44,682 nucleotides of DNA from a virus (Duplodnaviria; Caudoviricetes): the IMG/VR virus record IMGVR_UViG_3300030376_003536, positions 1 to 44,682 of that record, one strand, 5' to 3'. Positions 1-44,682 of this stretch are shown one piece after another; positions within the stretch are counted from its first letter, which is position 1, and each line of letters begins with the position of its first letter. The notes under the pieces were generated by a model. It was not told the origin of the DNA. It saw only the letters and a program-made list of their open reading frames with translations, and ran no database searches. The position numbers and the translations under genes are program-made.

Positions 1-77
1 CAATTGTTACAGAGCATAAAGCTTCAAAGTAATATGTTTTCATATAACCTCCTAGATTAACATTTGATATGATATTT
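1..77. repeat. Terminal direct repeat copy 1 (probably assembly circularisation overlap)
   Basis: caattgttac...gatattt is identical to 44603-44679. 77 is a commonly used assembler k-mer length. Confidence 0.9.
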
Positions 78-291
78 CATCATCGTCTAATAACAATACA
101 GCTATTTCATTATCTGTTTTGTTATCTTTTAACACTACGTATGATTCATCATCTTCTAATTCTATACCTTCTGTGATATAACTATATAAATGATGAGTCA
201 TATTATGATTGTAATGCTCTCCTTGGCTTAAAGACCTAACTAATTTAGGTGTAATGCCTTTTATAGCTTTACTAAGTTCTCTATCCGTCAT
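52..291 (-). CDS. Hypothetical acidic protein (start re-assigned to MTDRELS)
   Basis: The ATG at 291 follows a purine-rich AAGAGAAAA and overlaps the stop of the upstream gene. Confidence 0.7.
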   Translation of the reverse strand: MTDRELSKAIKGITPKLVRSLSQGEHYNHNMTHHLYSYITEGIELEDDESYVVLKDNKTDNEIAVLLLDDDEISYQMLI

Positions 292-559
292 AATTTTCTC
301 TTCTTTTTGGTGATGGTGGTATTGTAAGAAAATCATTTTCTTTGCTGTAATCCTTATCTTTAAAATAAGTCCAAGGCATAAGTACCTTATTAAAGAATTT
401 AGCAATTTTACTTCTGCCTTCGTATGTTACATCATCCATACCTCTTGAATATCCATGACGATAACCTCTTCTGTACATTGATTCCATATCATATTGCCTA
501 GTTAGTTCTTTTGCGTTATGCTTTTTAGTACTTAACTCTTCAGCTGATATTACTTTCAT
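281..559 (-). CDS. Hypothetical protein
   Basis: ORF with GGAGG RBS in a tightly packed operon. Confidence 0.75.
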   Translation of the reverse strand: MKVISAEELSTKKHNAKELTRQYDMESMYRRGYRHGYSRGMDDVTYEGRSKIAKFFNKVLMPWTYFKDKDYSKENDFLTIPPSPKRRENYDG

Positions 560-567
560 AATTCCTC

Positions 568-717
568 CTATTTTTTGTTATGTATTATTTTATCTAAATG
601 TTCTTTAGCAATGCGTTTAAGTGTGCCGCTATCTGCGTTAGTTGTTAATATTTTATCGTATCCCTCTATTGCTTTAGATAACATTTCTTCTAATGTTCGT
701 TGTTCTTTATTTGACAT
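568..717 (-). CDS. Small hypothetical protein (49 aa, MSNKEQRTLEEML...), not in the ORF track
   Basis: Translated by hand. It fills the gap between neighbouring minus-strand genes. Confidence 0.6.
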   Translation of the reverse strand: MSNKEQRTLEEMLSKAIEGYDKILTTNADSGTLKRIAKEHLDKIIHNKK

Positions 718-950
718 TTTGGACATAGTTTCTTTTCCTTTCCATATGCAGGGAAGTTTTTATACCACATATATTTAGTTGAAGAGTTGTCAGGTCTAGC
801 TTTTGGTTCCCAACAATGATTGCATTTTATACAATGTTTTATGCTTAAATCAGCTTTTTTATCTAGTCCACAACCCTTATGTCCTTTTGTTTTAGGTAGT
901 ACTCTATCTTTAGTAGTCCTTTCCAAATATCTCTCTATTATGTGAGTCAT
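690..950 (-). CDS. Putative zinc-ribbon protein
   Basis: CIKCNHC and CPKC cysteine clusters. Confidence 0.65.
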   Translation of the reverse strand: MTHIIERYLERTTKDRVLPKTKGHKGCGLDKKADLSIKHCIKCNHCWEPKARPDNSSTKYMWYKNFPAYGKEKKLCPKCQIKNNEH

Positions 951-1089
951 TTATATATTCCTTTACACGATTATATTTTATTTTAAGCAATGGAACTGCA
1001 TCTTTAACGTGAGGACATGATGTAAAACTTTCCACATGGTTTAAGATACTAGTTATATCATCTATTTCTGTTTGGATTAGTTTATTCAT
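910..1089 (-). CDS. Small hypothetical protein (59 aa, MNKLIQTEIDD...), not in the ORF track
   Basis: An AAGGAG RBS precedes the ATG at 1089, and the frame is open to the TAA at 910. Confidence 0.65.
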   Translation of the reverse strand: MNKLIQTEIDDITSILNHVESFTSCPHVKDAVPLLKIKYNRVKEYINDSHNREIFGKDY

Positions 1090-1110
1090 TTTATCTCCTT
1101 TTTGTTTGTT

Positions 1111-1142
1111 GAGGTGATACTAACGCCAATCAGTACCACCTC
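1111..1142 (-). promoter_or_regulatory. RNA hairpin upstream of an RBS
   Basis: 11 bp inverted repeat whose single mismatch is a G-U pair only on the minus strand. Confidence 0.55.
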
Positions 1143-1256
1143 TACTTTCACTTTTGTCAGCCATTTCCTTTTAACCACCATACAAAATAGAATCCTTTCA
1201 TTTTTAATTTAAGGTTTACAATTTATCAATGGTCACTAGGATATGCCTAGCTTTTC

Positions 1257-1604
1257 CTATCCTGCTATTTTTTTTAACAGGAGTAAGAAATCTTTGTAAC
1301 GTATAGTTACTAATGGTTCTCCTCTATCTTCCTTTATAATTTGTCCATAGACATCATCACAAGGTTTATATAGGTCACCAATTTTTTTACGAGCTTTAAC
1401 TTGAAACTTATACAAGTCTTCTTTGTTAATTGCACTACCAGAGTTAGGTGTTGTTATAGTCATATCTACCTCTTCGTGCCAACCAAGGGATCTTCCATCT
1501 GAACCCCACGCTCTGCGTGATTCAAAGCCAAATCCTTTAGCTAAATTAACACATTCTCGTTCTACTCGATTGCCTTTTTGTTTAGCTGCTCTACCTCCGC
1601 TCAT
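1257..1604 (-). CDS. Holliday junction resolvase, Hjc/PD-(D/E)XK type (start MSGGRAA)
   Basis: KQKGNRVERE helix, then VD and QVK, matching the archaeal-type/phage Hjc pattern. It lies downstream of the replication genes. Confidence 0.8.
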   Translation of the reverse strand: MSGGRAAKQKGNRVERECVNLAKGFGFESRRAWGSDGRSLGWHEEVDMTITTPNSGSAINKEDLYKFQVKARKKIGDLYKPCDDVYGQIIKEDRGEPLVTIRYKDFLLLLKKIAG

Positions 1605-1806
1605 TTGTATAGTCCTCATGTTCTTTATATGGATTATTCTCATTTAATGCGTTTTTACATATATGTGCAACTAAGATAGTCATTCTTGCAGATTCTTCTG
1701 AAGTATGTTCATCTTGCTCTCCTATGTAAAAGGATTTATAAGCATTGCTTACATGTATTTCAGTACCAGCTTTTTGTCTGGTTACATTCCATTCATATTT
1801 AGCCAT
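1591..1806 (-). CDS. Hypothetical protein
   Basis: GAGG RBS and TAATG coupling to the upstream gene. Confidence 0.65.
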   Translation of the reverse strand: MAKYEWNVTRQKAGTEIHVSNAYKSFYIGEQDEHTSEESARMTILVAHICKNALNENNPYKEHEDYTNERR

Positions 1807-1991
1807 TATTCCTCCTCCTCTGATTTTCTAATAACATCATCGTATTTAGGCATGCCTAGTAATTCAAATATAGCATCAAGTGCTTCTTGTCCATCGCTAG
1901 ACATACGTTGTCTATCTGTATGTTCTAAATCACTTAATAATGATATTAGCTGCTGCATCTTGGTTGATGCTAAATTAGGATATATTTTCAT
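1806..1991 (-). CDS. Hypothetical protein (probable start MKIYPNL)
   Basis: The start overlaps the stop of the upstream gene. Confidence 0.6.
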   Translation of the reverse strand: MKIYPNLASTKMQQLISLLSDLEHTDRQRMSSDGQEALDAIFELLGMPKYDDVIRKSEEEE

Positions 1992-2224
1992 AATAACCAC
2001 CTTTTTCTTATGCAGAAACTCCAAAGTAATTCAAACTTTGTAATTCCTACGTTGAAATGTATATGTTCACTTTCTTCTTGTGAGGCGTATCCTGCACCAA
2101 ACAAGAACAAATTAAACAATATTATTCTATTACTATGATAGGTATTGGTTCCGTCACTATCTACTCTTTTTGTTATTTTAACTATTGGTACACCTAATAT
2201 AGTGTAATGTATTGCATTTTTCAT
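1988..2224 (-). CDS. Hypothetical protein
   Basis: ORF in the operon following the primase hairpin. Confidence 0.6.
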   Translation of the reverse strand: MKNAIHYTILGVPIVKITKRVDSDGTNTYHSNRIILFNLFLFGAGYASQEESEHIHFNVGITKFELLWSFCIRKRWLL

Positions 2225-2243
2225 AGTACCCTTTTATTATATT

Positions 2244-2279
2244 ATAAATAGGGAAAGCAGTTATACTTCCCCTATTTAT
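2244..2279 (-). terminator. Hairpin after the primase-helicase gene (terminator or processing site)
   Basis: 16 bp stem with two G-U pairs on the minus strand and a 4 nt loop. Confidence 0.6.
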
Positions 2280-2285
2280 TATTGT

Positions 2286-4127
2286 TTATGCATATTTTGA
2301 AAAACTAAAAGTTTTCCAGTCAAATGCTGTGACTATTTCAAAGTCTGACTCGTCACGAGATGCAAGAGACTTAATTTTACGCTTCTTGCTTTGTTTACTA
2401 CCTGTAAACGCTATGATTTTGTCTGACTTTTGTGCTACATCACTAGCACCTTTTGCACTATATACATCTAGCTCTTCACCTTCTTTATGTCTGTAACTTG
2501 CACTTTTTGATAAATGATTTACTGCAAGTACAATAATGTCTTTTTCGACAGCAAGGTTTTTGAGAGCATTAATAATATATATTTGCTGTTGTAATGGTTC
2601 TTTCTTAGCAAACTTAGCTTGAACTACGTCTAATGTGTCTACAACAATAATCTTAACATCATATTTATCTACCATTTCAGCATATTGACTTATGTCTGGT
2701 GCTGAACTAGCATCGATAATATCTAGATGTGCAAGTTTGTTTACACCTTCTTCTATTTTAGTATTGTCACCAGCAATGAACATATTTTCTATTTGTTCTT
2801 TGCTTTGACTTAATACTATTTGATAGAATCGTCTAGCCATTAGTTTAGCTTGTACCTCTAAAGAGAAGAACAAGGTTGGTATATCAATGTTAGCAATAAT
2901 ATATTGCCAGAAAGCAGTCTTACCTAGTTTTGTGTCACCTGTTAGTACAACAAGCTCGCCACATTTAACTACATAGTCTTGTGTCATAAATGGAAATACA
3001 TCCTTTATGTTAAAAGACCTATTAGTAAAGTCTTCTGTGTAAGACTCTAGTAATATTTGTGCCATTTGACTAGAGTTAACTGCTGATACATTGTCATCTA
3101 AATCCTTGTATCTATATAGAGTACATTTGCTATCGCAATATCTTGAAAGCACTTCATCTCTACAACTATAATTGTATCCATCCTTAGAGGTAATACTTCT
3201 TAAAACAGTACTAACTTCTTCGTTAGGTAATGGTTGTGATAATGAATTGTTCCATGCTCTAGCCATACTCATAACTGCTTCTTTAGGAAATCCAAATTTA
3301 GTTATCCATAAACTAGCAAGACGTAACAAATGCTTATGTCTATAACCATGTACATATCCAGCATTATACATATGTTGTATGCATGTAATATGTTTTGTAG
3401 GTTTGTATTTTACATTAGTAAATATAGCTTTTGTTATTTTTTCGTTTTTCTCACTAGGTACATAGGGAACTAAATTAGGATAAAGTTCACTTACATTAGA
3501 AGGTAACTTACTATGTGCATACATTTTAGAATTGGTTTTAGCAAAGTCCAATACTTCATCGTATGCCCATTGATTAGTAGTTACTGCTACTAAAGGCAAG
3601 GGAACTTTATACCTATTAGATTTTCTGTTAAGAGAATAACTAGCACGAATAAGTCTAGTATTGTCGTAGATGTTGTCGATGTATTTAGCAAAATCACGTT
3701 GCATTGTAGCTTTAACTGATGCAGCAATACTGCTGCTTGATTTAAAACCATATATATCTGGTAAATGTATATGAAAACCTCTACCAGAAAACCATACGTT
3801 AATATGCTCATCTTTTACACCTAGTTTTCTCATGTCTTCAACAAGATTACCAACTTTTTCTATAGTTACGTCACCTTGTTTTTGACCTTCTAGGTCTACG
3901 TCAATATATAACTTATCTATTGCCTGCTTACCATTGTATCTTGCTACTGTGCCATGTTCAGCATGATGTTTTTTTATTTCATCAGGTTCATATAGAAACA
4001 TACTACGATATATTTCTCTACCTTTATTTTTGTTTAAAACATCTTTGAAATCAGCAAGTGTGCAAAATTTGTTACGATTTGCAACTGTGTTGATTGCATA
4101 TTCTATTAGATAAGTGTTATTTCCCAT
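2286..4127 (-). CDS. AEP (PrimPol-type) primase fused to a PriCT-like domain and a DnaB-like SF4 helicase
   Basis: AEP motifs LYIDVD, FSGRGFHIH and RLIRASYSLN. PriCT-like GYRHKHLLRLA...PLPNEEVSTVLRS. Cys cluster C-x8-C-x3-C. Walker A GDTKLGKT, FSLE, Walker B IIVVD and VNHL. Confidence 0.88.
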   Translation of the reverse strand: MGNNTYLIEYAINTVANRNKFCTLADFKDVLNKNKGREIYRSMFLYEPDEIKKHHAEHGTVARYNGKQAIDKLYIDVDLEGQKQGDVTIEKVGNLVEDMRKLGVKDEHINVWFSGRGFHIHLPDIYGFKSSSSIAASVKATMQRDFAKYIDNIYDNTRLIRASYSLNRKSNRYKVPLPLVAVTTNQWAYDEVLDFAKTNSKMYAHSKLPSNVSELYPNLVPYVPSEKNEKITKAIFTNVKYKPTKHITCIQHMYNAGYVHGYRHKHLLRLASLWITKFGFPKEAVMSMARAWNNSLSQPLPNEEVSTVLRSITSKDGYNYSCRDEVLSRYCDSKCTLYRYKDLDDNVSAVNSSQMAQILLESYTEDFTNRSFNIKDVFPFMTQDYVVKCGELVVLTGDTKLGKTAFWQYIIANIDIPTLFFSLEVQAKLMARRFYQIVLSQSKEQIENMFIAGDNTKIEEGVNKLAHLDIIDASSAPDISQYAEMVDKYDVKIIVVDTLDVVQAKFAKKEPLQQQIYIINALKNLAVEKDIIVLAVNHLSKSASYRHKEGEELDVYSAKGASDVAQKSDKIIAFTGSKQSKKRKIKSLASRDESDFEIVTAFDWKTFSFSKYA

Positions 4128-4378
4128 GTGTGTTCTGCGCTCTTTGTTTTGACTCGTTTAATCTCTTTAATATCAAGACGTTGCATAAGCTCTGGAGTAC
4201 GTTTAAATTCACGCCAATATCTTCCTGCAGTACCTGCATTGAACATTTTGTCATGATATACTAAACCATACTGAGTAAAGCTATTCTCAACCTCATGGCT
4301 GGCAACTCGAAAGTTACCAGCATCCATGCGAGATTTAAGCCAGTTTATCAATATATGAATAACTGTTGGCTTACCCAT
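4106..4378 (-). CDS. Hypothetical protein, possibly winged-helix DNA-binding
   Basis: Small basic ORF between the SSB-like and primase genes, containing a TAGRYWREFKR helix. Confidence 0.55.
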   Translation of the reverse strand: MGKPTVIHILINWLKSRMDAGNFRVASHEVENSFTQYGLVYHDKMFNAGTAGRYWREFKRTPELMQRLDIKEIKRVKTKSAEHTWEITLI

Positions 4379-4908
4379 TACAAATCCATATCATCACTTA
4401 CATCAGAACTATCTGCTGATGGTTCTTGAGTAGGTTCTTCATAGATTTTAATCCAACCATCACGAACTTGCTTGTCAAATTCTGCTTTATGAGCATCTTG
4501 ACCAGCAGCTGCTGACATAACAATGTCAAAGTCGTTCCAGAATGGTTTACCATTATCTCTAAGCCTATCACTAGGATATGTAATGTAAGAGAACTCCTTA
4601 CCTACTGCTTGGTCAAACCATGCATCAGGTATTACCATGTCTCCATTGAGGTCTTTAGTGTTAACACCTACAGCCTCAAAGAACTTAGCAACTTTGAATG
4701 CACTACCCCAAGGGTTCTTAGGATTGTCTTTCTTAAAGTTACCAGAAATAGTAAATGTGTAGTCATAAGACTCACCATCTTTACTTTGTTTCTCTATTAC
4801 AACATCTAAACATACGTCATTGTTCCATGACATATATGATTTAGGTGGTTCGCTGTACCTTGCAGATACAGATTTAGCTTTAACAACTTGTCTATAACTT
4901 CCAGCCAT
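4378..4908 (-). CDS. Putative single-stranded DNA-binding protein
   Basis: Beta-rich body and acidic C-tail (DSSDVSDDMDL), directly after ERF. Confidence 0.6.
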   Translation of the reverse strand: MAGSYRQVVKAKSVSARYSEPPKSYMSWNNDVCLDVVIEKQSKDGESYDYTFTISGNFKKDNPKNPWGSAFKVAKFFEAVGVNTKDLNGDMVIPDAWFDQAVGKEFSYITYPSDRLRDNGKPFWNDFDIVMSAAAGQDAHKAEFDKQVRDGWIKIYEEPTQEPSADSSDVSDDMDL

Positions 4909-5531
4909 TATTTACTCTCCTTTGTTTTTTTGATTGCGTTTTGTAGTTTAACTATAGCTTTAGCAGCTCTTTCTTCAGTAGGGTTTTCGTCAATTAGTTT
5001 TCTAACCTTTCCTGATGTACCAGAACCTTTTAAAGCTGGATCTCGTGATAATCTATCTAACTTGATATTTTGCTCTACAGTTATGTGACCTTTTGTAGGT
5101 TCCTTACCATTAAGCAATGTCTGTTTACGATTATCCATGCTATCAGAATCTTCTGTATCATCAATAGCAAATAAACCATTACAAGCGTACTTACGAGCAT
5201 ACGTTGATGCTGTGCCAGTCATCTGTGGGTCATCCATACCTTTCTTACCAACTGATTCTCTAGCAAATGCATCTACAGATATTGCATCGCTTCCATCAGA
5301 TAGTTCAACTGTTGCTTTAATGTAAGTACCATTGTTTTTGTCTACTAGTTCATCTGAAATTGTAAGAACGCAAGCAGTTTTATCTAGCAGCGGCTTTACA
5401 TTTTCAAAGATGTCGTCTAGTGTTCTGTAGTTGAATTTAGCAAAGTTATTTACATTAGACTTTTTTACTTTCAGCTCATGCTGTATGTAATTTAGTTTTT
5501 CTGTAATAGTTGCTGTTTTAAAGTCACTCAT
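4908..5531 (-). CDS. erf: ERF-family single-strand annealing recombinase
   Basis: KSNVNNFAKFNYRTLDDIFENVKPLL and QMTGTASTYARKYACNGLFAIDD are ERF signature motifs. Confidence 0.9.
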   Translation of the reverse strand: MSDFKTATITEKLNYIQHELKVKKSNVNNFAKFNYRTLDDIFENVKPLLDKTACVLTISDELVDKNNGTYIKATVELSDGSDAISVDAFARESVGKKGMDDPQMTGTASTYARKYACNGLFAIDDTEDSDSMDNRKQTLLNGKEPTKGHITVEQNIKLDRLSRDPALKGSGTSGKVRKLIDENPTEERAAKAIVKLQNAIKKTKESK

Positions 5532-5541
5532 TAATTACCTC

Positions 5542-6540
5542 CTAGTTTAAATTAATGTTTTGTTGTTTATTATACTTTACCCATTTCTGTGCTATCTTAA
5601 ATGCTTTTACATTATAATCATAACCAGCACCAAACTGCGTAGTTTTTACCCAGTCTTTATATTGCTTGTCATGTGTATAATATTGTGTAACAGCATTGTA
5701 TGCATCCCAGAGTGTTTCACCTTTATTACCTATACCATTGTAAAAGTTATCCTTTATTTTATTATATACAGGTAACGCAGTATTGCGTACAAATATATCC
5801 ATGTTTGGTTTGGATTCTTTGTGCCTATCTTTTAAGAATGGTATAACTGTTTCAAGATATAAATCTAATGAGTCTTCTCCTATTTCTATCTCACCAAAGT
5901 TATTCATGTCATCAATAGCAGCCTTAAAGTCTCCGTTAGACCTTGATATAATATTTGTAAGGTTCTTAACTCTGTCTTTTATGCTACTTGTATGTTTAAG
6001 TGAGTAATTCCATTTAGATTCTCTTGATAATGCTAGTTCAATAGTATTGTAACATACTACACGAACACCTGTAGGTCTGAAAACACTACCAGCTGAACCA
6101 TCGTGTGATGTATATAATAATACATATTGTTCTATTATATCATCATTACCAACTGTGTATTTTTCTGGTGATTTAGCAAGTATCCATACTTTTCTACCAT
6201 CTTGTACACTACCTGCTGTTTCTAGTTTGAAACCCATATCAAGTAATGGTTCAAATGGTGCAAACGCTTCACGATTTTGTAATACACCATATCTTTCAGA
6301 TACACCTTTACCTAGTATTTGACCAGTATCTGCTCTGTATGTGCAATATCCACCAGTAGGCATAGCAGAGGTGTGTATATCTCTGTCAAAATAGTATGTT
6401 TTACGTTTGTTTACTTCCCAATTAAGCTTTGCATAGTGCAATGCTTCTTCTATTGTTGGAGCGTCTTCTACTCTAGTTCCTTGTTCGTGCCAAGGCGTAT
6501 CTCCAACGTACATCATGTTATCTATAAATGCTGGACTCAT
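5542..6540 (-). CDS. DUF932 / TIGR03299-like phage-plasmid protein
   Basis: PWH..G, VSERYGVLQNREAF, ETAGSVQDGRKVWILA, SHDGS, VRVVCYNT, HT and TLWDAYNAVT motifs. Confidence 0.85.
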   Translation of the reverse strand: MSPAFIDNMMYVGDTPWHEQGTRVEDAPTIEEALHYAKLNWEVNKRKTYYFDRDIHTSAMPTGGYCTYRADTGQILGKGVSERYGVLQNREAFAPFEPLLDMGFKLETAGSVQDGRKVWILAKSPEKYTVGNDDIIEQYVLLYTSHDGSAGSVFRPTGVRVVCYNTIELALSRESKWNYSLKHTSSIKDRVKNLTNIISRSNGDFKAAIDDMNNFGEIEIGEDSLDLYLETVIPFLKDRHKESKPNMDIFVRNTALPVYNKIKDNFYNGIGNKGETLWDAYNAVTQYYTHDKQYKDWVKTTQFGAGYDYNVKAFKIAQKWVKYNKQQNINLN

Positions 6541-6668
6541 ATGTCCTCCCTTTCTAATGATAAGTTTGTGTGACAGTCTAAACAGATTAAATTCTCATAT
6601 ACATTGTTTTCAACTTCTGCAGGAATATATTCTTTGTTTTTATGTTCACAGTTTTTTTGTTTCTCCAT
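6537..6668 (-). CDS. Small putative zinc-binding protein (43 aa; CEH...CLDC), not in the ORF track
   Basis: Translated by hand. ATGA overlap with the DUF932 start. Confidence 0.5.
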   Translation of the reverse strand: MEKQKNCEHKNKEYIPAEVENNVYENLICLDCHTNLSLEREDI

Positions 6669-6843
6669 AGGTTTGTTTCCCTTTGATTTTAGCTTTTGCT
6701 TTTAAATGAAAAAGCTCTGTTTGTAGTTTGTCAGCTTGTGATGATGTTAACTCTTGTAATCCAAGTATTAATGTATCTACTTCGTCTAGTGTTAACAATA
6801 TTCCAAACTGCAATCTACCTTTATCATTTAGTTTTAGATACAT
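6646..6843 (-). CDS. Hypothetical protein
   Basis: ORF in a packed operon. Confidence 0.55.
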   Translation of the reverse strand: MYLKLNDKGRLQFGILLTLDEVDTLILGLQELTSSQADKLQTELFHLKAKAKIKGKQTYGETKKL

Positions 6844-6973
6844 TGTCTAAAGTTCCCATGTGATAATCAATAGCTCTTGATAGCTCTTTAGCTTTAGTTA
6901 TATACAATGGTTTAGCTGTACCAAGTTGGTCAAGAAACTCTTGTATTTCTTTTAGTAACTCTTTAGTTGTCAT
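6824..6973 (-). CDS. Small hypothetical protein (49 aa, MTTKELLKEIQ...), not in the ORF track
   Basis: AGGAG RBS upstream, and it fills the operon gap. Confidence 0.55.
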   Translation of the reverse strand: MTTKELLKEIQEFLDQLGTAKPLYITKAKELSRAIDYHMGTLDNVSKTK

Positions 6974-7262
6974 TTTCTTTCTCCTTTTGTTGTTCTGTAA
7001 TATGTTGTTTTATGATTACTTCTGTAACACCAAATCTATCCATACCTTCAAGACAATCTCTCAATTGTGTTTCAGTCTGGTTATTGTGTGTTATTGTTGT
7101 TGCACCATCTACAAGTATTTCAATGTTGTAACGCTGCTTGCTGCTTACTACATTTCCTACTTTACTTGTAGCTGTGCTAACAAATCTCAACATGTTGTTA
7201 AGACCAAATGCAAGATAACCTAACGTCTTGCTTAGTTGACCAATTAATGTCATTTTATTCAT
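6963..7262 (-). CDS. Hypothetical protein
   Basis: GGAG RBS, with a start overlapping the upstream stop. Confidence 0.7.
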   Translation of the reverse strand: MNKMTLIGQLSKTLGYLAFGLNNMLRFVSTATSKVGNVVSSKQRYNIEILVDGATTITHNNQTETQLRDCLEGMDRFGVTEVIIKQHITEQQKEKENDN

Positions 7263-7552
7263 TTATGTTCTCCTCCCTCAAGCCATCTATCGATATGATT
7301 ATTCTCTAGATCCCTTAGTTTATTTTGTACGTTGATTGACTTGCATTCATCTACATTCAATTCGTAACGTATAGGAGCTGGCTGCATTTGCATCCTCATT
7401 GTCTTGCCTGTTTCATATGCATCTTCAAAGCATTGTGGGCAATAGACAACATCATGTCCTTTAGTTTCGTATTCTTCTGTTTGTGAATTTAGTTCAACGT
7501 ATGTTGTTTCAACCATTTCTGGTTTAATATCTGGATGTATCATACATCTCAT
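7259..7552 (-). CDS. Putative zinc-binding protein
   Basis: CMIH...CPQC and a GGAGG RBS. Confidence 0.7.
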   Translation of the reverse strand: MRCMIHPDIKPEMVETTYVELNSQTEEYETKGHDVVYCPQCFEDAYETGKTMRMQMQPAPIRYELNVDECKSINVQNKLRDLENNHIDRWLEGGEHK

Positions 7553-7576
7553 AATTACCTCCGTTTATTTATATAT

Positions 7577-7642
7577 TAGAGATAGAAAAGACCGTTTATC
7601 ACAGGAAGATAACATATCAAAGATTGGTCTCTTCTACCTCTA
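7577..7642 (-). promoter_or_regulatory. 17 bp RNA stem with a 32 nt loop (processing site or sRNA candidate)
   Basis: tagaggtagaagagacc pairs with ggtcttttctatctcta using two G-U pairs on the minus strand. The loop contains ATCTTTGA. Confidence 0.65.
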
Positions 7643-7675
7643 TTAGAATTTAATTCATTTCTAAGAGAATTACTA

Positions 7676-7816
7676 TTAGTTTTTCTCTTCTTGTTCCTGT
7701 ATTATTTTGCCATCTTCAAACATCCAAACACCTAATTTTTGGAATCGTTCAAAGTCGTCAGGATTACCTCCATGGCAAGCACACATAAATGCAAAATCTG
7801 TTTCTGTTATTACCAT
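7676..7816 (-). CDS. Small hypothetical protein (46 aa, MVITETDFAF...), not in the ORF track
   Basis: Translated by hand. The start overlaps the end of the upstream gene. Confidence 0.5.
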   Translation of the reverse strand: MVITETDFAFMCACHGGNPDDFERFQKLGVWMFEDGKIIQEQEEKN

Positions 7817-8169
7817 TTTGTTCTCATGTCCTTTCCTTTATACTTTTTAATTAGTTTTATTAGATTCTTTGGTTTTCTCCAAAGTACTCTTTCAGTAAGA
7901 TGTGGAGTAGCATGTCTTACACCATATTGTTCTCCGTAGTATTTTTCTACTACATCAATAAGTTGTTCTGGGTAATCTTTTACTCTTGCACCTAGTTTTT
8001 TTAATAAACCTAAATGCATTTCAACTAAAATTACACCTTCGTCATTTCTATGTCCACGACATACAACTCCTAAATCAATCCAGTTATAAGCAGAACGATT
8101 GTAATCTGCTTGGTCTAGTTTCATAAGAGCTGATGTTCTTACTTGTTGTTTTACTATTAAGCGTTGCAT
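7810..8169 (-). CDS. Hypothetical protein
   Basis: AGGAG RBS. Confidence 0.75.
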   Translation of the reverse strand: MQRLIVKQQVRTSALMKLDQADYNRSAYNWIDLGVVCRGHRNDEGVILVEMHLGLLKKLGARVKDYPEQLIDVVEKYYGEQYGVRHATPHLTERVLWRKPKNLIKLIKKYKGKDMRTKW

Positions 8170-8182
8170 TGTTACTCCTATT

Positions 8183-8524
8183 CTATGTTGCTGCTAAACC
8201 CCAAAAGAAGAACGCTTTAATATTTCGCTTTCCTTTGTAACCTTCTTTTTCCTTTATCCGTTTTAATATAGCACCTTTTATTTCAATGCAATTCCATGCA
8301 TTAAATTTTGTGCCATCCATAGTATTGTCTACGAATTTCCAGAATTTTTTAGTATCATATCTAGGTGCGTCTTTTCTAATGAAAAACCCACTTGATGTAG
8401 ATATTGTACCATTATATCCATCATGTCCATAATCGTATTCTGCTTCTTCTACTAACTCATTGTATGCTTCCTCTGCATTTTTGTATCTACCTAATGCAAA
8501 GTCTGTTGAATCAAATGCTCCCAT
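8183..8524 (-). CDS. Hypothetical phage protein
   Basis: AAGGAG RBS, with YGHDGYNGTIST and FFFWGLAA motifs. Confidence 0.8.
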   Translation of the reverse strand: MGAFDSTDFALGRYKNAEEAYNELVEEAEYDYGHDGYNGTISTSSGFFIRKDAPRYDTKKFWKFVDNTMDGTKFNAWNCIEIKGAILKRIKEKEGYKGKRNIKAFFFWGLAAT

Positions 8525-8558
8525 TATTATTCTCCTTGTTTTTGTTTGTTTAATTTTT

Positions 8559-9479
8559 AGAGGCTATACACAACCCTAATAAGCTTCCCCTACTGACACT
8601 TGTTGCAAACTCGTGGTAGGTTTATCGCTTACCTTGTACTCAACTATCATTTCATATATAGTATCTTCCAATGGTGGCTAATGTCATGACGTTAACGAAT
8701 GTTAATGTGCATAACCTCTTATAATTTACCAGACTCTCCCATAACACGTGACGTGGATAGTGTGGGTATCAACAGCTGTCTAACACAGAGTCTGGCTTTT
8801 TACAGTAAATATAAACCCCTTCTACTTATCAACTTACCTGTCAAAAATGATAATCCAATATGAAAGGAGCGTGGTAAGGATTTGTTTCAAAGGGGTTTTA
8901 ATATTTTATGATGTGTGGTTTCTCGGTCTATTTTCACTCACATAGTTTTTTTATACTAGACTCATCATTATTTCAACGTAAATAAAATTTGCTCTGTTTT
9001 GGTGTCAAGGTACAGAGCAAACCTTGTTTGAGTAACAGTATGTAAGTCTTACAACTTACCATTGTTCTCGTTGTTATACGCTGTCTGACTGATTAGTTAA
9101 TTACGCTAATCCAAGATGATAATTACGGGTTCTATGACTCTGCTGTTTCATCTTGACTTATGCAGATTGTGGTACCAAAACAGGCATGAACACTGGTAAT
9201 TATGATTGCTTGCGACAGTTTGATATTGCTGGGATGAAGGATTCGCATAGTACTATACTACTACCTTGCAGAGCCAGAATATATCACATATAAAAAAGAC
9301 AGTTAGATCCGTTTAATTTCGTAGCTTGTTCTTGGTACGCTTTGCTGTAGGTTATTGTGGCTGTGAGCTTTTTGGCGAACTATAATATTGAGCGAAGCAC
9401 ATCTTTTATAATAAATGTGGTGCCTTTTTACAGACACCACATACTCTGGACAATTTAATGTGGAGTGAACATTTCCACA
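8559..9479 (-). ncRNA. Candidate structured ncRNA or array of hairpin-bounded small RNAs
   Basis: About 920 bp with no ORF of 60 aa or more, holding at least nine consecutive non-overlapping inverted repeats. Most stem mismatches resolve as G-U on the minus strand. Confidence 0.6.
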
Positions 9480-9505
9480 ACCTTTACAGGCTTATCTACT
9501 CTTTA

Positions 9506-9847
9506 TTATGAATCAGTACCAACTACCATATAGCGTAGGGTATTATTCTTGCATTCTCTTTCAGTCTTCAGATTTAACATGAACTTATCTTTAAGTAACT
9601 CATTAAGTGTAGTAGAAAGAACCTCTTCTTTGTCTTCTACATCTTTGATGAACATGTTAACTATGTATCCGTCATCTATCGAATCAGCAATTTCATTTTT
9701 ACTGATTGGGTTATCAGTCCAAGTTCCGTCTACCTGTTTGCTACGATTAAACCATACAGGATTATTAGCTCGCTTTGAATCACGTGCTACTACTAAAGAG
9801 TCTATTTCTTTAGCATATTCTTTTAGTATTGATGTTATTGATTTCAT
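9506..9847 (-). CDS. Hypothetical early protein (start MKSITSI)
   Basis: AGGAG RBS before the ATG at 9847. Confidence 0.75.
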   Translation of the reverse strand: MKSITSILKEYAKEIDSLVVARDSKRANNPVWFNRSKQVDGTWTDNPISKNEIADSIDDGYIVNMFIKDVEDKEEVLSTTLNELLKDKFMLNLKTERECKNNTLRYMVVGTDS

Positions 9848-9909
9848 TCTGTTATCTCCTAACTTTGTATTTAACTCATACATTGTGTATAAGCTATAAA
9901 TAAAAAATA

Positions 9910-10067
9910 CAGTATATGAGGATAATAGATAGGGATTGCGATTAGCAATACATTTTTAAAGTAAAGGGTGCGTAAAGCACACATTATAATATAAATATAC
10001 TGGGTGAGGCTACTAGCATATTAGGGAGCTAGTAGACTCACACAAATAGAGGAGAGCGAAGCTCTCC
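9910..10067 (-). ncRNA. Second cluster of three intergenic hairpins
   Basis: Inverted repeats at 9910-9917/9995-10002, 10005-10017/10028-10040 and 10051-10067. Confidence 0.45.
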
Positions 10068-10071
10068 GAGA

Positions 10072-10263
10072 CTAAGATTGCATCTTATTGAATTTATCTA
10101 ATTCTTTAAGTTCTTTCTCAAGTTCTTTAACCTTGAACTCAAGACCTGTAACTTTGAATTTTAATTCCCAGATTGCATCTGTTTTCTTCAGTATTGACTT
10201 AGTTTGAATACGAGACAATTTACGATATTGTCTTACTTTTCTTTCTAGTTCTTCTTTATTCAT
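10072..10263 (-). CDS. Small coiled-coil early protein
   Basis: GGAG RBS and heptad-like LEFKVKELEKELKEL. Confidence 0.7.
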   Translation of the reverse strand: MNKEELERKVRQYRKLSRIQTKSILKKTDAIWELKFKVTGLEFKVKELEKELKELDKFNKMQS

Positions 10264-10300
10264 TATTTACACTCCGTTGTTAATTAAGAAATAAATTTTA

Positions 10301-10337
10301 CCCCCTCAACTCCATTAGGAGAAATTTTACGAGGGGG
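10301..10337 (-). terminator. Intergenic hairpin
   Basis: CCCCCTC/GAGGGGG stem with an inner CTCC/GGAG stem. Confidence 0.5.
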
Positions 10338-10345
10338 ATTTTGTA

Positions 10346-10519
10346 TTACTGAGTAAACTCTACAGATTGAATAGCACTATTCTGTGCAAATCTATGAGTT
10401 GCCTCGTCACGAGCCAGTTCTTTAGTACTGAACTGGTTTCTATTCACTAACTCAACGGAGCCTGAGTTCAAATCTTGAAATTTGTAATATAAGCTCCGTT
10501 CACTTATGCATACTATCAT
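10346..10519 (-). CDS. Small early protein (start MIVCISE)
   Basis: GGAGG lies 5 nt before the ATG at 10519. Confidence 0.65.
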   Translation of the reverse strand: MIVCISERSLYYKFQDLNSGSVELVNRNQFSTKELARDEATHRFAQNSAIQSVEFTQ

Positions 10520-10537
10520 GATTACCTCCATGTTTAT

Positions 10538-10548
10538 TCAAAGATAAA
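10538..10548 (-). promoter_or_regulatory. Conserved early motif TTTATCTTTGA
   Basis: Identical 11-mer at 10538, 10916 and 11423, each upstream of an RBS. Confidence 0.6.
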
Positions 10549-10565
10549 AAAGATTATAGGATATT

Positions 10566-10589
10566 GAGGGGCATTTAAAAACACCCCTC
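10566..10589 (-). terminator. Hairpin after the gene at 10595-10888
   Basis: 10 bp stem with two G-U pairs on the minus strand. Confidence 0.6.
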
Positions 10590-10594
10590 TAATA

Positions 10595-10888
10595 TTACTT
10601 AGCAAAGTACTTGAAAGGGAACGATTGAAAAAATTCATCGAACTCTTTACAGTCTAACTTTGCTTGAGCCAGCATATAAGGATACACATGTCTCTCATAT
10701 TGGTCATACCATGTACCTGTAACAGGGTCATGCTCACCATGAGGATGTGTTTCCATACGCTTTACATCAAACTCAAGAGACTCTTTCATTTGATATACTG
10801 CTTTTATTTTATCTACAAGTATATACAACATATACAATAGATTGAGACTTACAAAGCCTAAAAATACTATGACAATTAACTCTAACAT
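10595..10888 (-). CDS. Early membrane-anchored protein
   Basis: N-terminal hydrophobic helix and GGAGG RBS. Confidence 0.75.
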   Translation of the reverse strand: MLELIVIVFLGFVSLNLLYMLYILVDKIKAVYQMKESLEFDVKRMETHPHGEHDPVTGTWYDQYERHVYPYMLAQAKLDCKEFDEFFQSFPFKYFAK

Positions 10889-10915
10889 TGATTGTTCCTC
10901 CGTTGTTCTAGATTA

Positions 10916-10926
10916 TCAAAGATAAA
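10916..10926 (-). promoter_or_regulatory. Conserved early motif TTTATCTTTGA
   Basis: 27 nt upstream of the ATG at 10888. Confidence 0.6.
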
Positions 10927-10952
10927 AAAGGGAGATGTACAAGACACCTCCC
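10924..10952 (-). terminator. Intrinsic terminator
   Basis: gggaggtgt-cttgt-acatctccc followed by U6. Confidence 0.75.
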
Positions 10953-10966
10953 AATTTCACTACGTG

Positions 10967-11155
10967 TTACGAATCACAAGATGGACAACCATCATGATGA
11001 CCATGCAACTCCTCGGAACACATTTCACGCTTACCAATTTTGATTGCTGTCAAAACGCCAGCAGATGCATAAGTGTAAGCTACCCTTGCACCAGCACCAG
11101 CAAGAACTGATGTGCCTACAAGGAAATACCCAGTATTTTGAAGTAATTTATTCAT
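10967..11155 (-). CDS. Small early membrane protein with a Cys/His-rich C-terminus
   Basis: Hydrophobic N-terminal half, C...HGHH.GCPSC and an AGGAG RBS. Confidence 0.7.
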   Translation of the reverse strand: MNKLLQNTGYFLVGTSVLAGAGARVAYTYASAGVLTAIKIGKREMCSEELHGHHDGCPSCDS

Positions 11156-11183
11156 TTGATTAATCTCCTAAGTTATGTGAATA

Positions 11184-11194
11184 TCATAAATAAA
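11184..11194 (-). promoter_or_regulatory. Variant early motif TTTATTTATGA
   Basis: 9/11 match to the motif, 28 nt upstream of the ATG at 11155. Confidence 0.45.
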
Positions 11195-11223
11195 AAAAGA
11201 GCCAAGCAAACGCCTGACTCTTT
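11192..11223 (-). terminator. Intrinsic terminator
   Basis: aaagagtcaggc-gttt-gcttggctcttt with a U-run and two G-U pairs. Confidence 0.75.
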
Positions 11224-11227
11224 AATT

Positions 11228-11395
11228 TCATTTCTTGATTACACCTTTAACTTGATTATATGTATCTTTGATAAACTCCTTATCTTCTGGTAAAGTATCT
11301 ACAACATACTTACCAGCTTTATACGAAACATACCCTACTGTTGCTACTGCTCCAAGAGCAATATACAGCGTGTCTTTTACTAAAGTTTTAAACAT
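11228..11395 (-). CDS. First early gene: 55 aa membrane peptide (MFKTLVKDTLYIALGAVATVGYVSYKAG...), not in the ORF track
   Basis: TAAGGAG RBS and one hydrophobic helix, followed by a terminator. Confidence 0.7.
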   Translation of the reverse strand: MFKTLVKDTLYIALGAVATVGYVSYKAGKYVVDTLPEDKEFIKDTYNQVKGVIKK

Positions 11396-11422
11396 AAGAA
11401 CTCCTTATTTTAGTGAACTAAT

Positions 11423-11433
11423 TCAAAGATAAA
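11423..11433 (-). promoter_or_regulatory. Conserved early motif TTTATCTTTGA at the head of the leftward arm
   Basis: 27 nt upstream of the ATG at 11395, with no terminator hairpin in front of it. Confidence 0.6.
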
Positions 11434-11469
11434 GAACCTTTGAAACATATGAGGAAGTTTTCAACTGAA

Positions 11470-11760
11470 GTCTAACGACCTCACAAATGAGTACAAGTAC
11501 TCTCTCTATGTGTAAGGATTATATATACATAGCTGGGGGCATGTACATATACAGGGCAGGTACAAGTACCTCTACGACTGCGGCATTGCTGAAGGCAATG
11601 GGGGTCGTGAGCTGTACGTTGGGTGGGTATGATAACGAGTTGATAAAGAACGAGTTGCGGCAGCAACACCTTAACTCAATCTTTGAACTCAACCAAATCA
11701 ACCCCCTGCACCCCAACTAACGTGGGGGTAGGTAACGTAATACACCTCCCACTCCCAGTC
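11470..11760. other. GC-richer divergence region with short repeats (candidate packaging terminus or origin)
   Basis: GTACAAGTAC x2, AACGAGTTG x2, AACTCAA x2, G/C runs and a hairpin at 11575-11608, between the two divergent arms. Confidence 0.4.
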
Positions 11761-11784
11761 TTGTTCTTGTTCTGTAAGAGTATT

Positions 11785-11813
11785 GGAACATAATACTTAA
11801 ATTGAATGTTGAA
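11785..11813 (+). promoter_or_regulatory. Candidate ECF-sigma-like late promoter GGAAC-N18-GTTGAA
   Basis: Same boxes and spacing as 14702-14730, at the start of the late arm. Confidence 0.55.
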
Positions 11814-11846
11814 ATAACATAAAGTTTTACTTTAAATTAAAAAGAC

Positions 11847-12047
11847 ATGACTAGTAAAAAACGAGATTACGAAGTATTTAACATGATTACAGGTACATGG
11901 GAGAAATCTACCATGACTGAAGCTGACTATCAGAAGCTTATGGATAGGATGGACACCGATGCAGAAGAGCTAGAAGCTGAATTTAAGATTATATCCAAGA
12001 TTATAGAACAAAAGCAAGGATATAAGCCTGATGAGAGTATGGATTAA
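11847..12047 (+). CDS. Hypothetical protein
   Basis: First ORF of the plus arm. Confidence 0.65.
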   Translation: MTSKKRDYEVFNMITGTWEKSTMTEADYQKLMDRMDTDAEELEAEFKIISKIIEQKQGYKPDESMD

Positions 12048-12049
12048 AG

Positions 12050-12110
12050 TATATAATATATTATATAAGTTACTTATATAGTAACAGTTACTAATTAGTA
12101 ACAGTTACTA
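12050..12110. repeat. Tandem palindrome array
   Basis: TATATAATATATTATATA (12050-12067), TATATAAGTTACTTATATA (12062-12080) and TAGTAACAGTTACTA x2 (12079-12093, 12096-12110). Confidence 0.85.
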
Positions 12111-12117
12111 GTAAAAC

Positions 12118-12897
12118 ATGATAAAAATAAAACGAAGAATTAATAGAAAAACATCAGAATACTCTATTTATACGAAAAAAGAGGCTGATAATAAAAATAT
12201 TAAATATTTATACTGGAAAGAGTGCAATACTGGAGATTGGGGATTAACAGACGATGATTATGTTAGTGAATGTGTGTCTAAAAAGGATTACACAGACAAG
12301 AATGGCAATACGAAGACATTTATTAAGCTAACATGTGGAGTAGGATGGGGCAGTTCGTTTTCTAAAATAAAATTTGAATTAAATCACGCATATGAGTGTT
12401 ATTCTAAGACTAATCCTACAAAAGATTGGAAAGAACAAGAGATAAACACTACAAGAGCAAAGAATACAATTAATACCTATGCTAATATGCTATTATCTGG
12501 AGATAAAGTGGATTTTGATAAACTAGGACAGGTATATAGACCTGACCAAAAGATCCCTGCGGCAACAGTAAGAAGATTTTTAAAACAAAAGGTATCTAAA
12601 GACATGGTAGAACAAAAATTAAAAGAATTACTCTCTGAAAAGAGTATTAACAAAGAATTTGCATTAGATAACCTGCTTAGAGCATTGCATATGGCAGAAG
12701 GTAAGGGTGATGTAAACAATTTTCTAAAAGCAAACGATGCAATAATGGATTTACTAGAGATGAAACCTAGTAAGAAAGTATTAACAGATACAGTTCAGAT
12801 AGATGTTACTAAACAGATAGCTGATACTATAGCAACGGAGGAGAATAAACTAACATTACAAAGAAAAGAGGAAACAAATGAGCAACCTGACTCCTGA
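12118..12897 (+). CDS. terS: Putative terminase small subunit
   Basis: Upstream of TerL. The C-terminal helical pattern (ALHMAEGKGDVNNFLKANDAIMDLL) resembles TerS oligomerisation helices. Confidence 0.55.
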   Translation: MIKIKRRINRKTSEYSIYTKKEADNKNIKYLYWKECNTGDWGLTDDDYVSECVSKKDYTDKNGNTKTFIKLTCGVGWGSSFSKIKFELNHAYECYSKTNPTKDWKEQEINTTRAKNTINTYANMLLSGDKVDFDKLGQVYRPDQKIPAATVRRFLKQKVSKDMVEQKLKELLSEKSINKEFALDNLLRALHMAEGKGDVNNFLKANDAIMDLLEMKPSKKVLTDTVQIDVTKQIADTIATEENKLTLQRKEETNEQPDS

Positions 12898-13078
12898 TGA
12901 AGATTATGAGCATGTTAATGCTAATATCATGGAAGACCAGCTAGAAGTAGCTATTAGAGCTTTACATGTTATTGCGGCTATGCCTTCATCTGACCCTGAG
13001 TTTCTTTCTTCCGTAGCAATTGATGCTTTGAGAGAAATGGAAACATATGGAATGATGTGGCATGATGATATATATTAA
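12878..13078 (+). CDS. Small acidic hypothetical protein
   Basis: GAGG RBS in an overlapping operon. Confidence 0.65.
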   Translation: MSNLTPDEDYEHVNANIMEDQLEVAIRALHVIAAMPSSDPEFLSSVAIDALREMETYGMMWHDDIY

Positions 13079-13239
13079 TGTTTTCATTCTGTCCTATTAT
13101 AGATAGAACTTGTGCATTTGCTACAGATTGTAATAACCATAAACATTGTGGTATAAAAACAGGTAGCTATGAAGAAACAAAAATACATAATATAACAAAA
13201 TGCCCTAAACCAAAGAAAAAGAAACGTGGCAGAAGATAA
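13078..13239 (+). CDS. Small Cys-rich basic protein (53 aa, MFSFCPIIDRTC...KKKKRGRR), not in the ORF track
   Basis: TAATG coupling and five Cys. It fills the gap to TerL. Confidence 0.6.
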   Translation: MFSFCPIIDRTCAFATDCNNHKHCGIKTGSYEETKIHNITKCPKPKKKKRGRR

Positions 13240-14698
13240 AAAATTAGTTTTTAATAAATTAAAGAAGAACATGATAATGTTTGGTAAGATTATAATGCCA
13301 AATATGTTTACAGTTCCTTCACCAGATTTTCATTATAAGATTGCTGATGCTTTACTTGATAATGCCTCCAAGCAAGTAAACATCATTGCCCCTCGTGGTC
13401 ATGCTAAATCCTCCATTGTGGGTGGTGTCTACCCTTTATACCACCTTATGCATCACGAGGGGAGTAAATTAATAGTCTTAGTATCCAGAACTCAAGACCA
13501 TGCTATAAAACTATTAGGAACAATAAAAGATGTTCTTGAGTATAGCGAAACATTTAGAGCTATCTATGGATACTGGGGTCAACACAATGCTAAACAATGG
13601 GCAAAATCTGAAGTAGAACTAAAAGATGGTTCTATGATAATATGTAAAGGTACAGGTCAACAGCTTAGAGGTATTAAAGTAGGGAGTCAAAGACCTACAT
13701 TAATTATTGTAGATGACCCAGAAGATGAGAATAATACTAAGACTGCTGAAGCTATGGAGCAAAACCTTAGATGGTTATTGCAATCAGCAGTTCCTTCATT
13801 AGACCCTACTAAAGGTAGAATAATAGTTATTGGTACTCCGCAGCATCAACGCTGCTTAGTAGAAATATTAAAACAAATGAAGGGATGGGTAAATATGCAT
13901 TTTAGTCCAGATATGGACAAAGAAGTAGCTTTATGGGAAGAATGGCAACCTATAAAAAAATTAAAACAAAAAAAAGAAGAACTAGAGTCTATAGCAAGAG
14001 TAAGTGTATTCTACAGAGAATATCTATGTCAAATAGTTGGAGATGAAGACCAGCTATTTAAAGAAGAGTATATACAATATCATAATTATAAATTAGAAAT
14101 AGATAGTGATAACCAACATTATTTAAAATCTAAAAATGAAAAAATACCAGTAAACGTCTTTATGGGGGTTGACCCTGCATCCTCAATACGCAAAACAGCT
14201 GACTATAGTGTAATTATGCCTATAGCAGTTGATAACAAAAACAACAGGTATGTTCTAGAATACTACCGCAAAAGAGCAACCCCTATGAATTTAGCAGAAA
14301 GCATCATAGAGTATTTTAAACTATACAAACCTGTAAAAGTACGTATTGAGTCTGTAGGCTATCAAGAGATGTTACGAGAATATTTAAGACAAAGAACAGA
14401 AGAGGAGAATCTATTTATTAGTGGATTAGAAATAAAAGAAGCTCCAAGAACTAGTAAATCATCTAGACTTGAAACAATGGAACCTTACTTTGCACAAAAG
14501 AAAGTATATATTAAAAAAGAACAACTATCGTTAAAAGATGAGTTATTATTATATCCTAGAGGTAAGCATGATGATTTATTAGATGGATTATACTATGCTA
14601 TGAAAAAATGTTATACTCCAAGCCATGTTGTAGAAAACAAAGAAAAACAATCCAGCAGCAAGTCTGCTGCAAACAATTATGATTGGAAGACATCTTAA
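13226..14698 (+). CDS. terL: Terminase large subunit
   Basis: Walker A APRGHAKS, Walker B IIVDD, coupling motif GTP, and nuclease motifs GVDPA and HDDLLD. Confidence 0.95.
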   Translation: MAEDKKLVFNKLKKNMIMFGKIIMPNMFTVPSPDFHYKIADALLDNASKQVNIIAPRGHAKSSIVGGVYPLYHLMHHEGSKLIVLVSRTQDHAIKLLGTIKDVLEYSETFRAIYGYWGQHNAKQWAKSEVELKDGSMIICKGTGQQLRGIKVGSQRPTLIIVDDPEDENNTKTAEAMEQNLRWLLQSAVPSLDPTKGRIIVIGTPQHQRCLVEILKQMKGWVNMHFSPDMDKEVALWEEWQPIKKLKQKKEELESIARVSVFYREYLCQIVGDEDQLFKEEYIQYHNYKLEIDSDNQHYLKSKNEKIPVNVFMGVDPASSIRKTADYSVIMPIAVDNKNNRYVLEYYRKRATPMNLAESIIEYFKLYKPVKVRIESVGYQEMLREYLRQRTEEENLFISGLEIKEAPRTSKSSRLETMEPYFAQKKVYIKKEQLSLKDELLLYPRGKHDDLLDGLYYAMKKCYTPSHVVENKEKQSSSKSAANNYDWKTS

Positions 14699-14701
14699 TT
14701 T

Positions 14702-14730
14702 GGAACTTTTTATATATTAATCTAGTTTAA
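14702..14730 (+). promoter_or_regulatory. Candidate ECF-sigma-like late promoter GGAAC-N18-GTTTAA
   Basis: Intergenic, just before the portal gene, and matches 11785-11813. Confidence 0.55.
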
Positions 14731-14749
14731 CTAACTAAAACCTAACTCT

Positions 14750-16981
14750 ATGCGTAAAAATAACTCTAGTAAAGACCCAGAAGTACAATTTACCCACGAC
14801 CTATTAAAAGAATACAGCTCATCCAGAGAAAACTGGGCAAAACAAGCTGTAGAGGATAATGAGTTTCGTAATGGTAAGCAATGGACAAAAGAACAAGCTG
14901 ACACATTACGAAATAAGGCTCAAGAACCAATTGTAGTAAATGTAATATTTTCTGCAGTAGAGCAAGCAAAAGCTATGCTCGCTGCTAATAAGCCACGATT
15001 TCAGTCAACTGCCAGAGAAACCAGCGATACAGAAGTTGGTCGTTTATTTTCTGACTTGATGTCCTACGTCTGGGATAATTCCAATGGCAACGTAGAACTC
15101 AAGCAAGCTATTGATGACTACTATGTTAAAGGCATGGGAGTTATGATGGCATATACAGACCCAGATAAAGACTTTGGTCGTGGTGAAGTTTGTCTAAAGT
15201 CAATAGACCCTCTTGAAGTATATTTTGACCCAAGCAGTAAAGATCCCTTTGCTAGAGACTGTGGTCATATTATTGTAGCAAAATTGATGAGTCAAAATCA
15301 ATTGATACAACACTTTCCAGAGTTTGAAGAAGAGATACGAAATGTTCAAGAAACAAACCATATAAATATTCCTTCTGAAAGTAGGCATTCTCTAATGTCT
15401 GAAGATGTTACTCTTAAAAGTAGAACAGCAGGAGAAGAGCTATCTGGAGATAGAGAGCTAGAAATGTTTACAAGGTATACAAAGATACGTATGCCTTATT
15501 ATAAGATTTATGACCCTTACGCTAATTCTGAGCAAGTATTAAATATCGACCAATTTGAAGAGTATAAAAAAGAAGAAGTAGTAATATTGACAGATAATAA
15601 TGGTGATACTCAAATATTTACTGAAGAAAAGCAAGTAAGAGGTTATGTTCAGTTACATGAACAGATGGGTGATACATTTCATATGATGCAAGACCCGCAA
15701 ACAGGGCAACCAATGCCTATGGCAGGGAAAGAGCATGAAGGTTCTATACCTAACTCAACTAGTTATATAGACTTAGCTACAAAAGAACATTTAATAGAAG
15801 ACAAAAGAATTTTAGTAAACGAAATAGAAGTTACAAATATAGAGCAATGTGTTTCTGTAGGTGACCATATGCTGTATAAAGCAATCCTACCTATAGAAGA
15901 ATATCCAATTGTACCATTTATGAATGGTTTTAATCGTAATCCTTATCCTATGTCTGATGTAAGACTTGTAAAAGGATTGCAAGAGTACATAAATAAAATA
16001 CGTTCATTAATTATTGCACATGCATCTAGTAGTACAAACGTAAAATTATTAATCCCTCGTGGTGCAGTAAACAAACAGCAGGTAGAACAAGATTGGGGTA
16101 GAGCAGGAACAGCGGTCATAGAGTTTGACCCAGAGTTAGGTAGTCCTATAGTAGCATCCCCTATACCTTTGCCTAATGAATTATATAAAAATGAGGCAGA
16201 TGCAAAAGCTGATATTGAAAGAATCCTTGGTATATACGCTTTAATGCAGGGCGACATGGGTGCTGCACCACAAACTTTTAAAGGAACAGTTGCTTTAGAT
16301 GAGTATGGTCAAAGACGTATTAAATCTAAAAGAGATGATATAGAAGAAGGTGTAAATCAATTAGCTAAAGTTGTTGTAGGATTAATACAACAAGTATACA
16401 CCGATGAAAAAGTTATAAGAATAATGCAACCTAATAATAAACCTAATGAAGTTGTAGTTAATAGTCCTCTTTATGATGATATAGGAAATGTTGTAGGTAA
16501 GCAAAGTGATATTACAGTTGGTAAGTATGATGTAATAGTATTGTCTGGTTCTACTCTACCAAGTAATCGTTGGGGAAGATTTGAGTACTACATGCAGTTG
16601 TATCAAGCTGGTTTAATTGACCAAATAGAGCTATTAAAACAAACTGATGTTGCAGATATGGAAGGTGTCCTTGAAAGAAATGGACAAATGAAACAATTGC
16701 AAGGTCAATTGCAAATGCAAAATGAAGAAATTAAAAAGCTTAAAGGTGATTTACAAACTGCACAGAGAGAATCATTACATGATAGAAAACGTGTAGAAGT
16801 AAAAGAATTTGAAAAGAAACTTGCTAAAGCAGAAGCAAAGGTTGAGATGGCACAAAAATTGTATCAATCTAGACTTTCTGATGAATTAAAGAATGCAAGA
16901 AATGATTTATCTAACGCTGCTGAAGATAATCCACAGCGTGAGATGAACGAAACTATACTAAGTATAAACGAAGAGAATTGA
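14750..16981 (+). CDS. Portal protein (P22 gp1-like)
   Basis: Follows TerL, with G.QW, DP....DP, YPIVPF and Q..INK motifs and a long C-terminal coiled coil. Confidence 0.9.
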   Translation: MRKNNSSKDPEVQFTHDLLKEYSSSRENWAKQAVEDNEFRNGKQWTKEQADTLRNKAQEPIVVNVIFSAVEQAKAMLAANKPRFQSTARETSDTEVGRLFSDLMSYVWDNSNGNVELKQAIDDYYVKGMGVMMAYTDPDKDFGRGEVCLKSIDPLEVYFDPSSKDPFARDCGHIIVAKLMSQNQLIQHFPEFEEEIRNVQETNHINIPSESRHSLMSEDVTLKSRTAGEELSGDRELEMFTRYTKIRMPYYKIYDPYANSEQVLNIDQFEEYKKEEVVILTDNNGDTQIFTEEKQVRGYVQLHEQMGDTFHMMQDPQTGQPMPMAGKEHEGSIPNSTSYIDLATKEHLIEDKRILVNEIEVTNIEQCVSVGDHMLYKAILPIEEYPIVPFMNGFNRNPYPMSDVRLVKGLQEYINKIRSLIIAHASSSTNVKLLIPRGAVNKQQVEQDWGRAGTAVIEFDPELGSPIVASPIPLPNELYKNEADAKADIERILGIYALMQGDMGAAPQTFKGTVALDEYGQRRIKSKRDDIEEGVNQLAKVVVGLIQQVYTDEKVIRIMQPNNKPNEVVVNSPLYDDIGNVVGKQSDITVGKYDVIVLSGSTLPSNRWGRFEYYMQLYQAGLIDQIELLKQTDVADMEGVLERNGQMKQLQGQLQMQNEEIKKLKGDLQTAQRESLHDRKRVEVKEFEKKLAKAEAKVEMAQKLYQSRLSDELKNARNDLSNAAEDNPQREMNETILSINEEN

Positions 16982-17029
16982 GGAAGCGGTTGCTGGAATT
17001 AACCAAATCGCAAAATAAGGAAAAAGAAA

Positions 17030-17932
17030 ATGGATAATTTGGAAGTAGTTGATGCTGGTTCTGCACCGAGACAGGATGTGGAAATGTTTGAAGGAGAGTT
17101 TGCTGCTGAAGCACCTCAAGTTGAAACAATTCCTAATGCTGACTTAGACCCTGTTACAGGGCAAGAGGTTGCAGCTCCAATTAGTGAACCCACAGAAAAC
17201 GGTGTTGACCAAAAGGAAGACACTAATAGGTATGAGTACTGGCAGTCACAGGCTGATAAAGCCAAGAGTGAGCTGTCTAACTTGAGAGAAGAACTAGATT
17301 ATTATAGAAATAGTATGGCTCCAGTTGAGCAAATTATTAGAAATAATCCAGAGGTTCTTGACAGTTTAGAAGCCAAGCTCTCCAATGGACAACCTGCAGG
17401 ACAAACCCAAATGGGAGTTCAGCAGTCTTCATTGAAGGAGCCTACGGAACCTGAGAAACCAGTTAATTACAATGAAGTCGATGCATATAACGACCCAGAA
17501 TCAAAATCGTTTGCGTATCGAATGGCTAAAGAAAACTATAGAGATGAATATCTTGGTTATCTTAAAGGAGTTGATGCACAAAGGCAAGCTGAATTGCAAG
17601 CTCAGTATCAACAACAAGTAGCTGAACAACAGCAACAAGCTATAACTAATCAAGCTTATAGTCATGCTGTTAACAACTATGGATGGGATAATGCAAAAGC
17701 TAATGAGTTTATCAAATGGGCAGCTGCACCAGATAATCTTTCTATGGATAATTTAGCTAAGTTATTTGAATTAAGAACAAGTGCGAACCCAGTAGTGCAA
17801 CAAAAAACACAAGAAATGCAAAATCAAGCTCAAAGGTTATCGGTACCTAAAGATCCCTCTGTAATTACAGGGAAATCTGAACAACCAAGAACTGACGAGC
17901 AAGCATTTAGTGATGCATTACTAGGTCGTTAA
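17030..17932 (+). CDS. Scaffolding protein
   Basis: Acidic, Gln-rich coiled coil between the portal and capsid genes. Confidence 0.75.
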   Translation: MDNLEVVDAGSAPRQDVEMFEGEFAAEAPQVETIPNADLDPVTGQEVAAPISEPTENGVDQKEDTNRYEYWQSQADKAKSELSNLREELDYYRNSMAPVEQIIRNNPEVLDSLEAKLSNGQPAGQTQMGVQQSSLKEPTEPEKPVNYNEVDAYNDPESKSFAYRMAKENYRDEYLGYLKGVDAQRQAELQAQYQQQVAEQQQQAITNQAYSHAVNNYGWDNAKANEFIKWAAAPDNLSMDNLAKLFELRTSANPVVQQKTQEMQNQAQRLSVPKDPSVITGKSEQPRTDEQAFSDALLGR

Positions 17933-17947
17933 TAAAGGAGTCATAAA

Positions 17948-19303
17948 ATGGCGACAGCAAAAAACATGAGTGCTGGTGGTGCTAGTGGAATCCTCTTTAC
18001 TGAAAGACGAGATTTTCACGTAGACCCACAAGTCACTAAAGAACTATGGACTGATGTTGCTCCCTTTACTACAATGGTTAGTAATCAGGAACTACGTTCA
18101 GTACCAGACCCTGTTTTCAAAATGTTTGAACACAGAAACCCATGGATTAAGCAGAATATTGTACTAGGTACATGTGCTGCTGGAAGTGGAAGTTTAGCAG
18201 TACCTGCAAATGATACAGGTATTACACTAGGCGGTGCATCTAATCCAGCAACACCAGTTGCATCAACAAACGGATTTGGTGGAGCTTCAGCAATAACTGA
18301 TGCTTTTCTAGGTTTAATTGTAGAAGTAAGAGCATCTGCAGGAACTAACAAAGGTTCTGCAGTAATCTCTAAAACAGGTGACGTTTATAAGCTAAAGAAC
18401 TTAGGTTCTGCTTTTAACTTAGCAACAGGCGACATTCTACAAGTAGTTGGTAATGCTCATGGTGAAGGTAGTTCTGCACCTGACCATTGGTCTGATGACT
18501 TAGACATGGTTTGGAATAGTACACAGATTTTCAAGACATCCTTGCAAGTTACTGGTACATTACAAGCTGCTGTTCTAAGAGGTGAATCTTCAGAATTAGC
18601 TAGACTAAGAAGACAAAAAGCTCAAGAGCATAAGATGCAAAAAGAAAAAGCTTTCTTATTTGGTAAGAGAGTAGGTGGAACAGGTCTTGATTTACAAGAT
18701 GGTTCTTCAAGTGATTCTTTTGCAGATGCTGGAAGAACTGATAAAGATGGTAATCTAATTAGAAGTACTTATGGAATTGTAAGTGCTATTGAGAACTATG
18801 GTAGTTCTACTACTAGTGATGATTATCAAAATATCTTTTCAATATCAGAAGCTTCTTATAAGTATTCTAACTTTGTAGATGATATGGAAAAAGTATTCCA
18901 GTATGTACCAGAAGCAGGTGTTAAGCGTGCTTTCGTAGGTGCTGGTGCTTTAGGATATTGGTCAAAGATGGATGGCGCTTCTTTTAACGCTGGTAAATCT
19001 GGATGGACTGTAAATCTTAGTGACATGAAGAGAGATTCCTATGGTTTTAACTATAGAACACTAGAAACTCCTCATGGAATTATTCAGTTAATCCCAACAC
19101 CAGCATTACGTGGTGACTATAACAAATACATGGTTGTAGTATCTGACGAGAATTTATTTCACGCTCAGTACAGACCAGCTATGTATCAAGCTAACATTAA
19201 GAGCGATAATGCTTTTGATGGTGTTAAAGACCAGTACATGTCTGATGAAGGACTAGGTATCCAGTTAATTGAGAGTCATTCTTTATTCAAGATTGTATCT
19301 TAA
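17948..19303 (+). CDS. Major capsid protein
   Basis: Position and size, with NSTQIF, EKAFLFG and TPHG motifs typical of HK97-fold podoviral MCPs. Strong RBS and a 3' hairpin. Confidence 0.85.
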   Translation: MATAKNMSAGGASGILFTERRDFHVDPQVTKELWTDVAPFTTMVSNQELRSVPDPVFKMFEHRNPWIKQNIVLGTCAAGSGSLAVPANDTGITLGGASNPATPVASTNGFGGASAITDAFLGLIVEVRASAGTNKGSAVISKTGDVYKLKNLGSAFNLATGDILQVVGNAHGEGSSAPDHWSDDLDMVWNSTQIFKTSLQVTGTLQAAVLRGESSELARLRRQKAQEHKMQKEKAFLFGKRVGGTGLDLQDGSSSDSFADAGRTDKDGNLIRSTYGIVSAIENYGSSTTSDDYQNIFSISEASYKYSNFVDDMEKVFQYVPEAGVKRAFVGAGALGYWSKMDGASFNAGKSGWTVNLSDMKRDSYGFNYRTLETPHGIIQLIPTPALRGDYNKYMVVVSDENLFHAQYRPAMYQANIKSDNAFDGVKDQYMSDEGLGIQLIESHSLFKIVS

Positions 19304-19320
19304 TAACTAACAATGAGTAT

Positions 19321-19338
19321 GGGGAGCTTTTGCTCCCC
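19321..19338 (+). terminator. Hairpin after the MCP gene
   Basis: GGGGAGC-TTTT-GCTCCCC, with no clear U-tract. Confidence 0.6.
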
Positions 19339-19361
19339 TGCTCTAAATAAAGGAGTAGCGT

Positions 19362-19469
19362 ATGCCAATGGGCAAGGGAACTTATGGTTCAAAAAGAGGG
19401 AGACCTCCAAAAAGAAAAAAAGGCAAATCCATGCCTAAGAAAATGGGTAAAAAGAAAAGTAAAAAATAA
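19362..19469 (+). CDS. 35 aa very basic peptide with an AT-hook (MPMGKGTYGSKRGRPPKRKK...), not in the ORF track
   Basis: AAGGAG RBS and KRGRPP core. Confidence 0.75.
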   Translation: MPMGKGTYGSKRGRPPKRKKGKSMPKKMGKKKSKK

Positions 19470-19520
19470 ACTATATAACTATGAGAGTTGCCAAGCTCGG
19501 TAAGTTATAAGGAGAACAAG

Positions 19521-19814
19521 ATGGCAAATATAAATGAATACACAGTAAAAGAAGCACAAAACATCCAGCTAGGTCAGGCTGGAGCTAAATATATTAACAA
19601 TGGTGCAGAGCATGCAGGAACATTTGTAGCAATACATTGTATAAGTAATTGCACATTTTCAAAAATGACTCCAGAAGATTCTACAAATGGTATGGGTGTT
19701 AATGGTAATGGTAATTCCATGACAGACCAATTACCTGCAGGAACAATAATTTATGGTAAATGGAGTGCATTGCAAGCAGGTAATGGACATAAATACATAG
19801 CTTATTTAGGTTAA
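19521..19814 (+). CDS. Putative virion or decoration protein (start MANINEY)
   Basis: AAGGAG RBS before 19521, small beta-rich protein. Confidence 0.6.
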   Translation: MANINEYTVKEAQNIQLGQAGAKYINNGAEHAGTFVAIHCISNCTFSKMTPEDSTNGMGVNGNGNSMTDQLPAGTIIYGKWSALQAGNGHKYIAYLG

Positions 19815-19816
19815 TA

Positions 19817-20416
19817 ATGACTTTCATAGAACAAGTAGAAGATTTAATTGGTGACCAAGATTCTGGATTAGATACTGCTATTCTACAATATTTAACAGCA
19901 TCTGCTAGAGAAGTTCAGTCTGTTTTACCACCTAGATTAAAAATGCGTTATGGTACAGAAAATGTATTAAATAATGGAAATGGTTTAGACATTGCAGATA
20001 AAGAAGCTGTAAACATAGAACGCAATGGTCGTAGTGTTTCTGAAGTACCATTGGGTAATAAAGCAGATGTAATAGATGTTAATAGTTTACATTTTGCAAC
20101 TAATAGAACACCTATATATTATATGCAAGGAACGACATTAATTATTAAGCCAGATCCCTCTGCAACAGAAGTTGCTAGATTGTATACTTTATCTTATCCA
20201 ACAGTTGCAAGTAATGATACTGCAATAACTAATATGCCAAGTACAGCTTATTACGCTGTTGTATTAGGTGCTGCTATAAAATTCTTACAGAATGTATTAA
20301 ATACACAAGTACAAACAGATGAAGATGTAGAATTAGCACAAGGTACTACAATACAAATTCAATCATTAACTCCTTTGTACACTCAAGAATTGCAGAGATT
20401 AGGAGCATTAGTATGA
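19817..20416 (+). CDS. Putative head-tail adaptor or ring protein
   Basis: Position, P.YY...LII.P.P strand and the C-terminal MPSTAYYAVVLGAA helix. Confidence 0.6.
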   Translation: MTFIEQVEDLIGDQDSGLDTAILQYLTASAREVQSVLPPRLKMRYGTENVLNNGNGLDIADKEAVNIERNGRSVSEVPLGNKADVIDVNSLHFATNRTPIYYMQGTTLIIKPDPSATEVARLYTLSYPTVASNDTAITNMPSTAYYAVVLGAAIKFLQNVLNTQVQTDEDVELAQGTTIQIQSLTPLYTQELQRLGALV

Positions 20417-20676
20417 CACAACAACAATTACATGAGTTAATTCGTGAACATCACCCAGATATGTCTGAAACAGAAATACGCACAAGATTAAATAATGCGT
20501 CAAAAGAGTTTGCTAGAAAAAGTAGAGCTATTACATCAGCATTTAATTTTAATACTGCTGTGGGTCAAAGATATTACGGATTAGATAAAAAGATTATAGA
20601 AGTAAAGCATGTTGATTATGATGGTAGAACAATTCAAAGAAGTTTAGTTAGACCAGAAAAGAGAGATTTAACATAA
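20413..20676 (+). CDS. Putative adaptor protein, N-terminal-half-like
   Basis: EIRTRLNNASKEFA and GQRYYGL patterns parallel the first half of 19817-20416. Confidence 0.5.
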   Translation: MTQQQLHELIREHHPDMSETEIRTRLNNASKEFARKSRAITSAFNFNTAVGQRYYGLDKKIIEVKHVDYDGRTIQRSLVRPEKRDLT

Positions 20677-21047
20677 TGGAACATTTATATTTTATAGAAA
20701 GAGGTGCTATAGCAATTGTAAAGCACAATGGTTTTAATGAATTTCAAAGTCCAACAGAAGTAAAAGAAGTAACAATGTTTGTAATTAAAGAAGATGATGA
20801 ATTTACATCAGGCACATCTTCTGTAGCTGATAAGATACATATGCATGAATCACCTTCATTTGACCCAGAGTTTCATGAAGCATTAGCATATAAAGTAATA
20901 TCTCAAGGATACGAAAAGAAACCAGAAACATTAGAATTAGCACAATACTTTAGAATGGCTTTTGAAGAAAAAGCTAAAGATGCTTTAGAAACTGCTAATA
21001 AGGGATTAGATGGTTCTGGATATACTATTGCAGGATATGATTTATAA
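20676..21047 (+). CDS. Putative adaptor protein, C-terminal-half-like
   Basis: DPEFHEALAYKV helix typical of phage adaptors. Confidence 0.5.
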   Translation: MEHLYFIERGAIAIVKHNGFNEFQSPTEVKEVTMFVIKEDDEFTSGTSSVADKIHMHESPSFDPEFHEALAYKVISQGYEKKPETLELAQYFRMAFEEKAKDALETANKGLDGSGYTIAGYDL

Positions 21048-21268
21048 TGGGTTTTACTCCTACATATAGTCAAGAATCAGTAATAAGTGCTACTTGGAAT
21101 TTAGCAGATGTTACATTTAGTACTGCTTCTTTTGATTTTAATTCCTTAACTGCAACAGTTATAATAGATAATACAACAACATTATCTGAGATAAGTATTG
21201 CAACTCCTGTTTACACAGCTGTACCAGAAGTTGCTATCCCAACATATTCAGAGGTTCAATATGGCTAG
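21047..21268 (+). CDS. Small hypothetical virion protein
   Basis: TAATG coupling, Thr/Ser-rich. Confidence 0.6.
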   Translation: MGFTPTYSQESVISATWNLADVTFSTASFDFNSLTATVIIDNTTTLSEISIATPVYTAVPEVAIPTYSEVQYG

Positions 21269-21815
21269 TTTACAAGATAGAGCGATAAAAGATTCGTTTA
21301 AAGATTTATTAACAGTAGCTGGTGTTACTCAAAATGAAGGATTAGAAAATGGCGCTAAAAGAGTTTTCGATGGAGAAGGCGTAGGTAGTCCTTTATATTT
21401 AGGTACTAGTACATTAGATATTGTAGGTACTACAACTATAACTGGTAATACTACAATGACTGGTAATTTAACAATTACTGGTGATTTAACAGTAGATGAT
21501 ATAGTAGCAGATGATATTAAAGGTGATACATTATCATTGCGTGACCAATCAAATGATACACAAATATCAGTAGCAAGAATTAATTACGATGCTAATGAAG
21601 GTGCAAGATTAAATATATTAAGACCAGTTATAATGAAAGAAAAAATTGAAATTAATGGTTCATCTGGAACCTTAATTCTAGAAGCCAATAATGGCTTAGA
21701 AGCAAAAACAGATGGTACGTTAAAGCTGAAAACAACAACAGCAGCTTTACCTTCCAACCCTAATAATGGGGATTTAATCAATAAAGATGGCGTAGTGTAC
21801 GTTGCTGTACAGTAG
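21261..21815 (+). CDS. Putative tail fibre/base protein (start MASLQDR)
   Basis: GAGG RBS and six-residue TITGN beta repeats. Confidence 0.6.
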   Translation: MASLQDRAIKDSFKDLLTVAGVTQNEGLENGAKRVFDGEGVGSPLYLGTSTLDIVGTTTITGNTTMTGNLTITGDLTVDDIVADDIKGDTLSLRDQSNDTQISVARINYDANEGARLNILRPVIMKEKIEINGSSGTLILEANNGLEAKTDGTLKLKTTTAALPSNPNNGDLINKDGVVYVAVQ

Positions 21816-21838
21816 GCTAATAATAGGAGAATAAAACA

Positions 21839-23320
21839 ATGGCAAATTGGAAACGAGTAATTACTACAGATGATGATAGTAGTTATAAAAATAGTAACCT
21901 TGCTGCAAGTGACATACCTGCTGACTCCATTACAGGGACAAAGATAGCTGATGACTCAATTGATTCAGAACACATAGTTGCTGATTCAATAGATTCAGAA
22001 CACTATGCCCTTGGAAGTGTAGATAGGTTTGCAATAGGTGATAATCAAGTAAGAGCAGCTGCTCTTGGTGATGATGCAGTTACAACTGTTAAAATTCAAG
22101 ATGATGCAATAACAAGTGCAAAGTTAGCTGCTGGTGCTGTAGACATAGACGCTATAGGAACAAATGCAGTACATACAGACGAGTTAAAAGCTGGAGCAGT
22201 AACTACTGCTAAAATAGCAGATGATGCAGTTACTTTTGCAAAGATGCAACATACTACAGTTAATAACAGAGTATTAGGTGCAACAACTGCAGGAGCAATT
22301 GGACAGGTGCAAGTATCTGGAAGTATGATAGCAAGTGATGCAATAACTCATGGCAAAATAGCTGATGGTGCAATAAGAGCGCCTTTAATTGCTGTAGATA
22401 TGATTAATGGTCATACTGCAGAAACAAGTATTGCAGATGCTGATGAAATATTAATATATGACGTAAGTGCTTCTGCTAATAGAAAGATGACTAAATCAGA
22501 CTTTGTATCTGGGTTAGGCGTAGATACAAACTTAACAAAAGAAGAAGTAGAAGACTTTGCTGGAGCGCTTGTAGCTACAGGTGGTACTAAAACTGGCATT
22601 AGTGTTACTTATGATGATGCTAACAATAATATGGATTTTGTCGTATCATCACAAACTGATAATAACTTTACTACTACTTTAAAAAATAAATTAGATGCTA
22701 TTGAAGCTTCTGCTGATGTTACTGATGCAACAAATGTAACAGCTGCTGGTGCTTTAATGGATTCTGAAATGACTGATTTAGCTGGTGTAAAAGGTGTTAC
22801 TATCTCTACATTACAAGTTAAACCATCAGAAGGCGCATTTGCTAATGGTGATAAAACAAAACTAGATGGAATTGAAGCAGGTGCCGATGTAACAGATAAG
22901 ATTAATGTAGCATCAGCTCTTAACTCTAATTTAGGTTCGTTAACTATCGGTGATTCAAATGATACTATCACAATTGCTGGTAACTTAGTAGTAAGTGGAG
23001 CTACAACAACTGTTAATACTGAAGAGATAAAATTAGCTGATAATACAATCGTATTAAATTCTAATGCATCTGGTACACCTTCTGAAGATGGTGGTATTGA
23101 AGTAGAACGTGGTTCAAGAGCTAATGTAAACTTAATATGGGATGAATCAGGTCATGAGTGGACATCTCAAGTTTATAAGAGTAGCGCTAATGATACTACT
23201 AATTATAATGGTAAGATCCCTGTAATACAAAGAGCATCAACTGGTACCTCTGGTTCAGATACATCAGTTGGAAGTATGTTCATTAACACAGCTACAGGTA
23301 ACGTATACATTTACAGTTAA
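21839..23320 (+). CDS. Tail fibre protein 1
   Basis: 10 aa AVTTAKIADD-type repeats and KLDGIEAGADVT repeats, with a C-terminal GGIEVERGS segment. Confidence 0.8.
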   Translation: MANWKRVITTDDDSSYKNSNLAASDIPADSITGTKIADDSIDSEHIVADSIDSEHYALGSVDRFAIGDNQVRAAALGDDAVTTVKIQDDAITSAKLAAGAVDIDAIGTNAVHTDELKAGAVTTAKIADDAVTFAKMQHTTVNNRVLGATTAGAIGQVQVSGSMIASDAITHGKIADGAIRAPLIAVDMINGHTAETSIADADEILIYDVSASANRKMTKSDFVSGLGVDTNLTKEEVEDFAGALVATGGTKTGISVTYDDANNNMDFVVSSQTDNNFTTTLKNKLDAIEASADVTDATNVTAAGALMDSEMTDLAGVKGVTISTLQVKPSEGAFANGDKTKLDGIEAGADVTDKINVASALNSNLGSLTIGDSNDTITIAGNLVVSGATTTVNTEEIKLADNTIVLNSNASGTPSEDGGIEVERGSRANVNLIWDESGHEWTSQVYKSSANDTTNYNGKIPVIQRASTGTSGSDTSVGSMFINTATGNVYIYS

Positions 23321-23517
23321 TGTCTAAGTATACTAAGATAGATGACAACAAGCCTGTTGTAAAAGAGCATGATTCTGAATTATCTTTAAATATTAAAGAT
23401 ACAGACTTTCTACTACGTTTAATTAAAAGAAGTTCTTTTAGTGGCGAAGAAATAGAAGTTGGATATAAAGTAATTCAGAAACTAGGAATAATACATAGGA
23501 GTTATCTTGAAGATTGA
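23320..23517 (+). CDS. Small protein, possible fibre chaperone
   Basis: TAATG coupling to fibre 1. Confidence 0.55.
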   Translation: MSKYTKIDDNKPVVKEHDSELSLNIKDTDFLLRLIKRSSFSGEEIEVGYKVIQKLGIIHRSYLED

Positions 23518-23662
23518 TTTAGATATAACAGCTTTAAATGTTATCAGTTCTTCTCTAAAAAATGTTACTTTAAAAGGTGAAGATGCTGTAGCATTTGCTA
23601 AAGTAATAACCAAAATAGACACAGCATTTGAGAAGGAGTTAGGAAAACAGAAGAATGGCTAG
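23507..23662 (+). CDS. Small protein (51 aa, TTG start, MKIDLDITALNVI...), possible fibre chaperone, not in the ORF track
   Basis: AGGAG RBS. LKGEDAVAFAKVITKI resembles FSGEEIEVGYKVIQKL of the preceding gene. Confidence 0.6.
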   Translation: MKIDLDITALNVISSSLKNVTLKGEDAVAFAKVITKIDTAFEKELGKQKNG

Positions 23663-24974
23663 TTGGAAAAAAATAATCTTAAATGAAAGTAACAGCGTTG
23701 TAGCTAGTAATATTAGTTCCAGCGCTGTTACTACAGCTAAGATAGCTAATGATGCAGTAACAAATGCTAAGATTGGTAGTGGTGCAGTAGGTTCTGGTGA
23801 GTTAAGTAGTAATGCAGTAACAACTGCTAAGATTGCTGATGATGCAGTAACTAGTGCAAAAATTGCCGCTGGTGCAGTTGATATAGATGCTATAGGAGCT
23901 AATGCAGTAGACACATCTGAATTAAAAGATGGAGCAGTAACTAATGCTAAATTAGAAAACGGTTCTGTTGATAGATTTAAAATAGAAGCTTCTGGAATTA
24001 GGTCAGCTAATCTTGACAATGCTGCTGTAATAACAGCTAAAATAGCAGACTCTGCTGTAACTTCAATAAAGTTAGCATCAGGTGCTATTGACCACCCTTC
24101 TAAACTTGCTACAGGTGTTGTAGGTGCTGATGCAATAGATAGTAATGCAGTCAGAGCAGATGAATTAGCAGTTAGTGGCAATGGTACTACTTCACAATTT
24201 TTAAGGTCAGACGGAGATGGAACATTTACTTGGGCAACACCTGCTTCTGGTTTAACCTCTGTAAATAATAGTAATTGGAGTGGTACAGATTTACATATAC
24301 AAAATGGTGGAACAGGTGCATCAAGTGCTAGTTCTGCTAGAACTAATTTAGGATTAAGTCCTAATGATGATGTAGAATTTAATAATCTTGAACTTGGTAG
24401 TGATTTAATTGTAAACGGAGTGACTACTTTTTATGACAATATTACGTTTGCTGATAACTCAGCAATTAGAAGCTCACTAGGATTAAGTTCAACAAAGGTT
24501 TATTGGAATTGGAATTGTAGATGGTATACACGATATGGTTATTACTACTACCCTAATAGTACTTTTGGAAATAATGGTAACAATTGGTCAACAGGACAAA
24601 GTACAGAAAAGACTACTTGGTTAGCTTATCACAATCCTCCTTTTGTTGCTCCGTTTAATTTTACACTTAAAGAATGTTATCTTCGTGGTTCAACAAATTG
24701 GGGTAATACTTTTGAGCTTGTATTAAAAAAAGGTACTCCAAATTGGAGTAATAGCACAACAGATGTTAATATATCAAGTGTTAATGGTGGTGTTTTAGAA
24801 ACATTAGCTTGTACTACCAGCGCATTAAATGAATTAGGAGCAGGTAATTTGAGTGTATCTATAAATAAAGGCGATATACTTGTACCTCAAATGAGAAGAA
24901 CAACAAATACTGGTTCAGGTAGTTATGCTTTTTTTGTAGGTGAGTTTCAAATAATTGGAGATAGGAGTTTTTAA
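23655..24974 (+). CDS. Tail fibre protein 2
   Basis: N-terminus and 10 aa repeats paralogous to fibre 1, followed by FLRSDGDGT, GGTGAS..SARTNLGL and an aromatic-rich tip domain. Confidence 0.8.
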   Translation: MASWKKIILNESNSVVASNISSSAVTTAKIANDAVTNAKIGSGAVGSGELSSNAVTTAKIADDAVTSAKIAAGAVDIDAIGANAVDTSELKDGAVTNAKLENGSVDRFKIEASGIRSANLDNAAVITAKIADSAVTSIKLASGAIDHPSKLATGVVGADAIDSNAVRADELAVSGNGTTSQFLRSDGDGTFTWATPASGLTSVNNSNWSGTDLHIQNGGTGASSASSARTNLGLSPNDDVEFNNLELGSDLIVNGVTTFYDNITFADNSAIRSSLGLSSTKVYWNWNCRWYTRYGYYYYPNSTFGNNGNNWSTGQSTEKTTWLAYHNPPFVAPFNFTLKECYLRGSTNWGNTFELVLKKGTPNWSNSTTDVNISSVNGGVLETLACTTSALNELGAGNLSVSINKGDILVPQMRRTTNTGSGSYAFFVGEFQIIGDRSF

Positions 24975-25468
24975 TGGCTAGACCAAAGAAGTTTGCAATA
25001 CATAGAGGTAAAAGTTTAGAAACTAGAACTGATACTCAATTTAAAAATAAGATAGATGAGTTTGATGCTATCTATAAAAACTCTACAGATGGCACAGGTG
25101 GAGATGATTCTCCAGAAGCAGCTATGATAAAACAATTATTTGTTAAATGTGATGCAATTATTGATGATGTAGATACAATATCTTTAACACCTGGAGCTAA
25201 AGGCGATAAAGGTGATAAGGGAGATACAGGTTCTGCTGGAAGCAATGGTTCAGCTGGAGCTAAAGGAGACAAAGGAGACAAAGGAGATACTGGTGCAACT
25301 GGTGCTACAGGTGCTGCTGGTGCAAAAGGAGATAAAGGTGACACAGGAGCTGCTGGTTCAAATGCTAGTGTATCAGGATATGATGGTAAACTGCAAGTTG
25401 TTTATAATGCAAAAGGTCAAACAAGAGAATGGGTTTTTGAAAAAGGATTATTAAAAAGCGTAAAATGA
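24974..25468 (+). CDS. Collagen-like protein
   Basis: 19 consecutive Gly-X-Y triplets at 25193-25363. Confidence 0.85.
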   Translation: MARPKKFAIHRGKSLETRTDTQFKNKIDEFDAIYKNSTDGTGGDDSPEAAMIKQLFVKCDAIIDDVDTISLTPGAKGDKGDKGDTGSAGSNGSAGAKGDKGDKGDTGATGATGAAGAKGDKGDTGAAGSNASVSGYDGKLQVVYNAKGQTREWVFEKGLLKSVK

Positions 25469-25962
25469 TATTAAGTAATAAAGGAAATAGTCTTGCTGAG
25501 TTTGCAGTTACCATGGCTATCATGGCTACTTTGGCTACTACTGCCGCTCCTGCTTTTAGTCGTATCGGTGAGGGAGCTAAAGCGAAACAAACAAAAGCAA
25601 ATTTAGAAAAAATTACTAAAGCGTCTACGATGTGGTACAATCAACAAGTTGAAGTAAATGGCATGGGTAAGTTCCCATCTCAACCACATCGCACAGTTAG
25701 TGTAGGCGAAGTTATTGATTATAATAACAATCGTAGAGTAGAACCAGAAGAGATACTTAATGGTACTTATGTTCCTGTTTTTAGCGACACTAGCTTTTTA
25801 CATCTTTTTGATAATGACACAATTAAGTCGCCTTATCAAGAAGGCAGATATTTATATGCAATTATTGGTGGTTCTGGAACAGGAAATACTATTGTATCTC
25901 CTATCTTTGTTGTTATTGATGCAGAGAATCCAGAAGATTTTCACAAGTATTACAAACCATGA
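25465..25962 (+). CDS. Type IV pilin/pseudopilin-like protein
   Basis: Short basic leader, KG|NSLAEF with Glu+5, a hydrophobic helix ending at Pro+22, and later SPY...Y.Y. Confidence 0.75.
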   Translation: MILSNKGNSLAEFAVTMAIMATLATTAAPAFSRIGEGAKAKQTKANLEKITKASTMWYNQQVEVNGMGKFPSQPHRTVSVGEVIDYNNNRRVEPEEILNGTYVPVFSDTSFLHLFDNDTIKSPYQEGRYLYAIIGGSGTGNTIVSPIFVVIDAENPEDFHKYYKP

Positions 25963-26282
25963 ACGATGAGAAGACGTACAGAAGTTATGGGGTCACTAAA
26001 CTTGACGATAATATGCGGATTAGTCTTAACATTAAGTGGCTTGGGCAAATTATCGTTGGAGTTGGCATCATTGTTATGGGGTACTTACGTATTGAAAATC
26101 GCATTGGAGAACTTGAGCGTAGAATGGAACTTGCTAATACCAGAATTGAAGACCTTGTCAGTAAGCATATAGAAGAAGAAGAAGTTAAAATAACACAAAT
26201 GCAAGAACAATTAGAATGGTATCAACAAGAATTAAATTTAAATCCTTTATCTTGGGGAAAGAAAAAAAGGAAGAGAAAGTAG
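25959..26282 (+). CDS. Single-TM coiled-coil protein
   Basis: One TM helix followed by heptads and a basic tail. Confidence 0.65.
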   Translation: MNDEKTYRSYGVTKLDDNMRISLNIKWLGQIIVGVGIIVMGYLRIENRIGELERRMELANTRIEDLVSKHIEEEEVKITQMQEQLEWYQQELNLNPLSWGKKKRKRK

Positions 26283-26349
26283 TCTTAACAGAAGATGACT
26301 TTAATCACAATTATTTTATTAACAGAGAGTTGCGGAGGGTCAAAGAGTA

Positions 26350-26667
26350 GTGGATTTTTTAGCAGTTTATTCAGAAGCAGGGATGATAGGTGTTGTAGGA
26401 GCGATGTTTGTGTTTATGGTATATTCAATGAACAAGCGTGGTAATGAACAAGCTGAGTCATTGCAGAATTTAAAAATAGAAAATAAAGGACAAAGTGAAA
26501 CACTTGAAAACATGGAAAGTATGGTTATTAAGCTTATTAACAGGTGGAATAAAAGTGACGACAAACTTGACAGGAAGTTTGATTCACTTACGAAGGAAAT
26601 TAATGATTTGGACAATCAAGTATCGGAAATAAAAGGTAGTTTATCTAGAGTAAACGGAAAACACTAG
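26350..26667 (+). CDS. Single-TM coiled-coil protein (holin- or spanin-like candidate)
   Basis: GTG start and N-terminal TM helix, near the endolysin. Confidence 0.6.
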   Translation: MDFLAVYSEAGMIGVVGAMFVFMVYSMNKRGNEQAESLQNLKIENKGQSETLENMESMVIKLINRWNKSDDKLDRKFDSLTKEINDLDNQVSEIKGSLSRVNGKH

Positions 26668-26675
26668 GAGTAATT

Positions 26676-26963
26676 ATGGCAACTAAAAAAGATTCTAAAT
26701 TAAAAAGAGCTGGCGTATCTGGGTATAATAAACCCAAGCGTACTCCAAGTCATCCTAAGAAGTCTCATGTAGTTGTAGCTAAAGTAGGAGAAACTACTAA
26801 GCTAATACGATTTGGACAGCAAGGTGTAAAAGGAGCTGGAAAGAATCCTAAGTCAGCTAAAGATAAAGCAAGACGTAAATCGTATTATGCTAGACATAAT
26901 GCACAAGATTCTAAACCAAGTAAATTAAGTGCTAGGTATTGGTCTCATAAGGTAAAATGGTAA
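26676..26963 (+). CDS. Small highly basic phage protein
   Basis: KLIRFGQQG...RRKSYYARH...SARYWS..VKW, with an AGGAG RBS. Confidence 0.8.
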   Translation: MATKKDSKLKRAGVSGYNKPKRTPSHPKKSHVVVAKVGETTKLIRFGQQGVKGAGKNPKSAKDKARRKSYYARHNAQDSKPSKLSARYWSHKVKW

Positions 26964-27091
26964 TGGCTAAAAAAGTAAGTTGGATGTGGGGTGGCAAGCG
27001 TTATTCTGGTACATTGATTAGGGAAACAAAAACACATAAGTTTGCTAGAACGCACAACGGAAAAATAAAAAAGATAGTTAAGAAGAAATAA
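26963..27091 (+). CDS. 42 aa basic beta-rich protein (MAKKVSWMWGGKRYSGT...), not in the ORF track
   Basis: TAATG coupling at both ends. Confidence 0.65.
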   Translation: MAKKVSWMWGGKRYSGTLIRETKTHKFARTHNGKIKKIVKKK

Positions 27092-27237
27092 TGGACAGCT
27101 TAAAAGTAACATCAGCAAGTATATTTAATTATGGTTTGTCTCTAGCACATGCAAGTTTATTCTTACAATGTGTTGTAGCAATAATGACTATAATTTATTT
27201 GAGTTATAAAATAAACATAATAAGGAAAGTAAAATGA
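27091..27237 (+). CDS. 48 aa hydrophobic protein, holin candidate, not in the ORF track
   Basis: TM helix LFLQCVVAIMTIIYLSY and a basic C-terminus, coupled to both neighbours. Confidence 0.55.
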   Translation: MDSLKVTSASIFNYGLSLAHASLFLQCVVAIMTIIYLSYKINIIRKVK

Positions 27238-27467
27238 GTAAAGCAATATTAGCAGGAATTATAGATAAAGCTAAAGACCATATTGTAAACGAATATGCAG
27301 ATGGAATGGTAGACCATATACAATCTGATGAGTTTAAAGAAGTCTTAGCATCTAAGATTAATAAAAAAATAGACATACCTTTTGTATCTGAAGAAAAAGA
27401 ACAGATATTTTTTGAAAAGTGTGTTGATTTAGTTACTGATGTAATTGAAGGTATAGTAAAGAAGTAA
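27234..27467 (+). CDS. Hypothetical protein
   Basis: INKKIDIPFVSEEKE motif, coupled to the endolysin gene. Confidence 0.7.
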   Translation: MSKAILAGIIDKAKDHIVNEYADGMVDHIQSDEFKEVLASKINKKIDIPFVSEEKEQIFFEKCVDLVTDVIEGIVKK

Positions 27468-27865
27468 TGCCAAAATTTGGCAAAAGATCTCGTGAAAGAC
27501 TAAAAGGGGTAGACTCTAGATTAGTAGAAGTTTTAACTGAAGTATGTAAGTACTTTGATATAACTGTAATAGAGGGTTTAAGAAGTCAGGAGAGACAAAA
27601 TGAGTTGGTTGAGCAAGGCAAAAGCAAAACTAAATTTGGTAAGCATGTCGATGGGAAAGCTGTGGACATTGCTCCTTATCCAATTGATTGGAACGCTAGG
27701 GATGATTTTCATTACCTTGGTGGTTTTGTTTTGGGCATAGCAGCAAGCAAGGGGATTAACATTCGTTGGGGAGGCGACTGGAGTGATTCAAGTTTGAGTC
27801 AAGGTAGAAGAACTACCAAAGACAATAATTTTGACGATTTAGTTCACTTCGAGATAAAAGAGTAA
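27467..27865 (+). CDS. Endolysin, peptidase M15 (L-Ala-D-Glu peptidase-like)
   Basis: EGLRS..RQ..L...G.S, H-x6-D (HVDGKAVD), WGGDW and D.VHFE. Confidence 0.9.
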   Translation: MPKFGKRSRERLKGVDSRLVEVLTEVCKYFDITVIEGLRSQERQNELVEQGKSKTKFGKHVDGKAVDIAPYPIDWNARDDFHYLGGFVLGIAASKGINIRWGGDWSDSSLSQGRRTTKDNNFDDLVHFEIKE

Positions 27866-27879
27866 CATGGGAGTTTACT

Positions 27880-28641
27880 GTGAAAATAAAAGACAGAGTG
27901 GTTATCTTTCCAGATACACACTTTCCAAACCACGATAAAAAGGCATTTGCATGTGCATTAAATGTAATAAAAGAAGCAAAGCCTTCAGCTTTTTTACTAT
28001 TAGGAGATACAATTGATGGTGAAAGCGTTAGTCATTGGCAATGGTCTAAAAAGAAAAGACCACCAGTTGAGTATCAATTACCAGCAATAGATAAGGAGAT
28101 AGCTTATGGAAATAAAGGATTGGATGAGATTGATGAAGTTTTACAATTGGTACAATGCAAGAAAAAAATCTTTGCACAAGGAAACCACGAAATCTGGTTT
28201 GACAACTTTGTTGAAGAAAACCCATACTTAGATAAATATTTAAGTAGAACAGCATTTAAATTTGATGAGCGTGGATATGAATGGCATAAATATGGAGAAG
28301 TCTTCAAAGTACTTGGTAGCAAATTGTACGCTTACCATGGGGGGCATTACATGGGAGTGTCACACGCAAGGACTCATGCCTTGCAATTGGGATGCAACGT
28401 CATCTATGGACATACCCATGATTGTCAAAAAGCCACAATCCAACACATTAGCGGAAGCCACATGGCTCATTCAATGGGATGTTTAACTGATATGACTAAA
28501 AGTTATTTAAAAGGTAGACCAACTAATTGGAGTCATAATGTAGGTGTTTGTGATATTTTGTCTAACGGAAATTTTAATTTAGTAGTTTTAACAATTAATG
28601 ATGGCTACACAACATATAATGGAAAAATAATAAGTGCCTAA
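27880..28641 (+). CDS. Calcineurin-like metallophosphoesterase
   Basis: DTH, GD..D, GNHE, HG and GHTH motifs in the canonical order. Confidence 0.9.
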   Translation: MKIKDRVVIFPDTHFPNHDKKAFACALNVIKEAKPSAFLLLGDTIDGESVSHWQWSKKKRPPVEYQLPAIDKEIAYGNKGLDEIDEVLQLVQCKKKIFAQGNHEIWFDNFVEENPYLDKYLSRTAFKFDERGYEWHKYGEVFKVLGSKLYAYHGGHYMGVSHARTHALQLGCNVIYGHTHDCQKATIQHISGSHMAHSMGCLTDMTKSYLKGRPTNWSHNVGVCDILSNGNFNLVVLTINDGYTTYNGKIISA

Positions 28642-31600
28642 AGATTTATTTGAAATAAAGCAATTTGAAACTGGCAATGTCTATAATGCAGATGATAGGG
28701 ATATTCCAGATGACGCTGCTGTTTATAGTGAAAATATAGACCCTTATAGTCAAGCTGGTTCCTTAATGGGTATCCATGCAGACACAGCTGTAAAAGCAGG
28801 TGTTGATACTACAAGGATGGCTATAATAAATGACAATGGTACACACAGGCTAGTATATATAGATAAATCAGACTTTGATATAAAAAAGGTTGATGATGTA
28901 CATGGTACACCTAGCGCACCTGCAGTTGTTGAATCTGGTACATTTGGAACTAGCAGCAGTATTGCAGCAATGCAAGTTAATAATAAAGAAGTCCATGTAG
29001 GTATTGGAAAAGACAAAGACCCTAAATGGATTGGAATTATTCCTCATGGTCAATTTCAAGCTACTCCTCCAAGTGGCATTCAATCAACTACAGCTGAATT
29101 ATTTTCTCCTAATCCATTTCCATTAATGCATGCAGTTGTTGCTGATTCTACAAATACATATGTATATGGAATACAAGATAATGGAAGATTTGTTTATAAG
29201 TTTGATGTAGCTACAGGAACTTTAGTTAAACGCTCAGAATATTTTTTTACATCAACACAAGCTATAACATTTGCTAGTGATGGTAATTTATATGTAGCTG
29301 ACCAAGTAGCATCTAATTTTACAATGTTAAAAATAGATAAGGATAATATGGATGTAATTACTAGTAGGGTAATTACAGGAACTACAGGCATTACAGATTT
29401 AATGATATGTGGTAATACAATGTGGTTAGCTAGAGGTAATTATAGTGGTAATACATTTTTGTATAATATTTCTGTTAGTAATCTTAGTACAGGTTCTACA
29501 CCTGTAGCTGCTACAAACAGAAGTCCTTTTATGGGGATAGACCAATCTGCTAATACAGCTGCTGGAGATTGGGCAACTAATCATGACCAAAGAATAGCAG
29601 TAAGTATGAGTATACCTAAGTTACCCCTTATTAGAGTTACAGGTACTAATAGCTATGTTGGTATAGCAACTTATGTAAAGCCTTCAGAAAGTACTGCATA
29701 TGTAAGATTTTATTGGGGTAGTAATAATGATGATTTTACAGGTGGAAATACTATCAATGGTGCATCAAGTCCTAAAGGAGCAGTAAGATGGTGGGCGCAT
29801 GTTATTAGAGATAATTATACAGCAGGTCAAAAATTAGATACAATTACAAAAGGAGCTTGTTATGCTTTTAGTCAAGTTTATAATAAAACATATGATAAAG
29901 TTTATCAAGTAAAGCAAACTAGCAATTCAACTTATTTAAATTTTGTTGAAGAAGGTTCTTCTTCTAATGTGACTAGTCTATTCCGTCAAAATAAATTAGC
30001 GTATAATCATACTGATAGTAATTTAATTGACATCACTAGAAATAACGTAGGAACTGATATAGATATAGAGGATGCAATATTAGATGAGATAAGTGCTTCT
30101 TATAATGTATTTTCTTCTGGTGGTCAGGTAAGATGGGCAGCTGGAAATTCTGGATCCCTTGCTAAAAAAGCAGAAGGTGAAGTAGAATTAATTATAACTA
30201 ATAATACAACTGTTAGTGGTAGTTTAAATCCTGCTCATGACCATTTTTATGCAACATCTTTTACATATGATGGTTATCAAGAATCTCCATTATCGTCTTG
30301 GTTACATTTAGATAATGGTAGTATTAGTCAAGATGCTTTAAATGTAGACATAGGTTTATACATTTCTAATTTAAATAAAAGAGTTACACATGTTAATCTA
30401 TATAGGTCTAGTGCATCGTCTGGTAATGCTGTACAACCAGCAGGGTTTTTTAGATTAATCAAAAGCATTCCTTTAAAATCAGGATGGTTAGAAGAAGATT
30501 CTAGTACAACTAATCCAAATTGGGGTAACCATTATAATAAAACAATTATTGATGATGGTGTATCTTATGCATCATATGAAGCAAGAACTGGAATGTCAGA
30601 AGCTTTAATAAATACTATACCTAAGTATAGTTTAAGTGCTAAAGTAAATAACTTTTTATATGTATCGGGATGTTCTCATCCAGATATAGATGATGCAACT
30701 AATTATTTATTTAAATCTAGACCATTTAATTTTGACCAATTTAATGTTATAAGAGATTATTTATTACTACCTAATACAGCTACAGCAATGGAAACATTTA
30801 ATGGTAGGCTGTATGTTTATTCTGAAAATGAAACATATGTAATAAATCCAGATGGTATGTTTATAGAAGATACTATAAAAGGCATAGGTTGTAGAAATCA
30901 AAATTCTGTTATAGCATCAGATGTTGGTTTATGTTGGATGGATAGAAATAGTGTATATTATCATGATGGTAGTAAAATAAATGATATAGGTAGAAGAATA
31001 AAGAAAGCTCATCAATTAGATGATGTTAGAAATAGTTATAGTGCATTAGATAATTTAACTGAATTTAATAGTACTAATTATGGTGGCGATATTGTATTAG
31101 GATATGATGGATATAGAAAATCATTTTGCTTTTTCTATCAATACAAATTTGATACCTCAACTAGTTTTACACACAGCGTTAGTCTTACTGCTGGTTCAGA
31201 ATTTGTAAGTCATGGAGGTAATAATTCTTTAGCAATAGGTCAAACTGTAACAAATTCAAATCTTCCTAGTGGAAGTTCAACAATAGTTGCTATAGGAGAT
31301 GCAAATACTTTTGAACTAGACGCACCAGCAAATAATACTTTTACTGGTAATGTAACAGTTACTACTACAGTAAATAATTATGTGCCACAATGTTTAGTAT
31401 ATACAGTACCTAAAAATAGATGGGATGTCTGGAACAGACCTTATCCTACTACAACTAATCTTCTTACACTTGGTGCTATAAATGGTAAAGCTAATGAGCT
31501 AATAGTATCTGATAGTCTTAATGGATTAATTAAACCTTTTAATCCTAAGAATAATACAAGGTTAGATAATTTTATATGGTATAGTAAAAAATTTACAATG

Positions 31601-31834
31601 GGTGAAAGCACAGCAGATAAAAAGTTTTATAAAGCAGAGATATTATCTGAAGATAGCACACCTACTATATTAGTTAATACAACAGAAAATAGTGGAGCTT
31701 ACTCAGCATTATCTACGAAAAGAACTGCTAGGCATGCTCAAGTTAAGCTTTCAGTAACAGGTGATGCTACAGCTACAATAGATGGCATGAGGCTTGTTTT
31801 TAGAAGGTTAAAAAGAACTAAGGATATGTCGTGA
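28634..31834 (+). CDS. Tail nozzle / tubular stabilisation protein
   Basis: Large beta-rich protein with DIPDDA...ENID start, IGC....SV and WYSKKF motifs, just before the ejection genes. Confidence 0.65.
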   Translation: MPKDLFEIKQFETGNVYNADDRDIPDDAAVYSENIDPYSQAGSLMGIHADTAVKAGVDTTRMAIINDNGTHRLVYIDKSDFDIKKVDDVHGTPSAPAVVESGTFGTSSSIAAMQVNNKEVHVGIGKDKDPKWIGIIPHGQFQATPPSGIQSTTAELFSPNPFPLMHAVVADSTNTYVYGIQDNGRFVYKFDVATGTLVKRSEYFFTSTQAITFASDGNLYVADQVASNFTMLKIDKDNMDVITSRVITGTTGITDLMICGNTMWLARGNYSGNTFLYNISVSNLSTGSTPVAATNRSPFMGIDQSANTAAGDWATNHDQRIAVSMSIPKLPLIRVTGTNSYVGIATYVKPSESTAYVRFYWGSNNDDFTGGNTINGASSPKGAVRWWAHVIRDNYTAGQKLDTITKGACYAFSQVYNKTYDKVYQVKQTSNSTYLNFVEEGSSSNVTSLFRQNKLAYNHTDSNLIDITRNNVGTDIDIEDAILDEISASYNVFSSGGQVRWAAGNSGSLAKKAEGEVELIITNNTTVSGSLNPAHDHFYATSFTYDGYQESPLSSWLHLDNGSISQDALNVDIGLYISNLNKRVTHVNLYRSSASSGNAVQPAGFFRLIKSIPLKSGWLEEDSSTTNPNWGNHYNKTIIDDGVSYASYEARTGMSEALINTIPKYSLSAKVNNFLYVSGCSHPDIDDATNYLFKSRPFNFDQFNVIRDYLLLPNTATAMETFNGRLYVYSENETYVINPDGMFIEDTIKGIGCRNQNSVIASDVGLCWMDRNSVYYHDGSKINDIGRRIKKAHQLDDVRNSYSALDNLTEFNSTNYGGDIVLGYDGYRKSFCFFYQYKFDTSTSFTHSVSLTAGSEFVSHGGNNSLAIGQTVTNSNLPSGSSTIVAIGDANTFELDAPANNTFTGNVTVTTTVNNYVPQCLVYTVPKNRWDVWNRPYPTTTNLLTLGAINGKANELIVSDSLNGLIKPFNPKNNTRLDNFIWYSKKFTMGESTADKKFYKAEILSEDSTPTILVNTTENSGAYSALSTKRTARHAQVKLSVTGDATATIDGMRLVFRRLKRTKDMS

Positions 31835-32082
31835 TAAGTAAGAAGCGTTCACAAAGAATTAATGATAATAACATGCAAAGAGTTATAGATAAAATCTATG
31901 ATGATTTAAATGAATTAATAGATGCAGTAAATAATAAAGATACTATTCTGCTTCCAGACGAGTCTGCTGGAAAAGAAGGTAATATAAGAGTTATAAGGTC
32001 ACCTGATGGTGGTTCTTATAAAATACAAGGGCGTACTAGCGAAGGCTGGGCAAGTACATCTTTAAATTTAAACGAGGAGTAA
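31831..32082 (+). CDS. Small tail-associated protein
   Basis: GTGA overlap, with a helix followed by beta strands. Confidence 0.6.
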   Translation: MISKKRSQRINDNNMQRVIDKIYDDLNELIDAVNNKDTILLPDESAGKEGNIRVIRSPDGGSYKIQGRTSEGWASTSLNLNEE

Positions 32083-32085
32083 ACT

Positions 32086-33117
32086 ATGCCGCCAAATAAT
32101 AATAATTTTTTAAGTCAATTTAGTAATCTTGCACCATCGTTGCAGGATTATGGAACTAACGCACCATTAGCACCCCCTTATGACCCAAGTACAGGTATAA
32201 GTTTACCAGCAGCTAATACGTCAGCATTTTCAAATGTTCCGTCACCAGCTGCTTTACCTCAAATGGGAGTATTAAGTGGTTCAATGCCAAGTTTTCGTAC
32301 AGGAGGTAGTTTGTTAGGAGGAGTAGCACCAGTTGTTTCTGGAGGTGCTGCTGTTCCAACTGCTACACCTCAAATGGGAACTTTAGGTAAGTTAGGATTA
32401 ATGGCAGGTAAGTATGGAGGTATGTTAAGTAAAGGTATAGGATTGCTTGGTGGTATTTCTCCTGTAGGTGCTGGTTTATTTGGATTAATGGGTTTAGCTT
32501 CTGCTAGAAGAAACAGACCTAAAGATATAGATATAGATTTTGAATTTGATTTAGCTAAATCTCAATACAATCCTAATTCTATGCTACAAGATAACATGCG
32601 TAGTCTTAGAGGATTGGGAGGTACATTCCAACAACAAGCTACAGATATGTTAAATCCTAATTCAACATATAATCAAAGACAATTTGATACATTAAGAAGA
32701 AGTGTAGGTGATACATCAGCACAAAGCATAAATGCAATGAATGCAGCTATGGCTTCTAGAGGTAATATGGGTATGGGTAATTTATACGATGCTATCTCAA
32801 GTAGACAAGCTGGTGACCAATTTGCACAAGGACAAATGGGTATACTTAATCAAGGTACTCAATTAGCAGGTCAAATGGCTAACACAGCTATGGGTGCATA
32901 TGGTCAATCTGGACAACTTGCTGCTGGTGTAGATTCTAGAACTTTACAGAATCAGCAATTTAATACTCAAAATGAAAACACATATAACCAACAACTAAAA
33001 ATGGCTGAATATAATCAAGCAGTACAAAACCAAAATGCAAGAGCTGCATATGGTCAAAGTCAAAGTAACAACATGTTTAATTTAGCTGGTACCTTTTTAG
33101 GTTTGGGAAGGAAATAA
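32086..33117 (+). CDS. Internal virion (ejection) protein
   Basis: Gly/Ala/Gln/Asn-rich with Gly-rich hydrophobic segments, in the typical podoviral position. Confidence 0.7.
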   Translation: MPPNNNNFLSQFSNLAPSLQDYGTNAPLAPPYDPSTGISLPAANTSAFSNVPSPAALPQMGVLSGSMPSFRTGGSLLGGVAPVVSGGAAVPTATPQMGTLGKLGLMAGKYGGMLSKGIGLLGGISPVGAGLFGLMGLASARRNRPKDIDIDFEFDLAKSQYNPNSMLQDNMRSLRGLGGTFQQQATDMLNPNSTYNQRQFDTLRRSVGDTSAQSINAMNAAMASRGNMGMGNLYDAISSRQAGDQFAQGQMGILNQGTQLAGQMANTAMGAYGQSGQLAAGVDSRTLQNQQFNTQNENTYNQQLKMAEYNQAVQNQNARAAYGQSQSNNMFNLAGTFLGLGRK

Positions 33118-33118
33118 T

Positions 33119-33781
33119 ATGATTGTACCAAATATGCAAACAAGGTTTACTGGGTATAATTCTCAGGGAACAGGTAATCTTTTAAATGCAGTAATGCAAA
33201 AAAGACAACAAGACATAACAGAAGATATGGCGGCAGCTTCTAGAAAATTGCAAAGAGAAGGAATGCAATTACAAAGAGATCTAGCTGCAGATAGAAATAG
33301 CTTAACTTCTCAAGGTTTGGCTCAACAAAAAGATATGAATGATGCTCAAATAAAAGATTTGAACAACAGGATTCAACAAAGACTTGCTGACAATGCTTAC
33401 AGAGATAAAGTATTTAACTTGTCAAATCAATTGAGACAAGAAGATGTTAAATATAAAAAAGGTCTGGCAGTAGAAGGAATAAATAAAGCTATTTCAGAAG
33501 AAGGTGAGGCTGATAGACAAAGGAATAAAACTAAGTTTATTGAAAATAGTATGAAGAATCCTTTTAATATAAAGAGTGAAGCTGAATTAGGTGTTGAGTT
33601 TGATAAGCTTGCTCCAGAGCAAAAGTATGAACCTAACATGGAAAGACTAATAGGAAGCAGTCCTAATGTTGCACCTAATAGTAATGTAGGTCAGATGGTT
33701 CCCCAAGACCAAAGAAATCAAACTAACTTTTTAAATATGTTGATGTTAAATCAACTAGGTAACATGAGAGGACAATACTAA
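33119..33781 (+). CDS. Internal virion (ejection) protein
   Basis: Gln-rich coiled coil in the ejection cluster. Confidence 0.65.
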   Translation: MIVPNMQTRFTGYNSQGTGNLLNAVMQKRQQDITEDMAAASRKLQREGMQLQRDLAADRNSLTSQGLAQQKDMNDAQIKDLNNRIQQRLADNAYRDKVFNLSNQLRQEDVKYKKGLAVEGINKAISEEGEADRQRNKTKFIENSMKNPFNIKSEAELGVEFDKLAPEQKYEPNMERLIGSSPNVAPNSNVGQMVPQDQRNQTNFLNMLMLNQLGNMRGQY

Positions 33782-34545
33782 TGGAACCAATGAAAATAAT
33801 AAGTCTTATAGACGAATACAATAAAGACCCAAGAAAGTTTACTGATGCTGAAGCAGAAGTAATTGCTCAGTTATCTAAACAGATGAATAGGCATTTTAAT
33901 AGAGAAAGTAAACCATTTAGTAAAGCAGCGTTTGAGCTTGGAGACATGGCTACATTTGGATTGCTTCCAGATAGTATGAGACCAGTATCTAGAGGTGAAA
34001 AAACTTTTGGAGAAACAGGTACAGATTCTGCAGCATCTGCAATTGGTATGATAGGTGGATTAGCAACAGGTTTACTTGGTGCAGGTAAAGCTATATCTTT
34101 TGGAACAGGAGCATTAAAAGGTAGAGCTGGTGATGCATTAAGAGCTGTAAGAAATAAAGTAAGTGGTAGTAGTGTAGGTAGGGGAGTTAGTGGTATGACT
34201 GCTGGAGCAGGTAGAATTGCTACTGCTGCTGGAAGAGGCGTTGCTGGATTGGGAAAAGGAATGGCTGGAGCTGGAGCTAACTACGCAAGGATGGGTAGAT
34301 TTAAAGCTGCATCTGGTTTATCTAAAAATTTAAACATTCCAATGGATGTAGCAGAAAGATATTTAAATTATAGTGCTGTAGGTGCTGGTAGTTTATTAGG
34401 TTTAAGTGCTTTAATTGGTGGAGAAGCGTTACCAGTATTAGAAGAAGGTACTCCAAAAAATCCATTTTCTAGTTATTACAATTATCCAAAGCTTTATGGC
34501 AATGCACCAGCAGAGGAAAGATATTTTAGTGACCCAAATAGGTAA
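33781..34545 (+). CDS. Internal virion (ejection) protein
   Basis: Gly/Ala-rich amphipathic segments, with an N-terminus paralogous to the 2877 aa protein. Confidence 0.65.
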   Translation: MEPMKIISLIDEYNKDPRKFTDAEAEVIAQLSKQMNRHFNRESKPFSKAAFELGDMATFGLLPDSMRPVSRGEKTFGETGTDSAASAIGMIGGLATGLLGAGKAISFGTGALKGRAGDALRAVRNKVSGSSVGRGVSGMTAGAGRIATAAGRGVAGLGKGMAGAGANYARMGRFKAASGLSKNLNIPMDVAERYLNYSAVGAGSLLGLSALIGGEALPVLEEGTPKNPFSSYYNYPKLYGNAPAEERYFSDPNR

Positions 34546-34548
34546 TTA

Positions 34549-37500
34549 ATGATTAATCCATACGAAGGCTACAAAGTAAAGAGCCTTATAAATACATACA
34601 GGGCAAACCCTGATATGTTTAATGACGACCAACTTGATGAACTTGAGTCATTAGCTGAACAACATGAAATAAACTTTAAAAGACTAGAAGGTAATTTTAG
34701 TTTAAGAAGAGGTCTACAGCAAGCTCAAGCTGGATTTATAGAGGGTCTTACTACAATGGATTTAATTCCTAAAGAACCTCGTACAACAGGTGAGGCAATC
34801 TTTAGGCAATTAGGACATTTAGCTGGTTTTGCTCCTGCTATTATGAGAGCGCCATTGTCTGTTTTCAGCAGATTTAGAGGTGCTGGAATGTACAAAGCTT
34901 TAGAAGCAGGTATAAAAACACTAGATGACATTGCTATTCCAATGAAATTTTCTAGAGGTACTAAAGCTACTTTTGATAAAGTATTGCAAAAGACTGGTGC
35001 TGAATCTATAGAGTTCTTACGACATGGTTCTGCTACTAGACAAATAACTGAAGAAGCATTAGGTCTTGGTGTAGCAAGTGCAGTTAGTTCTGTATGGAAA
35101 GGTACAGATGTTATGGCTGATGCATTTGTTGGAGGTGCTATAGCAGGTGGTGCATTTGGTGGTATAGGTAACTTTGTATCTGTAGGTAAGATGTACAAAG
35201 GTACTCCAGAACAAATACAAACAGCTAACGCTAGATTAAGAGCTGGTGTTGCATCTATGTTTATGGGTTTACCTGCTACAATGAGACGTGACCCTATAGA
35301 GATGCAAATCTATGAATATTTATTAGGTGGTTTTTTTGGTTACAATACTAGACCAGCTTATAAACAAGCTGCTGGTGTATGGATGAATGGTAAAAAAGGT
35401 GAAATGCTTGGTAGAAATTTACAAGACATATTAGACCCAGAGCATGCTAAAGATTGGAACACTATTACTAAAAAGACTCAAGATTACATACTGCATGAAC
35501 ATCCTTTAGGTTATGAAAATTCAGAAGGTTTAAAAGGTTCTACTGGAGCTTCATTAGGTTATCTAGAAAAGAATTTTCCAGAAACAAAATGGAGACCTTT
35601 AGCAGAAGAGTATATTAAAAACTCAGGTAGAGAAGTTAATAATGATACTGTACATGCATTTTACAGACTAAAAGCATCTGATGCTATGGCTGTGTTATCA
35701 GGTAGATTTAGAGACGCTGAAAGTACATCTGCACAATTATACTCTGACCAACAAAGTGATTTCATGGATCCCGTAACTAGAGAGATTGAGCATTTAAAAA
35801 ATACAGATAAGGATGTATACAAAGAGGTTGATAAAAAGCAGTTTAAAACAGAACAAGATTTTGTTGCTGCTAGAGAACAAGCTACATCTGAAAGCTTAAC
35901 AGCAGAGGGTGGAAGAAATGTAGAGGTATTTATAGATAGTTTAAAAAGATTAATTGGTAATGATTTAACTACTAAGCATGAAGGTAGGTATAGAAGAAAA
36001 TGGCATACTGAAACAGAGCCTACACAAGAAGTATTTTATTTTAAAGATAAAGCATTTGGTGATATAGACGTAAAGAGTACAAAAAGTAAAACATTTGGTA
36101 CAACTAGTTTAGGTGAACGATATGTTACGCTTCCTATAAATTATTTAGGCTTTGGTGGTTTCTCGTTTATGACACATGGAGTTACAAAAAATGGGCAAGC
36201 ATATAAGATATTAGATTTTGCACCACAAGGTGAGAATGTAGTATTTAAAGTAGATAGTAAGAAACTCCGTAAGATAGAAAATAAATTAGAAGAACAGGGT
36301 AAGTATATTTATAGTGGCATGAAGGATAAGACCTTTATGTTAATTGCTGACTATGTAGATAGTTTAGGTAATGTTCAAATAACAAAAGAATTAATATTTG
36401 ATGCTATGTCTAAAGGTGACCCTATTATTAGAAAAGCTATAGAAAAAACATATGAAGCTGGTCTTGAATCAGATAAGAATATGTTTGGTACAAATAGATT
36501 ATATGAACGTAAGTGGGTTAGCAATGTGCTGCATCACGCTGCAATGAATGGTTTAGTCAATAAGAACTCTCCTAATTTACAAGGATTAGGCTTGTTGCTA
36601 AATAAAGGTTATGGTAAGTCTGTTGCAGATTTAAATAAAAGATTAACTCTTATAACAAATAGAATGACTCCATTAAACCAAGCTAGTTTTACAGAAACTA
36701 TATCTAATGGTAAAATGAGAGGTATGATAATCAAAGATATAGAAACTACAGGTAATAGTGATACTGATGGTGGATTAATTATTGCACATAAGTTCTTTGA
36801 TGCAATTGTAAAATATATGGGTTATGATAAAAACGTAGGTCATTTAAAACCAGTTGTTGCTGGCGATACTGGATTAGGAGCATTGTTTACAAAGTCAAAT
36901 GGACAAAGAGCTACAGGTCGTTGGAATGATTTTATGAAAGAGAATGGCTTAGATTTTATTGTTTTTGATAGTGGTGCTAAGTTAAAAGGTCAGATAGAAG
37001 TAAATGCTGAGTTTACTTATAATCCTAAATCAAATACATTTTCTGTTAAGAATCCTAAAACATTTGAAGTACCTATAGAGCATATGCAAGTTAGTACAGG
37101 TACATTTGAAGACCCATTTAAATCTATTAAAGGTGACGAGATTGCAAGACAGTTTTATTTACATGCGTCTAGTAATCAATTTCCAGACTTTGCTGAACAA
37201 TACTTTAAAGAAATATTAGAACCTAGTTTGTTAGGTACAGAACGAGGTAGGTCATTTGCTGAAAAAGTAAATGAAGTTAGAGCTAAGAATGAAAAATTAA
37301 GTGACAAACAACTTAAAGAATTAGATAAGATAATAAATGATGCTGACCTTTCTTTAAATGAATTGCCATTAGAATTTATAAAAGATACATTACTAAAATT
37401 TCCTGACAGCAGAGTAGCAGGTAAAGTAATGGATAAGATAATGAAATTAGAGGGAGAAGGTAAGTTAGATATAGACTTTGAATTTGATAGCAGTTCTGAC

Positions 37501-40500
37501 TTTAGACAATTTCATACATCAAATAAAATATTAGCTCAAGCTATGGCTGGTACATATGCAGTAAGAAATACTGTTTTTAAAGAAAACTATCATAATGCTT
37601 TAAAGAAATTTTTAGTAAGAAGATTTGCTAATCCATATATCTATACAGGTGGTAAGTCTTGGTTAAAAGCATTTACACCAGACCAATTAGTTACATACAA
37701 GGGTAATAGTATTATTATAGACCCAGAGTACGTACAAAAGAAAGTTAAGGGATTACAAGAGGGAGATTTGTATTTAGACAATATGTTTAAAAGAATGCCT
37801 ATTGAAACTAAATACATACCAGAAAAAGATTTAGAAGCTATATACCAAAGGAAACTAAAGAATGCACAAAAAACTGATAGCAAAGCTACTATGGAAACTA
37901 TCGACAAGCGAGTCAATTTGGGCGAAGCTTGGGAGCAGTATGTTGGGAATAAATCCAGAAAGGACTTTAAAGAATGGGATAAGACATTTATGCTCCTCGC
38001 TATTCGCATCCCTGCTGATAGTGTTTCTGGTACAAGGCAGTTACGCTTTAGGGGTTTTACAGGGCAGAGAGGCTCTGGCTCGTTCACGCACCATAAGGAT
38101 AATAAATACCTTGGAGGTGCAGACAAAGATTCAGACAGTATCAAACTCTATCAAGGAATCAGTAATGATTTAAGAAAGAAATTTGTTGAAGTAAAAGATG
38201 AAAGAGCAGCGTGGGAAAATAAAGATGGTACTCCTAGTGACTATGCTAAAGAAATAGATAGGATATTTTCTAACGCAGATTTAGATGCTACAGAAGTACA
38301 AAGATTTAAAGGTTACAATAAAAAAGAAGGTGATAAAGGATATAATGTAGCTGAAGATGTAGAATATCAAATGTTTATGTATAATCCAGCTTATAGATTA
38401 AGAGCATCACAGATGGCTTATTCTGCAAAGCAGGGGATGGGTGGTAGTTTAAATGCTAAGATTGCAATGCAAAACTTTTCTGATTACATACTTAAAAATA
38501 ATAATAGTGTTGATTTTACATTTGAAGATGGTGGGCAAACTTTTGTTGCTAATATAAAAGTTAAAAAAGGTAAGGTTATGGGAGTTGACAGAATGCAATT
38601 CTTTAGAGACCTTGGTACAGCAGTTGTAAATAAATCAGCAGATGCTAGTACAGACCCTACAATAAAGCCTTCTGTTGCACATACAAGAGTTTTATTTGAT
38701 TCATTATTTGATATGAAAGTATATAAAGCTAATCCTAAAACAGGTGAGCTTGATTTAGTAAAACGTAATGGTTCAGATATTAAATTACCAAAAGATTATT
38801 TTGGATATAGTCAATTAAAAAGCAAGGCTATTAACACTCCATTTTCTACGATACTAGATGCATTAAGAGTAGTTAAACCAGCTTCTAGTGTAAGAAATAT
38901 TTCTTGGAGTATTTTAAAAGATAAGCCTTGGATTGATAAGAATGGTCTTGTTCTTTTAGAGTTAACACCTAAAGAAATTGCTAAGTTAGATATAGAAGTA
39001 GGTGAAAGAGTCTTAACTAAAGATAAAGATATAACATACTCTATAGTTAGAAGACCAGATGCAGATGGTAAAGCTATACTTAATAAAAGTAGATTTGGAA
39101 CAGGACAAGCATTAGATATATTTGATTTAGGTAGATTGTTAACTAGAACAAATGTCAATATTAAAAAGCATGGATTAACAGGTATGGTTCCAGCTTTGGT
39201 AAAACGCATGGAAAACTCTGGTTTAAATATAGAATCATTTAGCTTTCCTATTATTACTAGAGCATATAAAAATCTAGTAGAAAATTTACCTGTGCAGCAA
39301 CAAGCAGCAAAAAATTTAAGATTTGTTGGTAGCAAAGAATTAATGAAGTTTATAGAAACACATCTAGGCATTCTATCAAAAGAATTTAATTTTGATATGA
39401 ATCCAAGAGGCAAATTAGACCCTAGAATATCTCAATATAGTTTTGCATTTGATAATATAGGTAAAGGATTAGCACATTTTTCTACAATAGAATTGCTACA
39501 TAAAAACTTTATAGATTTACATGCAGCAATTGATGCTGCAGGAGTTAAAGGGAATGCAATAAAAGAATTGATTCCTAGATTAATAGAACGTAATAAAAAG
39601 ATTAAAGAAGAATTACAAGGAAGTGTACGTTTAGATAAAGATGGAGTATTAGAAAATTTAGAAAGACAAATACGAAACACATCTGAAGAGCTTTTAGATT
39701 TGGCAGTAGATAATAATTTTAATCCACAACCTTTAATCAAATATTGGCATACATTATTATTAAGTCCTATAACATCTAAGAAAACATCTGGTTTCTATGG
39801 ACACAATCAAATATATAAAGATATACATAGTGCTAGAAATATTCCATTTGAAACTAAAAAAGAATTTTATGGTAAGATGGAAGAGATATTTAATAGAGGT
39901 GTTGACAAAGAGAACATGATGTTAGATGTTGAAGTAAAAGATATATCTACATTAAAAGAATTAGCAATGAAGACTACTGAAGATTTAATAAATGAAAACA
40001 CTCCTCCTAAGTCTAAACCTAAGAAAGTAGACCCTAATCAATTTGATTTGTTTAATCCACCTAAAGCAGAATTAGCTTTAATGGATAAACCTCAATATGA
40101 AACCTTAACTGAATTAGCTACATCTAAAGCTATAGAAGGTTTAGCTATTAACGATGCTGGTTATAAAGAAGTACAGCAGTTTAGAAAGAATCTCAACAGA
40201 CATAGAGTTATTAAAGAAAACTTTGAACAATGGTTTGAATATTTTACAGGTATATTATCTGGTGGTGGTAAGTACAGAGAAGCTAGTACTATGACACTAG
40301 AAGATATTGTTGCTATAAATAGATATTTTAAAGGTATACAAGACCCTAGTAGATTGTTATTTAAATTACGTTATTGGTATATGGATCCTCGTTTTACTGA
40401 TGAAAAGATGGCTACCAAAGGTATTATTAATAGATACTTTCAATATTTTGCTCCTGTAGATGTAGGCGGTGCTGATTACATTAGAAAACCTGTATTTCAC

Positions 40501-43182
40501 TTTACAAGTCCTATAGGAGAAATATCTAGGTATCATGGAGCTAACGAAAGAAATATTAGTAAGGATATAGTATTTTACGAAAATAAATATTACAATAAGA
40601 TTGAAAAAGAATTAAACAAGTATGGCACAGAAGATAGAGCCAAGCTTGTTGAAGAGCTATTTGAATTTAGAGAAAAAGGTATTGTTCCTAATGACCCTAA
40701 AAGAATGGCTCAGTTAGAAGCATTAAACAAACCTGTTACAGAATTTTTTAAAGGAATGCATGATTTAATTTATACAAAAGATTCTAAAGGTATTAAGGCA
40801 ACAGATGCAGATGGTACATGGGTAATGGATAAAGATTTCCAGTCATGGTATAGAGCTACTGGTGGAGTATTAAATAAATACATGAGATGGAATGCAGATG
40901 GTAAAATGGATTTACAACATTTTAGAAGAACTGTAATTGATAACAACAATATAAATAAACCAGAAGTAATTAGAACTGTTGGTATAGATGGAATAAAGCG
41001 TTATCAACGTGAATTAAAAATGGAAGAAACTATCTTAAATGAATTAGAACATAGTAAGACTATGCTTGGCACAAGATTAGAAAAAGAAGCTTTTAGACAA
41101 AAAGATAGTTTTGTATATAGAGATAAGATACATCAATTTATGACAGGTATAGGTGAACGTGACGTTGCTAGTTATATGCCTCACATGAACTTTGGTGCTA
41201 CTAAAAAGTCTGCAAAAGAAATTGTTACTTTTATAGAAAACAAAGCTAATGATATATATGGTGATACATATTCAGCAGCTATAGCTAAAGGATTAAGTCC
41301 TAAGATAGCAGCTCAAAGAGCTGATAAAGCTTTTCTTGAATACAACAGGCAGCAAGAAAATAAACTTGCAGGAGCTGAAGAGTTTTTTGCTTATGGTGAG
41401 TTAATAGAACCAAGTAGATTAATGGAGTCAGACCTTAATGTTCAATTTACTAATCAAGGAAGTCTTGTTGGTAATTTAAAAAACAGAGTTGTAGATATGC
41501 CAGGATTTGATAAGAGTCCTTTTATATTTAAACTATACTTAGATAAGCTTGTTAGTAGTTATTATAATAATGCTACTGCTATTAAAGGTCAGTATGAAAT
41601 TAATAACATGAAGCATAGGTTAATAAGGAATCCAAGTACAAGATATAAAGTATCTAAAGCAGAGAAAGCTCAATTAAAAGGTTCTGATTATAACAATCCT
41701 ATAGAGGTATGGGGAGACTATGTTAAATTATATTTACAAAGTATACTAGGACATCAATCATATTTTTCAACAGAAATGGTAAGTCCTAAAAGTCCTTTAC
41801 AATTAAAAGATAAAAGAAACTTGTTCTATCTTACATCTGATGAAAATGTTGTTAATATATTTGAAAAGTATTATCAAAATAAAAATGTAAAGGCTCCTTT
41901 CTTTAAGCATGCACCTAAAAGTGCAGAAGCAAGAAAAGAATACTTTAGTCGTAAGTTACATGAACTAGGTAGAATGGAAGCTCAATATCAATTAATGAGC
42001 TTGTTAGCTAATACTGGTACATGGACAACTAATATAGTTAGTGGTAGTGCTATGACTATTGGTAGTGCAGGTATTAGAAATTTTGCTGATAGTTACAGCA
42101 ATAAAAAAATATACGACATGCTATTAACAGATGGTAAGGGTAACGAAATTGTTAAACTTAATAATGGTAAGACTGCTAAAAATAGAAAAGACCTATTACA
42201 ATATCTTGAAGAAAGAGGTGTAATAGATGCTTTTATACAAAATGAATTTGATGTTAATCCAAGACTTAGGTCAGGATTAAAGAAAGCAGGAGTCAATGTA
42301 AAGACTTTTACAAGAGAAATAACTACTGCAGCAAAGAGCAGCAATCCAGATTTAAGAGTTATGGAAGTTATACGAAAGTATAATGTTATGGATACTATGG
42401 TAAAGTATGGCTCGTTCTTTATGCAGAACTCTGAACGTATAAATAGATTAAATGCGTTTACTGCGCATGCAATACAATCAGTAAAGAAGTTTGGTGTAGA
42501 AGGTAGGGAACTTTCTATCGAAGATCCCTTTGTTTTTGATATGGCAATGAGAGGTATAGAGAATACTCAATTCCTTTATCAAAACTCAGCTAGACCTGCA
42601 TTTATGAGAACTGCAGTTGGCAAGGTTTTATCTAGGTTTAAATTATTTGTTTGGAACTCCGTAAGAACAAGAAAAGAATTTTATAGACAAGCTAAGTTAT
42701 ATGGTTTTAAGAATGGTACACCAGAGTATGAAAGATTTAAAGATACATATATGCTTGACTTGTTCATGTTCTCATTAGGTAGTGCATTTATGTTTAGTAT
42801 TTTTGATACAGCATTAGCACCACCATTAGATACATTTCAAGCTATAGCAGATAGTTTATATGGAGATAAGCGTGAAAGAGATATGGCATTCTGGGGTAGC
42901 AAGTTAGGTGCTTTACAATTATTAAAGCCACCTGTTGCTAGAATACCTGATGCAGCAATAGAGCTGCTAACTGGTGATTGGGAAAAGTTTAGTTCTTATA
43001 CAGCATACACAATGTTTCCATTTGGTAGAGGCATTAGGCAACTTGTTCAATTTTCAGATAAACCAGAAAGAGCTGGTGAAATATTTTTAAGATTACCTGT
43101 TAATCAAATGAAGTCTAGACTTGAAAGAGCTAAAAAGAGAGACAGGCAAAAAAGTAAGATAGAAGAAACTTTAGGTGTGTAA
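34549..43182 (+). CDS. Giant virion protein with a two-barrel (double-psi beta-barrel) RNA polymerase; putative virion RNAP
   Basis: TDGGLII (D740), LKP...TK (K767, K782), IRIP (R1153) and GGADKDSD (D1192/1194/1196), in the order seen in crAss-like virion RNAPs and RNAi polymerases. It is the last gene of the ejection cluster. Confidence 0.78.
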   Translation: MINPYEGYKVKSLINTYRANPDMFNDDQLDELESLAEQHEINFKRLEGNFSLRRGLQQAQAGFIEGLTTMDLIPKEPRTTGEAIFRQLGHLAGFAPAIMRAPLSVFSRFRGAGMYKALEAGIKTLDDIAIPMKFSRGTKATFDKVLQKTGAESIEFLRHGSATRQITEEALGLGVASAVSSVWKGTDVMADAFVGGAIAGGAFGGIGNFVSVGKMYKGTPEQIQTANARLRAGVASMFMGLPATMRRDPIEMQIYEYLLGGFFGYNTRPAYKQAAGVWMNGKKGEMLGRNLQDILDPEHAKDWNTITKKTQDYILHEHPLGYENSEGLKGSTGASLGYLEKNFPETKWRPLAEEYIKNSGREVNNDTVHAFYRLKASDAMAVLSGRFRDAESTSAQLYSDQQSDFMDPVTREIEHLKNTDKDVYKEVDKKQFKTEQDFVAAREQATSESLTAEGGRNVEVFIDSLKRLIGNDLTTKHEGRYRRKWHTETEPTQEVFYFKDKAFGDIDVKSTKSKTFGTTSLGERYVTLPINYLGFGGFSFMTHGVTKNGQAYKILDFAPQGENVVFKVDSKKLRKIENKLEEQGKYIYSGMKDKTFMLIADYVDSLGNVQITKELIFDAMSKGDPIIRKAIEKTYEAGLESDKNMFGTNRLYERKWVSNVLHHAAMNGLVNKNSPNLQGLGLLLNKGYGKSVADLNKRLTLITNRMTPLNQASFTETISNGKMRGMIIKDIETTGNSDTDGGLIIAHKFFDAIVKYMGYDKNVGHLKPVVAGDTGLGALFTKSNGQRATGRWNDFMKENGLDFIVFDSGAKLKGQIEVNAEFTYNPKSNTFSVKNPKTFEVPIEHMQVSTGTFEDPFKSIKGDEIARQFYLHASSNQFPDFAEQYFKEILEPSLLGTERGRSFAEKVNEVRAKNEKLSDKQLKELDKIINDADLSLNELPLEFIKDTLLKFPDSRVAGKVMDKIMKLEGEGKLDIDFEFDSSSDFRQFHTSNKILAQAMAGTYAVRNTVFKENYHNALKKFLVRRFANPYIYTGGKSWLKAFTPDQLVTYKGNSIIIDPEYVQKKVKGLQEGDLYLDNMFKRMPIETKYIPEKDLEAIYQRKLKNAQKTDSKATMETIDKRVNLGEAWEQYVGNKSRKDFKEWDKTFMLLAIRIPADSVSGTRQLRFRGFTGQRGSGSFTHHKDNKYLGGADKDSDSIKLYQGISNDLRKKFVEVKDERAAWENKDGTPSDYAKEIDRIFSNADLDATEVQRFKGYNKKEGDKGYNVAEDVEYQMFMYNPAYRLRASQMAYSAKQGMGGSLNAKIAMQNFSDYILKNNNSVDFTFEDGGQTFVANIKVKKGKVMGVDRMQFFRDLGTAVVNKSADASTDPTIKPSVAHTRVLFDSLFDMKVYKANPKTGELDLVKRNGSDIKLPKDYFGYSQLKSKAINTPFSTILDALRVVKPASSVRNISWSILKDKPWIDKNGLVLLELTPKEIAKLDIEVGERVLTKDKDITYSIVRRPDADGKAILNKSRFGTGQALDIFDLGRLLTRTNVNIKKHGLTGMVPALVKRMENSGLNIESFSFPIITRAYKNLVENLPVQQQAAKNLRFVGSKELMKFIETHLGILSKEFNFDMNPRGKLDPRISQYSFAFDNIGKGLAHFSTIELLHKNFIDLHAAIDAAGVKGNAIKELIPRLIERNKKIKEELQGSVRLDKDGVLENLERQIRNTSEELLDLAVDNNFNPQPLIKYWHTLLLSPITSKKTSGFYGHNQIYKDIHSARNIPFETKKEFYGKMEEIFNRGVDKENMMLDVEVKDISTLKELAMKTTEDLINENTPPKSKPKKVDPNQFDLFNPPKAELALMDKPQYETLTELATSKAIEGLAINDAGYKEVQQFRKNLNRHRVIKENFEQWFEYFTGILSGGGKYREASTMTLEDIVAINRYFKGIQDPSRLLFKLRYWYMDPRFTDEKMATKGIINRYFQYFAPVDVGGADYIRKPVFHFTSPIGEISRYHGANERNISKDIVFYENKYYNKIEKELNKYGTEDRAKLVEELFEFREKGIVPNDPKRMAQLEALNKPVTEFFKGMHDLIYTKDSKGIKATDADGTWVMDKDFQSWYRATGGVLNKYMRWNADGKMDLQHFRRTVIDNNNINKPEVIRTVGIDGIKRYQRELKMEETILNELEHSKTMLGTRLEKEAFRQKDSFVYRDKIHQFMTGIGERDVASYMPHMNFGATKKSAKEIVTFIENKANDIYGDTYSAAIAKGLSPKIAAQRADKAFLEYNRQQENKLAGAEEFFAYGELIEPSRLMESDLNVQFTNQGSLVGNLKNRVVDMPGFDKSPFIFKLYLDKLVSSYYNNATAIKGQYEINNMKHRLIRNPSTRYKVSKAEKAQLKGSDYNNPIEVWGDYVKLYLQSILGHQSYFSTEMVSPKSPLQLKDKRNLFYLTSDENVVNIFEKYYQNKNVKAPFFKHAPKSAEARKEYFSRKLHELGRMEAQYQLMSLLANTGTWTTNIVSGSAMTIGSAGIRNFADSYSNKKIYDMLLTDGKGNEIVKLNNGKTAKNRKDLLQYLEERGVIDAFIQNEFDVNPRLRSGLKKAGVNVKTFTREITTAAKSSNPDLRVMEVIRKYNVMDTMVKYGSFFMQNSERINRLNAFTAHAIQSVKKFGVEGRELSIEDPFVFDMAMRGIENTQFLYQNSARPAFMRTAVGKVLSRFKLFVWNSVRTRKEFYRQAKLYGFKNGTPEYERFKDTYMLDLFMFSLGSAFMFSIFDTALAPPLDTFQAIADSLYGDKRERDMAFWGSKLGALQLLKPPVARIPDAAIELLTGDWEKFSSYTAYTMFPFGRGIRQLVQFSDKPERAGEIFLRLPVNQMKSRLERAKKRDRQKSKIEETLGV

Positions 43183-43210
43183 ATAGATGCTACTATGGCA
43201 CCACTTAACG

Positions 43211-43277
43211 ACACTAGTGAGCGTTATATGGACAGATTATGAGTCTTGTCGATATAACACTCGCCTAGTGTTTTTTG
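43211..43277 (+). terminator. Long interrupted hairpin plus U-run at the convergence of the two arms
   Basis: ACACTAG/CTAGTGT, GTTATAT/ATATAAC and GACA/TGTC arms, followed by a T-run. Confidence 0.65.
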
Positions 43278-43284
43278 GGTGCGT

Positions 43285-43437
43285 TTAAGAGCGATTCTTA
43301 TTTACAACCCAGTTAGTAAAATCTACTAATATATACACAAGTAATGTTAGTAGATAGAGACTAATTACGAATACAAAAGCAGACGTACTTAGTAAAAATA
43401 GGTTTAACACCCATTCCCATACTGATAGTATAATCAT
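43285..43437 (-). CDS. 50 aa membrane protein (MIILSVWEWVLNLFLL...), not in the ORF track
   Basis: TAATG coupling and a long hydrophobic stretch. Confidence 0.6.
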   Translation of the reverse strand: MIILSVWEWVLNLFLLSTSAFVFVISLYLLTLLVYILVDFTNWVVNKNRS

Positions 43438-43832
43438 TATGTTCTATTCCATTTTTCGTTGTCTTGCTTTCTTTCCCATTTGATAGCACCTTCTACTGCC
43501 AATGTTGACATCACATATATATCATGGTCTGATGAGTCTCCATAATCAGTATGATGAGCGCCATCTTCACCTAAACAAGTTAAGAATCTTTTATCATCTG
43601 CTAATATAAAGTCTTCAAACTTAGATATATCTGGATAATCATTATACCATTTCCACCAATCAGCTTGCATATAAAAGTATGCTTCTGGTTTTCTTTCAGA
43701 GCCATCAGGATTTTTTTTCCAGAATCTAGTAATCATTCCTGTGCCTACAGAATCCCATTCGTTTATTATACTTAGTGCTTTTTTTCTATCTTTTAGTGGT
43801 ACACCAGCTACCACTTCTGACCTATATCCCAT
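43437..43832 (-). CDS. Hypothetical phage protein
   Basis: MGYRSEV...KWY..Y...GED, in a packed operon. Confidence 0.75.
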   Translation of the reverse strand: MGYRSEVVAGVPLKDRKKALSIINEWDSVGTGMITRFWKKNPDGSERKPEAYFYMQADWWKWYNDYPDISKFEDFILADDKRFLTCLGEDGAHHTDYGDSSDHDIYVMSTLAVEGAIKWERKQDNEKWNRT

Positions 43833-43833
43833 T

Positions 43834-44085
43834 TTACACCCCTTCTGGTAAGCTAGTTACAAATGGTTCTCTTGCTGCTTCTAAAGCTAACTCATAAAAC
43901 CATTCATCGTTTTCTTCTTGTAACGATTCGCAGTCTTCTGCGGTAAGAGACTCACTTTTATGGGTAATGTTGGCGATATAAGCGTCAGATAAGTCTGGAT
44001 AATCAGCCATAGCAGCACCATATATATTAATGTCTGTAATGTCTTCACTATCTATTTGTTTTTTAACATAATATGTTAGTTTCAT
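43834..44085 (-). CDS. Small very acidic protein (start MKLTYYV)
   Basis: ATGA overlap with the upstream gene and a DYPDLSDAYI motif. Confidence 0.7.
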   Translation of the reverse strand: MKLTYYVKKQIDSEDITDINIYGAAMADYPDLSDAYIANITHKSESLTAEDCESLQEENDEWFYELALEAAREPFVTSLPEGV

Positions 44086-44273
44086 TTTATTCCCTTTTTT
44101 ATTTGTATAAGAAAACATGCAAGGTATATAGCACCATCTAGTGCTTCCTCTATTGATTCTTGCAAGAAATCTCTTTTGTCAGTTAAAGGTATGTCACGCC
44201 CATACTTTTCTGCACCTTTATCAAGGCGTTCTTGTATGAGCGCAGCAACCTCATCGTTTATACTATCACTCAT
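44082..44273 (-). CDS. Small all-alpha protein, possibly MazG-like nucleotide pyrophosphohydrolase
   Basis: KGAEKYG followed by an EEALD (EExxD) acidic helix. Confidence 0.5.
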   Translation of the reverse strand: MSDSINDEVAALIQERLDKGAEKYGRDIPLTDKRDFLQESIEEALDGAIYLACFLIQIKKGIK

Positions 44274-44451
44274 GTCTACCTAAAGCTACCCACATAGTAT
44301 CTGGAGTAAGTCTTTTTAGGTTTCCATTGTTACAGTTAACAGCCATTATTCTTACATAACGGTTTAATTCATCTTCAACAACTTCTAAAGCACCAGCACC
44401 TAACTGTACTTTATAGTTTTTAAAGACTTCTTTTATTTGCTTTTTGTTCAT
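44266..44451 (-). CDS. Putative histone-fold protein (61 aa, start MNKKQIK)
   Basis: GGAGG RBS. The alpha1-L1-alpha2-L2-alpha3 pattern ends in KRLTPDTMWVAL, paralleling the RKTI..EDI..A of prokaryotic histones. Confidence 0.65.
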   Translation of the reverse strand: MNKKQIKEVFKNYKVQLGAGALEVVEDELNRYVRIMAVNCNNGNLKRLTPDTMWVALGRHE

Positions 44452-44645
44452 AATACCTCCTGTATTTTTTCCCAAGCAATCCCATCTGGTGTACGTTTGA
44501 ATATTTCTTGTACAGTTACATCTGGGTTTTTATTAATGTGATGTAATGGGTCTTCATTAATGTATTTTATTACATCAGCATCTAGTTTACTATCGTTTAC
44601 TTCAATTGTTACAGAGCATAAAGCTTCAAAGTAATATGTTTTCAT
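44448..44645 (-). CDS. Hypothetical protein (continues the operon across the contig junction)
   Basis: GGAGG RBS. The 5' end is also present at 1-43. Confidence 0.7.
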   Translation of the reverse strand: MKTYYFEALCSVTIEVNDSKLDADVIKYINEDPLHHINKNPDVTVQEIFKRTPDGIAWEKIQEVL

Positions 44646-44679
44646 ATAACCTCCTAGATTAACATTTGATATGATATTT
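44603..44679. repeat. Terminal direct repeat copy 2
   Basis: Exact match to 1-77. The last 3 nt of the window (tgt) do not continue the match. Confidence 0.9.
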
Positions 44680-44682
44680 TGT

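Follow-up and report, generated by a model that had tools for sequence, protein, structure and literature searches.

The window, by which is meant the whole 44,682-nucleotide stretch of DNA analysed here, is a virus record (44.7 kb) that is rated complete. Its plus-strand genes, which run from 12118, include those for terminase, portal, an SU10-type capsid protein, tail fibres, and endolysin, and its minus-strand genes encode a primase-helicase, Erf and RusA-like proteins, and many small open reading frames (ORFs) without assigned function. The gene layout and a 2877-aa ORF at 34549-43182 together suggest a podovirus-like phage. This ORF has no Pfam match and one weak PHROG match. An inverted repeat at 12059-12110, where the minus-strand gene block gives way to the plus-strand block, is kept in close relatives and is a candidate origin or terminus signal. 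DNA matches to cultured phages are at chance level (best E 0.3), the best relatives of the capsid and terminase proteins share less than 30% identity, and no cultured relative was found among them. GTDB genomes contain no match to the pattern of unit H, described below, or to the alignment of the neighbouring 113-aa protein, and protein look-ups pointed to no host organism. The sequencing runs that best cover the locus are mostly marine.

A gap of 981 bases (8525-9505) lies inside the early operon between two minus-strand genes. The upstream gene (9506-9883) encodes a 125-aa protein of no known family with relatives at the 67-93% level in five loci, and the downstream gene (8183-8524) encodes a conserved 113-aa protein, also of no known family. 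The ORFs within the gap measure 22-54 aa. The gap is occupied by a row of about ten unrelated structured units on the minus strand, which starts with a terminator-like hairpin and has a ribosome-binding site at its 3′ end. Hairpins also come after other early genes of this phage.

Reading along the minus strand, unit A (9459-9500) consists of two small hairpins and is without counterpart in the closest relatives. It is followed by T (9415-9442), an intrinsic-terminator-like hairpin whose slot is filled by other hairpins in relatives, and by M1 (9294-9407), which is weakly closed, G-poor, and mostly unpaired, contains conserved sequence islands, and is a candidate antisense seed or promoter. 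M2 (9221-9286) is a stem-loop with a 10-nt palindrome at 9247-9256, and M3 (9081-9218) is a multi-segment hairpin with a side hairpin and a palindrome at 9170-9177. Unit P (9030-9069) is a bulged stem-loop and a divergent member of its family, and unit H (8988-9026) is a predicted compact H-type pseudoknot of 6 + 7 bp. Unit X (8908-8968) has a closing stem around a predicted pseudoknot, J (8813-8898) is a long bulged stem whose loop contains a pyrimidine tract complementary to the Shine-Dalgarno sequence, and K (8729-8795) is a two-hairpin junction with an 8-nt palindrome at 8772-8779. The row ends with Z (8559-8719), which has a closing stem of 14 bp, an inner hairpin, and a pair of 8-nt palindromes (8683-8697) that do not vary.

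The initial annotation had described nine inverted-repeat stems in this region, and all nine are present. Its proposal that the mismatches favour minus-strand RNA also stands: of the seven non-Watson-Crick positions in these stems, six read as G-U on the minus strand and as A.C on the plus strand, one is a plain mismatch, and the plus strand has no G-U. Stems that do not overlap form a chain that reaches a score of 174 on the minus strand, where 30 dinucleotide shuffles give at most 136 and 80 on average; the plus-strand chain scores 116 against a shuffle mean of 99. By folding energy, the region as a whole is only modestly better than shuffles (z -3.3 plus, -2.2 minus; 20 shuffles), and the minus strand is not favoured. 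Single units on the minus strand vary widely by this measure, with z from -6.3 (T) to +1.8 (M1). The region is not a CRISPR or tandem repeat, as had been noted, and contains only short two- or three-copy chance repeats without regular spacing.

Several of the stems require a different reading from the one first given to them. The stem 9135-9143/9268-9276 is present and can form in this lineage, but covariation favours the rival split into M2 and M3. It is not a conserved closure because the closing stem of M3 covaries and M3 persists when M2 is replaced. The stem 9294-9301/9400-9407 is likewise present but weak, and its interior folds worse than shuffles; as unit closures, both stems are doubtful. 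The hairpin at 8988-9021 is only half of the H pseudoknot, which extends to 9026, and P is a further unit beyond the nine stems. The description of each module as a closing stem plus a variable loop is an oversimplification: the interiors are conserved, tertiary-looking folds with covariation. The flanks of the closing stems are 78-84% A/T, compared to 59% inside. A motif resembling RNase E sites is not enriched after the stems (14/25 vs. 11.1 expected, p 0.14).

Relatives were collected through the flanking proteins (5 loci by the 125-aa gene and 21 by the 113-aa gene) and through pattern scans, in which H gave 31 viral and 44 metagenome loci, M3 gave 15 loci (3 by chance), X gave 9 (1 by chance), and W, a unit that is not in the window, gave 12. 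The resulting 117 gap segments yielded 62 non-redundant arrays, with arrays at least 97% identical to a longer one removed. Four loci with pattern matches inside protein genes (L109, L110, L114, L138) and three with poorly delimited gaps (L008, L098, L135) were removed before counting.

Gain and loss of modules as units is supported by the five closest relatives, which exhibit insertion, deletion, and replacement of whole units with the array retained. Three of the relatives examined (L001, L099, L103) carry a 63-nt W insert at 8968/8969, the position where the window retains an orphan 5′ arm of the W closing stem (8969-8978), which is likely a deletion scar, and unrelated hairpins stand in place of M2 in L103, L116, and L040. 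In 13 of 20 more distant loci, only the stretch 8980-9044 is matched, within other non-coding rows. Copies of H share 85-96% identity across lineages in which the 259-aa protein next to the array is only 15-19% identical. Across the 62 arrays, the window units recur in changing company. H (47 arrays, the most widespread unit found), M3 (12), and X (10) served as search baits, which inflates their counts, and Z (13) was never a bait, so arrays with Z alone are undersampled. J occurs in five arrays, K in three (including L051 and L099), and A in two, one of which is the unrelated array L122. X stands alone in L137, in a 144-base gap between two genes and just before a gene, and L132 contains the Z core with a different closing stem and without M3. 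In 12 of the 15 relatives that were aligned, a member of the P family stands before H. M3 lies upstream and Z downstream in all 12 M3 arrays, 201-551 nt apart, and this pairing, together with the half-stem left after W loss, indicates that not every unit moves freely or is lost cleanly. An automatic parse of the 62 arrays returned 178 stem-closed units in 57 clusters, 25 of which occur in at least two arrays; because the parse splits some families and misses weakly closed units, the number of families is put at about twenty.

Other features of the related arrays lie outside the window units. In six arrays (L002, L005, L011, L023, L045, L125), the same small hairpins occur inside the variable loops of different carrier units, a nested form of modularity. 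A stem-closed family in L119, L122, L126, and L128 has large purine-rich loops that end in a shared 10-nt motif, which by eye is complementary to a conserved island of M1. Units in L007, L034, L043, and L047 and in L027, L028, and L092 contain internal loops that we take to be like the bulged-G (loop E) and kink-turn motifs, and one such unit has 11 bases in common with the 5S rRNA of E. coli (p 0.01, in a set of 250 tests).

The reading of the stems as selected RNA structure is supported in relatives, where compensatory changes back the folds of four window units. Covariation in M3, X, W, and Z lies above all or nearly all of 500 shuffles and is weaker in H, with counts that ignore the relatedness of the sequences. 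In M3, 98.4% of cells are paired and 9 of 38 pairs have changed on both sides (10 sequences); X is 98.5% paired, with 4 of 17 pairs changed on both sides (8 sequences), and Z has 5 of 38 predicted pairs so changed (9 sequences). H is 95.1% paired over 19 sequences, two rows of which are off by one column in the alignment. K does not vary among its three copies and hence offers nothing for covariation.

Pseudoknots are predicted in three window units. In H, the hairpin loop is predicted to pair with six bases before the stem, and M3 may possibly hold a pseudoknot whose pairing letters are invariant. Within the window, the minus strand has this H-type fold at a single place; the 62 arrays together have it 48 times, mostly as H itself, and three shuffles not at all. 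W is a fully paired predicted pseudoknot with a loopless 8-nt palindrome that is kept in five versions, with all four palindrome pairs changed on both sides. M3 has a palindrome at one site in 12/12 arrays, with three different cores, the inner four bases of which can alternatively pair intramolecularly. Such persistence of a palindrome through sequence changes suggests that two families, W and M3, form homodimers. Covarying palindromes in the OLE and GOLLD RNAs are read as intermolecular pairing in a published study (PMC12286853), and the palindromes of their kissing loops covary as they do in the array units. Palindromes are not enriched overall in the arrays.

One of the alternatives in the initial annotation was a large undescribed RNA, and Rfam 15 covariance models, including GOLLD, ROOL, tmRNA, ribozymes, riboswitches, and ToxI, return no window match at the gathering threshold. 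The best Rfam E value within 8400-10400 is 1.1, and 20 related loci give three weak matches. ARAGORN finds no tRNA or tmRNA in the window. H matches positions 268-304 of beta_tmRNA at 13.2 bits against a gathering threshold of 84 (E 0.0088 in a 91-base search chosen post hoc), and the H model has no match in E. coli ssrA. Mimicry of 5S rRNA, 23S helix 69, tRNA anticodon arms, and tmRNA was considered and is unsupported by comparison with E. coli rrnB and ssrA and one phage tRNA. Likeness tests against E. coli RNAs gave 4 of 250 at p≤0.03, which is the chance level, and E. coli may not represent the host. The unit motifs have no match in files 3, 5, and 6 of Fremin and Kyrpides 2023, and no contig identifier appears in file 4; some units may be among the 10,006 candidate structured RNAs of PMC10690425. 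A literature search, mostly of papers open without subscription, found no description of shuffled arrays of this kind. The window units make up an uncatalogued, conserved cluster of structured RNA units, a variant of the phage RNA-gene cluster.

Related arrays place known RNA genes beside the shared units. A tRNA-Met is present in L122 and L125, both of which share W, and a true GOLLD (156.2 bits vs. gathering 150) is present in L126, which also shares W. The L126 GOLLD (1580-1984, minus) lies downstream of a tRNA-like element and is followed by W and then by another stem-closed unit. The flanking genes of L122, L125, and L126 are related to genes from the early region in this phage group. The presence of tRNA and GOLLD beside shared units indicates that known RNA genes and uncatalogued units belong to the same kind of row.

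Six RNA sequencing runs with small array shares (0.09-0.18) were all examined. In five of them, from four studies, contigs 95-99% identical to the window fall within 8876-9285 and all cover the M3 core (9132-9211); the sixth run gave scattered contigs, one over 8491-8644. Neighbouring units are bridged (M2-M3, M3-P-H, and H-W-X-J), and one contig includes the 63-nt W insert. These contigs carry no strand, end, or level information and may include DNA carry-over, and since they cross unit borders, processing at the linkers is something that we infer. Runs X15, X17, X19, and X20 contain nothing else in 1-20000 except one 40-base partial match, and X16 has scattered contigs that also lie over genes. 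Lack of cover outside the array is not counted as evidence because the runs were chosen by the array and their source is possibly a mosaic relative. An X19 contig (161 nt, depth 39) fits 9131-9272, its loose ends presumably being sequencing adapter; in X15, one contig ends at 9269. These ends fit the 9135/9276 stem and are a weak hint of it, possibly from one amplified fragment.

Between the two alternatives originally offered, one large non-coding RNA and a polycistronic cassette of separate RNAs, the relatives support the cassette and disfavour the single large RNA because units occur without each other, as X does in L137. The units are very probably separate RNA genes in one transcript, and if they are, the odds that most of them act as decoys are slightly better than even. 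The preferred reading, to which we assign a probability of roughly 45%, is that the array is processed into separate small RNAs that act in trans as putative folded decoys for host proteins. Minus-strand transcription of the array is suggested by its position in the operon's direction and by the polarity of its G-U pairs, and the early transcript would read through, or restart at, the array. Host nucleases would cut the A/U-rich linkers, closing stems would protect the released pieces, and units could pair as homodimers through their palindromes. Early in infection, the folded units would then sequester the host proteins they bind, defence nucleases for instance. Most conserved letters of H, X, W, M3, and Z are paired or in internal loops, and since folds, junctions, and palindromes are conserved but the distal stems are variable, shape-based protein binding is favoured over base-pairing. 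Phage anti-defence islands are well established, and by analogy the fast turnover of units in this early accessory region fits an arms race.

It is unlikely that the array chiefly encodes antisense small RNAs that would use their unpaired stretches to bind host mRNAs, at ribosome-binding sites for instance, and so stop translation in the host. The paired state of the conserved letters and the variable distal stems count against such a role, and antisense matches to the phage's own transcripts are at chance (12-mers: 0 early and 5 late vs. 4.2). J, however, retains its Shine-Dalgarno-complementary tract in a loop, and M1 is mostly unpaired with conserved islands. Both units look more like antisense RNAs, and the cargo of the array is probably mixed.

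About equally unlikely is a set of cis elements on the early mRNA (terminators, processing sites, stabilisers, or leaders) that shuffle like the PeSL cassettes of T4-type phages. The array sits within the early operon with a terminator-like hairpin first and a ribosome-binding site last, other early genes are also followed by hairpins, and X in L137 directly precedes a gene. On the other hand, ten different units stand ahead of one gene, the downstream genes change, compensatory substitutions maintain the pseudoknots and palindromes, and the same rows contain tRNA and GOLLD genes. Nor is there a shared promoter-hairpin repeat: the region 7500-12200 has 13 promoter-like sites vs. 19.4 expected, and the array holds one terminator-like site.

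The survival of M3 upstream and Z downstream in every M3 array would suit a single large RNA whose end domains (M1-M3 and Z) stay fixed and build a multimer or cage, with exchangeable cargo in the linker. The palindromes, the contigs that cross unit borders, and the tRNAs found in GOLLD linkers (PMC12286853) are in line with this architecture. It is nonetheless rather improbable, as most arrays are without M3 and Z, the Z core occurs without M3 in L132, and helices between M3 and Z are at chance (4/6 bp, none covarying, null 0-5). Catalytic or ligand-binding RNAs, namely self-cleaving ribozymes that would divide the array or aptamers that would sequester signal molecules of the host, are no more probable than this single large RNA. 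Compact pseudoknots with invariant junction letters and a weak SAM-II match of unit A in L122 (20.4 bits vs. gathering 36, E 0.047) speak for them, but none of the ribozyme and riboswitch families scores at threshold. To the eye, X and another family are like the hammerhead core only in part, which we take to count against the ribozyme reading. That the region acts as DNA (an origin or protein-binding palindromes) or encodes short peptides is highly improbable, for although it contains palindromes and 17 ORFs of at least 20 aa overlap the gap, its G-U polarity (including one-sided changes in Z and M3), its pseudoknot covariation, and the frame-breaking insertions and deletions throughout the relatives' alignment all oppose it.

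Known phage counter-defence relies mostly on proteins, and its RNA examples are few and single. RNA anti-CRISPRs are RNA mimics of CRISPR repeats that are used against host defence, and the T4 stable RNAs C and D are small non-tRNA RNAs processed from the phage tRNA cluster. T4 RNAs C and D are one or two fixed species and RNA anti-CRISPRs mimic CRISPR repeats, whereas the arrays described here draw on a pool of about twenty families. A close likeness in arrangement is to phage tRNA clusters with GOLLD or ROOL (PMC12286853), in which non-coding RNA genes are likewise placed in a row. The window differs from them in having no tRNA, GOLLD, or ROOL, and in its members, which measure 30-160 nt, are uncatalogued, and occur in many orders.

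The pseudo-ToxI of phage PhiTE is a precedent for a phage RNA decoy (PMC3475682). Type III antitoxins such as ToxI, CptI, and TenpI are described in PMC8860590 and PMC12283969 as H-type pseudoknots with A-rich flanks. Unit H resembles them in its H-type pseudoknot, A-rich single-stranded flanks, phage origin, and absence of an adjacent toxin gene from the genes seen. It differs in occurring once per array without tandem repeats, in having no Rfam ToxI match, and in stems longer than the 4 + 4 bp of ToxI, and the other window units are unrelated folds. Cellulophaga phage phi14:2 also has long intergenic early stretches, which give abundant and stable RNAs with no function assigned (bioRxiv 10.1101/2020.03.07.982082). 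It belongs to a different phage group and is likened here by description only, and the accessible portion of that report gives no modular structure or shuffling. PeSLs of T4-type phages are repeated promoter-terminator elements that shuffle protein genes (PMC2839356). They share with the array the modular shuffling in a variable early region and the involvement of stem-loops, but here it is the non-repeated RNA folds themselves that shuffle, without the repeated sigma-70 promoter and terminator that this source describes.

A broader proposal, which we put forward tentatively, is that these marine phages trade an accessory pool with at least 20 families of small structured RNAs. Many of the families would be pseudoknots or homodimers, and each unit would be a putative decoy with its own target among the defence and RNA-binding proteins of the host. 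The tRNA and GOLLD genes would be two members of this pool, which would constitute an RNA counterpart of protein anti-defence islands. If true, a tradeable RNA pool beside tRNA and GOLLD would give GOLLD-type RNAs of unknown function a context, and would offer about twenty new small RNA families for synthesis, probing, and pull-down at low cost. Should the decoy role fail, the covarying palindromes and pseudoknots are still direct targets for structural work on RNA-only dimers.

The early region contains further non-coding stretches of its own. A second gap at 9885-10070 has three hairpins, one of them terminator-like. Two promoter-like sites on the minus strand (11547-11518 and 10941-10912) share an identical non-consensus first hexamer and an 18-base spacer, and the latter sits inside a terminator-like hairpin. 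The G+C-richer non-coding stretch at 11550-11800 lies ahead of the early promoter and is likely near the genome end. Among related loci, L017 (2255-2327) and L057 (1129-1201) carry a tRNA-Met in a second, more upstream early non-coding stretch. Non-coding stretches of 400-500 nt also occur inside two arrays, at about 905-1415 in L122, directly after the tRNA-Met, and at about 1100-1480 in the oriented array of L121; neither has an Rfam match, and both are candidate new large RNAs.
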